From the NCBI GenBank assembly GCA_000091205.1, contig AP006484.2: 64,000 bases of DNA; one strand, 5' to 3'. The DNA is from Cyanidioschyzon merolae (lineage: Eukaryota). Shown piece after piece: positions 1 to 64,000 of the stretch (within the stretch, counting starts at the first letter, position 1; each line of letters opens with the position of its first letter). The notes under the pieces are model-generated. The model was given only the letters and a program-made list of their open reading frames with translations, was not told the DNA's origin and did not search any database. The position numbers were made by a program, and so were the translations under genes.

Positions 1-1
1 A

Positions 2-2839
2 TCGAAGCCAAGCTCGAGCGGACAGCGCTGGAGAACGCTCGTGCGATTCACGAGTCCCGTCTTTCGAACTTACCGACCGCATTGGCGATACAGCATCTGG
101 AACGTCGTTCTCTGGCCCGAACGGCAGTGCGCTTGGCAGATCGATGGTGGTGGTACGGGCCTGTGCGAACGTCCCGGGGATTACGCTGTCCCCTGGTGTT
201 GCAGTGCGCCCGGGCATTTGGTTCACGACCAGGGGCCCTTTCGCTGCCGACGAGGCTGTCTCCTGTGCCCGTGCCTCAAAAGACACTACGGATTCCTGCT
301 CAGACAGCGGGTGTGGTGCCGAGTCTTTTGCTCTTCTAGACAACTTGTGCCAGACGACAAGCCCCCCATCAGGCATCAGCAGCGTACCTCCCGGGAGTAG
401 CCGTGCATCGCGCGGCACCTGCCAGGAGGCCACCCGTCGAACCCAGGGACGAGGTAAACCCGAGCGTCGACGGTTACTAGATCGTTCTGGAGAGGGCGTT
501 TCCGGCTCTCCAAGGGCAAACAGAGATAGCAATCCCCGCTGCGCACTGAGTGTGAGAAATCTAGGCGTTCGACTCGGTACAGCGATGATATCCGCCTGCG
601 TCTTGGTTCCATCGGACCCCTGCAGGCGTTCTGGAGACTCCACTACAACATGCTCTATCCACGCGACATGCACGGCGGGCACCGCTTTATGCAAGTAGAT
701 CGGGTAAAGCGCCCTGTCACTTGCATAAAAGACGAGCACCCGTCCAGCTCTGTCGACAGCCAGCAACCAGGAAACACCACCGGCCCGCCGACGATTACTC
801 CATCTCGCACACTGCACCACATGATGCGAACCATTATCGTCAAAGGCGCGCTCCAAACGAAGCGTTTCTCGCTGTGGGACCCATTCCAGAAAGCGTTGCG
901 AATGGTACATCGCACGATGGTGTTCTCGCGGCCGCTGTATAAGCGCTGGATGATACACCAGCGAAAAGTCCGCAGGAGCAGTCTTCAAATCGACCTGCTC
1001 TGCACAATCTGTACCTGAGAAATGATGCCCGTGATGTGAGCCCATTCTCATCGACGTATCCAGAGTCTCTGGATCAACAGCACCAGTGGAGGTCCCCGGT
1101 GCACCTTGAGAGGACGCTGCTGCCGGCAACTGCTCGTTCTTCGAGAACATAGCTCGTATGCCGGCATCCGGCCCTGGTCCTTGCACTCTCGAGTCCGCTG
1201 GACACCGCGTTCGTTGCCCAGTGCTCCCTAGTTGGAGCGCTGCGTTCCGATCCCAGTGCCACTGGTATGGAAGGTTCTTGATCAAGCGCTTCGCCTGCTG
1301 TTGCCATTTTTTCGCGAGCTTGTAGGCGGTGGCTGCGGCGCGAGCACCACGACTCGGACATGGAGCAGCCCAGACACCCACTGCAGGAGAGCGACCAGCT
1401 GTGATCACGTAAAATCTCGACGCCCCTGCTCCGTCACTGCGAGACTGCTGGCCTTGCTGCACCGTGTCGGGTAGATGAGCGATCCAGTGCGCGCTGATCC
1501 AGGTTGATCTAGCCTTTTGCGGTAACGACCATTCGTGAACCCAAGCGGTTGCCGTATCACAGGCGTCCGTCGAATCTGGAACGTCACCCACAGTCGTCAC
1601 GAGCGCAATGGTATCCAGCACTAGAACGGAGCCGTCGGGATGCGAAACGCTTACGAGACCTTTGGCAGAGGCGTTGAGGGCGCAGCGGTCCTCAGTCCAG
1701 GCCGCTGTCTGGCCTTGATCAGCATTCGGGACACGGTGATACGTATCTCGACCCCAGAGGTGAGCTTGCACGCTTGCAACGCCGCCTATAGAGCTGGATG
1801 TGCAAGCTTCGTTTGAATGGATCAAGGTAGAGAGCAACGCTCCAGTTTCCAGCGCCGGTACTCTGAAGCAAGCTAGTATGCCTTGCTCATAAGCTATCCA
1901 GAGCCAGTGCGTTGCAACAGCAGTGGCAGGAGAAGTAGTAGTAGAAATCAAGTCCATTTCCTGCTGCTCATCAACAGACGCTGGTGCCTTTTGCAGCGCT
2001 GATGCATCCGCCGTCTGCCCACTGGGAACAAAGCAAGCATCCCAAACTGGCCTCGGGGCAGCAGCAACAGCAGCAGCAGCAGAACAATCAGCAGCCGTGA
2101 ACACCCTACCACTGGAGGAACTCTCCATCACCGACTGCGTCTGTGCTTCACAGGAGGCCCCTGGAGACGAGTGCACATGCAACGGCGCCGCAGATGCGGA
2201 AGATACCCTCTTCCCGTGCATGTGCGCTGGTGTCTGCTGGTCCCTCGGCGATATCTGGGATACCCGTTGCAAATTCGAAGCATCGGCTTCTTCGAAGGCA
2301 GGCTGTTCGAGTAGCCACCATCGGGACGCAGCCGCCGAAGCAATCGACACTGCAACTAGGATTGCGCGCTGATTCCACCTACAGACCATGTAGAGTGTAG
2401 ATGTTCCAGGCTCGAGCAGCTCTGGTCCCGCCAACACCTCCAGAGACAGATGAAGCTGGGCTGCCTCGTTCGGTTCCCGCTGCGACACGACTGAAGCGCT
2501 CCAGGGCAGAATCGGACCCAGTGATGCAGCGGATGATGCTGTCGTTGGATTCAAAATCTGTTGCATCGCTCCGTAAGCATTGTTCGGTATTCTTGATATC
2601 GGACGAGTCTGAGGCGGCATAACTGCAAGCGAGCCGGTTTCAGCTTGCGATACGTTTCGTCGCGTCCAAGCAGGAGCAGTTCCTACCTCGCCGTTCTCAT
2701 CAGCGTATGGACGCAAGGCACCTCGAGGTGACGCGTCCAAGCGCGAAGAATCTGTCTCAGCAGGTCCGCGCAGTTCGCTTGGCAGCGTGCATAGCAAAAA
2801 AGGAACAGGATCCGTTTGCCCTTGGCATGGCGTATGCAT
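2..2839 (-). CDS. large hypothetical protein, 5' portion only (C-terminus lies beyond the left window edge); Ala/Ser/Pro-rich low-complexity N-terminal third followed by beta-propeller-like repeats (GSVLVLD, RVLVFYASD, GGLVVWH)
   Basis: Hand translation of the minus strand in the frame with codons at [3k+2..3k+4]. There is no stop codon from the in-frame TGA at 3095-3097 (minus strand) down to position 2, about 1031 codons. The first ATG is at 2839-2837. Frame continuity was checked at anchors 2-4, 659-661, 1499-1501, 1955-1957 and 2684-2686. It is absent from the supplied track only because it has no stop inside the window. Codon use is GC3-rich like neighbouring genes. Plus-strand ORFs 41..400, 144..698 and 1923..2372 are antisense to it. 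Confidence 0.5.
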   Translation of the reverse strand, partial: MHTPCQGQTDPVPFLLCTLPSELRGPAETDSSRLDASPRGALRPYADENGEVGTAPAWTRRNVSQAETGSLAVMPPQTRPISRIPNNAYGAMQQILNPTTASSAASLGPILPWSASVVSQREPNEAAQLHLSLEVLAGPELLEPGTSTLYMVCRWNQRAILVAVSIASAAASRWWLLEQPAFEEADASNLQRVSQISPRDQQTPAHMHGKRVSSASAAPLHVHSSPGASCEAQTQSVMESSSSGRVFTAADCSAAAAVAAAPRPVWDACFVPSGQTADASALQKAPASVDEQQEMDLISTTTSPATAVATHWLWIAYEQGILACFRVPALETGALLSTLIHSNEACTSSSIGGVASVQAHLWGRDTYHRVPNADQGQTAAWTEDRCALNASAKGLVSVSHPDGSVLVLDTIALVTTVGDVPDSTDACDTATAWVHEWSLPQKARSTWISAHWIAHLPDTVQQGQQSRSDGAGASRFYVITAGRSPAVGVWAAPCPSRGARAAATAYKLAKKWQQQAKRLIKNLPYQWHWDRNAALQLGSTGQRTRCPADSRVQGPGPDAGIRAMFSKNEQLPAAASSQGAPGTSTGAVDPETLDTSMRMGSHHGHHFSGTDCAEQVDLKTAPADFSLVYHPALIQRPREHHRAMYHSQRFLEWVPQRETLRLERAFDDNGSHHVVQCARWSNRRRAGGVSWLLAVDRAGRVLVFYASDRALYPIYLHKAVPAVHVAWIEHVVVESPERLQGSDGTKTQADIIAVPSRTPRFLTLSAQRGLLSLFALGEPETPSPERSSNRRRSGLPRPWVRRVASWQVPRDARLLPGGTLLMPDGGLVVWHKLSRRAKDSAPHPLSEQESVVSFEARAQETASSAAKGPLVVNQMPGRTATPGDSVIPGTFAQARTTTIDLPSALPFGPENDVPDAVSPMRSVSSKDGTRESHERSPALSARAWLR
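2058..2083. repeat. (CAG/GCT)n trinucleotide microsatellite inside the large minus-strand CDS (encodes an Ala run)
   Basis: gcagcagcaacagcagcagcagca is read directly. On the minus strand it codes AAAAVAAA. Confidence 0.6.
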
Positions 2840-3781
2840 TCTTTTGCGAGAATGGAGCGTCCACGCGTTTCCGTCCGCTCGAAAATCGTATTGAATGCGT
2901 TTTCCCCACCGGTGGCACGGAATGCAGTCGAACTTGGTGTTCGTCTGGGTTTGCCAGTTGTGCCGCGCCCAGCGTTCTGTTGCTTGTCGCACAGGTGGCA
3001 ATGCGTCCAGCCTGAACCTGGTGGGTACCTCTCCCGAAATAACCGATACAGTGATTCGCTTCTGGGCAAGTCCGAAGCAACCCTGTGAGTTGGCTCAATA
3101 AGCCTGCACTGTATAGGCGGGAAACAGGTGTCCATGTAACTTTTTCTGGCGTCGACGTCTTGGAGTCAGGAGGTAACGCGCACACGAGGGCACTCTTTGC
3201 GTTTTCTCACGCAAGCAATCACAGCAGTCCACAGCACGCCGGCTTGCCGACGTCTTGCTGCCAGCGATTTACGCTTACAAGGGAGCACCCGCAGAGTTTC
3301 TGAGTAAGCAAGCAAGGGTCAACCGAGAAGTCCAGTTCCCAGGTACAACAGTCCACCGCGTTCGCTCAGCAGCAAACTTTGTTGCGCGGCAACTAAGAAA
3401 TCCTATCGAGTCCTCAAACTTACGGAAACAAAGCAACTTTCACCCCTCGAGATCCAGTGCTTCTTCTAAGCCATACCTTGGTCCTCCTTTGACGGTTGCA
3501 CGAGGTCTCCAGGGCCCTCTGTACGCAGTAGCAACTCGCCTTGGAGAACATTTCGCGTAACGTATGGCGCGCAGGATTGATGTTCCGCAGGGACGTCTGT
3601 GGGGCACTCGCTCCGCCTCTGAGGCGGACAACGTTCCATAGGCCACTGACTGAACGAAATCGCTCGTGGCGGGGGTTGGGCGTCTTGCGTAGGACGTAAC
3701 CCCGGAGGCGAAGAGGGCCTCAGCGCTAACTGGCTCTTAAGCGGTGCCTCAGGCTTACATGGAGCCTGACGCGTTACAGCA
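2840..3781. promoter_or_regulatory. divergent intergenic region between the large minus-strand gene (ATG 2839) and RNF10-like gene (ATG 3782); presumed bidirectional promoter
   Basis: Lies between two divergently oriented start codons. It is AT-richer than the flanking coding DNA and has no supported ORF. Confidence 0.2.
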
Positions 3782-5983
3782 ATGGCTGAGCGGCAGCGTT
3801 GGTGTCTCCAGCGACGGCACCTGTGTCTCGTTTTACGTCCAGAAGCCGGACAACGCTTACGCGAATACCTGGAGCACCCAGACGTTGTTCCAGACTGGAA
3901 CGACGTTGAGTTTGTGGCCGAGCACTCGGATACCGACGTTCCGAGAGCAAACGCTCGAGCAAAGGCTCCCAACGGTGCACGAGACAGCGTAGCGGCGGTC
4001 CCAGAAGCACTGAAAGCGTTATCGTTAACAGACGACGTTGAAGGCCCCGTGGATCCGATCACGCTCGGCGTTTTGCGTGCTCCGTATACCACCCCATGTG
4101 GCCATGTGTATTCAGCGCTGGCGATTGTGCGACACCTGCTCGTAACGTTCGAACGAGCCCGCCCAAGGGGCGTCGAAGACAACACTTGTCAGGTTGGAGA
4201 CGCGCTGCAGTTACTCGCACGGTGCCCCGTATGCACCGACTGGTTCTCTTTTGATGATCTTCGTCCCTATGTTTCCTGGCACAGTCCGACACCGCTAACC
4301 CTGCATTCCCGCATCCGAATGCGTCTGTTGTGCCGCCCTCGGGGTTGTGCGTCCCGTATCATGCTACCTCGAGACTGGATCGACACAACAGAGGCCAAAC
4401 TGTTGTGGTCGGTCGGCGCCAGCACCAAGGCTTCGGAGAAACAGCACGCGCCTGCAGCCATAGCGGATCCCGACCGTACTCAGTGGCATACTGACCAAAC
4501 GCAGTCTACGACAATCAAAGCGTTAGCAGATACGTTTTGCCAGCGTATGATGACTACACCGGTAGCGGAGGACGGAGACGAGCAGCTACTTCCCTCGAGG
4601 AAAAACGGGCGCTTCTATCGGGTCTTGCTCGGGGAACCTGATTTTGTAGAGGAGCTCTTCGTCAGCCGGGAAGCGGAGTTGCAACAGCATCTAATGGAAG
4701 ATGAAACGATGGAGCTGGCGCACACGCTGGTGATGCATCGCGAGCGCGCTCGCAGAGCGACCGTGAAGCGAATAACCCAGCAGATAGAGACCGCTTCATG
4801 GTCGAAGCAGGAACCCTTCGAACCTTTCCTGGCAAACGAGATCGCTCCGTCGCAGTCGAAACGCTTACCGGCTGAAGTGGCCGCTCGGGCAACCGTTGAG
4901 GACCCGCTGGACCTTCCACAGCGGCAAGCGATGCCTCCGGCACGCACTGACGCTTGCCCTGCACCCGAGAAAGCGTCGATTGCCGTAGAGTACGTCGGAC
5001 TGTACCAGATTGCAGATGGTCGACAAGTTTACATGCATCCGCAAAACTATCGAGCACTGCTCCAACAGTACGGATCGGTGGAAAAGCTTCCGCTTTGGAT
5101 CCAGGGTAGCCTTCTCAGCTGCTATGAATGTCGCACCGAAGAGAAGAAGGCGCGCGCCTGGAGAGGCCGCAGCGCCCATGCAAGTTTCCCGAGAGATCCA
5201 GAGGCATCCAATTGTCGTCAGTTTCACTTACCCGTACCGCTACCGCCGGGCTGTGTGTACTTTGTATGCAAACTGGCATTCGGAGATACGGAAACACCGC
5301 GATGTCGCCGCTATCGTCAGCGAGGAGGTGGAAACGTTCATCCGTCGCACGCATCAGGCGCTGTGCAGCAGCCGCCAGCATTTGCTAGCCGAGAAACCGG
5401 TTCAGAAAACCCTTTTAGCACTTCAAGCGCGCATCGTTCGGTGCCTATGTCGAGACAGACGAAGGCACACCGCAACCGACCTGTGCCCAAACCACAAAAA
5501 GAGGTATCTCGTGGAGCGGAACATGTTCAAACCCCAAGAGAGCGACAGCGCGGGCAACCGCGTCTACGCAGCTCAGAACCGTCGCTGCGGGAAGTCTTCG
5601 AACAAGAGCGTCAGCATATCATCGAAGCGCACGGTGGTGCGCAATTATTCTTCCGTGATCCAAGTCGGGAAGCACTGGATCACACTCGACCCTTTTCGCG
5701 AGCAGTTTCTCATCAGCATCCACCGCCGGCTAGCGAGCGGCACGAAATTGCAGAGCGCGCTTCTACCTGGCCTGCGCTGAGCTCGACAATGCTGCCTGCA
5801 GTGGAGCAGGCACCACAGTCTACCGGGGAGCAAATCCAAGCATCTAATGTTTCCTACGCCCGCATTGCGCAAGTGCGGGGAGGATACTACCCCACCCTGC
5901 GCGACTTGTATGGTCATGCGGAATATGTGCGACCCGCAGCAACATCTGCATCCGAGAGCAAAGATAACCACAAGCCGAACTAG
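3782..5983 (+). CDS. RNF10: RNF10-like RING finger protein (733 aa) with a degenerate RING in which zinc site I is lost
   Basis: Single 733-aa ORF. Block VVPDWNDVEFV matches the RNF10 motif VNWDFVEQV. DPITLGVLRAPYTTPCGHVYSALAIVRHLL...CPVCTDWF aligns to human RNF10 [29 protein letters not shown]...CPICYSSV. GLYQIADGRQVYMHPQNYRALLQQYGSVEKLP aligns to RNF10 [29 protein letters not shown]. The RNF10 sequence is from memory. Confidence 0.6.
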   Translation: MAERQRWCLQRRHLCLVLRPEAGQRLREYLEHPDVVPDWNDVEFVAEHSDTDVPRANARAKAPNGARDSVAAVPEALKALSLTDDVEGPVDPITLGVLRAPYTTPCGHVYSALAIVRHLLVTFERARPRGVEDNTCQVGDALQLLARCPVCTDWFSFDDLRPYVSWHSPTPLTLHSRIRMRLLCRPRGCASRIMLPRDWIDTTEAKLLWSVGASTKASEKQHAPAAIADPDRTQWHTDQTQSTTIKALADTFCQRMMTTPVAEDGDEQLLPSRKNGRFYRVLLGEPDFVEELFVSREAELQQHLMEDETMELAHTLVMHRERARRATVKRITQQIETASWSKQEPFEPFLANEIAPSQSKRLPAEVAARATVEDPLDLPQRQAMPPARTDACPAPEKASIAVEYVGLYQIADGRQVYMHPQNYRALLQQYGSVEKLPLWIQGSLLSCYECRTEEKKARAWRGRSAHASFPRDPEASNCRQFHLPVPLPPGCVYFVCKLAFGDTETPRCRRYRQRGGGNVHPSHASGAVQQPPAFASRETGSENPFSTSSAHRSVPMSRQTKAHRNRPVPKPQKEVSRGAEHVQTPRERQRGQPRLRSSEPSLREVFEQERQHIIEAHGGAQLFFRDPSREALDHTRPFSRAVSHQHPPPASERHEIAERASTWPALSSTMLPAVEQAPQSTGEQIQASNVSYARIAQVRGGYYPTLRDLYGHAEYVRPAATSASESKDNHKPN

Positions 5984-6468
5984 TTCGGAGGCAATCCCTT
6001 GGAACGAGTCCAAATCTCTGGAAGCGCTCCGCATTCGGTGCGCTGTGGCTCGATGCAGCGCTCCAGTGTCGCACCAAATCTTGCATCTATCTTTGAAGAC
6101 ATAGACGCATCGGGTACAGTGCCTGGATCAATATTCTATGGTTTCGCTGCGTTGGTCAGCACGCAAGCGCTTTCGATACCGAATGCGGAAGCAATGATCT
6201 GGCCCTAGGCGGAACGCTTCGGTTCCCGAAACATTCGCCTCCTGGGATGCGCAGCTGGAAATCATTCAACGCTACGCCCCGCTGCTTCATACGCCTCGCG
6301 ATGAAGCACTTGAGCAGTGCATCAGACTTGGCGGTCGGTTACAGCCCTAACTGCGGATCCGGAGGCAGATCTCCTGCTCACAGCTGCGTCTGCGGTGGTT
6401 GGTCTCGGTCACCAGCTCCGCGTAGACACTGACCATACGGTCTGGTTTGGCCCCAGCAATGTGCTGCG

Positions 6469-7623
6469 CTAGTGTGCCTGCTCAGTTTCTGCGTTCGCGG
6501 AAAAATCACAGAGTCGAGGTCGTGTCCACAGGTACCAAGCAACACCGAAGAACGGTATCCATCGGGCTACGCCCAACATACGTGTTCCCTTCTGACTCTG
6601 TGGGTTTAAGCCTCGTCGACGCATATCGTCGGGCACCAGCTCAGCCTGGAACAGCGCAAAGACCAGCATATCAATTGGAAAGGACACTGCTAGACGATCT
6701 TTCTGTAGAAATGCCTGCCAATAGAGCTGGAAACGCTCTAGCGTAAATGGTGGTGCCGCTGGGTACTCTGGACGACCCGCGAACGCCCAGAGCATTGCAA
6801 ACAAGGCCACAACGCAGAGGATCAGGGGTAAGCCGCGGGACTCGGCTATCCGCAGCAGCATATCAGCTTCGCTGTGCCTCGCTGCTACCGTTTTTTTCGT
6901 AGATGTGAATGGTCGCAGCGAATGCTCTGATGAATCCGTGTCTACGATGGTTGCAAGGCTGCTGGGGTTCTGGCGCAGCACCAGGTACGGCAAGTAGAAG
7001 ACATTGGTGAGCAGTGCGGAGCCTACCAGGAAGACCCACATGGGCAGTATTTGTTTTTGTACTTGCTTTTGAGCGGTGCGGCAATGCCGGCTAATGTCAT
7101 CGCTGAGAAAGCCGATAAAGAGTAACGCCCAGCATACGACAATCTGGAAGGTGCTCTCCAGAACCGGGTGCAAAACTGGGGCCTGGCTAGGACTTAAAAG
7201 CGGAAGGATGAAAAAAAAGTTCATAGATAGGTCCAGAGCCTCATGAATGGTCTCGCTGTCGATACGGAAAACACTAGACCCCGGTAAAAGGTCTGAACAG
7301 AGCACGACACCCACGTACACGAGCCAGCAGACAAAGATTAAGGCCTTGCGGTGCGTCGGCTTTGCCTGCTTCATCACTAGCTGGTGTAGGCGACTTGTTG
7401 TCGCGCTCGCTGTTCGTTTCAGAGCATAGACGGCAAAGGGTTTTCCCTGGGAAAACAAACGATGCGCGCAGTTGATGAACGGGTAAGCAACGGTGAGCTT
7501 TGCGTGGACGCTCCCGCGTCTCGAGGCAGCACTGCATACGACGCTGCGGTTGCGCGAGCTCAAGCACAATGATAGCGTCCTCCGAGTAACGTGACTGCAA
7601 CCTGAGCCCAAAAACAACAGCAT
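6469..7623 (-). CDS. hypothetical multi-pass membrane protein (384 aa), Ser/Arg-rich N-terminus suggestive of a presequence
   Basis: Complete ORF with at least six hydrophobic segments: IFVCWLVYVGVVL, FFFILPLLSPS, IVVCWALLFIGFL, ILPMWVFLVGSALL, LILCVVALFAMLWAF, WIPFFGVAWYLW. Codon bias is GC-rich. No family was recognised. Confidence 0.4.
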   Translation of the reverse strand: MLLFLGSGCSHVTRRTLSLCLSSRNRSVVCSAASRRGSVHAKLTVAYPFINCAHRLFSQGKPFAVYALKRTASATTSRLHQLVMKQAKPTHRKALIFVCWLVYVGVVLCSDLLPGSSVFRIDSETIHEALDLSMNFFFILPLLSPSQAPVLHPVLESTFQIVVCWALLFIGFLSDDISRHCRTAQKQVQKQILPMWVFLVGSALLTNVFYLPYLVLRQNPSSLATIVDTDSSEHSLRPFTSTKKTVAARHSEADMLLRIAESRGLPLILCVVALFAMLWAFAGRPEYPAAPPFTLERFQLYWQAFLQKDRLAVSFPIDMLVFALFQAELVPDDMRRRGLNPQSQKGTRMLGVARWIPFFGVAWYLWTRPRLCDFSANAETEQAH

Positions 7624-9348
7624 TCAGAGGACTTGAGTAATCTAGTTCCGTCGTGTTCCCCGTCACCTCCGCGAGACCAGCCCGGTGAGCGCACCGTACC
7701 CGCACCAAGACCAGTCATAGCCGCGGTCATGGTTATATGGACTTGTCGGGGCTGGTTGCATCCGATGCAGCGCTATTGGAAAGCAGCCCCCAAACATAGC
7801 GGTGTCATCGACTGGTCCAACTTGCATGTGAAGCGATCGCTCCTGTTGCCCTAAAATAAAGTCTTTCAGCCGATTAACCTTCATGGTAGAAAAACGGAAC
7901 TGGTCGTCTAGTTCGGGCGTACACGCGAAAGTTTAGGCACTTCCATGATCATCATATATACCAGTCTTGACGAATTTTTCTGTGACTAGTGCCTTGTCTC
8001 TCCGTTGATCTGTAGCTCTAAGTACGCCGATCTTTCCTCTCCCTCTGGCTGCGTTTCCAGCAGCAGAAGCATGTGTTGATGACAGCGTTCGAGTCCCGAT
8101 TTCTCCGCTTCTGCTTGTAGGCTACGCATTTCGTGCACAGGCGGTCGTTGCGATCTGAGCTTCGTATACCATATTCTTTTTCTCGTGTATGCACAGCCTC
8201 GGTGGGTCCATCGCAGCTGCGAAACTTGACAGCGGTACGTTGTATCCATCCGTCCGCCATAGGTTTTCGTCCTCCGACGGTCGTCCTGTGCCGCAAAAGC
8301 ATTCGCTGCATCGCTCGGTTCATGCCCTTGACAAGCATAGAAGGCTCCCTCGATACCCGTCTCCGTACCCAGCGATGATGATGTGCTTTGTATGAAAGAT
8401 CCGCACGGTGAGTACGCTCTACGCCGCGTATGGCAGCGCATGCTGTTCCAGTCGATGTGCGATTTCTGGACCGCTATGTTAGCCATGATGATGAGACAAG
8501 CACCGGAGGTGAAATCCAGGTATGAAAAGAGATCGAGAAGTTCCGAGTCTACGACCCTATTCTGTGTCAATAGAGGAGACGTTAGCGTATATGATCGTGT
8601 ATCATGAAGCGTGACACGCTGGTGAGGCATGCGCGTTTGCGGATGCGCACAGAGCGAGGACGATTCTCGTTTCGCATGAAATAGATAACTCGACAAGTTC
8701 AGCGAGCGTTCGTTATGAGCATATGCAAAAGTCATCAAGGGACGACGTCGTGTGCAGTTCCTTGATCATCAAGCAGTGCGCATTGCATTGCGTACAGGCT
8801 GCCCCGAAACAAAAACAGATAGAGAACTTGAAGAAACTGTGATTCGAGCATGCGACACGTAAGTAAATCAGAGGTGTTCTGGCTTGTACGTATGAAGTGT
8901 ATCACGACATCGTTTATTTTATCGACCTGGTTCGAGGATGGTGCGAAGCATCCTGATGCCCATGACGTAACGAATTCAAGCGACTAGAACGCAAAGGAGT
9001 CGTTTAGAAACCCCAACGGAGAAATCCAGAATAACGTATGCATCCATAAGCCCTAATTGCTGCACTTGGAGTATCGATGCTGTAAGTGTAAGAATAAGTT
9101 CGGAAAAGAATTGCAAGGCGCGTACAGAGCGACCGGTTCCGTGCTCCATTCCAATCTGAGGAAGGCCAGGAACACCACGTCAGGGACGTGGCGACTTGTA
9201 CGCGTGACTGTCGACAGTTCTCACTGGGTGCCACAGGAACTGCGCGAATCAGTCCAGGAACTGTACGTGTTTTCGTTTCGCTGGGGCATAGCAGGGCCGG
9301 CGTGGATAGCGCACCACGCTCGCTTCCATAGCAGGAACGGAGGCGAGC

Positions 9349-10140
9349 ATGGGTCTCCTGAGCGTTATTCGCAAGCAGAAACGCCGTGATCGAGAAGTCC
9401 GCGTTCTCGTGCTCGGTCTCGATAACGCTGGTAAGACCACCATAGTGCGAAGGCTGCTTGGAGACGACGAAGCTGCCGTGAGACGAACAGCGCCCACTGA
9501 AGGTTTTTGTATTCGAACACTCGTACTGAAAGGCGGGTATCGTTTCCACTTTTGGGATATCGGTGGTCACCGGGCGCTCCGATCCTACTGGCGAAACTAT
9601 TTTGAGCGGACGGATGCGATTATCTGGGTAGTCGACGCAACGACGCCGCATCGAATTAAGGGAGAAGCTGCTCAGGAGCTAGCCGCCCTGCTGTCGGAGC
9701 CGAGTCTGTACCAGGTGCCTCTCTTAATCATCGCAAATAAGATGGACTTGCTAGCCGCGGAACCTGTCTCATCGGTGCGCAAAGCGCTTGGCATCGATGC
9801 CTTCTGCGTTGCAGGAGCAGCAGCAACAATAGCAACAGCAACAATAGCAACTCCGACGAGCCGAAGAACCCCGTTAGAGGCGAATCAGCAGACCGCCTCT
9901 GACACGATGGCTTCGACATGGGCACAGGCTTGGCCTGCTGATGAACTCAGTCAACTGGATGGACGACGACCCATCCATGTCATGCCATGTAGTGCCTACA
10001 CTGGCGAGGGACTGTCGAATGCCCTGGATTGGCTTGCTCAGCAGGCTATCCAGCGCCTGTATCGTTTCGATACCAGAGGCGATTTACGATCATCACCGTC
10101 ATGTGTTCTTTCCGAGCAGCAGCATTCGGTGGCGCTCTAA
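9349..10140 (+). CDS. ARL2: ADP-ribosylation factor-like GTPase 2 (ARL2) with an in-frame ~50-aa low-complexity insertion
   Basis: [68 protein letters not shown] matches ARL2 [61 protein letters not shown]. The C-terminal [12 protein letters not shown] matches TGENLLPGIDWL. Confidence 0.8.
   Translation: [263 protein letters not shown]
9814..9852 (+). repeat. imperfect (GCA/ACA)n trinucleotide repeat encoding [12 protein letters not shown] inside ARL2
   Basis: ggagcagcagcaacaatagcaacagcaacaatagcaac is read directly. It sits in frame inside the ARL2 ORF. Confidence 0.6.
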
Positions 10141-10929
10141 GAAAGACGCGCATAGCGACAGCGCTGGAATCTGCACGTGCAGATCCTGACGATTACCTCC
10201 GAGGTATGCTGTAGTAGAGTTTGCAGTTGTACTTCGTAATTCGACCCACATTATCCCCAAAGCTCGGAAACTTGCACTGTAGATCGCAAATGCGTTGCAT
10301 GTGAGCGTGAGCAGTAGGATGCAAACCAGAAAGTTTCAGGTGCAACTCGACGGTAACCAGAGGACCTGGTCAGTTGCCTGAATCTACCGTCTCGCAGCAT
10401 GCCTTGTCCAGGGAAGACTAAGTGTTTCGATGGGAGCTGCATCGGAAAGCAACCTTGGCGCCCTTGTTGCGCAGTAAACATGTATCAGAGACTGCTGTCG
10501 AGGGTAGCGCGGAGAGGGCACCCGCTTCGCGTGGCCGTGTCCGAGACCTGCGTTGGTTTAGAATGGATGAATGAACTGCCCGTCCTACTCCTGCCTTTCA
10601 GTTGTGTTTCAAATGTTTTACAGGCTTCCAGAGTCAGTATTCGAGGTGCAGGAATAAAGGCTGAAGGACTCAGATGCAGGTTTGGGACTCTCGAGCGTAG
10701 TTTTGGGGTAGTTCCTTCAACGCTTTCATGCTAGTTTTCGTTACATCTTTGGAATTAAGATAACTCTCGCCGCGCTCGTCCAAGGTCTCGTGGAGTAACC
10801 GGAATCATTACAGAAACGATACGTATAAGCCTCCATTCGTTTCCTTTCCTCACGTTCACCTCGCTCAAACCACGGATTCTTCAGGTTTCCGATGTTTGTT
10901 TTTCAAGGCACCTCCTGGAAGCAGAAATT

Positions 10930-11700
10930 CGCGCCACTAGATTGACCACGGACGAGACTCGACCTCGTACCAAGACGACGTGTTCAAATGCAGATGCCGC
11001 AAGATCACTGAGCCTGTCACGCCGAATACTCTATTCCCTTCGAAAGAGAAATCCCGATTTCTTTTGTGGCCAAGGAAGAAACAGCATTCTACAACGGCAT
11101 GATATCTCTCATGGGGTATGCCCCGAGAGGCTCCCGTCGTTTCTTTTGGCATAGATCGCGGTCGTGGATTCGGAATGGGGTCATCATAAATATCGCGCCC
11201 AATGAAATGTAGGTCATCGCTTGGCAAGCAGAGAACATAGATGCGTGAGGATTCCTCGACTTGTTCTGCAACCTGGATTCGCCTTTCAGTACTCTATTAC
11301 TCATGAACAACATCACGTTCCGCCAGTCCTCCATCAAATGGAAAACCATGCGCTTACCTGTGCAGCAGACGCAGTAGTCAACGACGGGATCATCCAAAAG
11401 AAGCTCGTACTCGTAGAGTGCGTCATCTGATGCGGAAACGGAGCTGTGCATCAAGCGGAGTATTTTGTACCCAACAAGGACATGGACCATGCCATGGAGC
11501 AATCGTTCGAACACCATAGCGCGGTGCTCGGCGGAGTCGGTTTCACAGGCATGCGACAGCCCCTGAACACTGTCGGAGGTCGCCGCTTCGAAAGGTGCAC
11601 CGACGCTGAGTACAAGCAAGAAGATGAACACGGCAAGCGAGGTGTAGATCGCAACTTCCGTTTGTCCCTGAAGTACGTCAACAATATCCAGAAGCGGCCA
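10930..11700 (-). repeat. dispersed ~750-bp repeat family, copy A (reverse orientation relative to copies C/D)
   Basis: Shares ordered motif blocks with copies at 14690-15440, 44070-44830 and 51040-51800. These are tacgtcaacaa (rc of gttgtcgacgcat), ttttgtacccaacaagg (rc-type of cttgacgggtacagaa), ctcgacttgttctgca, and gacgacgtgttcaaatgcagatgccg (rc-type of catgagcttgtgaacaagtc). Nucleotide identity is roughly 70-80%. The track ORFs here (11089..11778 minus, 11446..11781 plus) overlap in all three frames, so the similarity is at nucleotide level and not coding. Confidence 0.5.
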
Positions 11701-12688
11701 CACCGATACATGAAAGCTACCATCAACAAGCTTCGCATGCTCACAACGGAGCAGGAGGTAATGGAGAGACCGGCGCACTGAATACCAGAGATAAACATGA
11801 CATAAAGGAAGCAGCAGCTACAGAGAAAGCCCACAGAGGCTGGTACCGACGATCATCGAAAGCACCCCATTTTTCGAAAATACACTCCAGTTTGTGGCCC
11901 TGTACCATCTCACTCCAGCATGAGCGTTCGACGATGACGCCTACAACACCTGGAATACCCGGATGTGCGGGTATCCTGCCAACCGCAGTCGCGCATGAAA
12001 AACTTGTTCATGGGATAGGGATCTGTGTCTGGTACCAGACTCGACTGAGGCGTGGAGACTCATTTTGATACTTGACGAGTATCGCAAAATGGAATTTGGA
12101 GGCCTTGGTCTCTGAACCGAGCGTACTCGCGTCGACAAAAACCCAAAAGTCTTTTTTTGGAGCGGGAAGGCCGTTTCAACGCAGCACGCTCAACCCGTAC
12201 TGTCTGGCGTCACGTTCGGTCGTGCCAGGCTTCCAGCACGGAACACACAAGCCGCCAAAACTTCTGTTGCGTTCTGTTTTCTGATTATCTGTTCGTGTTT
12301 ATCGCTAGCGGTGCAAGCAGGGTTTTCTCACTGGTTGTGTTTACGTTTTGAGGCTGCTTTTACCTCGCCCTGTACCAAGGAAAGAGTCTTTTCTAGTGGT
12401 GCGGCGCGCTTCCGCCTCACGAGTGCTACGCTGGTCTCGGGGACAACGAAAGCGCAGGCTCCGGTACCTCTGTAAATTGCTCACAAGCCGGTACCGTGCT
12501 CCATCAACGGAGGCTCTAGGCACCGAGTAGTTCCGGGAGTGCCCGAGAAGGCGCCCGGTCTTGCGTGAGCTCTGCTGATCGAAAGGCAACGCTCTCGACT
12601 CCCTTTGGCAGGTTGACAGCGGTATCAAACCAGAGCAATCGGTATTCAGAGGCTCTGTCCAAGTTCTAAGCTTCGCCCTGCAAACAAG

Positions 12689-14017
12689 ATGGCAGAGCGC
12701 AGCGTGCAAGAAGCGCTCGAAGACATCTTCGGTTCCGACGAAGAAAACGAGCAAGTTACCGCACCGTCGGGGACTGTCGATGAGCAGACCACCACCTTGG
12801 ATGTTGCAGCGAGCAGGGGTCTGCATGATCACCTTAGCAAGCAGCCTAGCGATACGCACGAGCCGAGCGTACCCCAGGTTGACGCTTCTGGGGATACTGC
12901 ATCCCGTACCGATGACTTCATCGACGTCTCTGCTGCCGATCCGGAGCTGCTCCGTGAGGACCCCGATGACGTGATTCGAACCGAGGGTGGATGGTCATCC
13001 CGCTCTGCAAGTGAGGACGAGGATCAGTTGAGCGATGAGGGTGCTCGCCATCCATTGACCGCATTCGATCGCACCATGCGGCAGATCCAGTCTCGTAGGC
13101 AAAGAAAGCAAATCACCAACCGGGAAAGTGAAAGGGATGCAGAACGAATCCTGGAAAAGATGCGCTCTGCTTACGATGCGGATCTCATTATGGCGAGGTT
13201 GGGCCGCCCAGCGCTCGCAAAACTTCGCCTTTTGCCGGAAGTGGATACTGAGCTGCGGCGGAAAGAGATCCGAACAACACTCATCCGCCGCGGGCTCTTT
13301 GAGGTGCTTCGACGCTGGTTGGATCCGTTGCCAAACGGGGCGCTACCCTCGATTGACGTCCGCTCAACATTGATGGATATTCTGCTTACGTTTCAGACGA
13401 GAGTGAGCGATTCAGAGGATGAACTCGAGGAAGAAGAGACCGCAACCGAGTTGCAACGCTCTTCGGCACGACGTGCAGGAACCAGAGCGTGGGAGCGCGC
13501 GCTCCTGAACTCCGGCCTTGGGCGTTGTATTCACTACTACAAGCTATATGATCCAGACCCCGCTTGTCAGCTCAAAGCAGAGCGTCTGGTGATGCGCTGG
13601 GCAGCTGCAGTGCTGCACTCCGATACAAACTATCGCAACGCCTTGCATAAGCGTTACGAAATGGTGCCGGCTCGGAGCGGCTCGCAAGCGCAACGTCGAG
13701 AAACACCGAACAGAACCTCTGGTGCAACTGACTTGCCGGCAAAGCACGAAACTGCGAGCAACGCTCCAGGTTTACCGGCCACCGCGACGCCGGATCATTT
13801 CACAAACCCGATGAAGTCAAGCGCACCTGCGGTGTTAGCCGCGGCGCTTCCCGAACGTCCATCAGGCGACTGGAAGCGGATCCCACAGGTTGGAGAGTTA
13901 CCTGCTGTTCCCCGGATGCGCTCCGTTCGAGAGAAACAAATGAGCAAACACTTGAAACGGATTCGCGATACGGTTCAGATGAGCGGATTCGAGCGCGGGG
14001 TCTCGACAACGAGGTAG
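12689..14017 (+). CDS. IWS1: IWS1/Spn1-family transcription elongation factor (442 aa)
   Basis: Acidic N-terminus followed by an IWS1-C/TFIIS-N-like block: LLPEVDTELRRKEIRTTLIRRGLFEVLRRWLDPLPNGALPSIDVRSTLMDILLTF. Single ORF. Confidence 0.7.
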   Translation: MAERSVQEALEDIFGSDEENEQVTAPSGTVDEQTTTLDVAASRGLHDHLSKQPSDTHEPSVPQVDASGDTASRTDDFIDVSAADPELLREDPDDVIRTEGGWSSRSASEDEDQLSDEGARHPLTAFDRTMRQIQSRRQRKQITNRESERDAERILEKMRSAYDADLIMARLGRPALAKLRLLPEVDTELRRKEIRTTLIRRGLFEVLRRWLDPLPNGALPSIDVRSTLMDILLTFQTRVSDSEDELEEEETATELQRSSARRAGTRAWERALLNSGLGRCIHYYKLYDPDPACQLKAERLVMRWAAAVLHSDTNYRNALHKRYEMVPARSGSQAQRRETPNRTSGATDLPAKHETASNAPGLPATATPDHFTNPMKSSAPAVLAAALPERPSGDWKRIPQVGELPAVPRMRSVREKQMSKHLKRIRDTVQMSGFERGVSTTR

Positions 14018-14689
14018 CATTCGGAACACGCTGCTCTAAACGGTCTCTATGTGTTGGCCATCTGCAAGAATGTGCATGAAAGTGCCTCAGTCTCCTGACA
14101 CGCTTCTAGAGATGCCAGGTGAAGGTAGCGCACGCTGTTTCTGTAGGAGAAACGACAAGGCGCTGCATTGCATTCGCTGGACCTCGTGGAATACCTGCAG
14201 CCTGGAAGCCTGGGGCGAGGCTCCCCGAGCATGCGGCTTCGTATGCTGCGGGCAACGTCTCAGAGGACCTGATTCGTTCCTCTATATCAGTTTGAGATGA
14301 AAATGGACCGATGACCTGCTCGCGCTGTCCCGACTATTTGAGTTTTTTCCTGACCTTTTTCTGTAGATGCAGCGTTGGCATTCACAGTGTGGCGATAACG
14401 ATTTATGGATATATAGGCAGGTTTTGGATCCACAGTCTTCATTACCGAGCGGGTTCTTCGACGCCATGCTACTGGAATTCGTCTCTTCATTAAAATCAAG
14501 AATATCCTGCACACCCTCGGATAAGCGTGTCTAAAATAACTGGAACCATCGCTCGGTTCGTACCTATATGTCTTCACGTTTCTTCATTCTTTACCTTACG
14601 CAAGCGCAAAGCAGGTGTTCTTCAACTGTGCTAGCTTTGTATTTCTATGCAACATACGGGTGCAGCAATTCGTTCCGTTGGATTGACGA

Positions 14690-15440
14690 AGAAAAAGGCT
14701 CGAGGCCAACGCTTTCCGACCTGTTCACAAGTTCGTGTCGAAAGCTCTCAGAGGATTTCACGATACGAAGTTATAGATTCCGTTCGAGACAACAATCCCT
14801 CTCTGTTTCCAGTCCTTGACGGATCTGTACTGAACAGCAGCAGCAGCAGCTCCATATCTGACACGCAAAATGCTTCCAGCAGCTGCCGTCCCTTCGGTGT
14901 TCATGAAAAATCGCTGCAGACACTAGTCATTGGCACGATCGTTTCCAGTGGATTGCATGGCAGAGCTTTCTGTAAAGTGGGCGTGGATGGATCGAATTTT
15001 CTCGACTTGCTCTCCATCTTGGGTTTTTTTCGAGAGCCTGTTTCAAGCCGGATCAATACCGCGTTCCATAAACCCTCTATAGAATAGAACAGCATGCGTT
15101 TAGGCGTGCAGCGGATAGCATTCTTGCCGGGATATCGCCCAGGAGATGCCCGTGATCCTACTGGACAAAACCAGACCGGTAAAGGGAAGCTTGCATCGTG
15201 CGAAGCCTTCTGTACCCGTCAAGGGTATGCATCAAGCGATGAGGCAAGCGTTCACTTGCCACAGAGCCGATTGTGGACGTAGACATACGGGAACACCTGA
15301 TCATATTCAAACGCGATCACTGCGACGAGTCCACCGAGGCAGGACACAAAACTGATGAGCATGGGAAACGAAAGGAGAATCGCAACTTTTGCTCGAGCAT
15401 GACCAGCGTGAAAAGCATCCAGAAGCGCAGCAATTGGGAC
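14690..15440 (-). repeat. dispersed ~750-bp repeat family, copy B (same orientation as copy A)
   Basis: ttctgtacccgtcaagggtatgcatcaagcgatgaggcaagcgttcac aligns with the rc of copy C 44250-44300. gacgagtccaccgaggcag..tcgcaactttt aligns with the rc of the copy C start. cgacctgttcacaagttcgtg matches the rc of catgagcttgtgaacaagtc. Track ORFs 15094..15282, 15146..15355 and 15273..15482 are frame-overlapping artefacts of this nucleotide conservation. Confidence 0.5.
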
Positions 15441-15981
15441 TTTAAATTTGCCATCAACATCGTTCTGCTGCTGACAATGTAGCTGGAGTGGCAAAAGAAA
15501 CGGAAGTATTGAAAATTGGAAATGACATAGGAGAAAAGGAAGCTGTCGCGGAAAAACCCCGCAAAGGCTGATTTCGATGACACTCGGAAGACACCACAAT
15601 TTGGGTGCATACGCCCGAGTTGACCTGTAGGACCCGCACCTTTCTCGCGTGGCATGGATGCAACCTGCATCAAAATGAGCAACGTGAAATTCGCCCTCGG
15701 AACGTGGGTGGATGCCCACATGCACCTGTTCCGCGCGCTGTGGAATGCTGGACGAAGGCAGCATCGGCAATGCAGTATCGTTTCGTAGCTGCGCCTCGAA
15801 ACCGTACAATCTATTCCATGGATGCAGAATGCTTTATGTCCGAGTGTTCTGAGAATCAGTTCCAGCGTCGGGGCTCTTCCAACAGATACCATCCCCGCTG
15901 CAGAGCGGCTCCAGCTGCTGTATGGGCGCACGTTGCGGGCTGCAGCCGGCATGTCGCTCTTGAACCCCGTCGCGGATATGC

Positions 15982-18129
15982 TCACTGGGGTACAGACACC
16001 AAGTCGGGCGGTTTGACAGGCAAATCGCCAGCTGCTGGCTCCGATTCGCCCTCCGGACGCCAGTCATGCTTCGTATAGACCTCCTCAAGGAGCGTTCTGC
16101 AGGGAATATTTGCCTGCAGTCGCATACAAGTCAAGAACGCTCCGCTCAAACGACGATGGAGGGAATAGGCCTCACGCGGAGGCGGACACAATCGATGCTG
16201 CAACATAACCTGCCCGAAACGTGCCGCCCGCACTGCAATATTACTAGAGGCAAATTCGTAACTCTTGGCAAAGGCAGCAGAGAAGGGCTCTCCAACCACG
16301 AATGCGGCCTCACAATGGGCGTCCAGCATAAGCCTGGACTCTTCTCCGGTGAGAAATCCAAGCTGCTGAGACCACTCAAGGATGCCGGCGCGGTCACGAT
16401 TCGCACAGGCCATCACGAGGTGCAAGTACGCGTCGACGAACGCTTTCGGATAGGAACGCGCTGCACCAAAGTCCAAAAGGTGAAGCGTATCTGATTCGAT
16501 TTCGTAGAGGAAATTGCTGAAATTGGGATCCGTTTGCATGAATCTTTTCTCAAATAGCTCATGCAAAGTAAGGCGAAGCATGCGCACCGCTAGTTTGTTT
16601 CTCTGTGCCGCAGGCACGCCGAGGCTAACGAGTCGATCAAGCGGCTCGCCGTCTACCCATTCAGTGGTAAGGACGTTCCTTGTCGAGAGCGACGCAAGTA
16701 CTCTCGGTATGTGCACGTGGCCCTGGTCGAATCCCTGAAAGAGCGCAGCAAAGCGTACTTGATTAGCTGCTTCAAGCTCATAGTCGCATTCGCAGAGCAA
16801 CTCCTCACGCGCTACGCGAATAGCCTCGTCGAGGTAGAGACCTCTGGGGATCAAATTCGTGTAAGTAAGAAGACGCTTCAGATTCTTCAGGTCCGACTCT
16901 ATTGAAGCTGCAACTCCGGGGTACTGGACTTTGACGGCAATGGGTCGCTCATGATTCTGCTCTCTAACGGAAGCACGATGTACCTGGCCGATGCTTGCCG
17001 CTGCAACCGGTTCAAAATTGAAGGAGTGAACGCGCTGTTGCCAGTCGGGTCCCCATTCTTGCCGCAAAACTCGCTCCAGCTGACGTCGCGGCATGAAATC
17101 TGCACCCTGACGGGCCCGTTCCAGTGCTTGCAACAGAATTGGAGGCACGGTTCGCTCATCCTGCATGGAGAGCATCTGTCCCAGTTTGAGGGCGGCGCCC
17201 CGCATACGGCAGAGTGTTCGAGCTATGCGGTCGGCATTCTCCGGAGACAGGTATCGCTCCAGTCCAGAGCGTTCTTTGGTAGGAGCTGCACTCAGCAGGG
17301 AGCTCTTGGCTGCGTTCCACACAATGCCGAGCGCTAAGTTTCCGAACCCGAACATCCGTTCCACAGTCGTTGCTGGGACGCGACGCGCTTCTCCAACCGA
17401 GCGTCTCGGGGCCGAATTTCTCACGTCGCGCTCGGTGAATGCATTTGTTGTTTGCTCCTCCTCCTGGCCGACACGATGATGCACAGTCTGTACAGCAGGG
17501 TCTGGTGTGGTATCGTAGGAGCTGCCTCTGCGTGATCGCAGCTCGGGTCCAACATCATTCTCACTTATCGTCGATGCATTTGCTTCTCTCGCCAGTGGTG
17601 GCGGGCGACTGCTATGCTCCAAGTTGGCAGGTGCCGCGTTTTCGTTGCTAGGAGTCACCGCATCCCCTGTGTTGTAAGGTCTCCCAGTGACCAGGGTTCC
17701 TGGCAATGCACTCGATTCTCGTCCCGTTGCTGCCACGTTCGCGTACTGTGCAGGCTGCTGCAAGTTTCGAACGACTTCCGAAGCAGCTGCATCCGCTTCC
17801 CTCGCCGTGACAGCGGCCTCCTGTAGTGTACTTGTGCGCTGCGTTCGTGCTCCAGCAGTTGCAAGCGAACCTTTTGGTTGCTGTATTGCTTGCTTCCCCG
17901 AAACAGCAAGTACGACCTCAGTTGACCAGTCTCTTACTCGGCGAGCGAGCCCATGCTGCATCAGAGCTAAGCTTCCTCCTACAGGTGCTGCATTCGAGAC
18001 AGCAACTCCGACTTGCGGTATGCTTTCCGCTCGGAACGCCAACCAGACCGAGCGCACACCTTGAGCGATTATCGCCCAATCGGCTAAACGAAAAAGCGTG
18101 CTTTGATCCGGAGCCACGGGTACCTTCAT
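15982..18129 (-). CDS. COQ8: ABC1/ADCK atypical kinase, COQ8 (ADCK3/4) orthologue, with ~330-aa low-complexity N-terminal extension
   Basis: ARTLCRMRGAALKLGQMLSMQD, ADFMPRRQLERVL, AAASIGQVH, IAVKVQYPGVAASIESDLKNL, ECDYELEAANQ, FMQTDPNFSNFLY, LLDFGA, HRLCPPPREAYSLHRRLSGAFLTCMRLQANIPCR. These are colinear with the COQ8 motifs LCTVRGAALKVGQMLSIQD ... FMQTDPNWANFLY ... LLDFGA ... [24 protein letters not shown]. Confidence 0.85.
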   Translation of the reverse strand: MKVPVAPDQSTLFRLADWAIIAQGVRSVWLAFRAESIPQVGVAVSNAAPVGGSLALMQHGLARRVRDWSTEVVLAVSGKQAIQQPKGSLATAGARTQRTSTLQEAAVTAREADAAASEVVRNLQQPAQYANVAATGRESSALPGTLVTGRPYNTGDAVTPSNENAAPANLEHSSRPPPLAREANASTISENDVGPELRSRRGSSYDTTPDPAVQTVHHRVGQEEEQTTNAFTERDVRNSAPRRSVGEARRVPATTVERMFGFGNLALGIVWNAAKSSLLSAAPTKERSGLERYLSPENADRIARTLCRMRGAALKLGQMLSMQDERTVPPILLQALERARQGADFMPRRQLERVLRQEWGPDWQQRVHSFNFEPVAAASIGQVHRASVREQNHERPIAVKVQYPGVAASIESDLKNLKRLLTYTNLIPRGLYLDEAIRVAREELLCECDYELEAANQVRFAALFQGFDQGHVHIPRVLASLSTRNVLTTEWVDGEPLDRLVSLGVPAAQRNKLAVRMLRLTLHELFEKRFMQTDPNFSNFLYEIESDTLHLLDFGAARSYPKAFVDAYLHLVMACANRDRAGILEWSQQLGFLTGEESRLMLDAHCEAAFVVGEPFSAAFAKSYEFASSNIAVRAARFGQVMLQHRLCPPPREAYSLHRRLSGAFLTCMRLQANIPCRTLLEEVYTKHDWRPEGESEPAAGDLPVKPPDLVSVPQ

Positions 18130-18544
18130 AAAGCGCTAGCGTCTTCGTCAACGATCCTCATACAGCTGTTGAGATAAGGTGTCTCTGCAGCAACAATCAA
18201 TGAAAACGTGTGTCGTTATACTAAGCGATTCCGTTCACGACCAGGTGAATCGATGAGGCCTAGGGCGGCGTTTCTGCGACACGATCAGAAATCCCGCAAC
18301 AGCAACTGCTAAAGTGCGTTCGTATCGTTCGGGGTACTTTCGTGTAAACGCATCTTTTACACGGAAACGTATCGGGATTTTCGTTCCAAGGTACTAAATG
18401 AATGGTCTACAGCATAGATAAAAACCTAAAAATGGAAAGTCGATCAAGCACCGAAGGAAATCTGCAAGGCGATCGCTCCTAAATGCCTGTACCGGTCTAG
18501 TGGATACACCAGCTGCACCCTTGCAAACATCCCGCAGATGCTCG

Positions 18545-20266
18545 CTAGTCCGTGGGGTTGGCGTCTTCGGTAGCGTCGGCTGCTCCTGTGGCGGTGCCGC
18601 TGCCCTCTCGCTTACGAACAGCGCTCAGAATGTCGTCAATACGCAGAAGCATGCACGCAGACTCCACTGCGGTCTTAAGTGCTTGCGCTTTCACAGCGTA
18701 GGCGTCCACAATACCCGCTTCAATCATGTCGATGAGCTCGCCACTTGTACCGTCTACGCCAATGTTCGAGTGGCCGGCTTCTGCGTGCTCTGCGCGAAGC
18801 CGCGTAAGGAGCCGGACCACAGAGGTGCCGCAGTTCTCGGCAAGCGTTCGAGGGATCACCTCAAGTGCCTCAGCTGCCTGTCGATAAGGCCACTGCGCAG
18901 CGCCTTCGACGAGCGCAGAGCGCTGCAGCAGAGCCCGGCTGAGCGCCATCTCGGTGGCACCACCACCGGCAACGACGCGACGGTCACCATAGAGGCTGCG
19001 TAGGACGCACAGTGCATCGTGCAGGTTGCGCTCGAGCTCATTCAGCGTGTCTTTACTGCCGCCCCGCAGCAGAACGGTGCACGCGCCTGGTGCTGTGCAC
19101 TGCTCAATGAAACTGTAGTACTCCTCGCCGAGGCGTCGAACCTCGAAGAGGCCCGCTCCCGTCCCGATATCCTGTTGGCTGGCCTCCTCGATACGCGACA
19201 CGATACGCGCACCGGTTGCTCGCACGAGCCGCTCGTTGTCGGTCTTTCGCACACGTCTGAGGGCGCTAATGCCCGCCCGCATCAGCAGGTAAGCGGCCAA
19301 GTCGCTGATACCCTTCTCGGTGATAACCAAGTCGGGGCGCAGTGCCGCGATGCGCTCGCACTGCTGGCGTACAACGGCCTCCTCGGACTGCAGGAGCGCC
19401 TCCCAGTCGGCCTCGCGTGTCACCTCAACGGTGAGCTGGGACTCGCCCTTGCGGTACTCCAGCGGGCAGTCCAGGAGAAGCAGGCGCGGATTCTCAATGC
19501 GTCGCCGCATCTGCGGATGCACAATGTCCTTGTTGAGGACGACACCGCGGATGACCGCGGAATCATCGAGGTCGCCACCGGGGATCTTCTCGACTCGGAC
19601 CAGGTTCTTGATATCGAGCGGACGCTGGGTGCCGGCTCCTGCGGTGGTAGCAGGCGCGCTGCTTTCTGCAATGAGCTTCACCGCTGCGAGTGACCAGGCG
19701 GCAACGCGCTCACGGTAGACAGCAGCCACCTTGGTGCCGAGGCAGGCACGCAAGACGCGCTGCAGCTGCACCTCATCGTTCCAGTCCACTGCAATTGCAC
19801 ACCGCTGCTCCAGCTCTGAGAGCGCATCCTGGAGCGCCCGCATGTACGCTCCAACGATGACACTAGGATGGACGCCCGCCTCTAGGCACGGCTCCGCGGC
19901 CTGGAGAAGCGCCCCCGCCAGCACAATGACGCTGGTCGTTCCGTCACCGACTTCCTCGTCCTGAGTGCGCGACAGCTCCAGCATCGCCTTGGCCGCCGGG
20001 TGCCCCACATCGATCTCTCGCAGGATCGCGTTCCCGTCTGAAGTGATGACCACACCTCCGATAGCGTCGAGGATGAGCTTGAGCATCGCTCGCGGCCCCA
20101 GCGTCGTCCGCACCACGTCCGCTACCGCTTTAGCCGCTGCAATGTTCGCAAGCTGGGTGTCGCGACCCCGCTTGTGCTGCGACTTGGTGTTCACAACATA
20201 CACTGGTGTTGCGTTTTTCAGCATGAGAAGTGTCGCAATCCTTGCAGCCTCCGCTTCGAAGGGCAC
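18545..20266 (-). CDS. CCT3: T-complex protein 1 subunit gamma (CCT3 chaperonin subunit); ATG at 20224 is an equally plausible start
   Basis: Colinear match along the full length to CCT gamma: NAILREIDVGHPAAKAMLELSRTQDEEVGDGTTSVIVLAGALL, RVEKIPGG, VVLNKDIVHPQMRRRIENPR, VITEKGISDLAAYLLMRAGISALRRVRKTDNERLVRATGARIVSR, CTVLLRGGSKDTLNELERNLHDA, WPYRQAAEALEVIPRTLAENCG, LLRIDDI. Alignment of TPVYVVNTKSQ with the human RPVLVLSQNTK favours the MLKNA start at 20224. Confidence 0.9.
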   Translation of the reverse strand: MPFEAEAARIATLLMLKNATPVYVVNTKSQHKRGRDTQLANIAAAKAVADVVRTTLGPRAMLKLILDAIGGVVITSDGNAILREIDVGHPAAKAMLELSRTQDEEVGDGTTSVIVLAGALLQAAEPCLEAGVHPSVIVGAYMRALQDALSELEQRCAIAVDWNDEVQLQRVLRACLGTKVAAVYRERVAAWSLAAVKLIAESSAPATTAGAGTQRPLDIKNLVRVEKIPGGDLDDSAVIRGVVLNKDIVHPQMRRRIENPRLLLLDCPLEYRKGESQLTVEVTREADWEALLQSEEAVVRQQCERIAALRPDLVITEKGISDLAAYLLMRAGISALRRVRKTDNERLVRATGARIVSRIEEASQQDIGTGAGLFEVRRLGEEYYSFIEQCTAPGACTVLLRGGSKDTLNELERNLHDALCVLRSLYGDRRVVAGGGATEMALSRALLQRSALVEGAAQWPYRQAAEALEVIPRTLAENCGTSVVRLLTRLRAEHAEAGHSNIGVDGTSGELIDMIEAGIVDAYAVKAQALKTAVESACMLLRIDDILSAVRKREGSGTATGAADATEDANPTD

Positions 20267-22062
20267 AGCGTTGCCAGCACGTCTCCTCAGAGAGGCGCAC
20301 TGTGGATTCCATCGATCGATACGGAGCTTTCCGGGGCGATCCGTCTACGGGGCAGCGCCTCGACGAGCTACGAACTAGGGAGGCAATGCCCGCTACTATT
20401 TGTGTCGTTTGCAGCTTGCTATCTATCTCGTGAGGAGACCGGGTTTGGGGTTAGCCGAACGTAGAGGTATCTGGAGAGCAACGGTGGTCTTTTGCCTGGT
20501 TATAAGCAGGAATTGTGCGCACAGGGGGGTTCTGGTTAGAATTATCCGTTTTATAGGGTTTAAAAACGCTTGCTGCGGGAGACCTAGCCGTAGCAGAAGC
20601 TGCGTCGGTAGCGTAGACGACTGTAGCAGCGGCTGCTGCAGTCTTGCATGGGGTAAGGCTGGTAATACAGACGACGACAACGGCTGTGACAGTCGCAAGC
20701 ACGTGTCGAGCAGAGCCTAGCGAAAGTGAGCGCCTCGGCTTGTACAGACGTCCACCAGGGACGCGACAGTCGTCTAGTGAGTCGAATCTTCGATCAAACC
20801 GACTGAGTTTGAGGGCAGGCCTACGTATCTGTGAGAAGGAAGCAGGGCCGCTCGGCGCCTTATATACTGTGCGAATCCAGCGCGGCCTTTGTTTTCAAAC
20901 AAAGGTACCCCTGAGTGGTACCCAGTTGTGTGTGCGCTGAAACGCCCTCGACAGCAGCGTCCACCACGAGAACGTCGGGGGTGTGCAGTTTGCGAAGGAG
21001 TGCAGGCCTGTCTGCGACGAACTGAGGTCGTTTCCGGGCAGCTACAGGCCGGTCTTGCTGCCAAGCGTTGGCTGCATCAACTCGGAGGACTCCGCCTCAG
21101 TATTGGACGCTGGGCGCAGAATAACCATAAGGTGGAGTTTTCGGACGAGTGTCGCAGTGGCAACGGAGGCTCCAGCGCCTCTCAGAACAAATCGAGGTCG
21201 CGACAGGCCCACAGCGTCCTCGTTGCTCGTCTACGTCGCACGAGACCCGACCAATTGAGTAGTTCTGGTTCCACGGAGGGAATTACACTGCGGAGCTGCT
21301 GGCCACGCGACCCCGCATCACATCTCCTGAACACTGACGGCAGGGCGCTGGCTCTTGTCGTTTGTTTGGCTCCAGAGTTCCGCAGCAAGTATAGAGCTCG
21401 CACTAGGAAATAAGCGGGTACTGCGCTGGTACCCTGACATCTTGGACTGTACAGAAGAGCGCAGTGTGGAGCTGCGTTTCCGACTTGCGTACTGGACCGA
21501 CGCAACGCCCCCGAGTGTGTGCCTGCGATCCCATGCACAGGGTGTTATCCTTGTGTTCGTTTGTTTCTGCCGCGCTAGACGTGACTTGTTTGCATATCGA
21601 CCCATAACTGAGCCCACTACGCGGAACGCCGCCAGACGCAAAATTATCTGCGCCAAGACTGCATTTTCCCCACGTCTTCGCAGCCGCTTGCAGGAACGAG
21701 CACGTCAACCGTCGCGAACGAAGCATCTTTACCTGGACGCATCGCGGACGGAGTGCGCTGGACTGCACGCGCTCACAGCCTCTAGACTGCAAACCTGACG
21801 GATCAGAGGCGCTGCGCCACTCCAGCGCTTCCGAGGCGGCAGGGGTCAGCTCCCGGTGAATACAGGCCAGTAGCTACGATTAAGGTACCCACGCATCTAC
21901 ATAGCAAGCGAGGAAGGGAGACTTCCGAGCAGTTAAGAATTGAGATTAGGCAAGCGTAGATTTCGTGAAACCCCATCACTGCACCAAGGCGGGCATCCAG
22001 ACGATCAGACAGGTACGCATTGACACCAGACACGTGTAGGCAGGGCGCTGCGGGCGCACCCA
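20267..22062. promoter_or_regulatory. 1.8-kb GC-rich divergent intergenic region between CCT3 (minus) and the JmjC gene (plus); presumed bidirectional promoter and 5' UTRs, with an unannotated ncRNA not excluded
   Basis: Sits between divergent ATGs at 20266/20224 and 22063. It holds only Arg-rich short ORFs of 174 aa or less with no protein-like composition. Confidence 0.2.
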
Positions 22063-24267
22063 ATGATGGCGGAGCGTTCACCAATCATCGACGCCATCGA
22101 GGATGCGCAGCGGCCGCTTGTGACCTCCGATTCCGAGATGCGTGCTCGTGACGTGTCAGCGCACGCATGCAGACAGCACGGACACGTGCTGCGGCATACG
22201 ATGCAACGTGTCCCTGCTCGTGTTGAGCTTCCCGAAATGCCGATAGGTGCGAACGACGCATTTACAGCTGCTGAAATATATATAACACCATCATCCATAT
22301 CCGAAAGCGTACCAAGTTCGTGCACATCCTGCGCGACAGCGTCAGCGTGCGACGCAGAGACGCGAAGGCTCGCCGCTATCGCGAAAAGAGGGCGCGCTAC
22401 AAGCCCCTGCGGTGAGCGCTCTTCACAGATGCTCCCGGCGGGTAGAATGCCAGCGAGTAGTGCGGCACCAGCAGCGCCCGAGACGCTCGACTCGATGCCA
22501 TCGTATCCACCCGATCCCGGTCCCGATCCACGGAGCGCTGCGAATAGCATTGGTGCTTCCACCAATGTCGCATCTCACAGCGAGCACAGCGCTTGCGGGT
22601 GCTTGGCTACAGATCAGGACACGAAACCTGAAAACCAGCGCACCACCAGTACGCGGTTCTGCATATGTCGCCAGCCGTACGACGCGCGCCGCAACGGCAT
22701 CATGGTAGCGTGCGACAACCCGACCTGCGCGTACGGCTGGTTCCACATCTCTTGTCTATTTCTGGACGTTTCACGTGTGCGGGCATCTAAGACCTTTATT
22801 TGTCGGTTCTGCTCCGGGACAGGGACGGACCTATTCACTCCAGTGCAGCGACCGAAACGCCCGCGGAGCCAGCATGGACGTCCGGCCGTCACCGATTACG
22901 CCCGCCTCCATGAGGGCGATATAGGCGGTGCCCTGCGGGGCGGCACCTGCGCCGGCGCTCTGAGCGAGGCGGCACGAGCGGCCGCTGAACGCCGGGCTCA
23001 GAGCTGGGCGAAGAACGCCACCAGCGACGCTGGCGGGCTAGCGGCGCATCTGGGGATACTCGTCTACGGCACCGGTGGCGAATTGCAGCGCATGCCCGAT
23101 GCGCCCTGTGTCGTGCTCGATCCCGACGGGCTCGACATGCACATTCCACATCGTGCTTACCATCCCGAGGAGGTCGGGCGCGAGTACGGACTTGAGCGTC
23201 ATTGCGAAGTGCTGGATGTCGCGAGCCAGAGTGAGCTGCATCCCCGCTGGAGCCTGGGGCAGTACCTGGATTACCTGGCAACCGCGCCAGCGTTACGTCA
23301 GCGGGTGCTGAACCTCATCTCCTTGGAGATATCACGAACACCGACAGGGCGAGCGTTCGTGGTGCCGGCGCTGATTCGCCGAGCGGACTGGGCGTCGCTG
23401 TATCCGGAGCCGCGCCCGCATGTTGATAAGTACTACCTTCTGAGCGGCACTGGATCGTGGACCTCGTGGCATATAGACTTTGGCGGATCGACGGTGTTCT
23501 ATCACGTGCTGCGCGGGAAGAAGCGCTTCTACATGTCACCGCCTACAGAGCGCCATCTGCAGCTCTACGAGCGGTGGCAGCGGGATCCGCAACAGGCGCT
23601 GCGTGAGCTAGACTTTGTTGAGGAGCTGAGCCCTATTGCCGTCATTGACCTCGACGCGGGAAACACGTTGTTCATTCCGGCGGGATGGCTGCATGCTGTG
23701 TACACCCCAGCGGACAGCGTTGTGCTGGGAGGCAACATTCTCCACCTGGGCGGCGTTGTCATGCAGCACCGCGTGTTCCAGATGGAGAACCGTCTACGCG
23801 TCTTACCCAAGTACCAGTTCCCGCTGTTTCGAGAGCTTCACTGGCTAGCGCTCCGACAGTATGCCCTTGCACTGCGAGAGGCGCGCACTCCCGGAGCGGT
23901 TTTCCAGACGAGTGCTGTGCACAGCGAACGCCAGCACCTGCGCTGGCTAGTGAAGCACTTGCGAGATCAGTTACATAACGCCTTGACCAGCGCGCCCGCT
24001 GAGTCTCCGAACCCAACCGAACTGCATACGCTGTTGCGGGACCGCATCGGGCTCCCCAGGAGGGTCCAGCTCGCGGACGTGCAGCGCTGGCTGGGCGTTT
24101 TGGAGGAGGCACTGGATACGGCCCACGAGCACGCACCCGAGTCGACAAAGGCCGAACGGAAGCGGACAAGGCGGTTTGAGAAACAACTCCGCCCGAGTCC
24201 CAGCGCTGACGCACTGGACGCGGCGCCCTGTCGCTCGACTCGGATTCGTTCAGAAAAGCGCGTCTGA
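22063..24267 (+). CDS. PHD-finger plus JmjC-domain histone lysine demethylase (PHF8/KDM7/JHDM1-like), 734 aa
   Basis: PHD C4HC3 finger: FCICRQPY..MVACDNPTCAYGWFHISCL..FICRFCS. JmjC catalytic core: YYLLSGTGSWTSWHIDFGGSTVFYHVLRGKKRFYMSPP (HxD) ... LFIPAGWLHAVYTP (second His). The Fe(II)-ligand triad is intact. Confidence 0.8.
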   Translation: MMAERSPIIDAIEDAQRPLVTSDSEMRARDVSAHACRQHGHVLRHTMQRVPARVELPEMPIGANDAFTAAEIYITPSSISESVPSSCTSCATASACDAETRRLAAIAKRGRATSPCGERSSQMLPAGRMPASSAAPAAPETLDSMPSYPPDPGPDPRSAANSIGASTNVASHSEHSACGCLATDQDTKPENQRTTSTRFCICRQPYDARRNGIMVACDNPTCAYGWFHISCLFLDVSRVRASKTFICRFCSGTGTDLFTPVQRPKRPRSQHGRPAVTDYARLHEGDIGGALRGGTCAGALSEAARAAAERRAQSWAKNATSDAGGLAAHLGILVYGTGGELQRMPDAPCVVLDPDGLDMHIPHRAYHPEEVGREYGLERHCEVLDVASQSELHPRWSLGQYLDYLATAPALRQRVLNLISLEISRTPTGRAFVVPALIRRADWASLYPEPRPHVDKYYLLSGTGSWTSWHIDFGGSTVFYHVLRGKKRFYMSPPTERHLQLYERWQRDPQQALRELDFVEELSPIAVIDLDAGNTLFIPAGWLHAVYTPADSVVLGGNILHLGGVVMQHRVFQMENRLRVLPKYQFPLFRELHWLALRQYALALREARTPGAVFQTSAVHSERQHLRWLVKHLRDQLHNALTSAPAESPNPTELHTLLRDRIGLPRRVQLADVQRWLGVLEEALDTAHEHAPESTKAERKRTRRFEKQLRPSPSADALDAAPCRSTRIRSEKRV

Positions 24268-24535
24268 GCATGTATGAACGTTGCATATACGTGAAAGAGA
24301 CAAATTGTTGGACGGGTGTGCCTGTGACCGCGAGGCAGGCCTTTGCGAGCAAAAAGCGAATAAAGGATAGCGTCGAATAGGCTGCGGAAGCAACGCGGCC
24401 GTATCGCGAACATGCTTCACGGTATCGCAGTCATGGAATGCACAGCATACAATCTACGCAGCGGCGTACCACGGATCAAAGATCGAATTCTCACTCAACT
24501 TGTCCCACGCATGCGGTTCTTATTCACCAATGCCA

Positions 24536-25994
24536 AAAAATGGAACTTGTGAAGGTCACCATTAGCCAAGTACAACCGTTCCCACTTTCTATAGACGAAA
24601 TTCCAGCCTCACTGGATACCTGATCGCAGCATACCAGTCCCGTGATTCGGACGGGAATCCAATGCCTTCTCTCCCGGCAATTGACTTTCGCATCGCATGT
24701 CGCTAGCCTTCCAGCGCACTGCCTGCACACACGGAGTACTGAACGGCTCTTTTCGATACTCGCTCAACACAGCGACGCTGGACGCTCCGCAGGCACAAGA
24801 CGTTTCCCGATGCTGATCGAGGCGCTCGAGTCCGCTGCATCGCGTGCTTGCGTGCTTTGTTCTTGCCGGTGGATTCACAGCCAGGCAAGCCGCTCGCCTT
24901 CGATCGTCTCGCCATGTGATGATCAACCAGCGTACCGAGCGCCAGCTCGTGTATCTGGCTCTGTTTCTGCACGCTTCCTCTTCACGTGTAGTTGCGAGCC
25001 CCAGTGCCTGTGATGCGTGTACGCCGTCCAGAACGCTTCGCTGGGAATCACACAGAATCGCTTCCTGTTCTCGATAAAGTGCCCAGGGCGTCGAGACCGA
25101 TCCCGAAGGCGTCCTTCCACCTGTCGCGATGCCTGCTGGCGTCCACCAAGCCCGACGCCAGACGAGACCGAGTAATGGCGACGCTGAGCCGCCCCATCAT
25201 GTCTCCGCTCAGGTCTCTGGCTTCGTCCTGTCCCACTGCTTGGCCGCTCTTGTGTTCGGGGCATCGACGCTGTCGATGAGCAGTGCAGAAGCGTATGAGA
25301 TGAAGAAGCCGCATCGTTTGCCCGACGGAGGATGGTGTTTCATACAATTCTATCGACTTGGCGATTTGTAGGCGACCGCACGCGTGACCTGTCGCGGGGT
25401 CCGCTGTTGTCGCTGGTCATGTTCGATTCTTCTTCACGAGCCGCAGTCTTGGCAGGCATCGGGTACCCTTGTACAGTTCTGCAATGCAGTCCGAACGAGG
25501 TCTCATCGCGTGAGACAAGGGCTCGTCGCTCCTGCTACAAGCTGTTGCGTTTCAGTACGAAGTGAGTCATGTTTTGTTCGGCGCGCGACACGCTCGCCCA
25601 GAAGCACGTTTTTCCGTTGGCCACTCACATCCCTTTATCACAGCTCGTATAAACGGTACGGAAACACGAGACCCTTTGGAGGCTTTGGTAGCATTTGGCA
25701 GCGTATGTGTGGAGTAGAATGGACTGAGGGGACCGACGTCGTGCAAGCAGAGTCTGATACTTTCTTTTTCGGATACATGACGTTCTGAACGAGGACTAGG
25801 AAGAGAATAGCCTATGCACCTGCCGACAGCAGAGTGAGTGACTTGACGAGACCGCGGTCCGTTTTTCGCGAGCGATCAGTAAAAGTATCGAGTCTTTTTG
25901 CAACCTTTCTCCTTGTTACAAGACGTATTCGTTTTATTGAAAGCTTTCGATGAAAATCGAACGAAAACAAGAGCGGTTTGCCGGTACTAGTGTT
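24536..25994 (+). repeat. left arm of a large inverted repeat (about 1459 bp)
   Basis: It is the reverse complement of 28314-29772. Boundaries were found by direct comparison: aaaaatggaacttgtgaaggtcacc at the outer end, and ccggtactagtgtt at the inner end against aacactagtaccgg. Track ORF translations on the two arms are identical or near-identical: 25384..25788 equals 28520..28924, and 25332..25565 equals 28743..28976. Confidence 0.85.
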
Positions 25995-28313
25995 ACCTAA
26001 ATACTGTTCTGGATAAGACAATAGCGCCACAGTGGATCCACGGGGAGACTCATCAATCGTGAACCATGGTAAGCAAAAGGCGTCCACAATGTTTGTGCCA
26101 GAGATGTTCTTCCATGGCCAGCGCATTTATCGACATTGCAGCGAACGCCTCGAAGAGGCTCGACATGCAGCTTTTCCCTGAATGCAGCGATCCTTCAATC
26201 CTGATGGGAAGCATGGTTCACGCTCATCAGTTGGAAAGGCCTCCCTAGCGACGCGATCGTCGTTGTCCCAACCACTGGCGGTAGCCGCGCACGCCATGCG
26301 GTGGAACGCACAGAGACTCAATGGATTGATGCCATGAAAAATAACTACAGCAAACCCACTAAGGCGTTCAGTCGAGATACTATAAGTTTTGTATTGAGAA
26401 GATCAAACGTGTACATAACCATGAATGTAAAACCGAATAATGTTGTGTACTGTCTTGGATCCGAGCGAGACCAATCGATTCGCGGAAACGCCGCCAAACA
26501 GAATAAGAGCGTCAGCCAAGCCCAGCTCCGTGCTCGAGTCAGGAGCGCGAGCGCTCCGAAAAACGTCGCCAACAGGCTATAGACTGCAGGCGGCGGCGCT
26601 ACAGTGTGTTCGCGTCGAAATATAACTAGTTCGCTTGGTCTTCTGGGGTCGTCTCTACTCGGCATTCTGTGAAAACAAAAAGTTGCTTTGCTGAGGCACT
26701 GGGAGGAATGCACGCTCAGAGACGCTCACACGCAGAACGGGCCTCAGTGGAAATCGTCTTGTTTCGTGCACGGTGTACAAAAGCCTACCAGCGTCTCCCT
26801 GAAGCGCAAAAGCTGCCGGCTCTGAGGGTATAAAACGTCACGGTTTCCGCGGACGCGTCCCCGTTGCACTGCCTGCAGAGCGACATCCGACCGCACTCCT
26901 GCGGATACGAATGCGCGCGCGCTAGCGCCTGTCCACCGCGTGCTCTGGATGGGAAACGGTGTTCAGTGAGCGAGCGATCGCTGACGTCCGTAGATCGTTT
27001 TTCCTCATAGGTGCGGGATCAATGCATTTAGACCGATTCCCTGCGGATTTTCAATTGATGGGGGCCAGCACGGAAGGTACCTTCTTTCTTGTGCAGGCAC
27101 TCCGAGATTCCATGGACCCGGACCTCTCTTCCAGTCGCTGAAGGGGTTTCGCGTGATCCAGCGACTCAGCGGGTGAAGAGCCTTCATGAAGCGCTTGATG
27201 CAACTCCAAGTGTGCCATGACGGCTACTCTTGCCGTAAGCAAACAAAAATATTTTATGGTGATCATGCAGTGTCGGTTAGAGGCGTCGCAGCTTCTGCAC
27301 AAGTGCAGCATTGCCGAAAAAGCGCTGCTCCCGGAAGAAACCTTTATCACTGCGCTAGTGAATTCATTATTCGGACGAGCGCAGGTGACCTACAGATGAC
27401 CACGTAATACACATCTGAGACTTTATATCGGCATCGGGTTAGAAGAAACCGTTGTATTTCGTTGCATCAGGTATTGGGGCACCTCCAGAGTGCAATGCAC
27501 TGCTTCATGCGGGTGCGATTACGGAGGACGGCGCTCCTCTACACAATAAGCCCGCATTTGCTTATCAGAGAAAGTGCTGGATGATGCCCAGGACTGGCAA
27601 AGCTATGCCATCAAATACGGAACGAGGGTTTATGCTACATTTCTAACTTTCCCATTTGGGCAAGCCTGCATGCAGACCGATAGTGCAAGCGCCCGAAATT
27701 TCTGCGTTGATAGCCGGTACTTGCTTTCGATCCCATTCTATGCATAGAAGCCCTGAACCGCACTCTTTGGGTTTGGCATTCGCTAGAGTGGAGTTCTTGA
27801 TGAGATTCTATCAATAGACCTGCTCCAGCGGTAGTGGACTGGACGAATATACAGAATAGAATGAATCGTGGCACCCTAATAGCGAAGCATGACAGGGTAT
27901 TTTTTCCTCCGTTTTGCTTCGAATCAGCAAAGAAGCATATTCCCAGCTGTCTGAGGTATATTTCAGAGACGGTATTCTGCCGTGCTCACGTGGACACATC
28001 TTCTACAATGGAGAACGCACAGTGATCACCGATTCGGACCTGTCGATAGCTGTTTCACTGGACCACAACAGATCAAATGGCAATTCACAAATATGCTTTG
28101 GCATCAAAATAATTATCAGTGCATGCTTTCCGCCCGAATGGACGGCCTCGCATCAGAACTTCGGCCGGAAGATGGTGCTTGATGTTGTTCGCATTAATGG
28201 GAGCATTGCTGGCCCTAGTATGCATTCGCAAAAGGAACCTTGCCTGGTAGCTGTACTTAAGTCACGCATGCGACGGTCAGTTTGCAGCTGGGACTCAGAA
28301 AAGTGATTGCAGG

Positions 28314-29772
28314 AACACTAGTACCGGCAAACCGCTCTTGTTTTCGTTCGATTTTCATCGAAAGCTTTCAATAAAACGAATACGTCTTGTAACAAGGAGA
28401 AAGGTTGCAAAAAGACTCGATACTTTTACTGATCGCTCGCGAAAAACGGACCGCGGTCTCGTCAAGTCACTCACTCTGCTGTCGGCAGGTGCATAGGCTA
28501 TTCTCTTCCTAGTCCTCGTTCAGAACGTCATGTATCCGAAAAAGAAAGTATCCGACTCTGCTTGCACGACGTCGGTCCCCTCAGTCCATTCTACTCCACA
28601 CATACGCTGCCAAATGCTACCAAAGCCTCCAAAGGGTCTCGTGTTTCCGTACCGTTTATACGAGCTGTGATAAAGGGATGTGAGTGGCCAACGGAAAAAC
28701 GTGCTTCTGGGCGAGCGTGTCGCGCGCCGAACAAAACATGACTCACTTCGTACTGAAACGCAACAGCTTGTAGCAGGAGCGACGAGCCCTTGTCTCACGC
28801 GATGAGACCTCGTTCGGACTGCATTGCAGAACTGTACAAGGGTACCCGATGCCTGCCAAGACTGCGGCTCGTGAAGAAGAATCGAACATGACCAGCGACA
28901 ACAGCGGACCCCGCGACAGGTCACGCGTGCGGTCGCCTACAAATCGCCAAGTCGATAGAATTGTATGAAACACCATCCTCCGTCGGGCAAACGATGCGGC
29001 TTCTTCATCTCATACGCTTCTGCACTGCTCATCGACAGCGTCGATGCCCCGAACACAAGAGCGGCCAAGCAACGGGACAGGACGAAGCCAGAGACCTGAG
29101 CGGAGACCTGATGGGGCGGCTCGGCGTCGCCATTGCTCGGTCTCGTCTGGCGTCGGGCTTGGTGGACGCCAGCAGGCATCACGACAGGTGGAAGGACGCC
29201 TTCGGGATCGGTCTCGACGCCCTGGGCACTTTATCGAGAACAGGAACCGATTCTGTGTGATTCCCAGCGAAGCGTTCTGGACGGCGTACACGCATCACAC
29301 GCACTGGGGCTCGCAACTACACGTGAAGAGGAAGCGTGCAGAAACAGAGCCAGATACACGAGCTGGCGCTCGGTACGCTGGTTGATCATCACATGGCGAG
29401 ACGATCGAAGGCGAGCGGCTTGCCTTGCTGTGAATCCACCGGCAAGAACAAAGCACGCAAGCACGCGATGCAGCGGACTCGAGCGCCTCGATCAGCATCG
29501 GGAAACGTCTTGTGCCTGCGGAGCGTCCAGCGTCGCTGTGTTGAGCGAGTATCGAAAAGAGCCGTTCAGTACTCCGTGTGTGCAGGCAGTGCGCTGGAAG
29601 GCTAGCGACATGCGATGCGAAAGTCAATTGCCAGGAGAGAAGGCATTGGATTCCCGTCCGAATCACGGGACTGGTATGCTGCGATCAGGTATCCAGTGAG
29701 GCTGGAATTTCGTCTATAGAAAGTGGGAACGGTTGTACTTGGCTAATGGTGACCTTCACAAGTTCCATTTTT
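28314..29772 (-). repeat. right arm of the large inverted repeat (about 1459 bp), ending 44 bp upstream of the NUS1 ATG
   Basis: See left arm. A few substitutions are visible in the paired translations, for example PPHHVSAQVSGFVLSHC against PPHQVSAQVSGFVLSRC, so identity is high but not perfect. The outer edge degrades over a further ~20 bp. Confidence 0.85.
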
Positions 29773-29815
29773 CGGGACTCGTGAGATTATCCGCCAAAAG
29801 GGACTGCTGCCGCCG

Positions 29816-30637
29816 ATGCGATGCGCTCTCGAGCCATGCACGTCAGCGAAGCGCGCGTTCCCTAGGCCCCACATTGCATCCGGGGTTTCTTTCTCTAAAC
29901 GCTTTGTCAAGGACATAAACCTCTCCGTTTATCTGTCTGGGCTCGACATACGAAGGAGATTTCGTCACCATTTGAAGCAAGAGACTGAAGCGCTATCGAG
30001 GTCGCCTCGGCGCATGCACTTCCAGGGCGCTCCGGCAGGGTCGGGGTCTCCGACCCGCTCAATGGTTTCACTGCCCAGGGTGTTTTCTTCTAGTAGAGAC
30101 CACGCTCAAGGTGTATTGTTTTGGATCTTTATTTTACTGATTGCCACTTTGGAGCGCTTGCGGTGCCTCGGTCGAGATCTTCGCCGACGCTGGCGAACCG
30201 CGCCGCTCAAGCACACGCAACTGCAATCGTTTCCGTCGCACGTCGCACTCCTCGGTAACGAAGCAGCGCTTGCGTCGATCACGAAACACCTAATAGGACG
30301 CGGTGTTCAGAGAGTTACTGTGTTTGATCCGGGCAAAAGGGAGCAGCGAGGGCGCCTTGGCAGGGCAAGCACTCCAGCGAGGCTTGTTCTGGGCCCTGCA
30401 GACGCCACACGTCGCCGTATTGTGGCCATGACGGTAGACCAGCGCGAGCGCATCAGCGATAACAGAGCCTTCTACGATGAACCAGACTTGCTACTCACCT
30501 TGGATGGGCATCTTCACGGGTATCCGGCCACGGCGCTGCGCGTTACGCACCTCCACCGGCTTGCGAATCCGAGTTTATGGGCGGTAGATGAGGCGCTTCG
30601 TCTCTACTTGACAACTGAACGTCGCCAAGGTCGATGA
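29816..30637 (+). CDS. NUS1: NUS1 / Nogo-B receptor-like subunit of dehydrodolichyl diphosphate synthase (cis-prenyltransferase); true start may be an internal ATG
   Basis: C-terminal LHGYPATALRVTHLHRLANPSLWAVDEALRLYLTTERRQGR matches the NgBR/Nus1 C-terminus pattern L.GY.PW.IRLTE...LP......A..EAL..Y...E.R.G. There is an N-terminal hydrophobic segment VLFWIFILLIATL. Single ORF. Confidence 0.6.
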   Translation: MRCALEPCTSAKRAFPRPHIASGVSFSKRFVKDINLSVYLSGLDIRRRFRHHLKQETEALSRSPRRMHFQGAPAGSGSPTRSMVSLPRVFSSSRDHAQGVLFWIFILLIATLERLRCLGRDLRRRWRTAPLKHTQLQSFPSHVALLGNEAALASITKHLIGRGVQRVTVFDPGKREQRGRLGRASTPARLVLGPADATRRRIVAMTVDQRERISDNRAFYDEPDLLLTLDGHLHGYPATALRVTHLHRLANPSLWAVDEALRLYLTTERRQGR

Positions 30638-31642
30638 GAGGGCACCTGACTCGATCGCCAGCGCATCGTGCTGCCCGCAAGGTACCTGGCTATGCACTGC
30701 AAAGTATGAAACAACGTTTACTCAGCTTGGGGCTTCAGTGTCGTGTCACGAAGATTTTCACGATGAGCTTGCACGGATCACGAAAAAAGGGCGAACAATG
30801 CGCAATCACTGCGCCGAATTCTGGAATCCCTCGACCATGAACAAGGGCGACCTCCAGGCCCACCTATCAATGCAAAAGCTACAGGTCACCTGTCGTGCTC
30901 TGAATTCATATACAAGCGAGAAGCATTCTACGTGCGAGGGCATCAGCGCCCTAAGTATTCTTTAGCTATTGCTTGAATACAGAGGTCGCCGGGGAGCGCG
31001 CTAGCGAGGTCGCTGGACATCGCCATGCGGTGCAAGCCTCCTTCTACAATACGAATTCGATGCAGCTTCGCACACTCTGATGGAAGTGCACATGCTGCCG
31101 GAGATCGCACCTTCAACCTTACCTCTTCTGCGAACGCAACCATGTTTTATAAATCCGGGAGAAGCGTCCCTGAAAACAACGGAGGCTTGATCAATGCATC
31201 GACGCAGCGAACGTCGCACGGAGACAGGACGGTATGACGCCAAGGCCTCCAAAGACGTGAGCTACGGGGAACGCACGACGCTGTTCGGGACAGCGCTCGT
31301 TGTGCTGGTCTGTGCTCCGACATGCTGCGCACACAGAATACCCATCCCGCATTCTAGATTCCACGTACAACGTAAACGTGTTGTCATCGGAAACAGAGCG
31401 CCGAATCGCCGCGTGGCGATCGCCCCGCCGCTACGCGTCCACTGGTGCGCGTCCAGGTGTGCCGTACGCTGGTCGGCACCTAACGTGACGACTGCTTGGG
31501 TGTCCGTCACGGACGACGTGGAGCAGGCGTTTCAGACGGGGATTCGAGAACTTGTCGCGAATTGCGAGCGATCAAGCGAAATACTGCTTCAGGGTGCCGG
31601 TAATACTGGGAACATCGTTACCAGGCGTGACCTGAGCGAATT

Positions 31643-32350
31643 ATGCCTCGATCAAAGCGTGCACGCCGCTTGGCGTTGCACGGCACAACAACGAAGACGC
31701 GGCAAGAGAAAGCGAAAATGATCGAGCTCGTTCGATCCTTTCTCCCGCCCAAGCATACCAAAATCTATGTTTTCGAATACGGTGATATTCGAAACCAATC
31801 GCTGAAAGAGTTTCGAGAGGAGGTGAAACGGCTTCCGGAGGGCGGTGGTCGGCTCTTTCTCGGTTCGAATAGAGTGTTGCAGGTGGCGCTGGGCCGTTCG
31901 CCTGAGGAGGCGCTGGCGCCCGAACTGCACCAATTAGGGGAAAAACTTCGGGGGAAACGCGGGCTTCTGTTCTGTAGTGCACCTCACGTCTTGGTCCAGG
32001 AACTTTTCGCGAACTTTGAACGCAGAGAGTATGCACGTGCCGGTACCATCGCGCCAGAAGACGTTCGTTTGGCGGTTGGGGAACCACTTGAAGACCTCCC
32101 GGCATCGTCAGGCCCGAAACTACGCGAACTTGGCTTGCCTATTAGCCTCCGTGGCGGCCGTCTCTTCTTGGATGTGATCGCTGGACCGGATAAGCACTTT
32201 CTGATTTGCTCGAAAGGAGAGATTCTCAGCGCCGAGCAATGTGTTCTCCTGAGAATGCTCGGCATTCGATTGGCGACGGCTCGCCTTCATCTCCGTTACC
32301 GTTGGGATGCAGAGCATTGCAAAGTGGAAGAGCTTGGCGACCAGGAGTAG
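31643..32350 (+). CDS. MRT4: mRNA turnover protein 4 (MRT4, ribosomal P0-like pre-60S factor), 235 aa
   Basis: MPRSKRARRLALHGTTTKTRQEKAKMIELVR..KIYVFEYGDIRNQSLKEFREEVK..GSNRVLQVALGRSPEE..LHQLGEKLRGKRGLLF..EYARAGTIA..LRELGLPISLRGG matches MRT4 [79 protein letters not shown]. Confidence 0.85.
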   Translation: MPRSKRARRLALHGTTTKTRQEKAKMIELVRSFLPPKHTKIYVFEYGDIRNQSLKEFREEVKRLPEGGGRLFLGSNRVLQVALGRSPEEALAPELHQLGEKLRGKRGLLFCSAPHVLVQELFANFERREYARAGTIAPEDVRLAVGEPLEDLPASSGPKLRELGLPISLRGGRLFLDVIAGPDKHFLICSKGEILSAEQCVLLRMLGIRLATARLHLRYRWDAEHCKVEELGDQE

Positions 32351-33673
32351 TTCACGGTCTTGAACGCGGTAACGTGGGATTCTAGCCCAAACTTTGAGAG
32401 AAACGGTTCTTCGAGACACGATATATATGCGAAACTGCTGGTGCGTCGTTTCACAATGTAGGCGCAGTGTCTGCCGGAAGCAATGCGCGCACGCTCACAA
32501 CGAGAAGCACCTGGGGTCGGTAAGGAAACAAAATCAGCCGGTTTACGGTGGATTATTTACTCGTGTACAACCTTGTGGATCGTTCGTTACGCAGCGGTTC
32601 TGTATTTTCTCACGCAACGAATGTTCGCGGTATCTGGAAGACTCCACATATTACCCTGCTGATCGAATGTGATCTGAATCCTGTCGTCCTACGATTCGCT
32701 TTCTGGTCGTGAATGCTCCGCGTTCTCGTGCATGCATGGTAGCGTAGCATATGAGTTTGATCTTTCTTCTGGGAAGCAGCTTCCATCGACAGATGCCATT
32801 CTGCCTGTCAATGAAAATGAAGCAGAACGGCTCTTTTGCCTGGACTTTATATAGCATGCCTCCTTGGTTCGTGGCGAGCTCCACCCGCGTAGAGGAGCAT
32901 TTCCACTAGCGCCGTAGCTTGTACTCAGAAGCAAGGAGCGCCTGTGGAGAGCTATTTCTCGAGTTCCCAGGATCGCTTTTGGACGAAAACTCCGCCAATT
33001 CGGCCTACGGAGGCACGCGAAGCAGACCCTGTCCCATCTGATGAAACCGAGTTATCGGATCGTCCACTTCCGTCATGGATGGACTTTTCGAGCCAGGCGG
33101 CCGAGCCCCGGATTCGATTCAAGAGCAAAACTCTTATCTATGTTTAAAGATGCGGCGGAGCATGACTCGGTTTCACGGAGTATCACGCGTGCCCATTATC
33201 AGACTAGGGAACCCTGGATGATGGAACCAGTACGAACGCTCACTCTAGAGCGCTTTGGTAAAAGCGGCGATCAATTGACTTGCGCACACGGTGACCGTGG
33301 AACCACACAGAACCGCAGCAGGTGCGCGTTTGGTGCCGCTGAGCAGTCTACGTTCTCGGGTCCAACACCACGAGTCCCATGAACAAGAGTAGCCTCAACG
33401 GCGGGGTTGCTGTTCTCAATTCTTGTCACGCGTCTTCGCATGACTTGTCCTGAATCGATGCTTGGTATCTGTACAGATATCCTGTCTGTGCCAGAAAACA
33501 CCAGTGCTCCGTCACCAAACGTCGGTGGCGCGCCTAAAGTCGCCACTTTGAGGTTCGCACCGTTCCCCACGGAGACGGCGTCAGGCACCGGCTTCCGACG
33601 CTGCAATCCAGCCAGACTCGCGATCTCGAAGGGAGGTTCGTCTTGCTTTCCGTGCTCGCCTGTGCAAAAGGTG

Positions 33674-33781
33674 CGGTGAGGACGAGATTCGAACTCGCGC
33701 GCTCAAAGAGCATGTACTTAGCAGGCACACCCGTTAACCATGGCGGTACTTCTGATACAGAAGTATCTCCGGCACCTCACC
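33674..33781 (-). other. tRNA-like or Pol III B-box-like element (GCGAG TTCGAAT CTCGT T-arm) bracketed by GGTGAGG/CCTCACC and containing a perfect 8-bp hairpin; not a canonical tRNA
   Basis: The minus strand reads GGTGAGG..TACTTCTGtatCAGAAGTA..GCGAGTTCGAATCTCGTCCTCACCG. The T-stem and 7-nt TTCGAAT loop are canonical and the acceptor 3' strand pairs with the 5' GGTGAGG. But the length is 108 nt and I could not fold a D-arm or anticodon arm. Confidence 0.15.
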
Positions 33782-33889
33782 GTTAAGTCCTGGGGACCTG
33801 TGCGCAAAACCATATATATACACCCAGATCGCGCGCGATTGGCATCGGCATGATGCGCGTCGCCGGTGGTGATGCTAAGCGCTGCCGGC

Positions 33890-34762
33890 TTACGCATTCG
33901 AGCACTTTACATTAGCTTGATCGAAAATATGGTCGGCCCATTTCTGGTAGCCGACCTCATTTGGATGCACTCCATCAAGGTGCGAGAAAAGTGCCGTAGG
34001 CGCTTCTCCATTCGTCGACAAGGCGGGTATATAACGCACGCGATCTCCAAAACGAGCGGCAACGCGACGCTTCGCGCTGTCGTACTGCTCTGCCACGAAT
34101 GCTAACATGGAACGAAGCGGCTCCATTTGGAATTTGGGGACGTGTTCGATCATGGAACCGTTCACAGCGGGAAGCAAAATGGAGCAATCTGGTGAGAGGC
34201 GGAGGGTTTTGCGCGCGGCCCCTATAAGCGCCGCGAGCCCCTCTTCAAAAGCTGACGGTGAGTACGAACGCCAGGCTCGCTTCCAATCGTTAACCCCACA
34301 AAGAATCACAACCATGTCTATCTTTCGCGCTGGCTCTGGTTCTTGATTGACTTCACGGGATGCGCGCGGCAGTACATGCTCAACCAGGTCCCGCACGGAA
34401 GCTCCGGTCATCCCAACAGCATGCCATTCCACCGGCGCAGATAGCGTACTCGCCAAGCGCTTCGCGAGCCTTCGTGCGAGCACCGGCCCCCCGTGAATGC
34501 AGTTTGTTCCGGGGTTCGACTGGCACGTGCAACCAACGCCAGTCACGAGGCTGTCACCCAGAAACACAACAACACGGGGCACACCCTGTTGGTGAACGCT
34601 CTCTAGGCCGTGGCTCGGACCTCGACACTCTGGTGGCGATCTATATGTCCAGGCAAGTGTTGCTGCCTGTCCTGCTCCAACTGCAGCGATTCCAGAGATT
34701 CCCACCACGAGCGCGCGACAAACACTAGAGAAACGGACAAAAACGCCACCTGCTACCGGCAT
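33890..34762 (-). CDS. GDSL/SGNH-family hydrolase (esterase/lipase-like) with N-terminal signal-like segment, 290 aa
   Basis: Block I VVFLGDSLVTGVG (GDSL). GVNDW block. DGVHPNEVGYQ (catalytic D..H block V). Single ORF. Confidence 0.65.
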   Translation of the reverse strand: MPVAGGVFVRFSSVCRALVVGISGIAAVGAGQAATLAWTYRSPPECRGPSHGLESVHQQGVPRVVVFLGDSLVTGVGCTCQSNPGTNCIHGGPVLARRLAKRLASTLSAPVEWHAVGMTGASVRDLVEHVLPRASREVNQEPEPARKIDMVVILCGVNDWKRAWRSYSPSAFEEGLAALIGAARKTLRLSPDCSILLPAVNGSMIEHVPKFQMEPLRSMLAFVAEQYDSAKRRVAARFGDRVRYIPALSTNGEAPTALFSHLDGVHPNEVGYQKWADHIFDQANVKCSNA

Positions 34763-34925
34763 TCACAGGGTAGAGGTCGCAGGTGCGCGACGGATGAGCT
34801 CTGAGAATAGAGCACCTCTCAGACAGGAGCCACACACTCTCGATATTTGGAGCCTGCTTTTACTGTTCCACTTCAAACTCCTCGCTATGTCGCCATTCCG
34901 GTTTCAAGGTAAACAGGTTTTATCG

Positions 34926-34953
34926 CTGTTGCTGTTGCTGCTGCTGCTGCTGC
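34926..34953. repeat. (GCT/GTT)n trinucleotide microsatellite
   Basis: ctgttgctgttgctgctgctgctgctgc is read directly. Confidence 0.6.
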
Positions 34954-35941
34954 GTTGGTGGTGTACGCTACACCGATCCCCAGCATCGCATCGCATCCAG
35001 TTGCCCGTCGATTCGGACACAGCGCTTGATCCGCAGCGGAGCGCGCACGCCATGTGCGTCGCGCATCGGTGATGCAGCCGATCTTCTCTCAGTACATCCG
35101 GGAGAAAGTACCGGTCGTGTAATTTGAAGACAGCGTGCAGCGTGATGGTCGCTTTCCTGAATGCCAGGATCCATTGTACAAGATGGGATCCACTGTCCAT
35201 GGAAGAGTTCTGTCAAACGAGAAAACCGGCAGTGTCTAGAACGCCCTGCGCATGCGCTCGGGATCAGCAGTGCGTGGCGGATTTGGCATGCCGGCGTGTG
35301 CGAACGCGCGATGGTGATCGCCTCTGTGCACGGGAGTCGGCAGACCTGACGCTCGTGTGGCTGCACATTCGGTGATGCCGAGGAGCGTGCTTGTCGGGCA
35401 AAAAGAACCTTAGACTAGGACGCGTAGCTGGTGATGTACAGGAGTGAGCCTGTTACAGCAGAAACGAAATCTCGGGGACTCGTGGCTTTTGGACGGCGCG
35501 GCGTGTGCTGCCGGCCGGGGCATTCCGCTCAAGTCAGGAGCACTCTGCCGCCGTTATACATTGCGGTATTGCAAGAATATATGATAGAGACGAGCCGGCT
35601 CCGAAATCATGGTCTCACCATACGCGAGAACGATCAAAAAGAATGCATACCCGAAAAAAGTCATCCATGCGTGCAACGCTGTATTCGCGAGTCTCTCAAG
35701 TGTGACGCATGAGTAGAACAGGTGATCGATGCTCGGCGCCGCGTGAACGGCGAAGCGGCGTCGAATGGCACAGGGTCACGAAACGTTGGCATCAACGTGA
35801 CAGGCTGTCGTCCATGCGTGTGTCCATACGTGCGCGCATGCATGCGCGTCTGTCGATGCAGACACGTGCATTCGAAAGCGCCCATATTTCATTTTCGAGT
35901 GTTCTTGTGAAACTTTACCTGCAGGGTTCTTCACCTTCTTC

Positions 35942-36517
35942 ATGTCTCGCATTTACCTACCAAGCATGGAAATGATAAGCCAGCACCTAGATGACGATCC
36001 ACAACTCGAGGAGCCCAAGGACGCATTTCTCCTCACATGGCCAGATGCAAGCTCGAGTGCGAAACCGACGCCGAGTCTGCCGACAGGCGCTCGAGCTCCG
36101 AAAGCTGCACGTGATCGAGAAAACGCAGAGCATGCCATTGAGGCGCCATTACCGAAGAGAAACATGCCTGTCGAGTCCCACGGAGCATGCGAAAAGCACT
36201 GGCAACAACTGACTCTGCAAGTTGAGCGGCTCCAGGCGGATCTCAACTTACTCGAGGGAAACTTTCTGTGCCTCCATCAACAGCTGAGCGGTGTGCTGGA
36301 GCGGATGGATGAACTTGCCGCTGAGAGCCAGGCGAATCCAATATGTACCCCATGGGTACCAGACCCAGTTGGGAGCCTACACCCAACTGAATTCCATCTT
36401 ACGCCGCTGCAAAGCAGCCCATCTGACAGCGGCTCTTCTGCGGATGTTGAATCCACGCTTGCTCCAGAGATGTCTGCGCACTGCAGACAACAAGATGCAG
36501 ACAACTCGTTGAATTAG
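35942..36517 (+). CDS. hypothetical small coiled-coil protein (191 aa)
   Basis: Complete ORF with a heptad-like segment QQLTLQVERLQADLNLLEGNFLCLHQQLSGVLERMDELAAE. No homology recognised. Confidence 0.25.
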   Translation: MSRIYLPSMEMISQHLDDDPQLEEPKDAFLLTWPDASSSAKPTPSLPTGARAPKAARDRENAEHAIEAPLPKRNMPVESHGACEKHWQQLTLQVERLQADLNLLEGNFLCLHQQLSGVLERMDELAAESQANPICTPWVPDPVGSLHPTEFHLTPLQSSPSDSGSSADVESTLAPEMSAHCRQQDADNSLN

Positions 36518-36680
36518 GGCAATCATCCAGCATGCAACCTTGTCCATGGAGCAAACAGGGATTCGAGTCGTCGGGAAGGACTTCATAGGATGCTATGGCG
36601 ATAGTCCCACGGGAGCGCTTCCGATCGCATCTGTCAGTCTAAACATTTTCCGTAGCGGCATGAACGAGCCGACTCGTTCG

Positions 36681-37571
36681 CTAGAGTGCAAAACGCTCAA
36701 AGGCTAACACCGAAATCCCCGGACCGATAGCTTCGCGCACTGTTCGCTGTCGACTGCGAGAGCGTTCGTCGGCAGAGTCGGTAACAAGCACTTGGTCCAG
36801 GAGACAGCGCTCAGCGATGAACGCTTCGAACTTGACACTTCTGCGCTGGGGAGGCGAAGCGTTCGCGGCACCCAATTGCCGAGGAGCGCGGAACGCTTCA
36901 TCTTCCGCAGGCATCAGGCTTTCGTAGACGGACGGCTCGATATCGGCCGCGGAAACGTACTGCGGATTCATTGCAGCGATATGCATTGCAACCTGTCGGC
37001 CGAGTGGCGACGGTGCCGAGCAAGCAACCAAAACACCAACGCGTGCGTGATTATGCAAATAGGAATATATTCGACCGTCCCGAAACGTGTCCGGTACTTG
37101 CAAACGGATGCCCCGGTGGACTGTGAGATTCTCGTCAGTCTTTGCGACCGCTTCTCGTAGCTCGTCGCGCAATGCCTCAAGCAGCTCCTGTACATTGGTT
37201 ACCGCTCCGCGCAGGAGCAGCTCTAGTCCGCGCTGACTAACACGTTGGACGACAGGCAACTGGTGCACAAAGTCCGTCTCGGAACGGATCTCTACCATGG
37301 CACCGCACCGTTGATCAGGTGCGACCTCCAGTGCAATGAGCCCACTCCTCGTGCTGCGCTGCGCTTTCTTTCGCATCACGGTCTCTGCGTAGCTTGACAA
37401 AAGCCCCAGTGCTGCGTCCAGCTTGCCGTCACACCGTTCTAATGCCTTTTTACACTCCATAACCGGGGCACCCGTCAGGTCACGAAGCTGACGGATGGAG
37501 GCTGCATTCCAGTTCGGGCTGGAGCTTAACCAGCGCCTGCCAATGTGCAGGAGAAACTGCGACCTAACCAT
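36681..37571 (-). CDS. TSFM: elongation factor Ts, mitochondrial (TSFM), 296 aa
   Basis: N-terminal presequence MVRSQFLLHIGRRWLSSS, then the EF-Ts N-terminal UBA-like motif ASIRQLRDLTGAPVMECKKALERCDGKLDAALGLL (compare IKELREKTGAGMMDCKKAL). Dimerisation-domain-like remainder. Confidence 0.8.
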   Translation of the reverse strand: MVRSQFLLHIGRRWLSSSPNWNAASIRQLRDLTGAPVMECKKALERCDGKLDAALGLLSSYAETVMRKKAQRSTRSGLIALEVAPDQRCGAMVEIRSETDFVHQLPVVQRVSQRGLELLLRGAVTNVQELLEALRDELREAVAKTDENLTVHRGIRLQVPDTFRDGRIYSYLHNHARVGVLVACSAPSPLGRQVAMHIAAMNPQYVSAADIEPSVYESLMPAEDEAFRAPRQLGAANASPPQRRSVKFEAFIAERCLLDQVLVTDSADERSRSRQRTVREAIGPGISVLAFERFAL

Positions 37572-38065
37572 GTTTCAAAAGAAACACTCCCCGAATCAGC
37601 GCCGAACTAAGAAGCGTGCTCAAGTGTGCGTGATCGAGGTTCGAAACAAACCCGGAACGCCCGCTGCGGTACAGTTCCTCGTGCAACTGCGCGCGAAACG
37701 CTTCTCCCGGATGTGCGGGTTGCTTTGAACTGCGAACAACCGAGCGTAGGTTCCCGGCTTCGTTCCGGGCGATCTACGCGAACCGGTTTCCGTGACTCTA
37801 CCGGGCACCTCTTTTCGAGACACGAAACAGCTATCACCGGAAATAAGCGTCGACCTTTTCTAGAAAAGGGCCGGCAGTGACCCGATCTTGCGGTGGAACG
37901 GGCTCGTGAGGCGAGCGCTCTAGCGCCGTGTTCAAGCCTTCTGTCGCTGGCGGACTTGAAGCTGCAGGCGCGCTTTGTGTGGGTTCTTTGCGCAGAGCAC
38001 GTCAGCGTCAGGACGCGCTGTAGAGCTGTTTTCCATAGAAACAGTTCTAGAGTCAAACCGCAGCG
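37572..38065. promoter_or_regulatory. divergent intergenic region between TSFM (minus) and POLD2 (plus)
   Basis: Lies between divergent start codons. Track ORF 37607..38101 (minus) there is Arg/Ser-rich and not protein-like. Confidence 0.2.
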
Positions 38066-39460
38066 TTGCCGCGGCGACAGCTCTGGGGTAACTGGGGGCA
38101 CCGCGGTTCGTGCGCTCCCGTGACGTCTGGCGACTGCGTCCTATTTAGGGAAAAAGTACACGAATCAGAACAACCAAACGCCATGACAGGCACAAGGCCT
38201 TGTTCTGAAGAAAACGGCGCAGTCTCCAACGCTTCCTCCGAGACATACGCGAACCTTGATGGGCCATGGGGCTTTGCGATGCCATCGGGGACCCTCGAAC
38301 AGGCTAACTACATGCAACAGTACAGCCAGCTGTACTTTTGTCGTCTGGCAGAAATGCGCAACTTTTACAGCACCTATACAGATATCACGCGAGTTGCGAT
38401 CTCGCAGCTGAACCCCGTTCAGACGCAATGGGTTGTGGGCATCATTTTCAAGCAGATGCCCTTGAAACCCTCGATCCTCAAGAGCTATGCCGACGACATC
38501 ATGCTCACCGTCCCTGAACTGCGTCTCCTGAACTACACATCTGGTGATGATCGCGTATACGTTGAGGACGAGACTGGTCGTATCGAGTGCGTGTTCCACC
38601 CCGAAGACCGCAAACATGATGTCGTCACGGGAATGGTCATTGCGCTGCAAGGGCTGGTAGGCGCGGACGGGCTCTTTCGCGTGAACGAGATCCGACTGCC
38701 GATGCATCCCGCACCGATACCACTGCCTTGTTCGGGACAATCCGCAAAACAGTATATCTGCTTCCTGTCTGGGGTTGATGTTCGCACGCCGGCGGCACAG
38801 CTCTTCCTCGACTACGTTACAGGCTGCCTTGGCGCCGATACCGTCCAACTCGGGGCATGCATGCGAGTGATCGTCGCTGGAAACCTTCGAGGCGAACGAT
38901 CCTTACTCGACCTTTTCCTGAAGACGCTTGCCGAGCACGTGCCCGTGGACCTTATGCCCGGCGAGGAGGACCCCGTGCATGCGGCCTTCCCGCAACAGCC
39001 ATGGCATCGACTCCTGCTTCCCCAGAGCGCCTCGCAGGACGATGCACAGAATCGACTCGTTCGCTGCAGTAATCCGCATGCATTTCAAATCAATGGTTGT
39101 CTCTTCCTGGGAACATCCGGACAGAATGTGAAGAATTTCTGCCGCTTCTCGCGAGTTCGCAACGAACTCGAGGCGCTCCAACGACTTCTCGAATGTGGAC
39201 ATCTCGCACCGACTTGTCCGGATACCATGGCCTGCGTCCCGCGAGGCGACCACGACCCCCTCGTTATCCGCGAGGTTCCGCACGTGCTTTTCACTGGCAA
39301 CGCGGATACCTTCAGGTACCAACAGCGTGTGTTCGGGGCAGCTCGAAACGCAGGGACGGCAGCGCCTGTGACGTTGCTGACGGTTCCACGTTTTGATGCG
39401 ACCGGCACTGCAGTGCTGCTCGCACTGCCTGAATTAACGCCGACGACTTTACAGTTTTAA
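38066..39460 (+). CDS. POLD2: DNA polymerase delta subunit 2 (POLD2, B-subunit); alternative start at ATG 38183
   Basis: [115 protein letters not shown]. These are colinear with the POLD2 motifs [106 protein letters not shown]. Confidence 0.85.
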   Translation: [464 protein letters not shown]

Positions 39461-39471
39461 ATACCCTGTAC

Positions 39472-41217
39472 ATGGTTGCCGAATCGAACGGCTTGTACCT
39501 AGGTCTTGATCTGAGCACGCAATCGCTTGATGCGGTGGTTATCGACCTCGATGACGCCCTGGAAAGCGCCTTCGAAGCGAGTGTGAACTTTGAGACAGAC
39601 CTACCACACTACGGCACGAAGAGCGGGTTTATCTACGACCCGGAGAGCAAGCGTGCGGTGGCACCGACGCTCATGTTTGCCGAGGCGCTCGAACTTGTGC
39701 TCGAAAGACTACGGAGTGCTAAGTGCCCGTTCGAACGCATTAGAGCAGTTTCGGTGTCTGCGCAGCAGCACGGCTCTGTGTATTGGCAGAGGCCTCCGCA
39801 CCTGCCGGATACCGAGAAAGACAGCCAGAAGTCGCTGGTCGCCTGTCTGCAAGAGCCAACGACTGCCTTTGCGGTGCCGTTCAGCCCTATATGGGCGGAC
39901 GCCTCGACAACTGCAGCTTGTAGAGCGATTGAGGCTGCGTATCCTGGTGGAGCGAGGCAACTCGCCCGCGACACCGGTTCCCGTGCCTATGAGCGATACA
40001 CTGCCGCGCAGGTGGTGAACCTCGCGCTCCATCAACCAGCGGCATATCGGCAGACGCAGCGGATTCAAGTTATATCGGCGGGTATGGTATCGATATTGTG
40101 CGGCAACTGGTGTGCCGAGGATGTCGCTGATGCGAGCGGAACGCTGTGGCTGCAGCTAGGTGCGCTGCGGCCGCGCTGGGCTCCCAAAGCGCTCGCTGCA
40201 ACCGAGCAGGCTGCGGGACTCGAGTCCGGCACCTTGCATGGAAAGTTAGCAGAATCACCAGTGCTCTCGTTCACAGCCGCTGGACCAATCGCTCCGTACT
40301 TCTGTCATCGTTTCGGTTTCCGCCCCGAGTGCTTGGTCGTGACTGGAACTGGTGACAATCCCTCATCGGCAGCAGGCCTGGCTATGCGACTGGGTGATGT
40401 GTGTATATCGCTGGGTACTTCGGATACGGCTTTCGGGCGCACGAGCTCATGCGAACCCCAGTTGTTTGGTCACGTTTTTCGCAGCTCACTTGATCCGCTC
40501 GCGTACATGCCGATTCTCGTGTTCTCGAACGGTTCGCTCACCCGTGAGCGCATTCGGGGCCCAGATCGCTCCTGGGAGGACTTTGACGCCTCGCTGGAAC
40601 GCACACCGGCGGGAAACCAGGGCCTCCTAGCACTGCTTACATTTGTGGATGAGATTCTTCCTCGCTTACCTGCCGGTCTGATGTACTTTGCCCAGATCGA
40701 AACGGAATCGACCAGCTCGGCACTCGCGGAGCTGAAACTGGCCCTGCTTCGCCCCGAGGACGTTGCATCACACGATGCCGTTGTTCGTGCTGTGGTAGAG
40801 CAGCGAGCGCTTGCAATCCGCTACTATGGAGAGCGCATCGGGTTACCTTTCCCACCGCAACGTGTTCTGCTCACAGGTGGTGCTTCTCAGTCGCGGGGCA
40901 TCCGAAAAGTGATTGCGGATGTGCTGGGTGCCCCTGTTTATGTTTTGGAACGTGGCAAAGCATCCTTGGATGCGCACGTGACCCCATGGAACACGGCTGC
41001 TCGCGGGGCTGCCCTGCGTGCCGCTTATGTGCAACGCGGTGAACAACAGGAGTTTGCTGACTGGGCTTCAAGCATTCATGCAGTGCGGTATCGCCGGGTT
41101 GCGGAGCCCAATCCCGATGCGTTCCAACTCTACACGAGTGTTATGTTGCCTGCATATGCTCGGTTTGAGGCACTGGTGGATGCGCAGTCTCGAACTGGGC
41201 CAGTTTCCTCCGCGTGA
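39472..41217 (+). CDS. XYLB: D-xylulose kinase (FGGY carbohydrate kinase family), 581 aa
   Basis: The N-terminus LYLGLDLSTQSLDAVVIDLD..SVNFETDLPHYGTKSGF..APTLMFAEALELVLERLRSAKCPFERIRAVSVSAQQHGSVYWQ matches human XYLB [81 protein letters not shown] C-terminal domain with GGASQS. Confidence 0.85.
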   Translation: MVAESNGLYLGLDLSTQSLDAVVIDLDDALESAFEASVNFETDLPHYGTKSGFIYDPESKRAVAPTLMFAEALELVLERLRSAKCPFERIRAVSVSAQQHGSVYWQRPPHLPDTEKDSQKSLVACLQEPTTAFAVPFSPIWADASTTAACRAIEAAYPGGARQLARDTGSRAYERYTAAQVVNLALHQPAAYRQTQRIQVISAGMVSILCGNWCAEDVADASGTLWLQLGALRPRWAPKALAATEQAAGLESGTLHGKLAESPVLSFTAAGPIAPYFCHRFGFRPECLVVTGTGDNPSSAAGLAMRLGDVCISLGTSDTAFGRTSSCEPQLFGHVFRSSLDPLAYMPILVFSNGSLTRERIRGPDRSWEDFDASLERTPAGNQGLLALLTFVDEILPRLPAGLMYFAQIETESTSSALAELKLALLRPEDVASHDAVVRAVVEQRALAIRYYGERIGLPFPPQRVLLTGGASQSRGIRKVIADVLGAPVYVLERGKASLDAHVTPWNTAARGAALRAAYVQRGEQQEFADWASSIHAVRYRRVAEPNPDAFQLYTSVMLPAYARFEALVDAQSRTGPVSSA

Positions 41218-41720
41218 ACAGTGTTGTGATTCAGGTGGAGGGCGACGAGCTCGGCTGCGACGGCGTCAGTTCGGGATACTGCACAACACCGCAGACTTAG
41301 TGAAGGGAAGAGATTGCGAGTTTACCTCGGCGATGACTCTCGTCCTGTGCGAGTTTGTCTCCGAGTTCCGGCGGACACGCTGTGTTCCAACTTTTGTTCA
41401 GAGCGCAGCGTTTCCGCGCTCGTTAGAAACTAGGTGCTGAATACCTTGTCTTATGCAAAGCGCGTGCAGAGATTCGGAGACCAGCACCGAGCTATGGAAA
41501 GTCTCACTTGCGTGCATGCGGGCGGGCATTCGAGCGGCAACGTCAGCCGAGCGCTACTTCAACCGAGCGCTTCCAGAAAACCTGGAATCCGTGCGACCAT
41601 ACAGTCTTATGTGACCCTGTTTCAGATAGCGCTTTTTCGCTCAGACGAGAACGTGGATCAGCTGACTGCGTCCCGTTGCAATAAAGCGTTGAACACGAAT
41701 AATGACGTCACGAGTTAACT

Positions 41721-41745
41721 AGCCAGCCAGCCAGTCAGTCAGTCA

Positions 41746-41801
<56 letters not shown>

Positions 41802-41802
41802 A
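41721..41802. repeat. (GCCA)n tetranucleotide microsatellite, about 20 units with GTCA variants
   Basis: agccagccagccagtcagtcagtcagccagtcagccagcc(agcc)n aactgg is read directly. It lies in the convergent 3' region between XYLB and the minus-strand membrane protein gene. Confidence 0.9.
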
Positions 41803-41840
41803 CTGGACCAGTGCCGCAGCCATCTCCTGCTTCGAAAAGG

Positions 41841-43619
41841 CTATGCCTTTTTGACTGTTGACTCGCGCGCGAGTGCAGCGCTTCCCCGCGGATCCAGCAG
41901 AACGACATCATTGACGGTGACCGCGTGGCTGAGCACCGGGCTTCCATGCATAGCTTCCGCGTCCGTGGAAACGGGTGCCCCAGAGGCTCCACCGGCGCCG
42001 CCAAAGCGCATTGCAGCTGCTCGCCACAGACTCTGATAGAGATTTGCATAGGCCGCTCTTTCACTCTGAGTTGAGAAGAAACAAATCGTAGCTGAAGCCA
42101 TCGTCCAAGTGAAATAGCGCCATAAGCTGGCTTCTTCGGACGGTGTGCAGAGCGCCCTGTCCCAGGAAATGGCGTAAAAGTCGTAGGCCAGCCACGTGGA
42201 TGCTACCAATCGCAAAAAACTGATCATCACATAATGCTTCAAGCTCGAATCAGGGCGTGGCGAGTGCATATAACTAGCCGCGCTTATCAGCACGGACTCA
42301 CGGAGCAAAAGGCGAATGCACTGTGTGATCCACAACAACGAATACGTCGCCGCAATCATGCATTGAACGAACCCGAAGCGCAAAACGCTCGCCAATCTCG
42401 CGATGTGCTGCGTATCACCACGAAGCAGCAACTGCGACAGAAACAGAACGAATCCAAGCAAACCAAACACCAGGTTTCCCATCGCTTCCACCGCACTGGT
42501 CGTTGCCTGCTGCGCATATCGGGTGACGATTGCTCCAGCGAGGCTCACGGTCAGAAGCAACGCCAGGAACTGCAGGACGCCAACCATCAGTTGCGAAGTG
42601 AGCTGCCACCAGCTCGCGTCCCGGTTCAACCCTCGCCCGTGCAACATCGGAGGGTCCGCGGGCGCAGGCAACTGTGCGCCCAGGTGCGCGTCTCGTGTGT
42701 CGGAGGCGGTCGCTTCTAGCGCGCTGTTGATTGCAGTCGACCCGCCGTGGCCCGAAAACTCGTTACGACAATGCTGTAAAAGTGACTCGAGCGCACGCTT
42801 CTCTTCGGCGCATTCCTGTCGGGCGACGTTGACTGCCGCCTTGCAGGATGCATCGTTCTCTGTTACCCGCCATTGATCACGGGGACCGGCCGCAGCGAAA
42901 AGCGCTTGGCGCAGATCACCTGCTTGCTTTAGCAAGCTATCTCTTTCGCGGGCTACGCGACCCAGTTGGTCTTGTAGCATCAACTCTCGGTCGCGGAGCG
43001 CCTTATACTCGAATCGAAGTTCCGAAACGTTCGCAACATCGGGGTCGAAAAAAAGATTCTTGATCACAATCGATCCAACGCGGGTGTCCTTTACCAGGGA
43101 AATGATAGGCCTCTCTGGACGCTCTGTGAGGAACGCGTGCCAGTCGCCGAAACCGTAGTCCAACTCGTGTCGTCGCTCAAGCTCCGCACGTTGCTGCTCG
43201 GGCGGAAGTTTCGCCTTCTGCAAGCGAGACAGCGCTCCACGTTGTCCTTGTTCCAAGCGAGCTGAGACTGTTTCAGCCTCACTCGCTATGCCGAAAACCG
43301 TCTTGGGTAGCGTGTCGGAGCCAGTGGCACCGCGTTCACCGACGCTCGCTGGTGAGCTCCCAGTTGCTGGCAGCAACACCACAAGCAAAAGCAACAATAG
43401 GAAAGAGGTCAACGTCAAGCAGTGCCAAGATGCGGGTGTGAAAATATGTCGCGTGCGCCCAGGCTGCACCATTGGTGGGAGGCAAGACCCCGAGAACCCG
43501 CTCCTGCTGAAGAGAATGAGCTCAACAATCCAAAATCGAGTTGCGCGAAGAATTCGGCTCACGACGTCGATGATAGGCGAACAAATGGGGGCGTTGGCGG
43601 CGGCGTACCGTCCGTCCAA
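41841..43619 (-). CDS. hypothetical membrane protein: N-terminal signal/anchor, ~300-aa coiled-coil region, five C-terminal transmembrane helices (592 aa; ATG at 43478 MVQPGRTR may be the real start)
   Basis: LTLTSFLLLLLLVVLLPATG signal-like. Coiled-coil FEYKALRDRELMLQDQLGRVARERDSLLKQAGDLRQALF. TM helices MVGVLQFLALLLTVSLAGAIV, LVFGLLGFVLFLSQLLL, FGFVQCMIAATYSLLWI, VMISFLRLVASTWLAYDFYAI, YFTWTMASATICFF. No family recognised. Confidence 0.5.
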   Translation of the reverse strand: MDGRYAAANAPICSPIIDVVSRILRATRFWIVELILFSRSGFSGSCLPPMVQPGRTRHIFTPASWHCLTLTSFLLLLLLVVLLPATGSSPASVGERGATGSDTLPKTVFGIASEAETVSARLEQGQRGALSRLQKAKLPPEQQRAELERRHELDYGFGDWHAFLTERPERPIISLVKDTRVGSIVIKNLFFDPDVANVSELRFEYKALRDRELMLQDQLGRVARERDSLLKQAGDLRQALFAAAGPRDQWRVTENDASCKAAVNVARQECAEEKRALESLLQHCRNEFSGHGGSTAINSALEATASDTRDAHLGAQLPAPADPPMLHGRGLNRDASWWQLTSQLMVGVLQFLALLLTVSLAGAIVTRYAQQATTSAVEAMGNLVFGLLGFVLFLSQLLLRGDTQHIARLASVLRFGFVQCMIAATYSLLWITQCIRLLLRESVLISAASYMHSPRPDSSLKHYVMISFLRLVASTWLAYDFYAISWDRALCTPSEEASLWRYFTWTMASATICFFSTQSERAAYANLYQSLWRAAAMRFGGAGGASGAPVSTDAEAMHGSPVLSHAVTVNDVVLLDPRGSAALARESTVKKA

Positions 43620-44069
43620 ACGGTCGGTGGCAACGGATGGGCAGTGTCCAGTTTGGGCATCGACGATCTGTCAATATTGTCTAGTTGTGGGGCTATCGCA
43701 CTTGGCAGCGCATGCAGATCGCAGCGCGCGCTCAGCGGCAACACGTTTTCCTGTTCAGTTGCAGGGACGTGTTCGAAGCGCTGGTGGCGTTTTGCAGTTT
43801 AACGGCGAGAATGTTCTGCAGCTATTGTAGAATTCAGTGGAACAGATCTATGTTGCTAACGTTTGCGTACATCATCATGTTTGAGTTTCTTCTTATTGGT
43901 ATTGTCATCGCCGTTTGAGGGATATGTCTGTAACTGTTTTTTTTTTCTGGAATGAGCTGTGATCTCCAGCTTTACAGAAGCAGGTCGTTCGTTTCCCTTC
44001 AGCTCTGCTATGCGCAGTCCACGGGTGCCGATGGTAGCGATAATGTCCCGGCATTGTGGCATGCGGTTG

Positions 44070-44830
44070 TTGTCGACGCATTAGATGCACAGGCGTAAGT
44101 TGCGACCTATGCTCTGCCTGCTATTTTCATCTTATTTGTATGCATCCTCGGTGCCGTCGTCTCAACACTGACACCTGACAGCGGTCAGGTACTCTCAAGC
44201 ACCTATGGATCTGCGCCCTCCGAACGCTGCACTATGGTGCGTGAACGCCTCCTTTATCGCTCGATGCACGCCCTTGACGGGTACAGAAAGCTCTGCATCG
44301 ATGCCGTCCTCGGTTTCCGCGCCCGATGCAGTACCGTATGCTACCAGGCTTGTTCTGCTCGATACGCTCGGAGAGTACTCCGTATGTTGCACGTGCAAGC
44401 GCGCGCTGTTCCATTCCATGGAGGATCTGTGGAAGGCGACAAATCTATGACGAAATAAAGCATCAGAAGAAAAATCGAGGCTGGAGTCTATGTCGAGAAA
44501 TCGCGATCCGTGTACATGCCGCACTCGTAAAGCGATACCGCACTCTCCGCTGGATGCGGTCCGCGCGATGACTCATGCCAAAGTCCAAGAATCGTTTCGA
44601 TGCGAACCGAAAGGACGAGAGCCCGCAGTACCTTATATTATGAGAAGGATCGCGGTACTGTGGAATCCAGTCTTGTCGATGTTCACAAAGATAGGGAAAT
44701 CTGTCTTCGGAATGAAATCTATTATTTGACGCGACAAGTCCTGGGAACTCTCAGCATGAGCTTGTGAACAAGTCTTCGAAAGACAACGCGGTGCACGATC
44801 ACTCGTCAATCCAGCTGTGCGCATTGCTGT
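44070..44830 (+). repeat. dispersed ~750-bp repeat family, copy C
   Basis: Starts gttgtcgacgcattagatgcacagg. Internal cttgacgggtacagaaagctctgcatcgatgcc..gtttccgcgcccgatgcagtaccg. gtcgagaaatcgcgatcc. Ends catgagcttgtgaacaagtcttcgaaagacaacgcggtgcacgatcactcgtcaatccagctgtgcgc. Colinear with copy D at roughly 70-80% identity. Confidence 0.55.
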
Positions 44831-45585
44831 GCGCTCCAGTTGCCTTGAACTACAAAGATCTTAATCTTGAAGAATCTCTGATTTGGGCATGATACATGTA
44901 CGGAAGGCAGAATAGTCGAGGCCTGCACACATCTATGTCAGTGAAACAAGAACGCTTTACGAGCATGGAGGGAAAATATATATTCACTCACAGAGGCCTT
45001 CGAATCTTCTTCAACCGGCGGCCTGCTTTCTGTTTCAGCTTCTCCTGACTCACTTCGAGCTTCAGAGGCTGCCCCATAAGATTGGATCGCGTAAGCTCAT
45101 CGGGTCTCGTCTCCAGCACCGCATATCATCTGAGCCTGATGGCGGCGTTGAAGTCACAATTCATGAACTCCATGCGTCCGCTGCAGCCGGTTGAACGCCT
45201 CAATGCATGGATTGATAGAACACGTGCCCTCTGCGTCACCATAGTCCCGCCACCTGCTTCTTCTACTGCTTCGTCAGCTGCTCTTCCTCGCATGATCGTC
45301 CGTGAGAAGAGCATGTTTTTGTTTATCTTCCAGAAGCTGGCGGTGATGGACCTCCAGGATTCCCAACTTTCACGTCCGTACCTTTCCCTTAGATATTGTA
45401 CTCTGAAAATAAACGCAGTTTGAATGCGTCTGCTATAAACGGAGAAAAAGCATTTGATGACATGCACTTGACTGTGGAACGCAATGGAGGTGAAAGGCTC
45501 TAAAAACGGTTCGTGAAAAATCGCAATGGCACCAACGGAGCGCTCGATCCTGTGTCCCAAAGTAACTTGATACGGTGCAGAACTG

Positions 45586-46653
45586 ATGACGCGCCTTTAT
45601 GGCGGAAAACTGGGACTTGAGCTTTGTTTCCAGAGCTACCTCGGCAGTGGCTTTGCCTTGCCTAGCACTTTCGAAAAGAGGCCAGTGCAGTGCTGTGGTC
45701 AACCTGGAAAGACGACTCGGAAGCTGCTCCAGTCTCGTGTACGACGAACTAGGACGACTCAGGCTCGCCGCGGACCACACGGACAGTGGCCCGACAATCG
45801 ACTAGCAGAGTTTGCGACCAAGTCAGGTAAGCAGCGCCCCATCTTTGTTCCAGTCGCTTCAGCTGTGCCGCCAGCACCGGAATACGCCGTCCCGGGCACG
45901 GTCTATCTCGTGGGGGCCGGCCCCGGCGCCTACGAGCTGCTCACGCTACGGGCGTGCAGCCTGCTACGCACAGCCGACGTGGTTCTATACGATGATCTCG
46001 CCCAGGGCTTGATAAGCGAAGAACTTTGGAATCGCTTGAATCGTAACAATCCGCCATCGCTAACGCTTTGTGTCGGCAAGCAAAGGTACAAGCAGCGCGA
46101 AATCAATGAGTTGATGGTGCATCAAGCCAAGAACCTGAACCGAAGTGTGCTACGCCTGAAGTGCGGTGATCCCAGTCTCTTTGGCCGTTTGCACGAGGAA
46201 GTCGCCGCATTACGCGAGTCCCAGATCCCTTACGTGGTGGTTCCCGGTGTGTCGTCGTGTACGGCGGCACCGATCGCAGCGGGGATTTTTCTCACGGAAC
46301 GGCAACACGGACGCAGTGTGTTGTTGCTCAGCGGCCATGACGCTTCAGAGATTCCATATGAAGCAGCCGCTTGCGCTGCGGACACGCTTGTGCTCCTCAT
46401 GGTCGGCAGGAATTTAAGTGCTGTGGCTGCAAGGCTCCTCGACCAGCTGTCGCCCAATGTGCCCGTGGCGCTCTGTAGCACAGTCGATGGCCTTCAGTGG
46501 AGAGGCACGCTTCAGGCGGCGGCCACTGGCGAGGCTACACAATTTCTTGTAGATGCAAAAACAGGAGAACTAAGGACAACAGTCGCAGTCATCGGAGCAG
46601 TTGTTCAGGACATCACTAGTCCCGGCCAAATCGCGGGCGTGTTTCAGACATGA
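45586..46653 (+). CDS. uroporphyrinogen-III C-methyltransferase (sirohaem/cobalamin branch; CobA / Met1 / UPM1-like) with ~100-aa N-terminal extension
   Basis: VYLVGAGPGAYELLTLRACSLLRTADVVLYDDL, GKQRYKQREINELMV, VLRLKCGDPSLFGRLHEEV, IPYVVVPGVSSCTAAPIAAGIFLT. These are the classic SUMT / tetrapyrrole methylase motifs. Confidence 0.8.
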   Translation: MTRLYGGKLGLELCFQSYLGSGFALPSTFEKRPVQCCGQPGKTTRKLLQSRVRRTRTTQARRGPHGQWPDNRLAEFATKSGKQRPIFVPVASAVPPAPEYAVPGTVYLVGAGPGAYELLTLRACSLLRTADVVLYDDLAQGLISEELWNRLNRNNPPSLTLCVGKQRYKQREINELMVHQAKNLNRSVLRLKCGDPSLFGRLHEEVAALRESQIPYVVVPGVSSCTAAPIAAGIFLTERQHGRSVLLLSGHDASEIPYEAAACAADTLVLLMVGRNLSAVAARLLDQLSPNVPVALCSTVDGLQWRGTLQAAATGEATQFLVDAKTGELRTTVAVIGAVVQDITSPGQIAGVFQT

Positions 46654-47351
46654 GGCTGTCGTCGGGCATTGCATCTGCAGAAGAGGGCTCCAACGGGTGA
46701 ATTTACCATTTTGCGAACCGATTGGTGGCAAATGCCGCATTCTGCAACCAAAGGAGTGGCTCCGGAGCTTTCGCAAGAGAATATGCCATATAGCGTACCG
46801 ATTCTTGGGGAATTGTGCGCCCGGCAACACAAAGCGTTACCGGGACGCGGATCAAGCATATCCCGGGACCGGAGCTGCCCAATAGTTGGGAGCATCATTA
46901 TAGGCTTCTGCGAGAATAGTGGTTGCTCGTCAAATTTGGGGAATATGGGAACGGGGTGGTGCAGACACTGGTTCAGGTACCTGTCGAGTTCGCGAATCGT
47001 GCCTCTCTGAGGCGCGTTCATTGCCAAGCCGGGAATACTCGTTTTCAAGGACGAAACATCGAGTTTATCTGTAGCAATTGCAAAGCATTCAAACCTGTTC
47101 GGATGATTGTAACGCTGCCGCGCATGCGCCTGTTGGCTGTAGGTCGCCACTTGCAGTATCTGCGCAGAAAATAGAGCCCAAACACGAGATGCACTCGGAG
47201 CATGCGGGTGTGCTCGTAATCCGAGTCGTCCTATTGAACGAGCGCAGTGTGTGATTGCAAGTCGCCACTCTGAGGACTGAGCTGCCCTCGGGCGGGATGG
47301 ATTGAACGACGCCAAGTTTCGCTCGTTGAAGTCCTTGTTGTTTTGACGCAT
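46644..47351 (-). CDS. hypothetical protein (235 aa), convergent with and overlapping the 3' end of the methyltransferase gene by 10 nt
   Basis: Complete ORF, moderately GC-rich, with no recognisable motifs. It is kept only as a candidate. Confidence 0.2.
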   Translation of the reverse strand: MRQNNKDFNERNLASFNPSRPRAAQSSEWRLAITHCARSIGRLGLRAHPHAPSASRVWALFSAQILQVATYSQQAHARQRYNHPNRFECFAIATDKLDVSSLKTSIPGLAMNAPQRGTIRELDRYLNQCLHHPVPIFPKFDEQPLFSQKPIMMLPTIGQLRSRDMLDPRPGNALCCRAHNSPRIGTLYGIFSCESSGATPLVAECGICHQSVRKMVNSPVGALFCRCNARRQPHV

Positions 47352-47385
47352 TAGATTCTTCTGCGTGGTGCGAGCGCTGTTCTTG
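47341..47385 (+). repeat. possible miniature copy of the dispersed repeat family, with start and end motifs fused
   Basis: ttttgacgcattagat shares the 12-mer gacgcattagat with the copy C start tgtcgacgcattagatgcacagg. It is followed at once by tctgcgtggtgcgagcgctg, which resembles the family end motif cgagcggtgcgaaacactgcgc / cagctgtgcgcattgctgtgcgc. Confidence 0.2.
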
Positions 47386-49437
47386 CAAAATACCGAGAAT
47401 GCGAACCAGTGCTCGCCAGGCGCTTGCGTCTCGCTGCGGACCCCTGACGGAGACGATCTCGATGTGTAAAGTGAATGCTTGCAGCATAGACAGCTCTAGA
47501 CGCGAGTATGGAGAAATAAGCGACAAGACCTACAAACCTACTTGAACCCAAAGCGATCGTTCATCGATCAACCGATCATTCAGTGTGACGGGGGTATCTA
47601 TACGGCATGCGTTACTGATTTCTTCGACCCCGAGGTGCTGCCTGCTCAAAAGCCAACGAAACATCTGATCTTATGGGTAATGACGTGCACGCTTTTTTCG
47701 GGAAATATACTTCTTTATGTATGTGAGCGCATTCAAACTGGAGGCACGCCACAGGAAAAGCGATGTCGCAGAGAGTGCGCCAGCGCACAAAAGTGTCCAC
47801 GAAAAGTGCACGCTGCGCGATGTTCTCATGGTGCACGATCCATGATTCCAGACCGGACTCACCCAGAGTGGCAACCTCGCCGAAATATCAGGCTAGGCTC
47901 CACTGTTTCTACCCGGATGCTTCTACATCCGTCCAGCGCCAGGCCGGTATCTGATCAGAATCAGGTCATGGGGAGGACAGCAACGTGTGCATTGCGTTGG
48001 GGGCAAGCATTCACGGTAGCCTGCAGCAATAGGGGATGCTGCAGGATGCATACATCCAAAACAACTCCTCCTCATAGGCGAATGCCGTCCCCAACTAGGA
48101 GACAACTCCCAGATCGTTCAACGACTCTTTCGCGTTCAAGCAAACCCCGCGCTGTTCTCCACTACGAAACAATGGCTTGATCGAGCCAGCGACCTGCTGT
48201 GAGCGGGAATCGGTGCGGACTCCCAAGGTGGCACCCAATACGTCATAGCGCAAGTCGTCGGGCGAAAGGACGGCGTTGCCAGCTTCCCCAACGCGTCAAC
48301 TCGAAGCTATGCGCGATTCTGCATGCACTGACTGCAGAGATCCGTCGCTTTCTCGGAGCCTCGACCAGGAGGAAAATGCTTCTCCGAGCTCGATGGTATA
48401 CCGGAGAATACGGACGAAGGTCTGGGAACTTGTCGTGAGCAATGCCGAGAAAACAGCAAAGGTTCTCTCGTTGCTCCCACTGTCTTGCCGCTTTTGACGG
48501 AGCAGCGACATCCTTATCTGGATACAAACCCCCGAGCAGTCACCACACGCGTTGCTGCGGGCTTCTGTTTTGAGCCAATCCTATGAGAGGAAATCACCTC
48601 GCTCCCATGACCAGCACCTCCGTTGGGTACTGCACACGGCATGTGATGTGTTGCTGTATGGCGTTCGCGCCTGCCCTAGCCAGGCTGCCTCTTCACCAGA
48701 AGGGACAAAAGTGTACCACACAATGTTCGGGCCATCGAACCGCATACCGTTCCATTCTTTTGCTTTTTTTCTGATCGTGAGTTCGTATGAGCGTTTAGAG
48801 GAACCGTGGGATCCCCAAAAGCGCAATGATTATCGGCATCCGGGAAAGTGTTCACCATGCAGCCTCATTCGCTTCAGAGTCATGAGCCATCACCATCCAT
48901 TTTGCCGTTCTGGATCATGGTTCGTTCATATGATCCTCCGGGTACCGAGTGCCTTCCGTGTGCGTCCACGACGACGCCTGTAGCGGATATGCGCGGACTA
49001 GGCACATGGAGAAGGCCCAGCTTTTTCAGGCGGCCGCATCGATGAGGCAGGTGCGCCCAGCAGCCGATCGCTGTGGCAACGCGTCTCCTCAGGAAATTCA
49101 AATCGAGACGCAGTCGACGGGTGCGGACTTCGACACCCGCCGCCTGCAGACCGCGTCGGTTGCGATGCGTTCGCAGCGGCAGAGCGTTCGCTGCTGCCTC
49201 CAGGACGTGTGTTCATAAACTCGGGTCGAGGAAACTTGCAGTTGGGGCGCCCTGGGGTGGAAAACAGTTGTTTTGAAAAGTTTATAACCGTGGGTGTAAG
49301 TGCCGGCAGGGTCATCACTGACAGGTCTCGCAGGGGGCTTTGCAGCCGTTCCCAGTTCCGAGTAAGCCCGTTAGCAGGGACGCATCTGGTGCCTGCGGTG
49401 CGGTAGCGCTAGCGAAAACCCAGACAAGCAGGCATCT

Positions 49438-50232
49438 GTGCGCATTGATCATCTCTGTATGATGTCCCCTGTTTACTTGGGGTTTTTTGCCGCGTTCCCT
49501 GCGGTAACGATGCTGATAGACCTTTCAGTGCTGCTGCCCGGGCAGTGGCCGCCGCACGCGCTCGGTGCGCTGCGCAGCACACTCCACTGGTGGACGAGCA
49601 CCCACGACCCGCTCATGGGCCAAGCCCCTGTGTGGTTCAAAGCTATGACACTTGTAGAGGTTGCGATCATTCCTGGCTACAGTGCGCTCGCACTACGGTC
49701 CCTGGTCCGCAACTCATACCCGCCGTGGATGGTGCCGCTCACATTTATCTTTTCGACAGTTTGCGTCTACTCTGTGTTGCTCCTGGCCGCCGAAAATATC
49801 TATGGCCTGAAGCGGAACCTTCTGGACAAGGACGGGACGCCATGGTTGCTCGCGTATGCACCATTTGTGCTCATCCCGATGCTGTGGAGCAGGCACGTGC
49901 TGCAAGCAGTGGCGAATCACGGCAGGGCTGCGCCACCGGCCAAGGTACTCGCAGATCTTTCGAAGCGTCGCACGAACCGATCGACTGCTGGGCGAAAGGT
50001 GGAAGCGAATACACACACTGTAGCAAGGGAGCGCAGGAAAAAATCTCCCGCGTCTCTCACAAGCTCAACGAACACTGAGTCGAGCCATCGAGTAACACCC
50101 ACTGTACAAGAGGCTCGCTTGCTTGTCGGCGAGGCCGACATGCGGACTCCCATAACGACCCGCAGTGGAGCACAGGCCCGCAGAGCTCGTCGGAAAACGG
50201 CTGACGTTCCCGATACACACCAAGGAGCCTGA
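49438..50232 (+). CDS. TMEM97: TMEM97 / sigma-2 receptor-like EXPERA-domain membrane protein with basic C-terminal extension (264 aa)
   Basis: LIDLSVLLPGQWPPHALGALRSTLHWWTSTHDPLMGQAPVWFKAMTLVEVAI..AYAPFVLIPML is colinear with TMEM97 [63 protein letters not shown]. Four TM helices. Confidence 0.65.
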   Translation: MRIDHLCMMSPVYLGFFAAFPAVTMLIDLSVLLPGQWPPHALGALRSTLHWWTSTHDPLMGQAPVWFKAMTLVEVAIIPGYSALALRSLVRNSYPPWMVPLTFIFSTVCVYSVLLLAAENIYGLKRNLLDKDGTPWLLAYAPFVLIPMLWSRHVLQAVANHGRAAPPAKVLADLSKRRTNRSTAGRKVEANTHTVARERRKKSPASLTSSTNTESSHRVTPTVQEARLLVGEADMRTPITTRSGAQARRARRKTADVPDTHQGA

Positions 50233-51039
50233 ATGCACCAGGCCATCGTAAGACGAACAGGACGCGTCGAGCACTGCGCAGTATAGGCGTTGCGTCGTGG
50301 ATGGAGCATGCTGCACGTTTGATCTTTTGTTCGCTACCAGACCATCGCAGGGCAGGTTCCAGAACGCACCACGATACACGCGAGCTGTATGAATGGGTTC
50401 CGAAGCCACGCACTGCTTTTTTTGGGAAATCTGGACCCCGAGAGAGCACTTTCGGTGCAGTGCTGCAGTACGACGTCTAGATTTGGAGTCTGCTGAAAGC
50501 TCAGCGCATCTAGCACAGGCACTTGTAAACTTTTCAAAGAAGTTTCATTTGCAAACATAAAGGCTGGCTTGCTCGACGGCATGAACTCTGGGCAAGGAGC
50601 TTCTGTGGATGAATGTGCCGTGTTCGGTCCTCAAAGTTGCTGATAGGGCAAAGTGCCGCAAACTTGCTTCCCTACCTTAATGAAAACGTGAAACTGCATC
50701 AAAATTACGGAGGGAAACGTCCACTCGCATGGCCCTCCGCGCTGCCGCGTGAAGCTCATGGTGTCCGTGCGATCGATTCTCGGGGCTCGAAATTCATTTC
50801 AGACCAAAACGGATCTGGTACCCGTAACAAATACGAGTCTAAGCACTAAAGTTTGGATCGCTTTCCACTGTAACCAACACCAACCGTCGCGAAATTTATC
50901 TGTGACTGTTTACTTTTCCTCTCTCGGATCACAGTCCTTGAATAAGTTGGTTACTCCATTTTGCTCCAAGCTCCTTTGCTAGCAAGCGAAGCATGGTGAT
51001 GTCAGCGTAAAAGTCTCGATTTCATTGCGTCCGGTTGAT

Positions 51040-51800
51040 GTCGACGCATTTGATGCGCAGGCAAATATCGCGGTCAACGCATCGCTTGCGATTTCCATCT
51101 TCTTTGTCTACAGCGAACGTGCTCCCTTCCGACCGGTGACATATGGTTGTGGTCAGGTGATCGGATGTTTCCAGGAAACCGCGTCCTCCGAGGGCTGTTC
51201 TGTTGCTCTTCATAGCCTGCATCATCGCTCAGTACAAGCTCTTGACGAGTACAGAAGGCTCTCCCCGATGCCATGCACTGTTTCCGCGCCCGGTGCCATA
51301 CCCTAGAATCACGAGCTTCTTCTCTGAAATGCTGTTTGCGCGTACCCTCATTGCTGGACAAGCAGGCGGAAGCTGTTCCATTAGATACAGGATTTGTGGG
51401 ACGCAATCTTGCTTATGAAGAAAATGTGCTGGAAAGAAGACTCAGGGTGCAGAACAAGTCGAGAAATTTCATATCGTAAACTCTATTTTCATGCAAAGCG
51501 TCAACACATGCTCCTCTGGAAGCGATCGACGCGATAACAGAATTCCGTATCCAAGACTGGTCTGCATGCAAACACAAGTGACGGGAGCCTCTGGGAGCAT
51601 ATCTCTCGGGAAAAATATCTTGCTGCTTTTCAATGCCGTTTCGTGGATGGCCGCAGATAAAGGAGGATTTGTCTGCGAAACGGGATCCATCATTTGACGT
51701 TACAGGTTCAGCAGAATTCCGGCATGAGCTTGTGAACAAGTCGTCGAGGTACGACAACGCGTTTTTCCATCGTCAATCGAGCGGTGCGAAACACTGCGCC
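51040..51800 (+). repeat. dispersed ~750-bp repeat family, copy D
   Basis: Starts gttgatgtcgacgcatttgatgcgcaggc. Internal cttgacgagtacagaaggctctccccgatgccatgcactgtttccgcgcccggtgccatacc. ggtgcagaacaagtcgagaaat. Ends catgagcttgtgaacaagtcgtcgaggtacgacaacgcgtttttccatcgtcaatcgagcggtgcg. Confidence 0.55.
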
Positions 51801-52700
51801 TACGAATTGTCCTGAATCAGTAACATCCATAATTTGAAGTCAGCGTCCTCTTAGGATGCGCTACATAAAGAACGGAGAATAGTTGAGGCTTGCACGCATG
51901 AATGAAATTACGATATCGGGTAGGTTACGATTGTATATGCGATGGCATCGCCAGTTACCCTGAATCCGGTGAGGTAACGAAACCTGCCTGCAAAGCGTCG
52001 AACGTATCACTCCATAAATATGACCTAGAATCCTGTAATGAAACAAGCATCCAGAAGCTTTCTTTGTTAGTTTCCGAATTTCCGAGCCGTCCAGTTACTA
52101 AATATTTGGAAAGTCTCGATAAGCACGAGTGGAGCGGACAGTTCAGTGTTCCACTTGAATCTGACCCACATGCAGCAACAATGTCGGATGCCGAACGCAC
52201 ACAAAATCGCATGGAGTGTTGCCCCCATGAAGCAGCGCCTTCCAGCATCGCCACGAACTGCAACCTAGAAATACTAGCGCTTTGGCGATGCCTGCGTTTG
52301 GCCAGCCCTGTCACGAGTTGTCAAGTGCTGGACCTGATGCTTTCGACGTCCAGGTCGCCGCCTCGGAGCCGTGTGTGTCGAGCTTGGAGTGCCCGTGAGA
52401 GTCTCGACATTGCAGTGCGAGTCGCACAGTATTTGCCGACGCCCTATACGACTTAACTGTCCGAGCCACAATATCTCAGATGGACTGCAGCGGCTCGGGC
52501 AGGCGTCTCTGTTCTCCATGCATAGGTGAAGAAAGGCGGCATCGGCAGCGTCCGCAACGCTGACGAGGCATGGCGTCGGCGACATTTCCCACTCTCTGCC
52601 TGCTTATGCAATGACTGAAGTCTTTCACCTGTTCATGAACTCGTGCGACCCTGAGCCGATATCAGTTTTTATTCGATATTCTGATCAGGCTTGAACGTAA

Positions 52701-54320
52701 ATGCTGCAATCAATGAGTTTGGAAGCAAGGGTTCTTGAGACGCGGAAGAAGGGCGCGTCCAAACACGAGGTGTCCGTAGCTCGCGGGCGAAGCAACGCTG
52801 CTGCCGAAGCGACGCTGCAAACTGCACAGCATCCGTCACAACATGCCGTCCTGGCATACCAGTGCTTCGTGGCCCCGATGTCACCGCTGCGTCTGCAAAG
52901 AAACTCGGAGAATAGGACGCGGCGACTTTGCTCTGTAAGAACGAAGCGACGCTTCGGAAACACAGCGCAAAAGACACAGCGCCTCGAGATTCGTTCGACG
53001 GTGCCCAAGTCAGAGCAACCTGCTGTTCAATACAAAATAGTGGACGCTCTCATCGAGTCCAAAGTCGCAGAGCTTTATCCGCACTTTGCACAAGTTGATC
53101 GCCGAACCGCCTACCATCTAGGACGGATACTGCAGACATTCCGTGCACATCGCCTTGGTACACACCATTTTGCGAGCATCAACGGATACGGACACGGCGA
53201 CATAGGTCGAGACACTCTGGATGCCATCTATGCGGACCTCTTCGGTACAGAGGCGGCACTGGTGCGCGCACAGTTCTTCTCCGGGACGCATGCAATAGCC
53301 TCGTGTCTGTTCGGGGTCCTGCGCCCCGGAGATGAGATGCTTTCGATAAGCGGGAAACCCTACGATACCCTCGAAGAGGTCGTTGGCCTGCGACCCAGTG
53401 CCAATGGGGCTGGAGGCTCCCTTCGCGATTTCGGAATCGAATACCGAGAGCTGGAGCTCAGTGCATCCCACGGGAACATCCTCGATTGGGATGCGCTCGC
53501 CCAAGGAACCTGCTTCTCACCGAAAACCCGCCTGTGCTTGATCCAACGCTCCCGCGGATACGCCTGGCGACCGTCGATTTCCGTCAAGGATATCGTTCGT
53601 GCTGCTCGAATCATCAAGAGCCACCGGCCAGACATGATTGTTTTCGTCGATAATTGCTATGGCGAGTTTGTTGAGGAGTTCGAACCTACGAATCTTAGCG
53701 ACGACATTGACCTTATGGCAGGATCGCTGATCAAGAACCCTGGCGGGACCCTTGCGCTCGGCGGCGGTTACGTAGTGGGGCGTGCAGCGCTGGTCGCTGC
53801 CGCAGCTAACCGCCTCGCAGCACCGGGCGTCCACGGGGGCGCCACCTACAACCTTAATCGAGTCAACTATCAGGGCTTATTTTTGGCGCCTCAGATGGTA
53901 GGAGAGGCGCTCAAAGGGGCAATGTTAGTCGCTACTACGCTTCTTGAGCTCGGGTTTGAGGTATCGCCCATGCCGCCTCAATTCGGAGGAGAAGCAGCCC
54001 ATCGCACAGATATCATTCAGGCCGTTCGACTCGGCGCGCCCGAGCTGATTGTTGCCTTTGCTCGAGCGGTGCAGAAATGGTCCGCTGTAAGTGCATATGT
54101 CCAGCCTACAGCCGGTGCGACACCAGGTTATGAAGATCAGGTGATTTTCGCCGACGGCACCTTTATGGAAGGAAGTACGTTGGAGCTTAGCGCAGATGGG
54201 CCACTTCGTGAACCCTATGTTGTGTACGCACAAGGTGGCACGCACTGGACGCATTGGATTCATGTCTTGCGTGAGTTCGGCGCAGTACTAGATCAACAGC
54301 GCCACGTAAAACTAGGGTAA
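52701..54320 (+). CDS. PLP-dependent enzyme of the YnbB / 'aluminium resistance protein' family (Met_gamma_lyase-like, bacterial type) with ~100-aa N-terminal extension
   Basis: GYGHGDIGRDTLDAIYADLFGTEAALVRAQFFSGTHAIASCLFGVLRPGDEMLSISGKPYDTLEEVVG, VFVDNCYGEFVEEFEPT, MAGSLIKNPGG, GFEVSPM, ATPGYEDQVIFADGTFMEGSTLELSADGPLREPYVVYAQGG. These are colinear with Bacillus YnbB motifs as I remember them: GYGYGDSGRDTLE..YADVFGGEAALVRPQ..SGTHAIS..PGDEL..GKPYDTLEEIVG; VFVDNCYGEFVE; AGSLIKNPGG; LELSADGP. Confidence 0.8.
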   Translation: MLQSMSLEARVLETRKKGASKHEVSVARGRSNAAAEATLQTAQHPSQHAVLAYQCFVAPMSPLRLQRNSENRTRRLCSVRTKRRFGNTAQKTQRLEIRSTVPKSEQPAVQYKIVDALIESKVAELYPHFAQVDRRTAYHLGRILQTFRAHRLGTHHFASINGYGHGDIGRDTLDAIYADLFGTEAALVRAQFFSGTHAIASCLFGVLRPGDEMLSISGKPYDTLEEVVGLRPSANGAGGSLRDFGIEYRELELSASHGNILDWDALAQGTCFSPKTRLCLIQRSRGYAWRPSISVKDIVRAARIIKSHRPDMIVFVDNCYGEFVEEFEPTNLSDDIDLMAGSLIKNPGGTLALGGGYVVGRAALVAAAANRLAAPGVHGGATYNLNRVNYQGLFLAPQMVGEALKGAMLVATTLLELGFEVSPMPPQFGGEAAHRTDIIQAVRLGAPELIVAFARAVQKWSAVSAYVQPTAGATPGYEDQVIFADGTFMEGSTLELSADGPLREPYVVYAQGGTHWTHWIHVLREFGAVLDQQRHVKLG

Positions 54321-54848
54321 TGATCCACGGAACAGCATTCGCCAATGCATGATGAATCCCGAGCAACGCTGTGGCGTCCTGCGCGTCGAATTTACAATTT
54401 GCTGCTACATACTGGCGTTAAAACACCCTGGTTCAGGCATGATGATACGGGTTGCGCAGAGCCGCGATAACGCTGCGTGCAGCACCGAAAGTTGCAATCT
54501 CTGATTGAGGGCAAGCGAGGCGTCATCATCGACGACTGGGGCAGCGCTTGTGCGGGACCTCGAGATTCGCTTCAAGGCTTACATGCGCAGTGGGTTCCGG
54601 TGAAAGCGGCACCAAATCATGGAAGCTGCGCACTTGAAAAATTCACCTCATGGATGCAACTGAACCCTGCAGATGCCCAGGCGTTGCACTGAGCAACCTG
54701 GGAGTCATTTCGCTCGGCTCCGCTGCATAACCGCGTGCATCATCACGGTGGCGCAGAGTCGAGTCCAGTGCCAAAACCCTCGCCAACAGAACTTGTCCGT
54801 CGTGTTTTTTTTCACTGCGCACGCCCATGCCAACTAGCCGAGCAACGT

Positions 54849-55454
54849 CTACTGATCGAAAGACGAGCTACTTTCCAATAGCTCGTATGGGTTCACGTAG
54901 GAGTCAGTTCCGTAAATTGGTGGTTTATGCTGAACACTGTGACCCCCGCCATGAACCGCACCCGCCCCGTATATGAAAACGAACAGAACTCCCGACAAAA
55001 TCGAGAGGAAGAAAATGGACCCCACAACGAACAGCGCCTGCGAGCGCTCTTGCTGCGCCCTCACGTAGGTACGAACAGTCCGACCACCGCGTTCACGTCG
55101 CAACGGTGCCTCCAGAGCACTGTCCTTGGTCGGCGGCACACGCCCCGCGACGGGTGCCTCTTCGCTGCCGTATAGGTCCCGAACGCGCCGCCTCAGTGAC
55201 TCTAAAAGTGCGCTGTCTGAACCGTCCGGTTGGTCATCGGGCGAAATCGGGTTTTCAGGGCCATCTGGGAACGGTCCACTGGCTCGCAGTTTCCCAAGGC
55301 GACACGCAAACCGCTGACGCCCGAGGTACCGAGGACCAACGCGAGCAGCGCACGTACTAACACGAACAGTGTGACCCGTCTGTAGCAAGTGACGAGACGC
55401 AAAGGCAAACGCTGGCGCCCCACGAGCTGACACCGCCTCGTCTCTACGAAGCAT
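54849..55454 (-). CDS. hypothetical protein with single C-terminal transmembrane segment (tail-anchored-like), 201 aa
   Basis: Complete ORF. Hydrophobic segment LFVVGSIFFLSILSGVLFVFIY near the C-terminus. No homology recognised. Confidence 0.2.
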   Translation of the reverse strand: MLRRDEAVSARGAPAFAFASRHLLQTGHTVRVSTCAARVGPRYLGRQRFACRLGKLRASGPFPDGPENPISPDDQPDGSDSALLESLRRRVRDLYGSEEAPVAGRVPPTKDSALEAPLRRERGGRTVRTYVRAQQERSQALFVVGSIFFLSILSGVLFVFIYGAGAVHGGGHSVQHKPPIYGTDSYVNPYELLESSSSFDQ

Positions 55455-58400
55455 TTCCGCTCGTTTGCACGCTCAGGAGCACTAGCCCGAGCCTAAACCG
55501 ATGCTAGAATTGCGCACAATCTGGAAGCAAGCCGCGGATTGCGTGCTGCGGGCGTGCAGGGCGCATGTGGCTGCGCGTGCGCGTTGAAGCGCCTGAATTC
55601 CCCGTACTGCTCTCGTGTAGGCCTGGTGCAAAGGTCGTTAGAGGAGTCCCGGGGCACGTGCCTGGTGACCGGAAAGTGAACCCTTTCTCTGCCGCATTTT
55701 CAGCGAGAAGGGTTATAATTAGAGCGGTGAATTCTCGAGTGCAAGTAGTAGCACACCCTTTTCGTACATGTTTGTATATCTCCCATGTATTCAACAAAAG
55801 GAACACAGCATATAGATTGGAGAAAGGCCGTCTAGAGCTTCATTGAAATCACTGATAGCTTTCAAAGAAAGAGCGTTCCTCATCCAACCTGGCTATTCTA
55901 GGAGCGGCTGGGGATGAGCTGTCCTTCAAGTAGTTTCTATCCTGAAGTCCGTTCAATCAACATGGAACTTATCAACCGCTTTGTACGCGACTGTTCACTC
56001 GAGAATCCGATCCATTTCATGCCTTCTCGGAGAAATGCGTCCGAGGACACCACAGTATATGAAGTTTTCATGTCATGAATGTAAACGTTGACGATGAGAC
56101 TCGGATGCACAAAGGCACTCTTCCAGGCGAAAGCGGCGCGCGTTGAATAACGCACGATCGATTCCGTACTGAAATGCGAACGTTGGTGACAGCATGGAGT
56201 GATGGTCATCGCGCTTGATGAGACTTCATTCGGCCGAGACGGTAGGCCTGTATACTACTTTTCAAAATGGCGCAGATTGCTCTTCCCAAGGAGTTTACAG
56301 GCGAGCATGCCGACAACATCAGCTCCGGCTGCGGTGTCATCGCGTGGTCCGCCAGTAATCGACACACAGACAGGACCTTTCAACAGCTCATCCCTCATCG
56401 AAGCGAGTTTCATGGCTTCTCTCTCCGGAATTCTTCTCTCCTGGTGCCAGACAACGCCGCTTTCCAGCAACGCAAATGCTGTGGAGGAGTACCCAATGTA
56501 GACTGGCGTTGAGCTGCTCCTTGTAACAGCCTATTCTCTCTGGTTGAAATGATCCCGCGTCTTTTCTGATGCCATATGCCATTTTGATGCCCAAGCATCA
56601 AAATACAAGCAGCTAGTGACCAGGACAAGATTTATCGATATAACGTTGTCTACCTTTACGAGAACGAAACTGGGTCGTTCCTCCTCTGCTTGTGCTCCGG
56701 TGCAAACGGGAAGACGCGCTACAGTCAGTAGACATGCTCGCAACGAAAGTGACGAAAAGGCACTGGAGGGTGAGTAAATTCATATGTGCACTGGAAAAAG
56801 AGAGCTCCTTTACCGCCGTCCATCCATTCCGTCTAAATCCCGAGATGCAAACCAGATAAAGAACATCGTGAACACATCCATGCACTCCGCCAAGCAACAG
56901 GGAAAAAGAACCCATCACGTAGCGAAAAGAAAGATCTTCCAGAATAGAGCACGAAAAGAAAAGGAAGGAGAAATTAACGAAGTGGGAAGATCAGCCTGTA
57001 ACCATTGTCGAATCCTCACACTGAAACACATCAACGGTCAGAATCATCCAAAGAGTAACATACAGGACGCTTTCATAGAAAATGCAGCTTCATGTTCGAG
57101 CATATTTCGTCTCGCTGTTTCCGCTTTGACGTACCATGTCAAGAAACTGTTTGTGCGTGTTCCATGCAACGGGCTGGCAACTGTCCACCTCAGCCTGGAA
57201 TCGTTGGATCTACCCGTCGCGTGATACCGCGAATGCTACTCGGGACAGAGGACACATGGCGGTATGACCGTTCGATCAGAGGTTTGGAAGCAAGCTCCCT
57301 TGGACCTCGATGATGCGTCGCTGCGCCACCTGGTCCATCAAAACTTTTACAGTGAAGGATTCAAAAAAACTGTCAAACCAAGCTCAAAAGCCATATCCAG
57401 GATGATGTCGAACGCTTCTCGAGGCGCAGCCTTTGGGCTTTGTATAAATTGTACCCTCTCGTTACTGTTCCAGAAAAGTAGGGACAGATAGAAAGGATTC
57501 TTTGGCATGTCGACGGAGGCAAATGACGAGTTGGTTGCTGTTGAACTTGAGTTCGTGGAGAGGACGGGCGAATGCCGCTACAGGCGCGAGAGTCGCTCAA
57601 GTCATGCTAGCTCATCGCATGTCGACCGCCTCCGGACCGATCGATGTCTTTACTAAAAGACAGTTGGAGCATAAGCGCTGCCTTGCGTGCCTCTGGCGCA
57701 ACGACGTTTTCCTGAACACAGCGCTCCAGAGCAAAACAGATCCCTTCACCGAATCCGAGTGCCCGAGCCTCCTCGAGCGCCTTTCCGTTGTGACTACAAA
57801 TATCCCATCATGGCCAACTATATTACCGTAGGAGCTTCAGTACTGCATGGCCGTTTCCGTGATTTACGTCTAATCTGGGCGGGCAATCAGGAAACTTTCG
57901 AAAGACTTTGTAAAGAGGGCTAGCTGTGTGCGTCCGGGGTTCCTCGTATTCGGGGGAGAAGTGGAGCGCATTACACAGGAACCAGGGAACCCGACGACAC
58001 ATCATTGAGCATGAACTTCGTGAAACTTGCGCATGAATCAACAGATGAGGTTCATTTTCAGCAGTTCAAAGTACATGAAAAGAAAGAATTTTCTATGACC
58101 ATGGATCCCAGGTTGTCGAGCACCATGGCCGACGCCGTCCCTCTGAACCAAGAGGTGAGACGCGAAGACCCGAATGGGAACCAGGTGAAGCTGCTCAACT
58201 TTCCCAGGGCTTGGCATTATCGGGAATTGGGTATGGTGGACGCCCGGAAGCATGCCAACAACCGGAATGGCGTCGCGGTCCATCTGGACGCTGTGCGCGT
58301 CATATCGAGCTGAGCGCGGTGCTCTGTACGCTTCATTTAGGGCATACATGGGCGTCCAAATGGATGCTGCAGACGCTTTTTGGCGGGAGTCCTTGAGACC

Positions 58401-59791
58401 GCGCTTGAGGCACCAATTTTTTCGCATGTACGGAGGCGAGAAAGGTGCATCCGCGAACTTGTTCAATGACGTGGAGAAGGAAATGACCAATACGTCGTGA
58501 AGTTTTGTGGTAGTCTAAGGCACTTGACTCTCTGTAGAGCGCAACTGCCGCACTCCTACTCGCTTGGAAAGAGAGTGCGACGCCGACGGGAACCGATTCC
58601 GTACGACTCCCATCGAAGCAATTCGGACGACACACACACACACATCACGAGCACTGGTGCTCGCCGGAGCACATTGAAAAGAATAGGATGAAAAGGGTTG
58701 AAGACACGAAATGCTTTGCGGTAAGCTAAGCGAACGTCAGACGACAACGCAGTTCAAGATGAGAGGCTTCGTATGGTGCGATTTCACAAACAACAATGCG
58801 CCCAAGCATATCTGGTCAGATAACTGAACGTTTTTGTCAGAATACAGAAATTTGGCGGGCTTCCGGAGCGTCAAGCAGTTTCGAGTTGGGCGAAGTTTCC
58901 AGAGAATCGCTCAGTAACCAGTGTGAACATTTTGCTGACAAGTTGTAGATTTGCAATGACCCGTAACAATGGCGTGGCGAATGGACAGTGGGTTTTCGCC
59001 AAGAGCTGGGTACTGGGATTGCGTGGGTCAGCCATCCAGCAAATCTGGAGCACCGCGCATGTCCATCGGGATAGATTTAATCTTGTCATCTGGTAGAAGG
59101 TAATCGAGATCCGTGATTCGATGTTACTGAGTATGCATTGCTCCACGGTCACTCTGTGGCACACCGGAAAGGAGCTTGCCGGCGTCGACGAACTCTCAGA
59201 GGAAATGCAGTTCCAGTTGTCTTTCGACGAAATTTCATAATACATATGGCATTGTCTCGGCGATGGAGTCATTGAAACAAACACGTTCTACGAAAATGAA
59301 AGGCAAATAAACATACCCACTTATCGGCGTCTCTCCGGCTTATTTTTGACCAGCTGACTGCTATCGGCTTCAGTTTCTCCATGCACGCTGCGAGCACCAG
59401 AGCCTGTCCCACAAGGTTTGCTCGCATCAGGTCCCTAGGTCTCGTCTTGAGCAGCCCAGATCGTCTGATGTTGATGTCGGCGTTGGAGTCTGGGTTCACG
59501 CACTCCATGCGTTTCCTTGCGCTGGTTGAGCACAGCAATGGAAGGATTCATCGGACTCGCACCCCCTGCGCGAATACACTCTCATCATCGCCTCGTCGGG
59601 CAAACACCTTTACTCACCTGGCATCCCGCTTCTTAGTTTGTTTTGTCACTTGCTCTTCTTCGCTCGATCGTTGATGAGAAAACTATTCTTCGTTTTTTCC
59701 GGCAGCCGGCGATAGCGGCCCTACGGGATCCTCGGCTTCTATGTGCATACACTTCCTTGGAATTTCTATTTCTTCAAATGAATGCAGTTCA

Positions 59792-60642
59792 TTATGCCCT
59801 TAGATAAGGAACTTCCCGGAGGCAGAGGAACTTGTGGAAGAACGACGAAGTGTACCCTGGTGTCACCATGCTGAAACCTGCAGCGATTCGCCCAGTGCAG
59901 CGATCACCACGTTTTTCAATTGGAAACACTCCTTCGATGGGGTAGAGCAACGGGAAGTACCAAGAAGTGAAAACCTGCTCGTCCCCGATAGATTCGACGA
60001 AAGTTCGAATGCAAGGAGAATGGTGAAATGCCACCTTTTCGAATAGAAGAACGTCGCCAAACGTTAGGGAAAATCCTTCAACGATTCGGAAAAGAGGGTG
60101 CTACTGTATGCACCTTCTCTACGAGCGAAACTGAGGTCGCCAAATGAATCCACTGCAGCTAGAAGAGATCACGATATCCTCGTTCTCTTCGAGCTCGACC
60201 GTACACACAACGGGCTCCACATCCGCAGGTATCCATATATGCTCCGTTCGGTTCCTCCGAAGGAAGTCGCATCGACTGGAAAACCAAACCGACGTTCCTC
60301 TGCTTCATACCGATCGCTGACTTCAAGGAACGCTGTCGTTGCGATTTCTCTTGAAGATGGCCAAGCTTGAACTACGACTTTTTTGCGAATGTATCCCAGT
60401 GTTTTCAGGACAACACGGACAAGATGTTGAGAAAGAGAGAAGCCCGTGGCGTCTATCATCGTCACTTTTGCTTTCAGTAAAAAAATCAATGGGTCGTTTT
60501 CTAGCATCGACTGCAAGCAGTCTTTGAGAATATCGGTTCTCGACGCAGAGCGCTTCCACTTTCTATCGGTGTTCCTTAACCATCTGAGAAAGGTGGTATA
60601 ATTGACCTGAATGAGGAAGGCAGTCCTCCCTGCACTGTTCAA
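59792..60642 (-). mobile_element. degenerate Tc1/mariner- or IS630-like DDE transposase relic (frameshifted pseudogene) in an AT-rich gene-poor block
   Basis: Three minus-strand ORF pieces in different frames. 60169..60642 carries KVTMIDATGFSLSQ, which resembles the first catalytic-Asp block vfiDEsgf with E replaced by A. 59792..60034 carries WYFPLLYPIEGVF, which resembles the ..SPDLNPIE..W block with the catalytic Glu. 59863..60060 lies between them. No terminal inverted repeats were identified. Confidence 0.3.
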
Positions 60643-60949
60643 TAAAGAATATATATCATGCAGTCATTTCGACTCCGATACATGCGGTACAGTGCATAGT
60701 GGCTTCGATGGTCTGCTATACATTACGAAAAAGCATTCGATTACTCGCAGCGGCCGAGTCACAGTACTGAGTTGAGAGACTAATCCAGCAGGTATGCGGT
60801 GGAGGCTGCAGGCAAGTTGCTCGATTCACATCTATTTTCGCAAACCGTGACCAAAACAACGCCGGGAGCGCCAGCGTATGACCCAGCTAGCTTTACAAAA
60901 GTATCCGGCTGCACTCTGTTGGTGAACGCTATTCAGGAAACGTTTAACC

Positions 60950-62053
60950 GTGGGCACGGTCAAGAGAACTGAACCAGCGCAGCTACGTAAGGCACTAGGG
61001 ACCTATGAGCTTGTGAGCATTAGTGCTGCAGCTCAAGTTGCGTGCACTTTTGTCCGAAACTCGCCTAGAACAAAGTTAGTCTTGCGCTCTAATCTCTACG
61101 AGAGCGCAGAGTCCACACTCACAAGAGGCAGCATGTACGCTTCCGAGACTGCCTCAACGCAGGGGCTTCCTGCACTGGAGCTGGATCCGGAGGAGCTGCT
61201 GGCACAGGTACAGCTGCTTCGCGCCGCGGTTGAGGGTTCTCGTCGAGAGTCCCGCGAGCTCGTAGGCGCTCTAGAGCGAGAGCGGCGTTTGAACTTGGAA
61301 ATGCGTCAAAGATTCGAAAGACAGTTCGCTGCTGTATCGGACCAGCTTCTGCAGCTGAACCACTTGCAAAAGGAGTCGGAAGCCTTGCTTCAAAGTTTAC
61401 AGGAGCAGCTGAACGAGGCCGAGTTGCAAAAAAATGCAGCCCAGCGGGAGCTCGCGTGTGTGCAACGACAACTGAGCCTAGCACGGGCAGAGGCAGACGC
61501 GGGGAAGCGTGTCCTAACCACGATCGCTGAAAAAGAGGCGTTGCTGCGTAAGACATCACAAGCGAACGCTGACTTGCAACAGATCGTCATGCACTTGCAG
61601 GCTGAGCTCCGTAATTCAGAACTACAACCGTCAACGTCGAATGCTTCTGAGGAGCGGCTTCACGAGGCCGAAATACCTTCGTTGGCTGACCGCGATGCAT
61701 ATCAGACGTTGCAACAAACGATTGAGAAACTGTCCGCGGAGCGTGACATGTGGTACCACGAATGCGCCCGCGCCAAGGAGGAATCGCTTCGCTTGCAACA
61801 GGATGCAGAGCGGCTTCGCGGGCTTCTTGACGAGCAACAGCGCGTCCATACCACTACCCAGACGTTGCTGCAGGATCGGCACTTGCTCATGCGTCGCATT
61901 ATTGCAGCACTTGCAGAGAAGTATCTCATGGAGAAACTACCTAATCAACACTACACCCAGGAAATAGATTCGTCCCCGTTTCAAGCACGTGGAGGAACCT
62001 CTGTACAAGAAGCCCATAAGCATGAAAGATTGCGTCGAGCGCGGTCTTTTTAG
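60950..62053 (+). CDS. hypothetical coiled-coil protein (367 aa)
   Basis: Complete GC-rich ORF with long heptad-like stretches: LQLNHLQKESEALLQSLQEQLNEAELQKNAAQRELACVQRQLSLARAEADAGKR..LQQIVMHLQAELRNSEL. No specific family recognised. Confidence 0.4.
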   Translation: MGTVKRTEPAQLRKALGTYELVSISAAAQVACTFVRNSPRTKLVLRSNLYESAESTLTRGSMYASETASTQGLPALELDPEELLAQVQLLRAAVEGSRRESRELVGALERERRLNLEMRQRFERQFAAVSDQLLQLNHLQKESEALLQSLQEQLNEAELQKNAAQRELACVQRQLSLARAEADAGKRVLTTIAEKEALLRKTSQANADLQQIVMHLQAELRNSELQPSTSNASEERLHEAEIPSLADRDAYQTLQQTIEKLSAERDMWYHECARAKEESLRLQQDAERLRGLLDEQQRVHTTTQTLLQDRHLLMRRIIAALAEKYLMEKLPNQHYTQEIDSSPFQARGGTSVQEAHKHERLRRARSF

Positions 62054-62610
62054 GGCGCTGCAGAGGTCAGCCAGCGCCGCAACTCCGAAAACGGAATACT
62101 AACTATCACATAAATAGTCCCATGAATCTACTTCTCATGATGTGCAGCACATCGCTTATGGATCGGCTTTAGGCCAGAGCATCCTGGACCTTGAGTTTCG
62201 AGATTCTTCGAGGGCTCTGTCCCTTTGTCTACCATGCACCATTGCGGCACGTTTTGCGTCCTGCAGAATTGCGCGTATGCGGCGTCGCAGTGTGAACTGC
62301 AAAAGCCTGCCATCGCAGAGATCGCCATGCACGATTCAGTGGAAATCAGGAGCACGCTCTTGTACGAGCAGCTTCGATGGTCAGCGAGTGAGCTTATTAC
62401 AGGCAATGGCTTGCCTGGATGCCGGCACACATTCACTGATCCCATCGGAGAGCACTCATATCCGAGTATCGAGCACTGAAGATGAGACCAGTGGCACTCC
62501 GCCAATGGATGCCGCATTGGTGGCCCTGTAAAGTGGTAGATAATGCAGGTACTTGAATGGAAATCGCGCTTGAGCATCTACAACGGGTCGAGCGCCCCCA
62601 TGGCCGTTCC

Positions 62611-63546
62611 TCATGACGTACCCAAATCATGGATACGGATGGGGTCAAAATAAGGGCGTTGCTGTGCAAGAGCAGCGCCTAAGTTTTGCCACCATTCCGG
62701 GAGAAGCGTCCGAGCGATCATACGGAACCATGGAGTCAAAGTGTCCGCCTGGTGCTGTAACAATTTGTAGATATCTTCCCGTGTGCATGCTTTCACTGCG
62801 GCGACCTCGTTGGCATTCGGCTCTACGCGCAATCCAGTGCCCGTACTGCCGTCCAGCACGACTTTCTTGCGTGCAAAGAGGATATAGTCGACTTCGTGCT
62901 CGCCCCAAGCGGTATTTGTACGACAAACAGCCCTATATCGGATGCGTGTCAAGTATGAAAGGTCGTCAGGATGGAGACCGGTCAGGCCAAGTTCTTGTTG
63001 AAGCTTTCTCAACGCAGCACGTTTCACGCCAAGCACCGGGTCCGAGACGTTGCACTCGTCCGGGTTGAAGAGAGGGTGCGAGCAGCAGGTGTTCGCCCAC
63101 AGCAGAGGAAACGTGACCTTTGTTGCCGCTCGCTGCTGCAGAATCAAGCGGTTGTCTTCGTCGAAGAGAAAAACCGAGAAAGCTCTGTGCAAAGGTAGGT
63201 TATTCGAGACGAGATGGGCGTCCGCTTTGGAACAGCGTCCGATGACCCGGTCTTCAGCGTCTGTGAGGATGAGCTCTTCCGCAAGCAGAGCCCGTTGTAC
63301 TTCATCTATTCCAGATATCTGAGCTTCCATTCCCAAATAGGATCCTGTGGAGCTCTTTGGATCGAAAAAAGTGCCCCAGAGTCTGCGGAACACCAGACCC
63401 CGACGATACATATGCACATTGCGCGCTAGAAGGTGCGAATGGATTTGCTCCAGCGCTCGACTTGGCAGCGATGGACAGCGATCCATGGCGGGCGTCAGCG
63501 CTGGCGTGCATATTTTTTTCGATGACAAAATGTTTCCATGGACCAT
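62611..63546 (-). CDS. IDI1: isopentenyl-diphosphate delta-isomerase type 1 (IDI, Nudix fold) with ~80-aa N-terminal extension; ATG at 63330 ([11 protein letters not shown]) is an alternative start
   Basis: [97 protein letters not shown]. These are colinear with IDI1 [86 protein letters not shown]. Confidence 0.85.
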   Translation of the reverse strand: [311 protein letters not shown]

Positions 63547-63788
63547 GGATTCCAGATTGTGGGATGGATGGATGGATCTTGGCTATCGGCAAAGCGTCTT
63601 CCATAATGCAGCCTATCTCCAAATTCCATTATTTATGCTTCCTATAGGGTCTGCTGGTCGTTTTGTATATTCTATCGTGTGGCAAGTGCCTGCCTTGCTG
63701 CACCCGCAATAGCGCTAATACCGCTGGTGCAGATGCGTCACGGGGACAGATCGGCTTTGCCATACGACTGAGAGCGTCGCCCCGAGGC

Positions 63789-64000
63789 ATGGAGCACCCA
63801 ACTCGAGTTCGGCTTTCGTTATCATTCTGGGCGCCTGCAAGCTCCGCAGCTAGACCTACTGCCTGCGACAGCGCGAAGCGATGTATTAGGAGTCCATCAG
63901 GATCGGCGCGATACCCAGATGCAGACTACCTGCTCCTAGTCCCGGAGTATCCTGCGTTGCGGAAGAGTCGCTCAGATCTCGCTAATGCACCTACCATTAG
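63789..64000 (+). CDS. possible 5' end of a gene divergent from IDI (open to the right window edge)
   Basis: The plus frame is open from the stop at 63645-63647 to the window end, 117 codons, with ATG at 63789. There is no homology and it is only modestly longer than chance for this GC content. Confidence 0.12.
   Translation, partial: MEHPTRVRLSLSFWAPASSAARPTACDSAKRCIRSPSGSARYPDADYLLLVPEYPALRKSRSDLANAPTI

What the first reader, a model, noticed from the sequence alone, without database searches (positions are those of the whole stretch)
2..3097. A ~1031-codon open reading frame on the minus strand runs off the left window edge and is missing from the ORF track
The supplied track lists only ORFs with a stop inside the window. 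In the minus frame with codons at [3k+2..3k+4] I found no stop from the TGA at 3095-3097 down to position 2. The chance of this is negligible even at ~60% GC. The product starts at ATG 2839 with an Ala/Ser/Pro/Thr-rich low-complexity region of about 300 aa, including an (Ala)n run encoded by the (CAG)n microsatellite at 2058-2083. It then carries beta-propeller-like repeat signatures: SVLVLDTIALV, RVLVFYASDRALYPIYL, GGLVVWHKL. All plus-strand track ORFs in 1-3700 are antisense artefacts of this gene. Its identity is unknown. It is the largest gene in the window.
Basis: seen in the sequence. Interest (0 to 1): 0.55.

Follow-up and report, generated by a model that had tools for sequence, protein, structure and literature searches.

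The report
Edge-truncated annotated red-alga gene CMB037C
The long open frame is real, but it is the first 946 codons of an already annotated, expressed gene of unknown function (CMB037C) in the red alga Cyanidioschyzon merolae, cut off by the window edge; its N-terminal half may be a very divergent relative of Rab3GAP2, a membrane-traffic regulator.

Summary
The minus-strand frame is open from the TGA at 3095-3097 down to base 2, and the first ATG is at 2839. The window is C. merolae 10D chromosome 2 (NC_010128.1:96001-160000). The ORF is residues 1-946 of CMB037C, a single-exon 'hypothetical protein' of 1645 aa. It is missing from the ORF track only because that track omits ORFs that run off the window.

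The gene is real. It is transcribed at about 45-75 TPM. It has syntenic full-length orthologues in Cyanidiococcus yangmingshanensis and a third cyanidiophyte (27-29% identity). Its coding part varies far less between strains than the in-frame upstream stretch does.

Exhaustive sequence searches found no relatives outside this clade, and no Pfam or PDB match passes threshold.

The N-terminal half is beta-rich, and even a poor model resembles almost only beta-propellers. The C-terminal 600 aa, outside the window, is helical.

The only specific lead is a weak, reproducible, colinear similarity of residues 478-509 and 695-774 to the beta-propeller of Rab3GAP2, the regulatory subunit of the Rab18 exchange factor. 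I put that reading at about 0.5. The finding is ordinary and of low interest.

The parts
2..2839 (-). Coding sequence for residues 1-946 of CMB037C. Residues 947-1645 lie left of the window, at NC_010128.1:93902-96000.
   Evidence: The frame is open. The translation is identical to P0006/XP_005535145.1 residues 1-946. The GFF gives one CDS, 93902..98839, minus strand.
2837..2839 (-). Start codon (ATG)
   Evidence: It is the first ATG after the upstream stop and the annotated start codon. All three orthologues begin at the same aligned column.
2840..3094 (-). 85 in-frame but non-coding codons (5' leader or promoter)
   Evidence: Translated in frame, 9 of 85 positions differ between strain 10D and strain variant P0003. 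In the CDS, 14 of 1645 positions differ between the same two.
3095..3097 (-). Upstream in-frame stop (TGA) that bounds the open frame in strain 10D
   Evidence: It is read through as a sense codon in some wild strains, which gives 1764-aa gene calls that start at GTG.
2057..2086 (-). Imperfect (GCT/GCA)n microsatellite encoding the Ala run, residues 254-261
   Evidence: TRF, the sequence itself, and an in-frame 3-nt length polymorphism against strain contig L001.
335..1942 (-). Beta-strand-rich, propeller-like region (residues about 300-835), interrupted by a variable low-complexity loop
1313..1408 (-). Residues 478-509 (VITAGRSPAVGVW... followed by a helix): second, weaker colinear match to human Rab3GAP2 304-335
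   Evidence: hhalign score 23.3 against a null of 15.1 +/- 2.7; 1 of 60 shuffles reached it. It is the top hit for C. merolae alone and the second hit for P0050 alone.
890..1282 (-). Low-complexity, poorly conserved loop (residues about 520-650), with a 44-residue insertion specific to C. merolae
   Evidence: Alignment A1, columns 541-584; invariant fraction 0.04-0.14; pLDDT below 30.
518..757 (-). Residues 695-774 (VDRAGRVLVF...HKAVPAVHVAWIEH...PRFLTLSAQRGLLSLF): core match to human Rab3GAP2 402-478, the region that holds R407 and R426
   Evidence: hhalign score 39-41 against shuffles at 16.8 +/- 3.2. The Pfam RAB3GAP2_N sub-threshold hit in orthologue P0048 covers the same region. This is the most conserved part of the N-terminal half.
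2..334 (-). Start of a poorly conserved, presumably disordered linker (residues 836-946; it continues to about residue 1060 outside the window)
   Evidence: Invariant fraction 0.02-0.08; pLDDT below 30 and no secondary structure.

Best explanation
The ORF is the 5' 57% of CMB037C, a real, intron-less, constitutively transcribed nuclear gene of Cyanidioschyzon merolae. This part is shown. It encodes a 1645-aa soluble scaffold protein. The protein has an N-terminal beta-propeller-like domain (residues about 300-835, with long low-complexity loops), a disordered linker, and a C-terminal all-helical domain (about 1060-1645, outside the window). The architecture is shown at secondary-structure level and the fold is inferred. 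The most likely function is that it is the cyanidiophycean, highly divergent counterpart of Rab3GAP2. In that reading its propeller would dock a Rab3GAP1-like partner to form the exchange factor that loads GTP onto Rab18 at ER-derived membranes, and the lineage-specific helical C-terminal domain would regulate or localise the complex. The function is inferred from weak remote homology, not shown.
For: Gene reality:
- The translation is an exact match to annotated CMB037C.
- TPM is 44-74 in three strains or ploidies and the gene is detected through a day/night time course.
- Full-length orthologues of 1541 and 1544 aa share 27-29% identity, with conserved blocks along the whole length.
- Synteny is conserved: a divergently transcribed 728-758-aa neighbour, an Arf-like gene and a DnaJ gene.
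- Against strain contig L001 there are 8 synonymous and 6 non-synonymous changes and only an in-frame indel.
- The in-frame upstream stretch diverges about 12 times faster than the CDS.

Architecture:
- AF2 DSSP is beta-rich for the N-terminal part and helical for the C-terminal part.

Rab3GAP2 lead:
- RAB3GAP2_N is the only Pfam family recovered in the whole-protein scans of the three orthologues: E 0.095 for whole P0048 and E 0.022 for the isolated domain, profile positions 302-375 of 419.
- hhalign of the three-orthologue profile against human Rab3GAP2 aligns residues 695-774 to human 402-478. The human sequence was verified identical to PDB 8vyb_B. Score 38-41, E 3e-4 to 2e-3.
- Controls were lower. 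Column-shuffled templates gave 16.8 +/- 3.2 (max 31, n=70). Reversed sequences gave 18.5 and 19.8. The WD40 controls SEC13, WDR5 and GNB1 gave 20.8, 16.8 and 18.0.
- With the core masked, the next best match is colinear: 478-509 to human 304-335.
- Run singly, two orthologues give the core as top hit, and the second region is the top or second hit in two orthologues.
- Human R407, which holds Rab3GAP1 E24, aligns with R700.
- The overall plan is the same as human Rab3GAP2: propeller, flexible linker, C-terminal domain.
- Rab18 is retained in a red alga and is rarely lost in eukaryotes.
Against: - No Pfam hit reaches threshold: the best is 14.5 bits against a 26.6-bit cut-off.
- An obviously unrelated family, DUF6283, scores the same in the fragment scan.
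- C. merolae itself and P0050 give no Pfam hit.
- hhalign probability is only 14-38%. A P-value of about 5e-4 would not survive a search of the whole Pfam library.
- The N-terminal part of the propeller (residues 1-474) and the region downstream of the core show no signal.
- The C-terminal domain shows none against the Rab3GAP2 C-terminal domain: 15.0 against a null of 17.2.
- The Rab18-contacting R426 aligns with Pro, His or Gly in the three orthologues.
- Whether C. merolae has Rab3GAP1 and Rab18 genes could not be checked.
Confidence: 0.5

Rival explanations
1. CMB037C is a clade-restricted (Cyanidioschyzon/Cyanidiococcus lineage) beta-propeller plus helical scaffold protein with no orthologue elsewhere. 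The resemblance to Rab3GAP2 is then the generic look of two or three propeller blades, and the function is something else, such as an organelle-division, trafficking or diploid-phase factor.
For: phmmer of residues 447-1646 against 1.84 billion representative proteins found only cyanidiophycean sequences. Two word-indexed searches of 5.8 billion clusters found only the protein's own cluster. A metagenome scan found only C. merolae-like contigs. No family passes threshold in Pfam or PDB sequence searches. The best-conserved part, the helical C-terminus, matches nothing. hhalign probability for Rab3GAP2 is below 40%. Expression is about 1.7-fold higher in diploids.
Against: The Rab3GAP2 similarity is well above shuffled, reversed and WD40 controls. 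It recurs in two colinear segments and in separate orthologues. RAB3GAP2_N is the only Pfam family that the whole-protein scans recovered. C. merolae has a minimal, mostly pan-eukaryotic gene set, so a 1645-aa conserved, expressed protein is likely to have a divergent universal counterpart; this last point is inference.
Confidence: 0.37
2. It is a very divergent member of a different known beta-propeller plus alpha-solenoid family. Candidates are scaffold nucleoporins (Nup155/133/160), a HOPS/CORVET or GATOR subunit, RIC1, the NBAS/Rod type, or ELP1.
Confidence: 0.12
3. The open frame is not a functional gene: a chance ORF, a pseudogene or an antisense artefact.
For: None beyond the absence of database homologues outside the clade and the compositional bias (about 50% A/S/P/T/G/Q).
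Against: The chance probability is about 6e-17. The frame is open over 1541-1645 codons in three species that are only 27-39% identical. Synteny is conserved. The gene is transcribed. The indel polymorphism is in frame. The upstream in-frame sequence evolves about 12 times faster.
Confidence: 0.01

Closest known systems
Rab3GAP2 (Rab3 GTPase-activating protein non-catalytic subunit; Pfam RAB3GAP2_N PF14655 and RAB3GAP2_C PF14656; human Q9H2M9; PDB 8VYB chain B)
   Same: The size class is similar: 1393 aa against 1541-1645 aa. The order of parts is the same: N-terminal beta-propeller, flexible linker, C-terminal domain. Two colinear sequence matches fall inside the propeller: 478-509 to human 304-335, and 695-774 to human 402-478. 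The second includes G-R-V (human R407), the exact K-x8-W spacing of the KGYRDAQIGW motif, and the following FL...RGxL strand.
   Different: The match is below every curated threshold. The N-terminal part of the propeller and the whole C-terminal domain show no detectable similarity. The residue aligned to R426 is not basic in C. merolae. The protein has about 300 extra N-terminal residues and a loop of about 130 low-complexity residues. A partner (Rab3GAP1) and a substrate (Rab18) were not verified in this genome.
WD40 and other beta-propeller scaffold proteins (Sec13/Seh1, Nup37, WDR4, Elp2, DDB1 and similar)
   Same: The conserved blocks are beta-strand-rich and about 40-60 residues long. 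A generic 'D-x-x-G-R-V-x-(L/V/I)' blade signature is present. These proteins fill the top of the fold-search lists.
   Different: There is no WD40 (PF00400) or other propeller Pfam hit. hhalign against SEC13, WDR5 and GNB1 is at noise level, 17-21. The blades are separated by long low-complexity inserts.
Rod (KNTC1) and NBAS with Zwilch and ZW10 (RZZ/NRZ complexes)

Membership tests
Rab3GAP2 (PF14655/PF14656) | Match to RAB3GAP2_N (PF14655) at or above the gathering score of 26.6 bits | tested here: not met
   There is no hit for C. merolae or P0050. Orthologue P0048 scores 12.3 bits (E 0.095) as the whole protein and 14.5 bits (E 0.022) as the isolated domain. DUF6283 also scores 14.5 bits in the fragment scan.
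Rab3GAP2 (PF14655/PF14656) | Profile-profile similarity to the Rab3GAP2 N-terminal propeller beyond chance and beyond generic propellers | tested here: inconclusive
   hhalign score is 38-41 (probability 14-38%, E 3e-4 to 2e-3). Shuffles give 16.8 +/- 3.2 (max 31), reversed sequences 18-20, and WD40 controls 17-21. A second colinear segment scores 23.3 against 15.1 +/- 2.7. The signal covers only about 110 of about 540 propeller residues.
Rab3GAP2 (PF14655/PF14656) | Seven-bladed beta-propeller at the N-terminus | tested here: inconclusive
Rab3GAP2 (PF14655/PF14656) | C-terminal domain homologous to RAB3GAP2_C (PF14656) | tested here: not met
   There is no Pfam hit in any orthologue. hhalign of A3 against the amniote C-terminal domain scores 15.0 against a null of 17.2 +/- 3.0.
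Rab3GAP2 (PF14655/PF14656) | Functional residues of the human protein: R407 (salt bridge to Rab3GAP1 E24) and R426 (predicted Rab18 E164 contact; the WMS mutation R426C) | tested here: inconclusive
   The R407 equivalent is Arg in C. merolae (R700) and P0048 and His in P0050. The R426 equivalent is Pro, His or Gly. The neighbouring D427 and Q429 are kept in 2 of 3 orthologues, and K423 and W432 in all three. This depends on a low-confidence alignment.
Rab3GAP2 (PF14655/PF14656) | Forms a heterodimer with Rab3GAP1 and acts on Rab18; both partner genes are present in the same genome | not testable with these tools
   No tool searches the C. merolae proteome. The literature gives only that Rab18 is retained in the red alga Neopyropia and is rarely lost in eukaryotes. 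The held annotation table has no 'Rab3' entry but was truncated when stored.
WD40-repeat proteins (PF00400) | Detectable WD40 repeat units | tested here: not met
   There are no WD40 hits at E up to 10 in any orthologue. hhalign against GNB1 (verified), WDR5 and SEC13 is at noise level.
Beta-propeller / alpha-solenoid ('protocoatomer-like') scaffolds | An N-terminal beta-propeller followed by a C-terminal alpha-helical repeat domain in one polypeptide | tested here: inconclusive

The most novel reading that the evidence does not exclude
CMB037C and its two cyanidiophycean orthologues are the 'missing', extremely diverged Rab3GAP2 subunit of a Rab18 exchange factor in one of the smallest eukaryotic endomembrane systems. 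They would retain only the Rab3GAP1-docking blades of the propeller and would have replaced the C-terminal autoinhibitory domain with an unrelated, clade-specific helical domain.
Probability: 0.5. Interest if true: 0.3.

Novelty: already known. Interest (0 to 1): 0.15.

Why it matters
It matters little for genome biology. The gene has been in GenBank since the C. merolae genome was annotated (BAM78859.1 / XP_005535145.1), and it looked unlisted only because the first-stage ORF track drops ORFs that cross a window edge. There are two modest points of value. First, the scan has a systematic blind spot at window edges. Second, CMB037C is one of the large 'hypothetical proteins' of a minimal model eukaryote. 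A Rab3GAP2 assignment, if confirmed, would add a Rab18 exchange factor to the very reduced red-algal trafficking machinery. It would also show which part of Rab3GAP2 is indispensable: the blades around human residues 300-480 that contact Rab3GAP1 and Rab18. C. merolae is genetically tractable, so this can be tested directly.

Tried and rejected
- **Bacterial or viral origin:** rejected at once. Gene density is low, and JmjC, ABC1 and CCT genes are present; the neighbours' exact matches place the window in C. merolae. There are no tRNAs or Rfam hits in the window.
- **Word-indexed homologue searches** with the window part and with the full protein found only the protein's own cluster. The candidate lists were probably swamped by low-complexity words.
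- **Exhaustive phmmer** with residues 447-1646 found only two cyanidiophycean clusters.
- **Metagenome pattern scan** found only C. merolae-like contigs.
- **PDB sequence searches** with the single protein and with the profile found nothing.
- **Human RAB3GAP2 as bait** to collect a diverse family returned only amniote sequences at 81% identity or more, so the template profile stayed shallow (A4).
- **Literature:** no paper mentions CMB037C, or Rab3GAP together with Cyanidioschyzon.
- **Alternative start at Met92**, suggested by the 1555-aa metagenome gene calls: rejected, because all three orthologues align from Met1 and residues 79-94 are conserved.
- **Upstream extension**, suggested by the 1764-aa calls: rejected, because 10D has a stop there and the stretch evolves about 12 times faster than the CDS.
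Full report
**Observation.** Translating window:2-3097 on the minus strand gives the leading TGA and then 1031 codons with no stop. This is the longest open stretch in any of the six frames; the next longest is 747 codons. With the local base composition (58% GC), the chance of this is about 6e-17. The first ATG is codon 2837-2839. The imperfect GCA/CAG repeat at 2058-2086 encodes AAAAVAAA, residues 254-261. The ORF is absent from the ORF list because that tool does not list ORFs running off an end of the source.

**Where the window comes from.** The window has sparse, long, intron-free ORFs on both strands, and their Pfam hits (JmjC, ABC1 kinase, a CCT chaperonin subunit, EF-Ts) are consistent with a eukaryotic genome. 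Exact-sequence look-ups show two matches. Window 9349-10140 is the C. merolae 10D Sar1/Arf-family protein XP_005535148.1, and window 15982-18129 is the ABC1 protein XP_005535150.1. Both sit on a 457,013-bp record. The 946-aa window translation is identical to residues 1-946 of XP_005535145.1 / BAM78859.1 / UniProt M1V6E9, 'hypothetical protein CYME_CMB037C', 1645 aa. A GFF in the supplement of PMC13353863 lists CMB037C as one CDS at NC_010128.1:93902..98839 on the minus strand, with its start codon at 98837-98839. CMB038C follows at 99782..101983 on the plus strand. These coordinates map onto window 2837-2839 and 3782-5983. The window is therefore NC_010128.1:96001-160000, and the missing 699 codons lie just to its left.

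**Is it a real gene?** Yes, on five grounds.
- **Orthologues.** The exhaustive phmmer search returned two partial cyanidiophycean proteins. Looking up their clusters gave full-length orthologues: Cyanidiococcus yangmingshanensis KAK4533840.1 (1541 aa) and a third cyanidiophyte known from hot-spring metagenomes (1544 aa). They are 29% and 27% identical to CMB037C and 39% identical to each other. They align from Met1 to the C-terminus, with conserved blocks throughout.
- **Synteny.** Both orthologous loci have the same neighbours as C. merolae: a divergently transcribed gene of 728-758 aa (CMB038C-like), an Arf-like gene and a DnaJ gene (CMB036C-like).
- **Polymorphism.** Within the species, the window differs from a 99%-identical strain contig by 8 synonymous changes, 6 non-synonymous changes and one in-frame GCT indel in the Ala run.
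- **Upstream contrast.** The 85 in-frame codons upstream of the ATG differ at 9 positions between strain 10D and strain variant P0003. The 1645-codon CDS differs at 14 positions between the same two. This supports ATG 2839 as the start. It also explains why some metagenome gene callers extend the model to 1764 aa in strains where the TGA is a sense codon.
- **Transcription.** TPM is 74/64/66 in diploid MS1, 51/49/42 in haploid MS1 Ha3 and 44/47/46 in 10D. The diploid/haploid log fold changes are 0.79 and 0.80, with FDR 7e-27 and 3e-21. The gene is also detected across a day/night time course.

**Anatomy.**
- **Residues 1-300** are A/S/P/T-enriched (43% against 36% in residues 301-946) but not featureless. 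They contain invariant positions and predicted strands.
- **Residues about 300-835** contain the conserved, beta-strand-predicted blocks: WLWIAYEQGILACF, GLVSVSHPDGSVLVLDT, WSLP, FYVITAGRSPAVGVW followed by a long helix, VVQCARW, WLLAVDRAGRVLVF, HKAV..V.V.W.EH, PRFLTLSAQRGLLSLF, WVRRVASWQVP and GGLVVWH. They are interrupted by a poorly conserved loop at about 520-650, which carries a 44-residue insertion specific to C. merolae.
- **Residues about 836-1060** are unconserved and unstructured.
- **Residues 1060-1645**, outside the window, form the best-conserved part (up to 49% invariant at the extreme C-terminus) and are predicted all-helical.

**What is it related to?** By sequence, nothing outside this clade.
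- Two word-indexed searches of 5.8 billion clusters returned only the protein's own cluster.
- An exhaustive phmmer of residues 447-1646 against 1.84 billion representatives returned only the two cyanidiophycean clusters.
- A metagenome pattern scan found only C. merolae-like contigs.
- No family in Pfam or the PDB sequence searches passes threshold.
- AlphaFold2 with three-sequence alignments gave poor models, with pLDDT 31 and 46.
- The C-terminal model matched only generic helical bundles.

**The Rab3GAP2 lead.** In the whole-protein scans of the three orthologues, the only Pfam family recovered at relaxed thresholds was RAB3GAP2_N. It appeared in the Cyanidiococcus orthologue, residues 618-698 against profile positions 302-374 of 419 (E 0.095; E 0.022 for the isolated domain). 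To test it, I used the human RAB3GAP2 sequence after verifying it as identical to PDB 8vyb_B over residues 1-547.
- **Main match.** hhalign of the three-orthologue profile against the human sequence aligns CMB037C 694-823 to human 401-506, and against eight amniote orthologues aligns 695-774 to human 402-478. Score 38-41, probability 14-38%, E 3e-4 to 2e-3.
- **Controls.** Seventy column-shuffled templates gave 16.8 +/- 3.2 (max 31). Reversed template and reversed query gave 18.5 and 19.8. The WD40 propellers SEC13, WDR5 and GNB1 gave 20.8, 16.8 and 18.0, against 39.3 for Rab3GAP2 under the same settings.
- **Second segment.** With the core masked, the best remaining match is colinear: 478-509 (VITAGRSPAVGVW...) to human 304-335 (YITVGSSPFTGFFY...). 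It scores 23.3 against 15.1 +/- 2.7, and 1 of 60 shuffles reached it.
- **Single orthologues.** Run one at a time, Cyanidiococcus and the third species each give the core as top hit. The second segment is the top hit for C. merolae and the second hit for the third species.
- **Functional context.** The matched human region is important. R407 pairs with Rab3GAP1 E24, and R426 (mutated to Cys in Warburg Micro syndrome) is predicted to contact Rab18 (PMC11711316). In the alignment, R407 corresponds to R700. K423 and W432 are kept with identical spacing, and D427 and Q429 are kept in two of the three orthologues.
- **Architecture.** Human Rab3GAP2 has the same plan: a seven-bladed propeller (1-544), a flexible linker and a C-terminal domain.
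- **Substrate.** Rab18 is retained in the red alga Neopyropia and is rarely lost in eukaryotes.

**Why this remains only a lead.**
- Every score is below curated thresholds.
- An unrelated family, DUF6283, ties with RAB3GAP2_N in the fragment scan.
- The hhalign P-value would not survive a library-wide correction.
- Residues 1-474 and the segment after the core give no signal.
- The helical C-terminal domain shows none against the Rab3GAP2 C-terminal domain.
- The R426 equivalent is Pro, His or Gly.
- I could not check whether C. merolae encodes Rab3GAP1 and Rab18.

I put the Rab3GAP2 reading at about 0.5, a clade-restricted propeller/helical scaffold at about 0.37, another divergent known propeller-solenoid family at about 0.12, and 'not a gene' at about 0.01.

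**Verdict.** What it found is an ordinary, already annotated and expressed gene that looked unlisted only because the window edge cuts it. It is not a new kind of element. The only new point is a testable but unproven suggestion that this 'hypothetical protein' is the cyanidiophycean Rab3GAP2. Interest is low.

Noticed in passing
window 2840-3097 (minus strand): In some wild C. merolae strains from hot-spring metagenomes, the upstream in-frame TGA is a sense codon. Prokaryote-style gene callers then extend the model to 1764 aa with a GTG start (P0003, P0010). Other contigs carry 1555-aa calls that start at Met92. Both appear to be annotation artefacts, not real isoforms.
   Followed up: partly
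window 2057-2086: The (GCT/GCA)n repeat that encodes the Ala run varies in length between strains (AAAA against AAAAA) through an in-frame 3-nt indel.
   Followed up: yes
window 3782-5983 (+), CMB038C: This is the divergently transcribed 733-aa 'hypothetical protein' next door. It has only sub-threshold SP-RING/zf-Nse (E 0.0014) and RING (E 0.0034) hits at residues 90-151. A gene of similar length (728-758 aa), in the same divergent orientation, sits in this position in both other cyanidiophytes. It could be a SUMO or ubiquitin E3-like protein.
   Followed up: no
L007 (Cyanidiococcus yangmingshanensis GCA_026122185.1) 8001-12626; proteins P0046 and P0049: The earlier Cyanidiococcus annotation splits the orthologue into two models, KAF6000505.1 (862 aa) and KAF6000506.1 (578 aa). 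The newer assembly has one 1541-aa gene (KAK4533840.1).
   Followed up: partly
window about 1129-1260 (residues about 527-570): There is a 44-residue insertion specific to C. merolae (YQWHWDRNAALQLGSTGQRTRCPADSRVQGPGPDAGIRAMFSKNE) inside the low-complexity loop of the propeller-like region. It is absent from both orthologues.
   Followed up: partly
CMB037C as a whole (expression data, PMC13353863 Supplementary Data Set 8): Transcript level is about 1.7-fold higher in diploid than in haploid cells (logFC 0.79 and 0.80, FDR 7e-27 and 3e-21). Phobius predicts one transmembrane segment, which is probably a false positive in a hydrophobic beta-strand.
   Followed up: no
window 6469-7623 (-), 12689-14017 (+), 29816-30637 (+), 41841-43619 (-), 60950-62053 (+): Several other long ORFs in the window also have no Pfam match. 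'Hypothetical' genes without recognisable domains are therefore common in this stretch of the chromosome, and CMB037C is not unusual in that respect.
   Followed up: no

Follow-up and report, generated by a model that had tools for sequence, protein, structure and literature searches.

The 64-kb window analysed here (the whole stretch of 64,000 nucleotides from Cyanidioschyzon merolae contig AP006484.2) carries on its plus strand a complete gene whose predicted product we assign to the RNF10/Mag2 family. In yeast and mammals, the only organisms for which its function is established, RNF10/Mag2 acts on 40S subunits that are stalled or non-functional, mono-ubiquitinating uS3 at K212/K214 and, in the mammalian case, uS5 as well (PMC11604940, PMC12008924). 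The gene and the parts of its protein are as follows.

3782..5983, plus strand: complete, intron-less gene for the RNF10/Mag2 orthologue of a cyanidialean red alga; a single open reading frame of 733 amino acids plus stop
3782..3922, plus strand: N-terminal RNF10 block, residues 1-47, including PDVVPDWNDVEF; equivalent to the family block 'FLQANxRF...PDxxxDWxxVexV'
4052..4144, plus strand: first half of the RING-like domain, residues 91-121; codons here and in the next six lines read directly, register from the alignments
4052-4054, plus strand: D91 (codon GAT), at the C1 position
4061-4063, plus strand: T94, at the C2 position
4097-4099, plus strand: C106, which is C3
4103-4105, plus strand: H108, which is H4
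4112-4114, plus strand: S111, at the C5 position
4121-4123, plus strand: A114, at the C6 position
4145..4216, plus strand: variable insert, residues 122-145, placed after the central helix and ahead of the last Cys pair; it includes the non-conserved C134
4223..4234, plus strand: C148-P-V-C151, the kept C7/C8 pair of zinc site II (C151 is TGC at 4232-4234)
4235..4426, plus strand: RNF10-specific, beta-rich post-RING extension, residues 152-215, 'DLRP...RMRLLCRPRG'
4982..5281, plus strand: C-terminal RNF10 domain, residues 401-500, with LYQIADGRQVYMHPQNYRALLQQYGSV at 4997-5080
5567..5656, plus strand: block RSSEPSLREVFEQERQHIIEAHGGAQLFFR, residues 596-625, the most conserved 30-residue window of the protein among Cyanidiales
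5852..5899, plus strand: C-terminal family motif SYARIAQVRGGYYPTL, residues 691-706, of the form S[YF][AS]x[IV]...[FY]PxL

An in-frame stop lies nine codons upstream of the ATG of this reading frame, and the N-terminus of its product, MAERQRWCLQRR, is common to Cyanidiococcus. The protein is 98% identical to P0001 and, over its full length, 42% identical to Cyanidiococcus F1559_000716; no record identical to the exact window protein was found. A profile search of 1.84 billion representatives gave 81 matches at E<=1e-3, all with the RNF10 architecture of RING plus C-terminal domain, and those that carry names are called 'RING finger protein 10'; the C-terminal domain is the top-scoring stretch for most of them. 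Conversely, an HMM built from 53 canonical RNF10-type fragments matches the window protein with an E value of 3e-19, aligning N-terminal residues 23-50 weakly (domain 1) and residues 92-194 at 49 bits (E 2.8e-17), the latter alignment extending into the post-RING extension. Gene order around the locus is colinear with that of the Cyanidiococcus locus. An earlier sequence-only reading had called this protein an RNF10 orthologue, and the RNF10-only profile matches, the four family blocks found in it and the colinear gene order bear that call out; both flanking blocks quoted then can be located in it as well (VVPDWNDVEF, residues 35-44, and GLYQIADGRQVYMHPQNYRALLQQYGSV, residues 406-433). Two further protein searches were less productive: a full-length profile of 15 sequences returned only the two close relatives, low-complexity words having probably filled the candidate list, and a trimmed profile of 22 sequences returned short fragments only. 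Searching the PDB by sequence yielded no RNF10 structure, and a literature search yielded no paper on RNF10 in algae. The data cover the 64-kb window, and a second, canonical RNF10 paralogue may be present elsewhere in the genome.

The protein resembles RNF10/Mag2 in its N-terminal block (PDxxxDWxxVE), in the register of its RING (P-I-x-L...T-x-C-G-H...C-P-x-C), in the extension that follows the RING, in its C-terminal domain (YQxxDGxxxxxHPxN...YGS) and in its terminal motif (S[YF]A...[FY]PxL). The PDxxxDWxxVexV block directly upstream of the RING reads HPDVVPDWNDVEFV (residues 32-45); its W39 is invariant in all alignments, 40% of the positions of the N-terminal block are invariant among four Cyanidiales, and AF2 gives residues 39-48 a pLDDT of 90. 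Within the post-RING extension L160 and R185 are nearly invariant, and the predicted strands have pLDDT values of 75-96. The domain YQxxDGxxx[FY][LM]HPxNxxxLxxxYGS...HLP is present as LYQIADGRQVYMHPQNYRALLQQYGSV...VPLPPGC (residues 407-491, aligned with all relatives) and ranks as the second most conserved 30-residue window in Cyanidiales. The terminal motif is found near the C-terminus of 20 retrieved family members (the window protein and 19 others), its Porphyridium version being SYAKIASVAGGYFPAL. Unlike human RNF10 and yeast Mag2, the algal protein is without a long N-terminal low-complexity region; its C-terminal domain contains a Cyanidiales-specific insertion of 21 residues, and residues 596-625 form an additional conserved block. 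In this last block 60% of positions are invariant, and a tblastx segment at 5576-5656 is 89% identical to Cyanidiococcus; its motif is absent from all non-cyanidialean family members retrieved and so is confined to Cyanidiales among the sequences compared.

The most conspicuous difference lies in the RING itself, which reads D91-P-I-T94-L...C106-G-H108-V-Y-S111-A-L-A114...C148-P-V-C151. The family's eight-ligand C3HC4 set is reduced to C3, H4, C7 and C8, and C1, C2, C5 and C6 are replaced by D, T, S and A; the Pfam zf-C3HC4 models, which 8/8 canonical relatives pass, leave the window protein below threshold. All four ligands of zinc site I are thus gone and all four of site II are kept, exactly as the sequence-only reading had it; by simple combinatorics, random loss of four of eight ligands would hit precisely site I in 1/70 cases. 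This reading depends on the register of the alignment, and three independent profile alignments give the same one, with no Cys or His at the site-I positions. The RING core is gap-free in a MAFFT alignment with 23 relatives. The canonical-only HMM puts T94, S111 and A114 on C2, C5 and C6, with D91 just before the aligned stretch at the C1 position, and a Cyanidiales-only profile matches the solved TRIM21 RING (E 1e-3) with D/T/C/H/S/A/C/C falling in turn on its eight ligand positions. Apart from the kept ligands, residues 85-151 contain one His, H118, at a position that is not a ligand in the family at large, and one Cys, the non-conserved C134, so there is no usable residue from which a different register could rebuild site I, and we reject that alternative. 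C148, P149 and C151 are invariant in 22/22 aligned family members and align to the C-P-x-C of the canonical RNF10 profile and of TRIM21. The first RING half, which also holds the E2-contact residues P92-I93, has pLDDT values of 92-98; the insert at residues 122-145 has no position invariant among Cyanidiales (0%), a pLDDT of 52-55 and a length that differs across the family.

The ligand set D/T/C/H/S/[A or S]/C/C recurs in Cyanidiococcus, in Cyanidium caldarium (two strains), in P0094 and in three near-identical, independent metagenome contigs (L002-L004) that carry the same RING sequence at ~99% nucleotide identity. The loss of site I is therefore fixed in every cyanidialean sequence found, which answers for this lineage the question of whether the loss is lineage-wide; the metagenome scan returned only ~99%-identical copies and no Galdieria-like relative. 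The red alga Porphyridium has canonical RING ligands. Loss at site I is not unique to Cyanidiales, since in 12 chlorophyte representatives the ligand positions are C/[S,T,D]/C/H/[S,D]/[S,A,G]/C/C, with C2, C5 and C6 lost; the streptophyte Spirogloea has canonical ligands. When the ligand columns were masked, neighbor-joining bootstraps recovered monophyletic Cyanidiales in 197/200 replicates and a grouping of Cyanidiales with chlorophytes in 0/200. With Porphyridium and Spirogloea both canonical, we reject a shared origin of the two losses, and by these sequence comparisons the chlorophytes lost C2, C5 and C6 independently of Cyanidiales.

The degenerate RING does not appear to be decaying. 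It is the third most conserved 30-residue window among Cyanidiales, its core is 50% invariant as against 16.5% for the whole protein, and D91, P92, I93, T94, L95, C106, G107, H108 and S111 are invariant in four Cyanidiales. P92 is invariant in 15/15 RINGs with lost site-I ligands (half-RINGs) and nearly so across all 22 members, and canonical and half-RING members alike have I93, T104, C106, G107, H108, C148, P149 and C151 without exception. Among four haplotypes, 0/16 amino-acid-variable sites fall in the conserved blocks, RING included (P = 6e-4). This pattern is that of a domain under purifying selection. Strong conservation of the domain together with independent loss of the same site in green algae therefore makes it look like a working single-zinc variant and not a dead gene.

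The RING, with two structural zinc ions, the SP-RING, with one, and the U-box, with none, are regarded as forms of a single fold, and SP-RINGs are active SUMO E3s. AF2 models the algal domain with a RING/U-box/SP-RING fold (core pLDDT 87-98), from a mixed alignment and from a half-RING-only alignment alike, so that the confident model does not depend on canonical sequences, although it is not independent proof of the fold because AF2 ignores zinc and had RING folds in its training data. Against the model, RING structures score as well as U-box structures, and the CHIP and LubX U-boxes are among its top structural neighbours. With U-boxes (CHIP, Prp19, Ufd2, LubX) the algal domain shares a fold derived from the RING, with hydrogen bonds and salt bridges that would stand in for zinc ligands, and the chlorophyte half-RINGs have converged on the U-box loop-1 motif C-P-I-[S/T]. 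U-boxes have, however, lost both zinc sites, whereas the algal site II is fully intact and invariant; the Pfam U-box model matches 1/15 half-RINGs and does not match the window protein. The SP-RING keeps only the distal zinc and has been described as a hybrid U-box/RING domain (PMC10873205). The algal RING, as read from its residues, likewise keeps C106-G-H108...C148-P-V-C151 at the distal site and has D/T/S/A at the proximal one, and Pfam zf-Nse matches 13/15 half-RINGs, as their best Pfam hit, versus 1/8 canonical RNF10s. The nearest precedent, judged by ligand pattern, is thus the SP-RING rather than a pure U-box. The suggestion in the sequence-only reading that the fold was kept in a U-box-like manner is favoured by this evidence, except that a pure U-box is not the closest parallel. 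True membership of the SP-RING or MIZ-finger family (Siz/PIAS, Nse2/Mms21) is rejected: neither Pfam zf-Nse nor zf-MIZ reaches its gathering score, zf-Nse giving the window protein 18.9 bits at full length and 21.9 as a fragment against a cut-off of 27; Pfam detected no SAP/PINIT or Smc5-binding context in it, its flanks being RNF10-specific; and it comes from a ubiquitin-ligase family that is not homologous to SP-RINGs beyond the generic RING superfamily. The UBR4 hemiRING, in which one zinc is kept and a hydrogen-bond network substitutes for the second, is experimentally active and takes its E2 on the usual surface (PMC10873205). It too is a ubiquitin-E3 RING derivative with one zinc site (the algal zinc again being read from the residues), but it is the proximal zinc that the hemiRING has kept and the distal one that it is missing, the reverse of algal RNF10, and it needs a UZI helical subdomain, whereas the algal post-RING region is predicted to be beta-rich with no UZI-like domain. 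A UBR4-type hemiRING is rejected, since the opposite zinc is kept.

These comparisons lead us to favour, with a probability of roughly 0.6, an active ligase with a one-zinc RING/U-box hybrid domain. The RING would have gone from a two-zinc C3HC4 cross-brace to a one-zinc domain in which the distal site II (C106, H108, C148, C151) still holds its zinc and the proximal site I is replaced by the small polar or aliphatic side chains of D91, T94, S111 and A114, which most likely tie the first loop to the central helix by hydrogen bonds, as in U-boxes and SP-RINGs. The RING fold and the E2-docking surface (P92-I93, L95, P149) would be kept, so that E2~ubiquitin could still be recruited, and the N-terminal block, the post-RING sheet and the C-terminal YQxxDG...HPxN domain would place the RING on the 40S subunit, presumably with a ribosomal substrate as for RNF10/Mag2.

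Alternatively, the RING-like domain may no longer bind or activate an E2, the protein being a non-catalytic 40S-binding factor (a sensor, adaptor or competitor) whose conservation reflects binding to the ribosome or a partner. This is the alternative that we take most seriously, though we think it unlikely. Mutation of C1 and C2 in human RNF10 (C225S/C228S) abolishes uS3 ubiquitination (PMC11604940), so site I cannot be lost unless something compensates, and the algal losses at C1 and C2 affect the very positions mutated in that ligase-dead protein. RNF10 family members, the window protein included (T152), also lack the basic 'linchpin' residue after C8, and allosteric activation of E2~Ub may be weak in the family in any case. 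Moreover, the RING is no better conserved than the other family-specific blocks, so that selection could be acting on ribosome binding, and P-I and C-P could have been conserved for the structure or for ribosome binding instead of for E2 contact. On the other hand, inactive RING partners such as BARD1 and BMI1 generally lose their exposed E2-contact hydrophobics, and here, over two lineages that became half-RINGs independently, P92 is kept in 15/15 half-RINGs and I93 and P149 in 22/22 aligned members. Few parts of the protein are as constrained as the RING core, and both lineages have converged on a loop-1 [C/D]-P-I-[S/T]-L that is typical of active U-box and SP-RING E3s. Conserved E2-contact residues, purifying selection and the confident RING-like model thus favour a working domain over the lost-E2-binding or non-catalytic alternative.

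It is considerably less probable that the domain is active with a changed partner, recruiting an E2 other than that of canonical RNF10, or even Ubc9~SUMO, such that Cyanidiales and, convergently, chlorophytes mark stalled 40S subunits differently from the uS3 mono-ubiquitin of yeast and mammals. Its sole positive support is the SP-RING-like zinc arrangement and best Pfam match, a resemblance that the shared ligand pattern by itself explains; the zf-Nse scores of the window protein (18.9-21.9 versus 27 bits) all fall below the gathering threshold, RING and U-box structures fit equally well, nothing outside the RING resembles Siz/PIAS or Nse2, and E2 specificity is not known to depend on the number of zinc ions. 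Still more doubtful is a non-canonical metal at site I, held for example by the D91 carboxylate with H118 or water, which would make this functionally a two-metal RING. Some RING variants can use Asp as a zinc ligand, Cyanidiales keep D91 and H118 without exception, and C5 is replaced by D/N followed by H in five other family members; but neither T94 nor S111 is a zinc ligand, nor is A114, whose side chain offers no ligating atom, His or Tyr stands at the H118 position even in canonical members whose site I is complete, and the C/S/S/S-or-A of chlorophytes at the site-I positions is likewise insufficient. Finally, an artefact (mis-assembly, unrecognised intron, pseudogene or mis-registered alignment) is hardly credible, for although amino-acid changes outnumber silent ones between near-identical haplotypes (12:2 versus L002), which could hint at relaxed constraint, the reading frame is intact with start and stop conserved in four independent assemblies, so that an intron or mis-assembly is rejected, the three independent metagenome contigs having the same RING, the ligand pattern recurs in other genera, the register is the same in three profile alignments, and all 16 amino-acid polymorphisms lie outside the conserved blocks, so that a pseudogene is rejected as well.

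Transitions among RING, SP-RING and U-box are normally inferred across unrelated families. RNF10/Mag2 is one functionally defined orthologous family that has canonical two-zinc members and, we infer, one-zinc members, with two independent losses in algae; in both algal lineages the same site is lost and the rest of the domain is under constraint. In practical terms, RNF10 could be wrongly scored as absent from red and green algae, because screens by Cys pattern or Pfam C3HC4 miss the half-RING orthologues. The algal half-RINGs also bear directly on the ligase-dead C1/C2 mutants of human RNF10. Should the domain prove inactive, ribosome quality control would include a conserved pseudo-ligase, an informative outcome too. 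Cyanidioschyzon is genetically tractable, and the family offers a natural, phylogenetically controlled system for asking what replaces a structural zinc and whether E2 recruitment survives its loss.

The gene model is sound, since the N-terminal twelve residues, MAERQRWCLQRR, are the same in the homologue from Cyanidiococcus yangmingshanensis; an in-frame stop lies nine codons upstream of the ATG. Codons were read for each RING ligand position.

RNF10/Mag2 orthologue and codons at its RING ligand positions
3782-5983, + strand, RNF10/Mag2 orthologue, 733 uninterrupted codons that include the flagged stretch
4052-4054, + strand, D91, C1 position
4061-4063, + strand, T94, C2 position
4097-4099, + strand, C106, C3
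4103-4105, + strand, H108, H4
4112-4114, + strand, S111, C5 position
4121-4123, + strand, A114, C6 position
4223-4225, + strand, C148, C7
4232-4234, + strand, C151, C8

Two ORFs overlap this gene, one of 239 aa (3466-4185, - strand) and one of 256 aa in another frame (5010-5780, + strand); both are open most probably because of the 57% G+C composition, and are unlikely to be genes.

A HMMER profile made from three sequences, the window protein and the two relatives nearest to it, gave 81 matches at E<=1e-3 among 1.84 billion representative proteins. Nearly all full-length matches share one architecture (a block ending in PDxxxDWxxVE, the RING, a beta-rich post-RING stretch and a C-terminal YQxxDG...HPxN...YGS domain), and many have a terminal S[YF]A...[FY]PxL motif. 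The named matches are RING finger protein 10 of Chlorella vulgaris and Picochlorum, and the same set holds proteins close to the canonical metazoan RNF10 RING motif (P0080, P0033 and others). G+C in the window is about 55%, its genes lack introns, and the neighbours of RNF10 are eukaryotic housekeeping genes (TCP-1, DNA polymerase delta subunit B, ABC1 kinase). Positions 1-10100 are colinear with Cyanidiococcus contig VWRR01000019.1 through two upstream genes, RNF10, a 384-aa ORF (6469-7623, - strand) and an Arf-family GTPase region (about 9347-10077), with the ABC1 kinase further downstream in both; despite this colinearity, the two RNF10 proteins are only about 40% identical. By position as well as by sequence, the protein is therefore the RNF10/Mag2 orthologue of a cyanidialean red alga; an identical protein is not on record. 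Family architecture and Cyanidiococcus synteny thus bear out the sequence-only reading in its call of RNF10, and both flanking RNF10 blocks that it quoted are found (residues 35-44 and 406-433). Four long ORFs of the window (367-592 aa) had no Pfam match at E<=1e-5 and are uncharacterised cyanidialean proteins.

Long ORFs without a Pfam match at E<=1e-5
6469-7623, - strand, Cyanidiococcus counterpart beside RNF10, 57-65% tblastx identity
12689-14017, + strand
41841-43619, - strand
60950-62053, + strand

A RING domain has zinc site I (C1, C2, C5, C6) and zinc site II (C3, H4, C7, C8). The C1 to C6 positions are gap-free in a MAFFT alignment of the window protein with 23 diverse relatives. An HMM made from 53 fragments, each with a fully canonical RING, aligned residues 92-194 (49 bits, E 2.8e-17), with T94, S111 and A114 on C2, C5 and C6. 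In it, C106-G-H108 falls on the conserved CGH and C148-P-V-C151 on the conserved CPxC, while D91, which occupies the C1 position, comes just ahead of the aligned residues. The top PDB matches of a four-sequence cyanidialean profile are solved RING domains, and D/T/C/H/S/A/C/C fall in order onto the eight ligand positions of TRIM21 (E 1e-3); a mixed family profile gave the same register on BRCA1. The only spare Cys or His residues between 85 and 151 are H118, where canonical relatives also have His or Tyr, and C134, which is not conserved and lies within a variable insert. A different register that would place Cys or His at site I, sought in three ways, is excluded by the agreement of the three alignments and by the spare residues being these two. 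Because site I cannot be rebuilt by any other register, the earlier observation that its ligands are lost (to D, T, S and A) with site II kept is confirmed, by codons and register tests together.

The loss is lineage-wide within the Cyanidiales. Every cyanidialean sequence found reads D, T, C, H, S, A or S, C, C: the window, three metagenome contigs about 99% identical to it (L002-L004), Cyanidiococcus, a further lineage (P0094) and two Cyanidium caldarium strains, the genera with the pattern being assigned to Cyanidiales by NCBI taxonomy. The non-cyanidialean red alga Porphyridium aerugineum has a canonical RING (CSICL...CGHVFCHCC...CPLC). Twelve further representatives lack C2, C5 and C6 and retain C1 (C-P-I-[S/T/D]...CGH..[S/D]..[S/A/G]...CPxC); all named ones are chlorophyte green algae (Picochlorum, Chlorella, Tetraselmis, a pedinophyte, Chromochloris and Pleodorina), and the streptophyte Spirogloea is canonical. 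In a neighbour-joining tree (212 conserved columns, four ligand columns masked, 200 bootstraps) the Cyanidiales were monophyletic in 197/200 replicates and grouped with the chlorophyte half-RINGs in 0/200, and most chlorophytes adjoin canonical streptophyte sequences. The tree and the canonical relatives thus indicate that site I was lost at least twice independently, separately in chlorophytes, with site II spared both times. Site I seems to be the evolutionarily labile site of the RNF10 family. Seven other relatives have partial RING variants (P0050, P0057, P0058, P0081, P0072, P0031 and P0015): in five C5 is D or N followed by His (CGHVFDHVC or CGHIFNHVC), one has C5 to S alone and one C1 to R.

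The degenerate RING domain shows no decay. Across four cyanidialean genera or lineages residues 89-118 are 50% invariant, against 16.5% overall, and rank third in conservation among 30-residue stretches; D91, T94 and S111, which stand in for lost ligands, are invariant in Cyanidiales. Four near-identical haplotypes (the window and L002-L004) vary in amino acid at 16 sites, all of them in linkers; the conserved blocks, 37% of the protein, contain none (binomial P = 6e-4), nor does the RING. Only four sites vary through silent changes alone, and codon 126 has one silent and one replacement change. Replacements far outnumber silent changes against L002 (12:2) because the long linkers are poorly constrained, and since divergence is 0.73% in the gene and 0.80% elsewhere in the aligned contig, linker evolution is close to neutral. 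RING and U-box domains contact the E2 through the Pro-Ile after C1, the Leu after C2 and the Pro after C7, and the degenerate domain keeps these residues. Of the 22 aligned members, canonical or degenerate, all have I93 and P149; P92 does not vary among the 15 half-RINGs and hardly does over all 22, and L95 is nearly invariant.

Elsewhere in the protein, RSSEPSLREVFEQERQHIIEAHGGAQLFFR (residues 596-625, 5567-5656) is the most conserved 30-residue window among Cyanidiales (60% invariant; 89% tblastx identity to Cyanidiococcus over 5576-5656). It was found in no non-cyanidialean RNF10 relative retrieved and is a conserved element specific to the lineage. The C-terminal RNF10 domain has a 21-residue insertion (5135-5215, about residues 452-478) that all four cyanidialean sequences share and all other aligned members of the family lack; C447-x-x-C450 ahead of it is conserved in 3/4.

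SP-RINGs of Siz/PIAS SUMO ligases retain a zinc at the distal site and none at the proximal site, the UBR4 hemiRING shows the opposite retention, and both are hybrid U-box/RING folds (PMC10873205). The algal RNF10 resembles the SP-RING in its retained C-x-H...C-x-x-C arrangement. Pfam zf-Nse, the MIZ/SP-RING model, matched 13/15 half-RINGs (best E 1.8e-6) and 1/8 canonical RNF10s, whereas 8/8 canonical RNF10s passed zf-C3HC4; the window protein passed no Pfam RING model. Membership of the SP-RING family was rejected, as zf-Nse scored under its threshold and RNF10 domains flank the RING; the likeness comes from a ligand pattern reached by convergence. For residues 29-213, AlphaFold2 models gave pLDDT of 87-98 in the RING core, 90-96 in the first post-RING strands and low values in the variable insert (residues 129-145), with the outcome unchanged when the input alignment held half-RINGs only. 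The predicted fold class is clear, at a level where searches do not separate RING, U-box and SP-RING, and D91, T94 and S111 may form a hydrogen-bond network.

In the algal RNF10 orthologue the RING-fold domain is thus fixed and under constraint, and has the distal ligand set only. On 40S subunits that are stalled or non-functional, RNF10/Mag2 attaches a single ubiquitin to uS3, and in mammals to uS5 as well (PMC11604940). We propose, with a confidence of about 0.58, that the algal RING would bind one zinc, that polar contacts would keep its proximal loop in place in the manner of U-boxes and SP-RINGs, and that E2~Ub would dock via P92-I93 and P149, so that the protein would keep marking 40S subunits. 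A conserved pseudo-ligase is a possible but distinctly less probable reading: the human C225S/C228S (C1, C2) mutant, which is inactive (PMC11604940), speaks for it, and the invariance of the E2-contact residues in two independent lineages speaks against it. A switch of E2 or modifier is improbable, a site I metal held by non-canonical ligands still more so, and an artefact highly improbable. Among the functional alternatives of the sequence-only reading, the fold-preserving one is favoured.

Replacement of zinc sites in RINGs is an established principle; we found no literature report of an SP-RING-like, putatively one-zinc RING in RNF10. Such a RING has here evolved twice within a ubiquitin-ligase family, a natural experiment on RING-to-U-box evolution in a topical ribosome-quality-control enzyme.

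Follow-up and report, generated by a model that had tools for sequence, protein, structure and literature searches.

A 1.46-kb inverted repeat around an inverted Asterix gene segment on chromosome 2 of Cyanidioschyzon merolae

In the human genome, inverted segmental duplications flank recurrent inversions, as at Xq28, where 11-kb inverted repeats lie around FLNA-EMD. Drosophila inversions are described by a staggered-break model, with inverted duplications at the breakpoints. Plastid genomes and the yeast 2-micron plasmid undergo flip-flop isomerisation via their inverted repeats, and inverted repeats also frame the centromeres of Schizosaccharomyces pombe, Komagataella phaffii and Candida tropicalis.

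Here we describe a locus between CMB046C, a JmjC gene, and CMB047C on chromosome 2 of C. merolae 10D, in a window of 64,000 nucleotides (the whole stretch of DNA that was analysed; all positions count from its first letter). It resembles the FLNA-EMD type in having opposite-orientation arms about 99% identical, a short gene-bearing unique segment and an orientation that differs between lineages; as there, the arms may be kept similar by gene conversion without a dedicated recombinase. The 10D locus is much smaller, however (1.46-kb arms, a 2.3-kb segment and one gene), and it sits in a haploid, extremely repeat-poor algal genome, with orientation polymorphism only suggested. As in the Drosophila staggered-break inversions, the inverted segment appears to be bounded by an inverted duplication of formerly single-copy sequence, with no transposon at the breakpoint. 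Unlike those inversions, 10D has only one duplicated block, not one per breakpoint, and the pre-inversion state of the arm cannot be reconstructed, the sister-species intergenic DNA being unalignable. In plastids and the 2-micron plasmid, inverted repeats recombine and invert the unique segment between them while the arms evolve in concert, much as we envision here. Those are multicopy organelle or plasmid molecules, however, and the 2-micron plasmid relies on a dedicated recombinase, whereas a single-copy nuclear locus would depend on general homologous recombination. The three yeast centromeres share with the locus a unique core of a few kilobases between kilobase-scale inverted repeats; in 10D, in contrast, the core holds a constrained protein-coding gene, and the mapped centromere of chromosome 2 lies elsewhere by best estimate.

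The repeat, its junctions and the gene between its arms

An automated repeat search returned a single inverted pair, 24524-25994 and 28314-29784 (1,471 nt, 99%, 2,319 nt apart), which is the sole long repeat within the 64-kb window. When the arms proper (Table 1) were compared base by base, 11 of 1,459 positions were mismatched and there were no indels (99.25% identity), with identity dropping sharply outside on both sides. An earlier note, made from the sequence alone, had described two reverse-complement arms of about 1.46 kb around a 2.3-kb spacer, and this geometry holds. So do the identical 134-aa and 77-aa ORF translations it listed on both arms and its distance of about 270 bp from the JmjC stop codon (24267) to the left arm, which is 268 bp. 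The AT-rich background it invoked does not agree with a GC content of 54.9% for the window, 54.7% for the arms and 51.1% for the spacer.

Table 1. Positions of the repeat, the gene it encloses and the neighbouring features in the window
Feature	Position	Strand	Remarks
5.9-kb segmental duplication (CCT subunit and JmjC gene CMB046C)	18487..24363	plus	second copy elsewhere on chromosome 2
Unique linker, end of the 5.9-kb duplication to left arm	24364..24535		172 bp
Degenerate outer extension of the repeat	24524..24535		8 of 12 positions match 29773-29784
Left arm	24536..25994		1459 bp, 54.7% GC, apparently non-coding; reverse complement of 28314-29772
Unique segment between arms	25995..28313		2319 bp; inverted in 10D relative to sister species
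PAT-complex subunit Asterix gene	26345..26665	minus	106 aa; Pfam PF03669 at 34.3 bits (gathering threshold, 22.7)
Right arm	28314..29772		reverse complement of left arm; adjoins the CMB047C flank
CMB047C, hypothetical protein	30014..30637	plus	207 aa; exact match to BAM78867.1; longest ORF starts at 29816

The repeat is genuine, and an assembly artefact is ruled out. Each of the four junctions, which the earlier note had wanted checked for misassembly, turns up again in independent metagenome assemblies: L017 has the left outer and left inner junctions, L013 and L011 have the right inner one, and L004, L011, L012, L013 and L021 have the right outer one. Many metagenome contigs end exactly at the arm edges, as is expected of a true repeat. 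With identical edges, the repeat is present in independent assemblies from many samples and in several C. merolae-like strains.

The arms look non-coding, as had been proposed from their lack of a protein-like ORF. Codon-usage scores of the seven arm ORFs examined fall inside the wrong-frame null range, in a weakly discriminating test (Asterix and CMB047C themselves score barely above the null). The four arm ORFs scanned had no Pfam match, and the one ORF taken to a protein-cluster search fell in a single cluster among 5.8 billion. Neither ARAGORN nor Rfam, even at E <= 1, found RNA genes at the locus; a scan for bacterial promoters and terminators, not relevant to a eukaryote, gave counts near shuffle expectation.

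The spacer was correctly said to have no ORF longer than 130 aa; it does, though, contain a real 106-aa gene. This gene, encoding the PAT-complex subunit Asterix, was recovered by tblastn with the L003 gene of a sister species as the query (E = 3e-14). Asterix homologues stand at 100, 70 and 73% identity, with 27 invariant columns. An in-frame upstream ATG at 26713 would give a 122-aa protein in 10D only; in L011 and L017, a 6-bp deletion takes out this upstream ATG. Among 10D, L011, L013, L017 and L021, there are no SNPs in the Asterix coding sequence versus about 25 in the 1.6 kb upstream. By these comparisons, Asterix is a conserved gene under constraint. It is absent from the 10D proteome, and NCBI and UniProt yielded no member. 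The reference proteome omits this conserved membrane-protein biogenesis gene because it sits in an apparently empty 5.5-kb gap.

In two sister species, the JmjC, Asterix, CMB047C-like and Mrt4 genes lie on one strand without the inverted repeat. The order at L003 is JmjC(+)-Asterix(+)-CMB047C-like(+)-Mrt4(+), and at L014-L016 it is Asterix(+), 247 bp, CMB047C-like(+)-Mrt4(+); the gap from Asterix to the CMB047C-like gene in the sister species is only 247-316 bp. Asterix is on the minus strand in 10D, whereas in L003 and L014-L016 it is on the plus strand and shares the orientation of its neighbours. Because the sister species keep all these genes on one strand, without the repeat, the Asterix segment is, judged from gene order, inverted in 10D and flanked by an inverted duplication. 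The comparison with related species that had been suggested therefore finds the repeat absent in two sister species and present in several C. merolae-like strains. Among the candidates put forward earlier, an inverted segmental duplication fits well, with sharp arms of about 99% identity and a spacer inverted relative to outgroups that lack the repeat. No similarity was detected between the arm sequence and the sister-species loci, the intergenic DNA of which cannot be aligned. The earlier note had missed the key point, a conserved spacer gene whose orientation is inverted relative to the sister species.

The right arm ends 44 bp before the first ATG (29816) of the longest CMB047C ORF and 242 bp before the annotated start (30014). 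The 44 bp previously given to the ATG of "NUS1" is therefore right for the longest ORF and not for the annotated start, and the name NUS1 finds no support: CMB047C, as a single sequence or a three-species profile, had no match in Pfam, NCBIfam or PDB sequences. Its single-sequence AlphaFold2 model (pLDDT 39.7) was too poor for use. CMB047C is conserved in L003 and L014. On the JmjC side, copy B of the 5.9-kb duplication encodes BAM78896.1, and the paralogue matches at 725 of 734 residues. Over 18487-24363, L010 (copy B) has 99.2% identity, with divergence on either side; L001 and L010 agree with the window at 99% as far as 24363 and show no relation to it past that point.

Origin, gene conversion and flipping

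We think that the locus is probably an inversion with duplicated ends, enclosed by an inverted segmental duplication that is prone to recombination. Ancestrally, Asterix would have lain between the JmjC and CMB047C-like genes, with all three on one strand. A small Asterix-bearing segment would have been reversed in the C. merolae lineage, and about 1.46 kb of neighbouring non-coding DNA would have come to stand in copies on both sides of it, in opposite orientations. We imagine either an inversion by staggered breaks or a fold-back/template-switch repair event, either of which leaves an inverted duplication at a breakpoint; a one-step origin and a two-step one, with later recombination between pre-existing arms, could both fit. 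Homologous recombination within the chromosome would from then on have acted on the two arms: events without crossover (gene conversion) would keep them about 99% alike, and events with crossover would flip the Asterix segment. Efficient homologous recombination is established in C. merolae, where routine gene targeting relies on it.

Two patterns suggest that gene conversion keeps the arms alike. One is that the 10D arms are closer to each other than is the same arm across strains: the 10D left and right arms differ at 11 of 1,459 positions and the 10D arms differ from the arms of other strains at 14-29, with only 3 differences in 1,432 between the L017 left arm and the L012 right arm, although part of this distance matrix is weak evidence, in that arms from short-read assemblies are unphased and assemblers can mix alleles of both arms. 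The other is that mismatches are concentrated in the outer arm half. In the 10D reference, to which this count is confined, the outer 701 bp contain 10 of the 11 and the inner 758 bp a single one (binomial estimate, about 0.004), consistent with a recent conversion tract adjoining the spacer. Both the divergence pattern and the clustering suit the recombination-prone palindrome that was among the earlier candidates.

The arms could instead be alike simply through youth, in a static, recent inverted duplication with no ongoing conversion or flipping. Their 99.25% identity without indels would agree with this, and the flipped contigs described below may be assembler artefacts. We regard it as unlikely, however: a repeat with the same boundaries occurs in strains that differ from 10D by 1.0-2.0% in the arms and by up to 1.4% in the spacer, values above the 0.75% between the 10D arms themselves, and the mismatches are strongly clustered in the outer half. 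The earlier note had left the choice between recent origin and ongoing gene conversion; conversion fits better because the repeat is common to strains more diverged from the 10D arms than those arms are from each other.

Ongoing flipping of the Asterix segment is suggested by the metagenome contigs. The spacer is flipped in L011 and L021 and oriented as in 10D in L013 and L017, a two-to-two split that may be an assembler artefact, as the 1.46-kb repeat exceeds short-read inserts and assemblers may cross it either way at random, in samples that hold mixed strains (with N's at polymorphic sites).

One can envision that such flipping is a functional switch, with recombination between the arms toggling the Asterix segment and changing expression of Asterix and/or CMB047C. 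The contigs include both orientations, and the right arm abuts the CMB047C start region. Yet the arms are nearly identical, so that a flip does not alter the sequence next to Asterix over 1.46 kb in either direction, and CMB047C has the same upstream arm in both states; moreover, no recombinase gene or recombinase site is evident, and the rate at which the arms evolve is that of non-coding DNA. A switch of this kind seems distinctly improbable. We would hold out equally slim hopes for a naturally flipping nuclear cassette, in which general homologous recombination maintains both Asterix orientations in C. merolae populations, perhaps even in clonal cultures, and orientation affects Asterix or CMB047C expression. 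If true, a eukaryote whose genome is among the simplest known would possess a recombinase-free inversion switch in its nucleus. Under the preferred reading of a recombination-prone duplication, the structure is most likely selectively neutral and without a dedicated function, because alike arms leave the 1.46 kb on either side of Asterix unchanged after a flip.

Transposon, hairpin-RNA and centromere readings

The earlier note had also listed a long-TIR or foldback-type non-autonomous DNA transposon, and two inverted copies of a 1.46-kb element would be a related possibility. The terminal inverted arms are long, a non-autonomous element needs no transposase, and the arm sequence is without counterpart in the sister-species loci. 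What lies between the arms is, however, single-copy Asterix in its ancestral position, and the one arm ORF searched belongs to one protein cluster. We found no target-site duplication around the whole unit or either arm (the flanks, ...CAATGCCA before it and CGGGACTC after it, share nothing), no terminal inverted repeat inside an arm and no tandem subrepeats in the arms. Other copies of the arm were found neither in the 64-kb window nor among the metagenome matches listed, in which the arm contigs all come from this locus. These four absences rule against a transposon, which we consider highly improbable; transposable elements make up only 0.7% of the C. merolae genome.

A transcript reading through both arms would fold into a 1.46-kb double-stranded stem, and the locus had accordingly been proposed to yield hairpin RNA and siRNAs. 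Rfam gave no match even at E <= 1, and Cyanidiophyceae have lost Dicer and Argonaute (PMC12770821, PMC9812998), the machinery that an siRNA locus requires. The chance that this proposal is correct is close to negligible.

The architecture, a 2.3-kb core between 1.46-kb inverted repeats, would also fit a centromere with a central core that recruits CENH3, and GC content is mildly lower at 25.5-28.7 kb of the window. Centromeres of C. merolae are 2-3 kb regions of about 48% GC (about 48.4%), reported to have no pattern beyond low GC, and that of chromosome 2 was placed at 212.6-213.5 kb by CENH3 ChIP-qPCR (Fujiwara 2013). From the rank of CMB046C/CMB047C among at least 125 genes on 457 kb, at average gene density, we estimate the palindrome at about 160-170 kb; CMB048C, POLD2 (CMB052C) and IDI (CMB062C) are further chromosome 2 gene anchors. 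The mapped centromere is therefore probably tens of kilobases to the right, and on this gene-tag estimate (CMB046C, CMB047C, CMB048C, CMB052C and CMB062C) a centromere at the palindrome is very unlikely. In addition, the core holds a conserved, constrained gene, and the spacer, at 51% GC (51.1%), does not mark the lowest GC in the window; the stretch at 55.7-60.7 kb has a lower value and fewer ORFs.

Implications for a minimal genome

We see no new biological principle in the locus, which looks like an ordinary inversion with duplicated ends. C. merolae 10D is in use as a minimal, fully finished and repeat-poor model genome, with gene targeting by homologous recombination. Here the 1.46-kb inverted repeat is a built-in recombination substrate that may render cultures heterogeneous at this locus, and that can lead short-read assemblies and nearby targeting constructs astray. 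Together with the adjacent 5.9-kb CCT and JmjC duplication, it forms a small rearrangement-prone stretch of chromosome 2, which could serve as a natural assay of inversion and gene-conversion rates in a haploid alga.

Geometry of the inverted repeat

A repeat search found one long repeat in the window, an inverted pair enclosing a short spacer. The earlier note had described two arms of about 1.46 kb as reverse complements of each other at high identity, with open reading frame (ORF) translations identical over 134 and 77 residues. The translations were found as described, and a base-by-base comparison of those arms, at 24536-25994 and 28314-29772 with 1,459 nt each, gave 11 mismatches and no indels (99.25% identity); 8 of the next 12 nt beyond them also match, and similarity drops sharply at the outer and inner edges. 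The AT-rich background in which the arms were said to lie is contradicted by the composition of the window, which is 54.9% GC, with 54.7% in the arms and 51.1% in the spacer.

The earlier note had also raised the possibility of a misassembly. Among contigs from metagenomes and related cyanidiophytes, one (L017) runs from 79 nt of the JmjC-side flank through the left arm into the spacer from 25995, and another (L013) runs from the CMB047C flank through the right arm into the spacer from 28313. Two more (L004 and L012) pass from the right flank into the arm and end at its inner edge or 26 nt before it; others break at or near the arm's outer edge (L020 and L022-L025) or end within the arm, 160 nt from that edge (L028 and L029). 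Every junction is reproduced in independent assemblies, at 98-99.5% identity. The repeat thus recurs in many samples with unchanged boundaries, and it is no misassembly of the reference.

A 5.9-kb segmental duplication ends 172 bp before the palindrome begins; with the two side by side, this stretch of chromosome 2 has been through more than one duplicative rearrangement. The second copy of the duplication, also represented by contigs L001 and L010, is about 99% identical and encodes BAM78896.1, with 725 of 734 residues matching; this accession lies 30 numbers after BAM78866.1, and an ANTH-domain gene comes next, as in Cyanidiococcus. Elsewhere in the window, a second inverted pair, 69 nt at 78% complementarity with arms 29 kb apart, is probably a chance match.

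Features of the inverted-repeat locus and its surroundings (window positions)
Feature	Position	Strand	Remarks
69-nt inverted pair	15199-15267 / 44229-44297		
5.9-kb segmental duplication	18487-24363		CCT chaperonin subunit and JmjC gene CMB046C; second copy elsewhere on chromosome 2
Left arm	24524-25994		extent from the repeat search
Spacer	25995-28313		2,319 nt between arms
Asterix (PAT-complex subunit)	26345-26665	-	PF03669; conserved gene, likely in its 106-aa form
Right arm	28314-29784		extent from the repeat search
CMB047C	30014-30637	+	annotated hypothetical protein, 207-aa coding sequence; NUS1 of the earlier note
tRNA-like block	about 33674-33783	-	
ORF-poor, low-GC stretch	55500-60900		5.4 kb

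The Asterix gene and the flanking genes

The spacer carries a gene. When the genes of L003, a contig from a sister species, were used as tblastn queries, the ASTER-family gene mapped to 26659-26393 on the minus strand (E = 3e-14). Against Pfam, the spacer ORF scores 34.3 bits for PF03669 (PAT complex subunit Asterix), above the gathering threshold of 22.7. Homologues among metagenome-derived proteins are 100, 70, and 73% identical, and their alignment with the L003 gene product has 27 invariant columns. Among four C. merolae-like strains there are no substitutions in the coding sequence and about 25 in the 1.6 kb upstream. The product is likely the 106-aa form, because a 6-bp deletion removes the upstream ATG in two strains. 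No 10D protein in NCBI or UniProt corresponds to it, so the gene is unannotated, in what has been called a fully finished genome.

Of the surrounding genes, JmjC encodes a product identical to BAM78866.1 of C. merolae 10D chromosome 2 (457,013 bp), and the Mrt4-like gene one identical to BAM78868.1. The gene called NUS1 in the earlier note is CMB047C, and the JmjC gene can therefore be taken as CMB046C from the tag of its neighbor. The NUS1 label finds no support in any sequence or structure search: Pfam, NCBIfam, and PDB sequences gave no match to either the single sequence or a three-species profile, and the single-sequence structure model was unusable. Read from 29816 to 30637 (+), CMB047C has the C terminus ...ERRQGR*, whose R, R, and G do not vary among three species; it resembles the RXG motif at the C-terminal end of NgBR/Nus1. 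In one metagenome contig (L018:1-1740, JGI 3300050366), with a breakpoint at window position 31489, a 532-aa AAA/ClpB-like gene precedes the Mrt4-like gene in place of CMB047C; either the strain is rearranged or the contig is chimeric.

Farther to the right, about 65 nt of the tRNA-like block are 100% identical in C. merolae, L003, and L014, compared with only 65-75% for coding DNA. The block resembles tRNA-Ser(GCU), with a D-loop insert of about 30 nt and a TTTT tail, and was missed by ARAGORN and Rfam. Disrupted (ectopic-intron) tRNA genes are known in this alga, and the block is probably one of them.

Inversion, probable gene conversion, and orientation of the spacer

L003 carries, in this order, JmjC(+), Asterix(+), CMB047C-like(+), and Mrt4(+); the gaps on the two sides of Asterix are 166 and 316 bp. 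In a further species (L014-L016), whose Asterix is 70% identical, Asterix(+) is followed after 247 bp by CMB047C-like(+) and Mrt4(+), and beyond these come the genes that also lie downstream in the window. Inverted repeats are absent from both loci, and nothing in either resembles the arms or the noncoding part of the spacer. With the repeat absent and the genes on one strand in these species, the Asterix segment of 10D has been turned around from its ancestral orientation, and the inverted duplication bracketing it arose within the C. merolae lineage. The three independent 31-kb contigs L014-L016 all start about 1.5 kb upstream of Asterix, which suggests a repeat boundary in that species too.

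The left and right arms of 10D differ at 11 sites, compared with 14-29 between 10D arms and those of other strains, and in another lineage a left arm (L017) differs from a right arm (L012) at 3 of 1,432 positions; the distances that involve other strains come from short-read assemblies, in which the two arms are not phased. Strains diverge by 0.4-1.4% in the unique spacer; for the right flank the figure is about 0.5% in most comparisons and 1.2% for L013. These comparisons point to gene conversion as what keeps the arms similar, since they are closer within than between genomes and the repeat is older than the split of those genomes. Taken by itself, the Sanger-finished reference has 10 of its 11 mismatches in the outer 701 bp and 1 in the inner 758 bp (our own binomial estimate, about 0.004), a clustering consistent with a recent conversion tract adjoining the spacer.

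In two contigs (L011 and L021), the arm next to the CMB047C flank continues into the spacer at its 25995 end, opposite to 10D and in the ancestral orientation; L013 and L017 have the orientation of 10D. Such contigs are expected from a flipping segment and also from arbitrary assembly, given that an assembler may choose either path at a 1.46-kb repeat and that the samples are of mixed strains (N's at polymorphic sites). Flipping of the Asterix segment is treated here only as likely, and the segment can probably flip via general homologous recombination.

Other readings of the locus

The earlier note had considered a foldback-type or long-TIR (terminal inverted repeat) non-autonomous DNA transposon. 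Target-site duplications are absent around the unit and around either arm, there is no terminal repeat within an arm, and the arms are without tandem subrepeats. The arm ORFs score as noncoding by codon usage; the only one searched returned a single small protein cluster, and contigs with arm sequence all come from this locus, among the matches listed. A hairpin locus producing small RNAs was another candidate. No tRNA or Rfam match was found at the locus, even at E <= 1, and the mechanism is missing, because the Cyanidiophyceae lack Dicer and Argonaute (PMC12770821, PMC9812998).

A centromere at this locus is unlikely. That of chromosome 2 was placed at 212.6-213.5 kb by CENH3 ChIP-qPCR (Fujiwara 2013); C. 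merolae centromeres are reported to be 2-3 kb, with about 48% GC and no other pattern. The window's gene tags run from CMB046C-048C at 22-32 kb through POLD2 (CMB052C) at 38 kb to IDI (CMB062C) at 63 kb, and the chromosome's 457 kb hold 125 protein genes. If genes were spaced at the average density, the palindrome would lie near 160-170 kb, an estimate rather than a mapped coordinate, tens of kb to the left of the centromere. The low-GC stretch, directly left of the gene preceding IDI, has no ORF of at least 160 aa, and on a 5-kb scale its GC content (about 48-49.5%) is the lowest in the window; it could plausibly be the centromere of chromosome 2, the window's chromosome offset being only approximate.

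The locus is an inverted segmental duplication around a small inversion carrying Asterix, genuine and odd-looking, and mechanistically ordinary. The main practical gains are an unannotated Asterix gene and caution over the heterogeneity of the locus.

Follow-up and report, generated by a model that had tools for sequence, protein, structure and literature searches.

Separately regulated POLD2 and xylulokinase genes across an 11-nucleotide junction in Cyanidioschyzon merolae

In Cyanidioschyzon merolae the stop codon of the gene for DNA polymerase delta subunit B (POLD2) and the start codon of a predicted xylulokinase gene (XYLB) on the same strand are separated by only 11 nt, and the mRNAs of the two genes are separately regulated. 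Comparison with related sequences indicates that this tight junction is old and conserved, not recent. The two genes, each with its own regulation, probably have transcription units that overlap or abut and control signals that lie within each other's sequence. POLD2-XYLB adds a further case to an arrangement of known type, and no new mechanism of gene expression is indicated. The analysis covered a stretch of 64,000 nt (the window) from chromosome 2 (457,013 bp) of C. merolae 10D, in which both genes were assigned by exact-sequence look-up (Table 1).

Table 1. Features of the POLD2-XYLB region (positions in the window)
Feature	Position	Strand	Remarks
Divergent intergenic region, 611 nt	37572..38182	.	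separates EF-Ts from POLD2; presumed site of the POLD2 promoter
POLD2 / DNA polymerase delta subunit B CDS	38183..39460	+	CMB052C, BAM78871.1, 425 aa, ATG at 38183
13-codon ORF MRPALQCCSHCLN followed by a stop	39396..39437	+	third frame; opens at the nearest ATG upstream of XYLB
ATG-free 73 nt (last 62 nt of POLD2 plus spacer)	39399..39471	+	candidate zone for XYLB transcription start and 5' leader
POLD2 stop TAA plus next A = UAAA	39458..39461	+	C. merolae polyadenylation signal; putative use here
Spacer ataccctgtac, 11 nt	39461..39471	+	direct reading; identical in 14 independent contigs
Predicted POLD2 mRNA cleavage/polyadenylation zone	39461..39496	+	3-35 nt past UAAA (PMC8831791); spans the XYLB start codon
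Xylulokinase (XYLB, FGGY family) CDS	39472..41217	+	CMB053C, BAM78872.1, 581 aa; exact look-up, Pfam
First TAAA past the XYLB stop (467 nt on)	41682..41685	+	presumptive XYLB poly(A) signal

CMB052C, which carries the POLD2 designation in PMC12112623 and in Data Set S1 of PMC6606799, encodes a full-length member of the POLD2/Pol31 family, as judged against characterised members. The protein contains both the N-terminal OB-fold (PF18018, E = 5.8e-29) and the calcineurin-like phosphoesterase domain (PF04042, E = 7.7e-32). Its alignment with human POLD2 (E = 5.7e-52) runs to residue 419 of 425, and residues 79-423 align with residues 99-483 of the 487 of yeast Pol31, thus reaching the C-terminus. 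The downstream product harbours the N- and C-terminal FGGY domains (PF00370 and PF02782) as well as a phosphate-binding motif of the GxDxST type (LGLDLSTQ, residues 10-17), and its residues 9-576 align with residues 12-536 of 538 of human XYLB (4bc2, E = 1e-89). Judged by its sequence, CMB053C belongs to the FGGY kinases and is a xylulokinase of predicted substrate specificity. The N-terminal stretch LYLGLDLSTQSLDAV is identical in C. merolae, in two related lineages termed L081 and L082, and in Cyanidium (L083), and the corresponding motif in L098 reads LYLGIDLSTQ. An upstream extension of the XYLB ORF is impossible, since its frame holds a TGA at 39430-39432 and no ATG lies between this TGA and the start; the next in-frame methionine is residue 68, and a start there would remove the conserved LYLGLDLSTQ motif. 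The ends of both genes in the public annotation agree with the ORF map. The upstream neighbour of POLD2 is the gene for mitochondrial EF-Ts (CMB051C) on the minus strand.

The junction reads ...ACT TTA CAG TTT TAA (39458-39460) ataccctgtac (39461-39471) ATG (39472-39474) GTT GCC..., and the same-strand distance of 11 nt given in the initial annotation follows alike from direct reading, the ORF map and the public annotation. That both ORFs are complete, as also claimed there, is borne out by the match of their ends to solved homologues (human POLD2, yeast Pol31 and human XYLB). The exact 39-nt junction was recovered from 15 fetched loci, representing 14 distinct environmental metagenome or Logan contigs, and no indel alters either ORF end. 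An artefact, whether from an indel introduced in sequencing, a miscalled start or stop codon or a pseudogene, has a negligible probability, and this explanation was tested and rejected. No support for it was found: prokaryote-style gene callers at JGI sometimes place the POLD2 start differently (393 or 522 aa), which concerns the 5' end only. Against it stand the identical junction in the independent contigs, the homologue matches at both genes, matching ORF ends with a 10-11-nt spacer in L081 and L082, array signal from both POLD2 and XYLB, and the description of the genome as 100% complete (PMC1955436).

The 21 confident ORFs of the window form nine same-strand gaps of 362, 2548, 415, 5548, 1005, 1918, 11, 2805 and 2468 nt. 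The initial annotation had put all other same-strand pairs at least 400 bp apart, which is nearly right, the smallest other gap being 362 nt. The mean intergenic length in C. merolae is 1889.8 bp (PMC9812998). Given this mean, the other window gaps of 362-5548 nt and a spacer of 380 nt in Cyanidium, the 11-nt gap is a lone outlier that does not originate from genome-wide compaction. The premise that a terminator and a promoter cannot fit into 11 nt is upheld, and the corresponding spacers of 10 and 11 nt in relatives are likewise too short for both. An ORF at 15317..15952, located 29 nt past the ABC1 kinase gene, was considered as part of a second tight pair; it is absent from the annotated 10D proteins, scores low for coding potential, lacks a Pfam match and was not counted as a gene.

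Synteny and spacing in related genomes reveal the age of the arrangement. The spacer measures 10 nt in L081 (agaaccgctc) and 11 nt in L082 (agagattgtgc), such that its length, unlike its sequence, is kept relative to C. merolae. POLD2 identity is only 58-60% in these two relatives, and the POLD2 proteins of all three lineages with a 10-11-nt spacer are only 58-73% identical. A very recent local compaction or deletion, one of the options raised initially, is therefore refuted. Wider spacers are found in another relative (116 nt) and in Cyanidium caldarium (380 nt), and POLD2-XYLB synteny is absent from Galdieria. The arrangement probably arose when the common ancestor of Cyanidioschyzon and its nearest relatives lost a spacer of approximately 100-400 nt, and it has probably been retained since. 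The spacer lengths of 11, 10 and 11 nt differ modulo 3; a read-through or frameshift fusion protein is not indicated, as there is no conserved frame relation in the three lineages and the XYLB frame contains the TGA at 39430-39432. Neither the POLD2 3' end nor the XYLB 5' end shows extra synonymous-site conservation among C. merolae, L081 and L082 (0.17-0.29 at the POLD2 3' end versus a gene mean of 0.38 in the three lineages), and thus there is no sequence footprint of an embedded promoter.

The separate regulation of the two mRNAs emerges from a microarray time course comprising two replicates and seven time points between 0 and 24 h (PMC6606799, Data Set S1). Over this period, the POLD2 signal amounted to 245, 275, 458, 1173, 1372, 765 and 377 (replicate 2: from 434 over 2856 to 602), and the XYLB signal to 3811, 6295, 5893, 4661, 2167, 2265 and 3437 (replicate 2: 5184 and 7372 initially, with a later value of 2861). 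The POLD2 maximum falls at 12-16 h and that of XYLB at 4-8 h, the XYLB minimum coincides with the POLD2 maximum at 16 h, and the profiles are roughly anti-phased. The log-scale correlations of -0.53 and -0.62 in the two replicates derive from seven time points, neither reaches significance by itself (p = 0.14-0.22), and the case rests on the differing profiles in both replicates. The array carries a single 60-mer probe per gene at an unspecified position, and absolute intensities are not strictly comparable across probes; on this scale, the XYLB/POLD2 signal ratio is 1.0-1.6 at 16 h versus 12-23 at 0-4 h, a 12- to 14-fold swing over day and night. The abundance of the two mRNAs is thus independent, which argues against an obligate dicistron; such profiles cannot arise from one mRNA bearing both ORFs. 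In nickel-stress transcriptomics CMB052C is up-regulated and CMB053C is unlisted; the tables are selective and were given no weight.

In the preferred model, POLD2 mRNA would begin in the 611-nt divergent upstream region and would most likely acquire its 3' end through the UAAA at its stop codon; cleavage would follow after another 3-35 nt, at the XYLB start codon or just within it. We infer that XYLB is transcribed independently by RNA polymerase II from a promoter embedded towards the 3' end of the POLD2 coding sequence. Its start site would fall between the microarray probe for POLD2 and 39471, the ATG-free final 73 nt being the most likely place, and the XYLB ATG would be reached by ordinary ribosome scanning. 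Among the three options of the initial annotation, a XYLB start inside the POLD2 coding sequence is best supported, in view of the anti-phased profiles and the putative stop-codon signal. If transcription started upstream of 39458, the XYLB pre-mRNA would carry the UAAA and would have to escape cleavage, which is plausible for a cap-proximal signal.

In C. merolae, L081 and L082 the ATG-free run before the XYLB ATG extends over 73, 171 and 304 nt, and the probabilities for a random coding position are approximately 0.33, 0.10 and 0.02, respectively. Only in L081 and L082 is the scarcity of ATG before XYLB suggestive; the run in C. merolae is ordinary. The 13-codon ORF at 39396..39437 would be a uORF only given a XYLB start site further upstream. 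According to PMC12770821, none of the endogenous promoters and transcription start sites of C. merolae has yet been characterised, and our literature search on C. merolae start sites, 5' UTR lengths and overlapping or dicistronic genes yielded nothing relevant. A 3539-nt contig (L094, Logan SRR5248875), considered as a transcript of POLD2 plus XYLB, proved to be a broken genomic contig instead: it stems from an environmental strain (99.63% identity) and terminates exactly at the start of a (CCAG)n microsatellite.

In C. merolae UAAA occurs at 93% of primary poly(A) sites, and cleavage takes place 3-35 nt (mean 17) downstream (PMC8831791). The POLD2 stop site is the sole TAAA on the plus strand between 38000 and 41681, and sense-strand TAAA is rarer in coding sequence (0.42/kb vs 1.51/kb overall). 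A POLD2 transcript that read through this site would find no other signal than the TAAA at 41682, 2.2 kb further on. In L082 the POLD2 stop is likewise TAAA, with a second TAAA 22 nt further; in L081 the stop is TGA, no UAAA lies nearby, and the first TAAA is found 125 nt into XYLB. Given these positions, POLD2 3' ends would have to form inside XYLB in all three lineages, and the case of L081 implies that a stop-codon signal is not universal. Nor is it the rule in C. merolae, since POLD2 is alone among the 21 window ORFs in having a stop-codon UAAA. The supplement of PMC8831791 on per-gene poly(A) sites has no entry for CMB052C or CMB053C.

A dicistronic POLD2-XYLB mRNA, translated by re-initiation 11 nt past the POLD2 stop or by internal entry, had also been envisaged, and as the main XYLB-encoding RNA it is very unlikely. 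The spacer length of 10-11 nt in three diverged lineages despite an unconserved sequence, the lack of UAAA near the L081 stop and the nearly equal probe signals at 16 h (ratio 1.0-1.6) would fit such an RNA, and a read-through transcript ending at the next UAAA, the presumptive XYLB signal at 41682, would carry both ORFs. These points are outweighed by the roughly anti-phased profiles, with a XYLB signal up to 23-fold above that of POLD2, and by the position of a UAAA at the POLD2 stop itself. Re-initiation past a 425-codon ORF is normally very inefficient in eukaryotes. UGGGA, the 18S-complementary motif 1 of termination-reinitiation (TURBS) elements, expected no more than approximately 100 nt upstream of the stop/start site, is absent from the last 150 nt of POLD2 in five lineages. 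An IRES or RNA structure at the junction was considered and ruled out, as folding of 39352-39531 gave z = +0.68, i.e., no unusual structure, and an Rfam search of 37500-42000 returned no match at E <= 0.1. POLD2 contains 28 AUGs, 11 of them in frame, which renders leaky scanning from the POLD2 cap to the XYLB AUG implausible.

The XYLB mRNA might instead be nearly leaderless, with a promoter in the POLD2 coding sequence, a start inside the 11-nt spacer past the UAAA and a 5' UTR of at most 10 nt. This would remove the problem of a UAAA carried in the XYLB pre-mRNA, and the spacer is kept at 10-11 nt and not wholly lost; yet very short leaders are poorly read by scanning ribosomes in most eukaryotes, and long ATG-free upstream stretches at other window genes fit ordinary leaders. 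Encephalitozoon cuniculi has 5' UTRs of less than 7 nt with a CCC-like motif just before the start codon (PMC2803860), and CCC is present in the C. merolae spacer, but it is not conserved in L081 or L082. On balance, a leaderless XYLB mRNA is unlikely. Similarly, it is quite doubtful that the junction constitutes a conserved regulatory device rather than just a tolerated deletion. In such a device the POLD2 stop would be the poly(A) signal and the XYLB promoter would be entirely coding; in addition, either a nearly leaderless XYLB mRNA would start inside the 10-11-nt spacer, or S-phase POLD2 transcription across the promoter would repress XYLB and/or a read-through dicistron would permit XYLB re-initiation. 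The device is kept in view because of the 10-11-nt spacer in three lineages, the XYLB minimum exactly at the POLD2 peak and the approximately 1:1 signals at 16 h. If true, any of its variants would tie a replication gene mechanistically to a pentose-metabolism gene.

Two separately regulated genes with overlapping or abutting transcription units, the preferred reading, have counterparts in compact eukaryotic genomes, where overlapping transcription of adjacent genes is documented (PMC2387174, PMC2803860). The examples come from nucleomorphs and from microsporidia, among them E. cuniculi and Antonospora locustae (Peyretaillade et al. 2009, PMC2803860; PMC2387174, citing Williams et al. 2005 PNAS, PMC1182411, and Corradi et al. 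2008). As in these organisms, the intergenic DNA at POLD2-XYLB is too short for separate signals, a putative poly(A) signal lies near or at the stop codon, and 3' ends would form in the downstream gene, with start signals in or beside the upstream gene. Microsporidia and nucleomorphs, however, show overlap genome-wide through extreme compaction, often with multigene transcripts, whereas POLD2-XYLB is a single outlier, its tight spacing is missing from the more compact relative Cyanidium (380 nt), and its two mRNAs are clearly under separate regulation.

Other known systems resemble the pair in part. Dicistronic and polycistronic nuclear mRNAs have reportedly been described in green algae (Gallaher et al. 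2021 PNAS); the loci are said to be co-expressed from one mRNA, the downstream ORF being reached by leaky scanning past a short ORF with few AUGs. POLD2-XYLB likewise comprises two conserved same-strand ORFs of a unicellular alga that lie very close together, but its upstream ORF is 425 codons long and contains 28 AUGs and its expression profiles differ, so that neither few AUGs nor RNA co-expression is found. TURBS-dependent re-initiation occurs in caliciviruses and at influenza B M1/BM2, where stop and start also lie a few nucleotides apart; the algal pair is cellular and separately regulated, without an upstream UGGGA or a conserved frame. In Trichomonas vaginalis the poly(A) signal UAAA takes in the stop codon, as TAA plus A would at POLD2, which differs in being the only such case among 21 ORFs. 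Yeast SRG1-SER3 exemplifies transcriptional interference between tandem genes; here, too, upstream transcription would cross the downstream promoter, and XYLB is lowest at the POLD2 peak at 16 h. The XYLB profile, however, is similar to those of other day-phase metabolic genes on the array, e.g., CMA041C, and interference need not be invoked.

A XYLB promoter confined to a short, bounded coding stretch would lend itself, as a natural case, to defining a minimal RNA polymerase II promoter in this model alga, and the pair would be a clean example of DNA that combines the roles of coding sequence, promoter and poly(A) signal. Five related lineages with 380-, 116- and 10-11-nt spacers frame the comparison of the pair. 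The arrangement also bears on genetic designs in C. merolae, which usually place a tag or marker just before the stop codon, e.g., MRE11-HA (PMC6606799), and also use approximately 1 kb of upstream sequence as "promoter". Applied to CMB052C/CMB053C, either design would separate XYLB from the region that controls it or create a second copy of POLD2 coding sequence.

The genes for DNA polymerase delta subunit 2 (POLD2) and xylulokinase (XYLB) are neighbours on the same strand and are separated by an 11-nt spacer only (...CAG TTT TAA ataccctgtac ATG GTT...). By exact-sequence look-up, both proteins are placed on the 457,013-bp chromosome of Cyanidioschyzon merolae 10D, and since their ends match BAM78871.1 and BAM78872.1, the gene models of the initial annotation are identical to the public ones. 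The POLD2 protein harbours the Pfam domains PF18018 and PF04042, the XYLB protein is an FGGY sugar kinase (PF00370 and PF02782), and a convergent gene, CMB054C, lies downstream of XYLB. Same-strand gaps between the 21 confident ORFs of the window measure 362, 2548, 415, 5548, 1005, 1918, 11, 2805 and 2468 nt, and intergenic regions of C. merolae average 1889.8 bp according to published data (PMC9812998). The POLD2-XYLB gap is thus a strong outlier among same-strand spacings.

Coordinates of the POLD2-XYLB pair and of other features in the window
Feature	Position	Strand	Remarks
POLD2 ORF	38183-39460	plus	CMB052C, BAM78871.1, 425 aa
POLD2 stop codon TAA	39458-39460	plus
Spacer	39461-39471	plus	11 nt
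XYLB start codon ATG	39472-39474	plus
XYLB ORF	39472-41217	plus	CMB053C, BAM78872.1, 581 aa
TAAA	39458	plus	POLD2 stop codon and following A
TAAA	41682	plus	467 nt past XYLB stop
TAAA	41324-41321	minus	first after CMB054C stop (41841)
(CCAG/GCCA)n microsatellite	~41721-41800		tetranucleotide repeat
ABC1/aarF kinase	15982-18129	minus	BAM78864.1
ORF of 211 aa	15317-15952	minus	starts 29 nt past kinase stop
Inverted repeat, arm 1	24524-25994		1471 nt
ORF of 113 aa in arm 1	24923-25264	minus	no Pfam match
Inverted repeat, arm 2	28314-29784		1471 nt
ORF of 113 aa in arm 2	29044-29385	plus	no Pfam match
ORF of 191 aa	35942-36517	plus	coding score 0.153 per codon

Both ORFs are complete, as initially claimed, since alignments with human and yeast homologues reach near the C-termini. 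The human POLD2 alignment runs to residue 419 of the 425 in C. merolae, residues 99-483 (of 487) of yeast Pol31 align with POLD2 residues 79-423, and residues 12-536 (of 538) of human xylulokinase align with XYLB residues 9-576. Upstream in the XYLB frame, a TGA occurs 13 codons before the start without any ATG in between. The second in-frame methionine is residue 68, which lies past the conserved phosphate-binding motif LYLGLDLSTQ; this motif is the same in C. merolae, two uncultured relatives (L081 and L082) and Cyanidium caldarium, and reads LYLGIDLSTQ in a high-GC relative (L098). Moreover, the exact 39-nt junction is found at 15 fetched loci, representing 14 distinct metagenome/Logan contigs whose strains differ from 10D by 0.4-0.9%. 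Together, the homologue-matched ends, the upstream TGA, the motif and the 14 contigs rule out mis-annotation or an indel as the cause of the gap, including the sequencing indel considered in the initial annotation.

XYLB relatives were retrieved with their genomic context, and synteny and spacer were compared. The spacer is 10 nt in L081 (TGA agaaccgctc ATG; XYLB 69% and POLD2 58% identical to C. merolae) and 11 nt in L082 (TAA agagattgtgc ATG; 69% and 60%), two lineages that are 73-75% identical to each other. It extends to 380 nt in Cyanidium caldarium (54% and 46%) and to 116 nt in L098 (50% and 45%), while in Galdieria sulphuraria XYLB (~39%) resides beside other genes and forms no junction with POLD2. 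L081, L082 and Cyanidium share the gene order EF-Ts(-)/POLD2(+)/XYLB(+)/unknown(-)/methyltransferase(+); the L098 sequence stops short of the flanking genes. The loss of the spacer therefore dates to the ancestor that C. merolae shared with L081 and L082. The short distance has persisted despite 30-40% divergence of the proteins and a randomised spacer sequence, which refutes the earlier suggestion of a very recent compaction. General compaction pressure does not explain the arrangement either, since Cyanidium, which has the shortest mean intergenic length among three Cyanidiales genera compared (319.7 bp, PMC9812998), keeps an ordinary spacer. A conserved read-through or frameshift fusion of POLD2 and XYLB is excluded, because the three short spacers (11, 10 and 11 nt) are not equal modulo 3.

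A single dicistronic mRNA, another option raised initially, predicts that probes for the two genes co-vary. Expression of both genes is documented by Agilent array signals in Data Set S1 of Miyagishima et al. 2019 (PMC6606799), with one probe per gene, three technical readings, two biological replicates and sampling every 4 h across a 12 h light/12 h dark cycle. POLD2 follows an S-phase profile (0-24 h, replicate 1: 245, 275, 458, 1173, 1372, 765, 377; replicate 2: 434, 615, 1183, 2690, 2856, 1323, 602), and XYLB a day-phase profile (replicate 1: 3811, 6295, 5893, 4661, 2167, 2265, 3437; replicate 2: 5184, 7372, 6029, 4653, 2861, 3191, 5019). The distinct profiles are seen in both replicates, with log-scale correlations of -0.53 and -0.62, neither individually significant at 7 time points, and the XYLB/POLD2 signal ratio is lowest at 16 h (1.0-1.6) and reaches 12-23 at 0-4 h. 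Hence, the bulk of XYLB RNA must be devoid of the POLD2 probe region, which implies a separate XYLB start site on the downstream side of that probe. Read-through dicistronic RNA may exist, chiefly at 16 h, when the two signals converge, but given the differing profiles most XYLB mRNA cannot come from it. The pair probably comprises two independently regulated transcription units, which overlap or abut. The layout of the junction, its conservation and the separate control of the two mRNAs are shown here; the XYLB start site and the POLD2 cleavage site are inferred.

For two such units, the XYLB promoter would sit within the POLD2 coding sequence, and transcription would start in the final tens of nucleotides of POLD2 or, alternatively, within the spacer, yielding a nearly leaderless mRNA. 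Leaky scanning from the POLD2 cap to the XYLB AUG is implausible, because POLD2 contains 28 AUGs. The closest upstream ATG, at 39396, opens a 13-codon ORF that ends at 39437, and the ATG-free stretch before the XYLB ATG spans 73 nt in C. merolae, 171 nt in L081 and 304 nt in L082. Such runs occur at a random coding position with a chance of ~0.33, 0.10 and 0.02, respectively, and hint at an XYLB leader in the last part of POLD2. Near the junction, a search for the UGGGA re-initiation motif and an Rfam search yielded no matches, RNA folding revealed no unusual structure, and the POLD2 3' end showed no excess of synonymous-site conservation. Endogenous C. merolae promoters or start sites have not been described (PMC12770821). 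The 380-nt spacer of Cyanidium contains a tandem duplicate of GTCACACGGAACGCGC (JANCYW010000011.1, 5866-5905), ~100-135 nt before the XYLB ATG, which could represent paired regulatory sites of an un-compacted XYLB promoter.

According to long-read data, the poly(A) signal of C. merolae is UAAA, which accompanies 93% of primary poly(A) sites; transcripts are cleaved 3-35 nt (mean 17) beyond it (PMC8831791). Between 38000 and 41800 the plus strand holds only two TAAA, one at the POLD2 stop codon and one beyond XYLB. Sense-strand TAAA is depleted in the coding sequences of the window (0.42 per kb vs 1.51 per kb overall), and among the 21 ORFs, POLD2 alone has a stop codon that forms the motif. 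POLD2's own stop codon would signal its 3'-end processing; if this UAAA is used, cleavage is predicted at ~39461-39496, spanning the XYLB start codon. In L082, a TAAA likewise occurs at the POLD2 stop, followed by a second one 22 nt further on, and in L081 the first TAAA sits 125 nt into XYLB. Given these positions, the POLD2 3' end is predicted to form inside XYLB in the three tight-junction lineages. In Cyanidium, a TAAA is located 100 nt after the POLD2 stop, within the spacer. At 7753-7756 of L081, the XYLB stop TAA and the following A also form TAAA, a second coincidence of stop codon and presumed poly(A) signal in the cluster. Downstream, the convergent 3' UTRs of XYLB and CMB054C are predicted to overlap at ~41300-41700, giving ~400 nt of antisense mRNA overlap if the first TAAA of each gene is used. 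The microsatellite, which separates the presumptive XYLB poly(A) signal from the CMB054C stop, differs in length among environmental strains, and several metagenome assemblies break there.

The closest parallel is provided by microsporidia and nucleomorphs, where neighbouring genes show overlapping transcription (PMC2387174, PMC2803860). Unlike in these genomes, the C. merolae pair is an isolated, anciently fixed outlier amid long intergenic regions. We found no literature discussing the POLD2-XYLB junction, which would be a previously undescribed example of an already known type of overlapping transcription.

Elsewhere in the window, the 211-aa ORF on the same strand as the ABC1/aarF kinase gene either occurs by chance or is an unannotated gene that forms another closely spaced tandem pair with the kinase gene: it is intact in 12 of 13 near-identical environmental cluster members, and it is absent from the NCBI 10D proteome, scores low for coding and lacks Pfam matches. 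The high-scoring 191-aa ORF has no exact counterpart in the protein collection and no Pfam match; it may be an annotated neighbour with different boundaries, possibly CMB050C, or else a gene missing from the annotation. Finally, the arms of the inverted repeat are 99% complementary and 2319 nt apart, and could reflect a recent inverted duplication or a mobile/repeat element.

Follow-up and report, generated by a model that had tools for sequence, protein, structure and literature searches.

How a bacterial-type PLP enzyme came to be encoded among ordinary eukaryotic genes of the alga Cyanidioschyzon merolae, and which process it serves there, are the questions raised by a single open reading frame (ORF) in a 64,000-nucleotide stretch of its genome, hereafter termed the window. 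Enzymes of this type have been kept from cyanobacteria via red algae to flowering plants without having an assigned function in phototrophs, and the sole genetics for the family, obtained in Bacillus subtilis, connects its member YnbB to the modification of EF-P. For the C. merolae gene, membership in the YnbB family, origin from the cyanobacterial endosymbiont and targeting of the product to an organelle are, taken jointly, very probable.

The ORF lies exactly at the position given in a preliminary description of the window (Table 1), and its product is identical to XP_005535162.1/BAM78876.1 of C. merolae 10D according to an exact-sequence cluster look-up. The gene is not new: it is already annotated in the finished genome of this model alga, as 'aluminum resistance protein' on a chromosome-sized record (457,013 bp) of strain 10D. 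All seven motifs quoted in the preliminary description were found in the claimed order, starting at residues 162 (GYGHGD), 169 (GRDTL), 194 (SGTHAI), 218 (GKPYDTLEE), 314 (VFVDNCYGEFVE), 340 (AGSLIKNPGG) and 494 (LELSADGP). The assignment derived from them, a bacterial-type PLP enzyme of the YnbB family, was borne out by a full-length match to the Pfam family PF06838 (Met_gamma_lyase), in which residues 117-520 correspond to profile positions 4-394 of 405 with E = 6.7e-154 and a score of 512.8 bits, the cut-off being 24.2. Moreover, five PDB structures designated 'aluminum resistance / YnbB ortholog' were retrieved with sequence matches of 9e-113 to 8e-100; such agreement is far beyond chance. 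The AF2 model of the core shows pLDDT values mostly above 90, and Foldseek superimposed this core on 3fd0, 3ht4, 3jzl, 3gwp and 3hvy with a target-normalised TM of 0.91-0.94, an rmsd of 1.8-2.6 Å and 39-45% identity.

Table 1. Features of the YnbB-family gene, in positions of the window
Feature	Position	Strand	Extent, properties and basis
YnbB-family ORF	52701..54320	+	539 codons plus stop; ORF list, Pfam, exact-sequence cluster look-up
N-terminal segment, translated or 5' leader	52701..52877	+	codons 1-59; no counterpart in the Cyanidiococcus orthologue
Arg-rich basic presequence, candidate transit peptide	52878..53039	+	codons 60-113; 18.5% R, 18.5% S+T, net charge +11
Catalytic core, fold-type I PLP-dependent, YnbB/PF06838	53040..54317	+	codons 114-539; Pfam, AF2, Foldseek
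D317 codon, motif V-D-N-C-Y-G-E, predicted PLP pyridine-nitrogen-binding aspartate	53649..53651	+	invariant in alignment A1
K345 codon, motif S-L-I-K-N, predicted PLP Schiff-base lysine	53733..53735	+	invariant in alignment A1

B. subtilis YnbB (BSU17440) and the Firmicute structures 3HT4, 3FD0, 3JZL, 3HVY and 3GWP/3I16 likewise belong to PF06838, are colinear with the C. merolae protein along the entire core and have the invariant motifs in common with it, including the SLIKN lysine. By contrast, the C. merolae protein is nuclear-encoded, carries an extra N-terminal presequence of 54-113 aa and falls into a cyanobacterial/plastid clade, whereas Firmicute YnbB is placed in Bacillota clades; in addition, the gene context with HflX or an M42-peptidase that is seen in Bacillota is absent at the C. 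merolae locus. An alignment of 45 eukaryotic, cyanobacterial and other sequences (A1) contains 51 invariant columns, two of which correspond to the putative active-site residues. By homology, we infer K345 to be the Schiff-base lysine, while D317, judged by how fold-type I PLP enzymes are generally organised, would bind the pyridine nitrogen of PLP.

K345 falls between residues 291 and 359, where the protein gives a weak match to PF01053, the profile of the Cys/Met PLP family. The database names of the YnbB family, 'cystathionine beta-lyase family protein involved in aluminum resistance' and 'methionine gamma-lyase family', would make the protein, with the same origin, a small-molecule C-S lyase in the metabolism of sulfur amino acids, akin to cystathionine beta-lyase or to methionine gamma-lyase, or else a factor of literal aluminium tolerance, as would befit an alga from acid hot springs. 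The nearest other folds retrieved by Foldseek (CGL, MGL and CGS), the weak matches to PF01053 and to the NCBIfam MGL models and the acidic, metal-rich habitat of C. merolae (PMC9812998) are in line with such a function. However, the scores against the true MGL/CGS models are far under cut-off (29.7 vs 666 for NF005695, 16.8 vs 549.7 for TIGR01328, and 15.2 bits vs 27 for PF01053), and because they fall under the curated family thresholds, the protein is placed on sequence grounds outside the Cys/Met-metabolism family PF01053 and the methionine gamma-lyase equivalogs. With the enzymes of PF01053 (methionine gamma-lyase, cystathionine gamma-synthase, beta-lyase and gamma-lyase) it shares fold type I PLP dependence and an analogous S-x-x-K lysine motif, but the characterised lyases are just 16-22% identical to it and superimpose with a TM of about 0.6. 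Furthermore, the names trace, in the literature found, to structural-genomics deposits and transitive annotation and not to assays, and a reconstituted biochemical activity of any YnbB-family member was not found in that literature. Because the family occurs universally in land plants and in cyanobacteria that are not acidophilic, it does not represent an adaptation to acid or aluminium, and literal aluminium resistance was rejected. Since the sole available genetics also favours EF-P (PMC5885033), a lyase or aluminium function is regarded as unlikely.

Concerning the origin of the gene, the preliminary description had offered two readings, an organelle-targeted protein of endosymbiotic descent or a horizontally acquired bacterial gene, of which the first is upheld by the tree topology together with the basic, disordered presequence and the second is not. 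In NJ trees (200 bootstraps, simple distance correction, cyanobacteria sampled as top matches only), eukaryotes and cyanobacteria were united with 100% support, with Bacillota outside; the outgroup consisted of the homologues from a GTDB genome scan, which, with a single protein query and a pattern-based prefilter, yielded Bacillota-type sequences only and, owing to that prefilter, missed the cyanobacterial ones. Within the united clade, support amounted to 100% for cyanobacteria, 100% for the green lineage, 98% for the red plus secondary-plastid lineages and 100% for Cyanidiophyceae, while monophyly of all eukaryotes received 51-68%. The C. merolae protein is 56-59% identical to cyanobacterial and 41-51% identical to Bacillota homologues, and its closest prokaryotic relatives are cyanobacterial proteins named 'methionine gamma-lyase family / aluminum resistance family', among them those of Picosynechococcus PCC 7003 and Nostoc sp. 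MS1.

Orthologues were found in red algae (Cyanidiococcus, Cyanidium, Porphyridium, Purpureofilum, Compsopogon), in the green lineage from bryophytes through angiosperms as well as in the streptophyte algae Mesotaenium and Closterium, and in the haptophyte Prymnesium, the brown alga Ectocarpus and the cryptophyte Hanusia. Wide presence across related eukaryotes had been named in the preliminary description as a sign of vertical descent; this is the distribution observed, and the gene is therefore considered a vertically inherited, known orthologue. The plant and algal proteins filed as 'uncharacterized protein YnbB-like' (Marchantia, Physcomitrium, Selaginella, tomato) belong to the same orthologous group and are likewise N-terminally extended, nuclear and of cyanobacterial descent; the group also includes 'protein YnbB' of Porphyridium and the 'aluminium resistance family protein' of Ectocarpus, and none of these orthologues differs in kind from the C. 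merolae gene. In members of the haptophyte type, though not in red algae, the C-terminus is prolonged by a tail that ends in RRYAGRR(S/T)LKN.

The split between green and red/secondary lineages in the sequence trees is typical of endosymbiotic gene transfer. The gene was very probably transferred from the cyanobacterial endosymbiont into the nuclear genome of the host when primary plastids arose or close to that time, and was afterwards inherited vertically and, in addition, spread with red-derived secondary plastids. As a genome feature it is minor, one more unremarkable case of such a transfer.

The N-terminal extension had been described as comprising about 100 residues rich in Ser, Arg and Thr. 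Its existence was confirmed, with 113 residues preceding the conserved core, but the compositional bias is moderate (S+T 16.8% and R 12.4% vs 10.1% and 6.3% in the core), and the Arg richness is concentrated in residues 60-113. The whole extension carries a net charge of +14 and is disordered, with AF2 pLDDT values below 50 through residue 102 except at the start. Extensions are present in the inspected eukaryotic homologues, which measure 433-527 aa if a Heracleum model of 776 aa, lengthened by an internal duplication that is an artefact, is left out, whereas the cyanobacterial homologues (401-432 aa) are devoid of a presequence.

Whether translation starts at M60 rather than at M1 is evenly balanced. 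Met1 of the Cyanidiococcus orthologue aligns with M60 of the C. merolae protein, and with a start at M60 the preceding codons may constitute a 5' leader. The segment encoded by codons 1-59 has four acidic residues, a short helix predicted at residues 2-16 (AF2 pLDDT 68, then below 50) and, as its last four residues (56-59), the motif FVAP; when the extension was shuffled, the pattern F[VIL][AGS]P arose in 0.4% of cases. M5 is replaced by Ile in environmental strains and is therefore not the start codon, while the eight variable positions in 99%-identical environmental variants are evenly spread and do not discriminate between M1 and M60. For designers of localisation constructs, this ambiguity is a practical annotation concern.

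The basic, unstructured presequence would most likely guide import into the plastid, where it would subsequently be removed, and plastid localisation of the protein is judged likely. Arg richness in a presequence would suit mitochondria as well, and the N-terminal Phe of red-algal and glaucophyte-type plastid targeting (PMC2222254) was not found near M1 or M60 of the C. merolae protein. Two in-frame initiators are moreover available, and a case is known in C. merolae in which the choice of initiator alters localisation (PMC4928187). Nevertheless, mitochondrial import, or dual targeting via starts at M1 and M60, in place of the plastid alone is rather unlikely, given that all named eukaryotes with the family belong to photosynthetic, plastid-bearing lineages, that the gene is of cyanobacterial descent and that the red-algal N-terminal Phe is present in the presequences of sister species (homologues of Cyanidiococcus, Purpureofilum and Compsopogon). 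A localisation or proteomic record of the C. merolae protein was not found, and the supplement of a 2026 C. merolae proteomics paper has no entry for it.

With respect to function, the substrate of the family had been called unknown in the preliminary description, a statement that is in part outdated: in B. subtilis, the 5-aminopentanolylation of EF-P Lys32 depends genetically on ynbB, a role in EF-P modification that has been shown for B. subtilis only (PMC5885033). According to a proposal by Witzky et al., YnbB takes an intermediate of fatty-acid synthesis from ACP (PMC5885033), and the complete aminopentanol gene set, with YnbB, GsaB and YmfI, was found by these authors solely in Firmicutes. 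Published surveys list more than half of bacteria without a known EF-P modifier and do not discuss cyanobacteria. All 120 cyanobacterial EF-Ps retrieved here feature the Lys-tip loop (beta3-beta4) HVKPGKG(S/A)AFVRTKL. In the nine cyanobacterial genomes examined, the YnbB gene adjoins neither efp nor hflX. A link between cyanobacterial or plastid EF-P and YnbB was not found in the literature searched, nor was anything relevant on cyanobacterial or plastid EF-P modification, on C. merolae EF-P or on the function of plant 'YnbB-like' proteins.

By analogy, the C. merolae enzyme would share the chemistry of B. subtilis YnbB, a PLP-dependent step upstream of YmfI without which the 5-aminopentanol group on EF-P Lys32 is not built. 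Its target in the alga would be the cyanobacterial-type EF-P of the plastid, which, once modified, would tune how plastid ribosomes translate proline-rich stretches. That the enzyme acts in such a 5-aminopentanol modification of plastid EF-P is proposed tentatively, as a possibility that falls well short of being probable; the remaining probability falls to a different PLP-dependent reaction, of C-S lyase or transfer type, whose substrate would be a small molecule or bound to an acyl carrier. In a wider sense, and with a similarly low probability, the cyanobacterial/plastid YnbB clade may form part of an undescribed modification system for the EF-P tip lysine, which would attach a 5-aminopentanol-like or related acyl-derived group. 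If true, the plastid translation of algae and plants would rely on a modification of EF-P handed down from cyanobacteria. Because gene targeting is efficient in C. merolae and its gene set is tiny, this alga is convenient for testing plastid EF-P modification.

In eight of nine cyanobacterial genomes, the YnbB gene and the gene for a desC-like desaturase of 271-283 aa (PF00487) stand head-to-head while the remaining neighbours vary; no such pair exists in C. merolae. If EF-P modification did apply to the clade, the pairing might mean a common acyl/ACP-derived substrate or common regulation. Together with the suggestion that YnbB draws on ACP, it can also be read as an indication that the cyanobacterial/plastid clade serves lipid or acyl-ACP metabolism, for instance with a delta-9 desaturase, and not EF-P. 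This is improbable: C. merolae retains the gene yet has no plastid desaturation pathway, all of its desaturases being located in the ER (PMC4928187), on account of which a desaturase-coupled function was downgraded. Furthermore, a divergent gene pair can survive through a common promoter region without a common function, and no desaturase is found near the YnbB gene at Bacillota loci.

The setting of the gene in the window agrees with that of a resident gene. Its neighbours are eukaryotic, as previously described, and comprise genes for an Arf GTPase, a CCT/TCP-1 chaperonin, DNA polymerase delta subunit B, a JmjC/JHD protein, EBP and an Mrt4/P0-like protein. Codon usage and GC, the comparison of which had been advised, as well as the GC1/2/3 profile match those of the neighbours; for codon usage, the correlation with the pool of window genes amounts to r = 0.88, the third-closest among 20 window genes. 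In addition, nine genes keep their order in an independent assembly of Cyanidiococcus. The gene is indeed a single ORF without introns, as noted in the preliminary description, but this is no sign of bacterial origin because the genome of C. merolae is almost intron-free; all genes of the window read as single ORFs. Scans of the window for tRNAs and Rfam families gave no matches, and neither did Pfam searches with the ORFs of the ORF-poor stretch at 55.5-61.1 kb and the upstream 184-aa ORF.

A recent horizontal transfer of a bacterial gene, for example a Firmicute or cyanobacterial one, into the Cyanidioschyzon lineage would be in accordance with the abundance of the family in bacteria (428 clusters at 50% identity with E <= 1e-30), with the lack of introns and with the reputation of Cyanidiophyceae, in which many extremophile genes have been proposed as horizontally acquired (PMC9812998). 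It is nonetheless close to refuted and thus highly improbable, since each of the three sampled cyanidiophyte genera possesses an orthologue, as do other red algae, plants and secondary-plastid algae, since the eukaryotic sequences form one group that is sister to cyanobacteria and split internally into green and red, and since codon usage is host-like, synteny with Cyanidiococcus is kept and intron absence is the norm of the genome. Bacterial contamination or a chimeric contig, in which bacterial DNA would be misjoined to algal sequence, has nothing but the bacterial affinity of the family in its favour and is negligible in view of the matching base composition, the annotation on the 10D chromosome-sized record, the nine-gene order repeated in Cyanidiococcus, the 99%-identical environmental variants on many metagenome contigs of up to 39 kb and an N-terminal extension seen in no bacterium. 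A protein bearing the name 'aluminum resistance protein' is also reported to be duplicated in Galdieria subtelomeres (PMC9812998).

The product of the C. merolae YnbB gene matches the Pfam profile PF06838 (Met_gamma_lyase) over residues 117-520, nearly the full profile, with E = 6.7e-154 and a score of 512.8 bits (threshold 24.2), and five structural-genomics structures designated 'aluminum resistance / YnbB-ortholog' match it at 9e-113 to 8e-100. These matches confirm the family assignment of the preliminary description, whose seven motifs were all recovered in the order stated there, at residues 162, 169, 194, 218, 314, 340 and 494. By exact-sequence look-up, the protein is 100% identical to XP_005535162.1 / BAM78876.1 / UniRef100_M1UNC2, the first of which is titled 'aluminum resistance protein [Cyanidioschyzon merolae strain 10D]' (record of 457,013 bp); the gene is therefore already annotated in the finished genome of this model red alga, known and ordinary. 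Variants with 99% identity occur on many metagenome contigs. The C. merolae genome is almost devoid of introns, consistent with every gene in the window being a single ORF. Hence, the intron-less structure, although correctly noted before, is uninformative with respect to the origin of the gene.

Coordinates of the YnbB gene, its N-terminal elements and other features of the window
Feature	Position	Strand	Remarks
YnbB ORF	52701-54320	+	539 codons, uninterrupted
CTG, codon 51	52851-52853		upstream of FVAP and M60
FVAP	52866-52877		residues 56-59, perfect motif
ATG of M60	52878-52880		directly after FVAP
EF-Ts gene	36681-37571	-	N-terminal extension
Tetrapyrrole (uroporphyrin-type) methylase gene	45586-46653	+	domain from residue 105
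Low-GC segment	55455-61132		~5.7 kb, GC 0.48-0.56 (1-kb bins)

The core of an AlphaFold2 model based on a 45-sequence alignment mostly exceeds a pLDDT of 90 and resembles 3FD0, 3HT4, 3JZL, 3GWP and 3HVY with target-normalised TM-scores of 0.91-0.94, an rmsd of 1.8-2.6 Å and 39-45% identity, whereas the next-best folds, cystathionine gamma-lyase/synthase and methionine gamma-lyase, show 16-22% identity and a TM-score of about 0.6. The 51 columns that do not vary among eukaryotic, cyanobacterial and other members include K345 (SLIKN) and D317 (VDNCYGE), positions at which a fold-type I PLP enzyme would be expected to carry its Schiff-base lysine and its pyridine-binding aspartate, respectively. 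Against models of true methionine gamma-lyase and Cys/Met-PLP enzymes, YnbB scores far under threshold, which refutes membership of the methionine gamma-lyases or cystathionine beta-lyases; both names denote resemblance only.

The closest relatives are found in Cyanidiococcus (77% identity) and Cyanidium (72%), followed by Porphyridium, Purpureofilum, Compsopogon, the haptophyte Prymnesium and plants, then by cyanobacteria (56-59%), while homologues of Bacillota share 41-51%. Representative homologue clusters also include the brown alga Ectocarpus and the cryptophyte Hanusia. A lycophyte-protein query retrieved the family from the streptophyte algae Mesotaenium and Closterium as well as from Marchantia, Sphagnum, Physcomitrium, Selaginella, ferns, Cryptomeria and dozens of angiosperms, many of these proteins being named 'uncharacterized protein YnbB-like' by NCBI. 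Such wide presence in related eukaryotes, which the preliminary description had regarded as an indication of vertical descent, identifies the gene as a vertically inherited, known orthologue.

Two neighbour-joining trees (58 and 68 taxa, 407 trimmed columns, 200 bootstraps), a simple distance method applied to the top cyanobacterial matches only and to no glaucophyte or chlorophyte, united eukaryotes and cyanobacteria with 100% support and placed Bacillota outside this clade. Bootstrap values likewise reached 100% for cyanobacteria, for the green lineage and for Cyanidiophyceae, and 97-98% for red algae together with lineages carrying red-derived plastids, while all eukaryotes together obtained 51-68%. 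Such a topology is the classic hallmark of a gene transferred from the endosymbiont when primary plastids arose, inherited vertically afterwards and spread with secondary red plastids. Phylogeny thus favours the endosymbiotic reading proposed earlier.

Several homologues display peculiarities of their own. The gene models of Diphasiastrum (P0026, omitted from the second tree for this reason) and Heracleum (P0005) contain an internally duplicated block of the YnbB core, e.g. FFSGTHAIACALF…YREVP twice, apparently an error of assembly or annotation, or else a local tandem duplication. Porphyridium purpureum harbours two near-identical copies (P0012 and P0028, contigs of 975 kb and 303 kb) differing mainly N-terminally, pointing either to allelic contigs or to a gene that duplicated recently. 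The YnbB of a 3,956-bp contig labelled as a Comamonadaceae (betaproteobacterial) MAG (PCUV01000041.1) groups with a Bacillota MAG sequence adjoining the cyanobacteria-eukaryote clade; this contig may be mis-binned. Haptophyte-type homologues (P0015 of Prymnesium, P0006-P0011, P0013, P0014, P0016, P0019, P0033, P0054, P0056 and P0075) feature an acidic C-terminal extension with the conserved end R(R/K)YAGRR(S/T/G)LKN, which red algae, plants and cyanobacteria lack.

Horizontal acquisition and contamination, the other readings considered before, proved wrong, since neighbours, GC content, codon usage and synteny effectively exclude contamination, chimerism and recent acquisition. As originally described, the gene resides amid ordinary eukaryotic genes, identified by Pfam as those for an Arf GTPase, a CCT/TCP-1 chaperonin, DNA polymerase delta subunit B, a JmjC/JHD protein, an EBP-family protein and an Mrt4/P0-like protein, besides an ABC1 kinase, EF-Ts, an FGGY kinase, a tetrapyrrole methylase, a GDSL lipase and a NUDIX protein. 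GC is uniform along the window, and GC1/GC2/GC3 of the gene (0.65/0.46/0.57) are typical of its neighbours. Its codon usage correlates with the pooled window genes at r = 0.88 (third closest of 20, leave-one-out), as compared with r = 0.36-0.72 for cyanobacterial homologues. Moreover, the independent assembly of Cyanidiococcus shares nine genes in identical order and orientation: PolD-B, FGGY, a 557-aa ORF, TP_methylase, EBP, YnbB, a 203-aa ORF, a 323-aa ORF and NUDIX. Nor is the gene unusual locally, because EF-Ts and the tetrapyrrole methylase are likewise of bacterial ancestry and probably organelle-targeted. The low-GC segment contains no ORF above ~157 aa and no Pfam match, and in the collinear locus of Cyanidiococcus only ~290 bp (12643-12932) separate the two genes that border it; it may have been inserted in this lineage, or may be a degraded element or a non-coding locus.

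Sequence conservation sets in with the core at about residue 114, and the Ser/Arg/Thr-rich extension, formerly put at about 100 residues, comprises 113 (12.4% Arg, 16.8% Ser+Thr, net charge +14), with 6.2% acidic residues versus 10.6% in the core and a pLDDT below 50 for residues 17-102. The eukaryotic homologues inspected are likewise extended N-terminally, in contrast to the cyanobacterial ones. The most targeting-peptide-like part of the C. merolae extension is residues 60-113 (18.5% Arg, net +11). The annotated start M1 is uncertain, because the Cyanidiococcus start aligns with the in-frame M60 (MSPLRLQR… vs MFLQADFR…), leaving codons 1-59 without counterpart there, because M5 is Ile in environmental strains, and because initiator choice changes localisation results in C. 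merolae (PMC4928187). An N-terminal Phe is usual in red-algal and glaucophyte transit peptides (PMC2222254) and occurs in Cyanidiococcus (MF…), Purpureofilum (GFVAL) and Compsopogon (GFLPA), whereas none adjoins M1 or M60 in C. merolae. In the protein as annotated, FVAP, a transit-peptide motif of the red-algal type, is remote from the N-terminus; shuffling the extension yields a match to F[VIL][AGS]P in only 0.4% of cases. From cyanobacterial origin, distribution and presequence character we infer plastid import as the likely fate, so that the organelle-targeted part of the earlier reading is probable, its endosymbiotic part being borne out by tree and distribution. Mitochondrial or dual targeting instead is unlikely.

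The earlier statement that the substrate of the family is unknown is partly outdated, given the role of YnbB in EF-P modification in B. subtilis: without ynbB, the EF-P lysine is only acetylated, and YnbB, a predicted C-S lyase, was proposed to start the modification by taking an intermediate of fatty-acid synthesis off acyl carrier protein (PMC5885033). Subsequent surveys and reviews have adopted this role for YnbB (PMC6522883, PMC11388002, PMC11381351, PMC13602936, PMC12856214). The full modification gene set was detected by Witzky et al. in Firmicutes only, more than 50% of bacteria lack a known EF-P modifier (Volkwein et al.), and the EF-P literature consulted mentions neither cyanobacteria nor plastids. 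A database search retrieved 120 cyanobacterial EF-Ps (88-92% identical to the query), all 120 with HVKPGKG(S/A)AFVRTKL, a loop of the lysine-tip type as opposed to the unmodified PGKGP type; hence, the lineage ancestral to plastids possesses the lysine to be modified. By analogy, a plastid YnbB with Bacillus-like PLP chemistry might act on plastid EF-P, the most specific mechanism put forward here but a tentative and rather doubtful proposal which, if true, would make a pan-phototroph YnbB the modifier of cyanobacterial and plastid EF-P. The main alternative, a C-S lyase role on small molecules, is improbable.

In cyanobacteria, the pairing of the gene with a desaturase is suggestive of a connection with acyl metabolism. 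In eight of nine cyanobacterial genomes (Picosynechococcus, Nostoc, Moorena, Nodosilinea, a Thermosynechococcaceae MAG, Coleofasciculus, Argonema and the genome of locus L029; loci L023, L024/L025, L026 and L028-L032), YnbB lies head-to-head with a desC-like PF00487 fatty-acid desaturase, 77-410 bp apart, Leptolyngbya (L027) being the exception; no other neighbour is conserved across the nine. The desaturase measures 271-283 aa in seven genomes and is a 146-aa fragment in L029. In Nostoc, it is the first of a desC/desA/desB-like trio. A strictly desaturase-coupled role is nevertheless unlikely in C. merolae, which retains YnbB without a plastid desaturation pathway (PMC4928187). The context in Bacillota is unlike that in cyanobacteria: in 10 of 17 loci (L004-L020), YnbB of Clostridia-type genomes is preceded by two or three tandem ORFs which by eye resemble M42-type aminopeptidases, and in three by HflX-like GTPases; MiaA-like and LexA-like ORFs occur beside it in two loci each.
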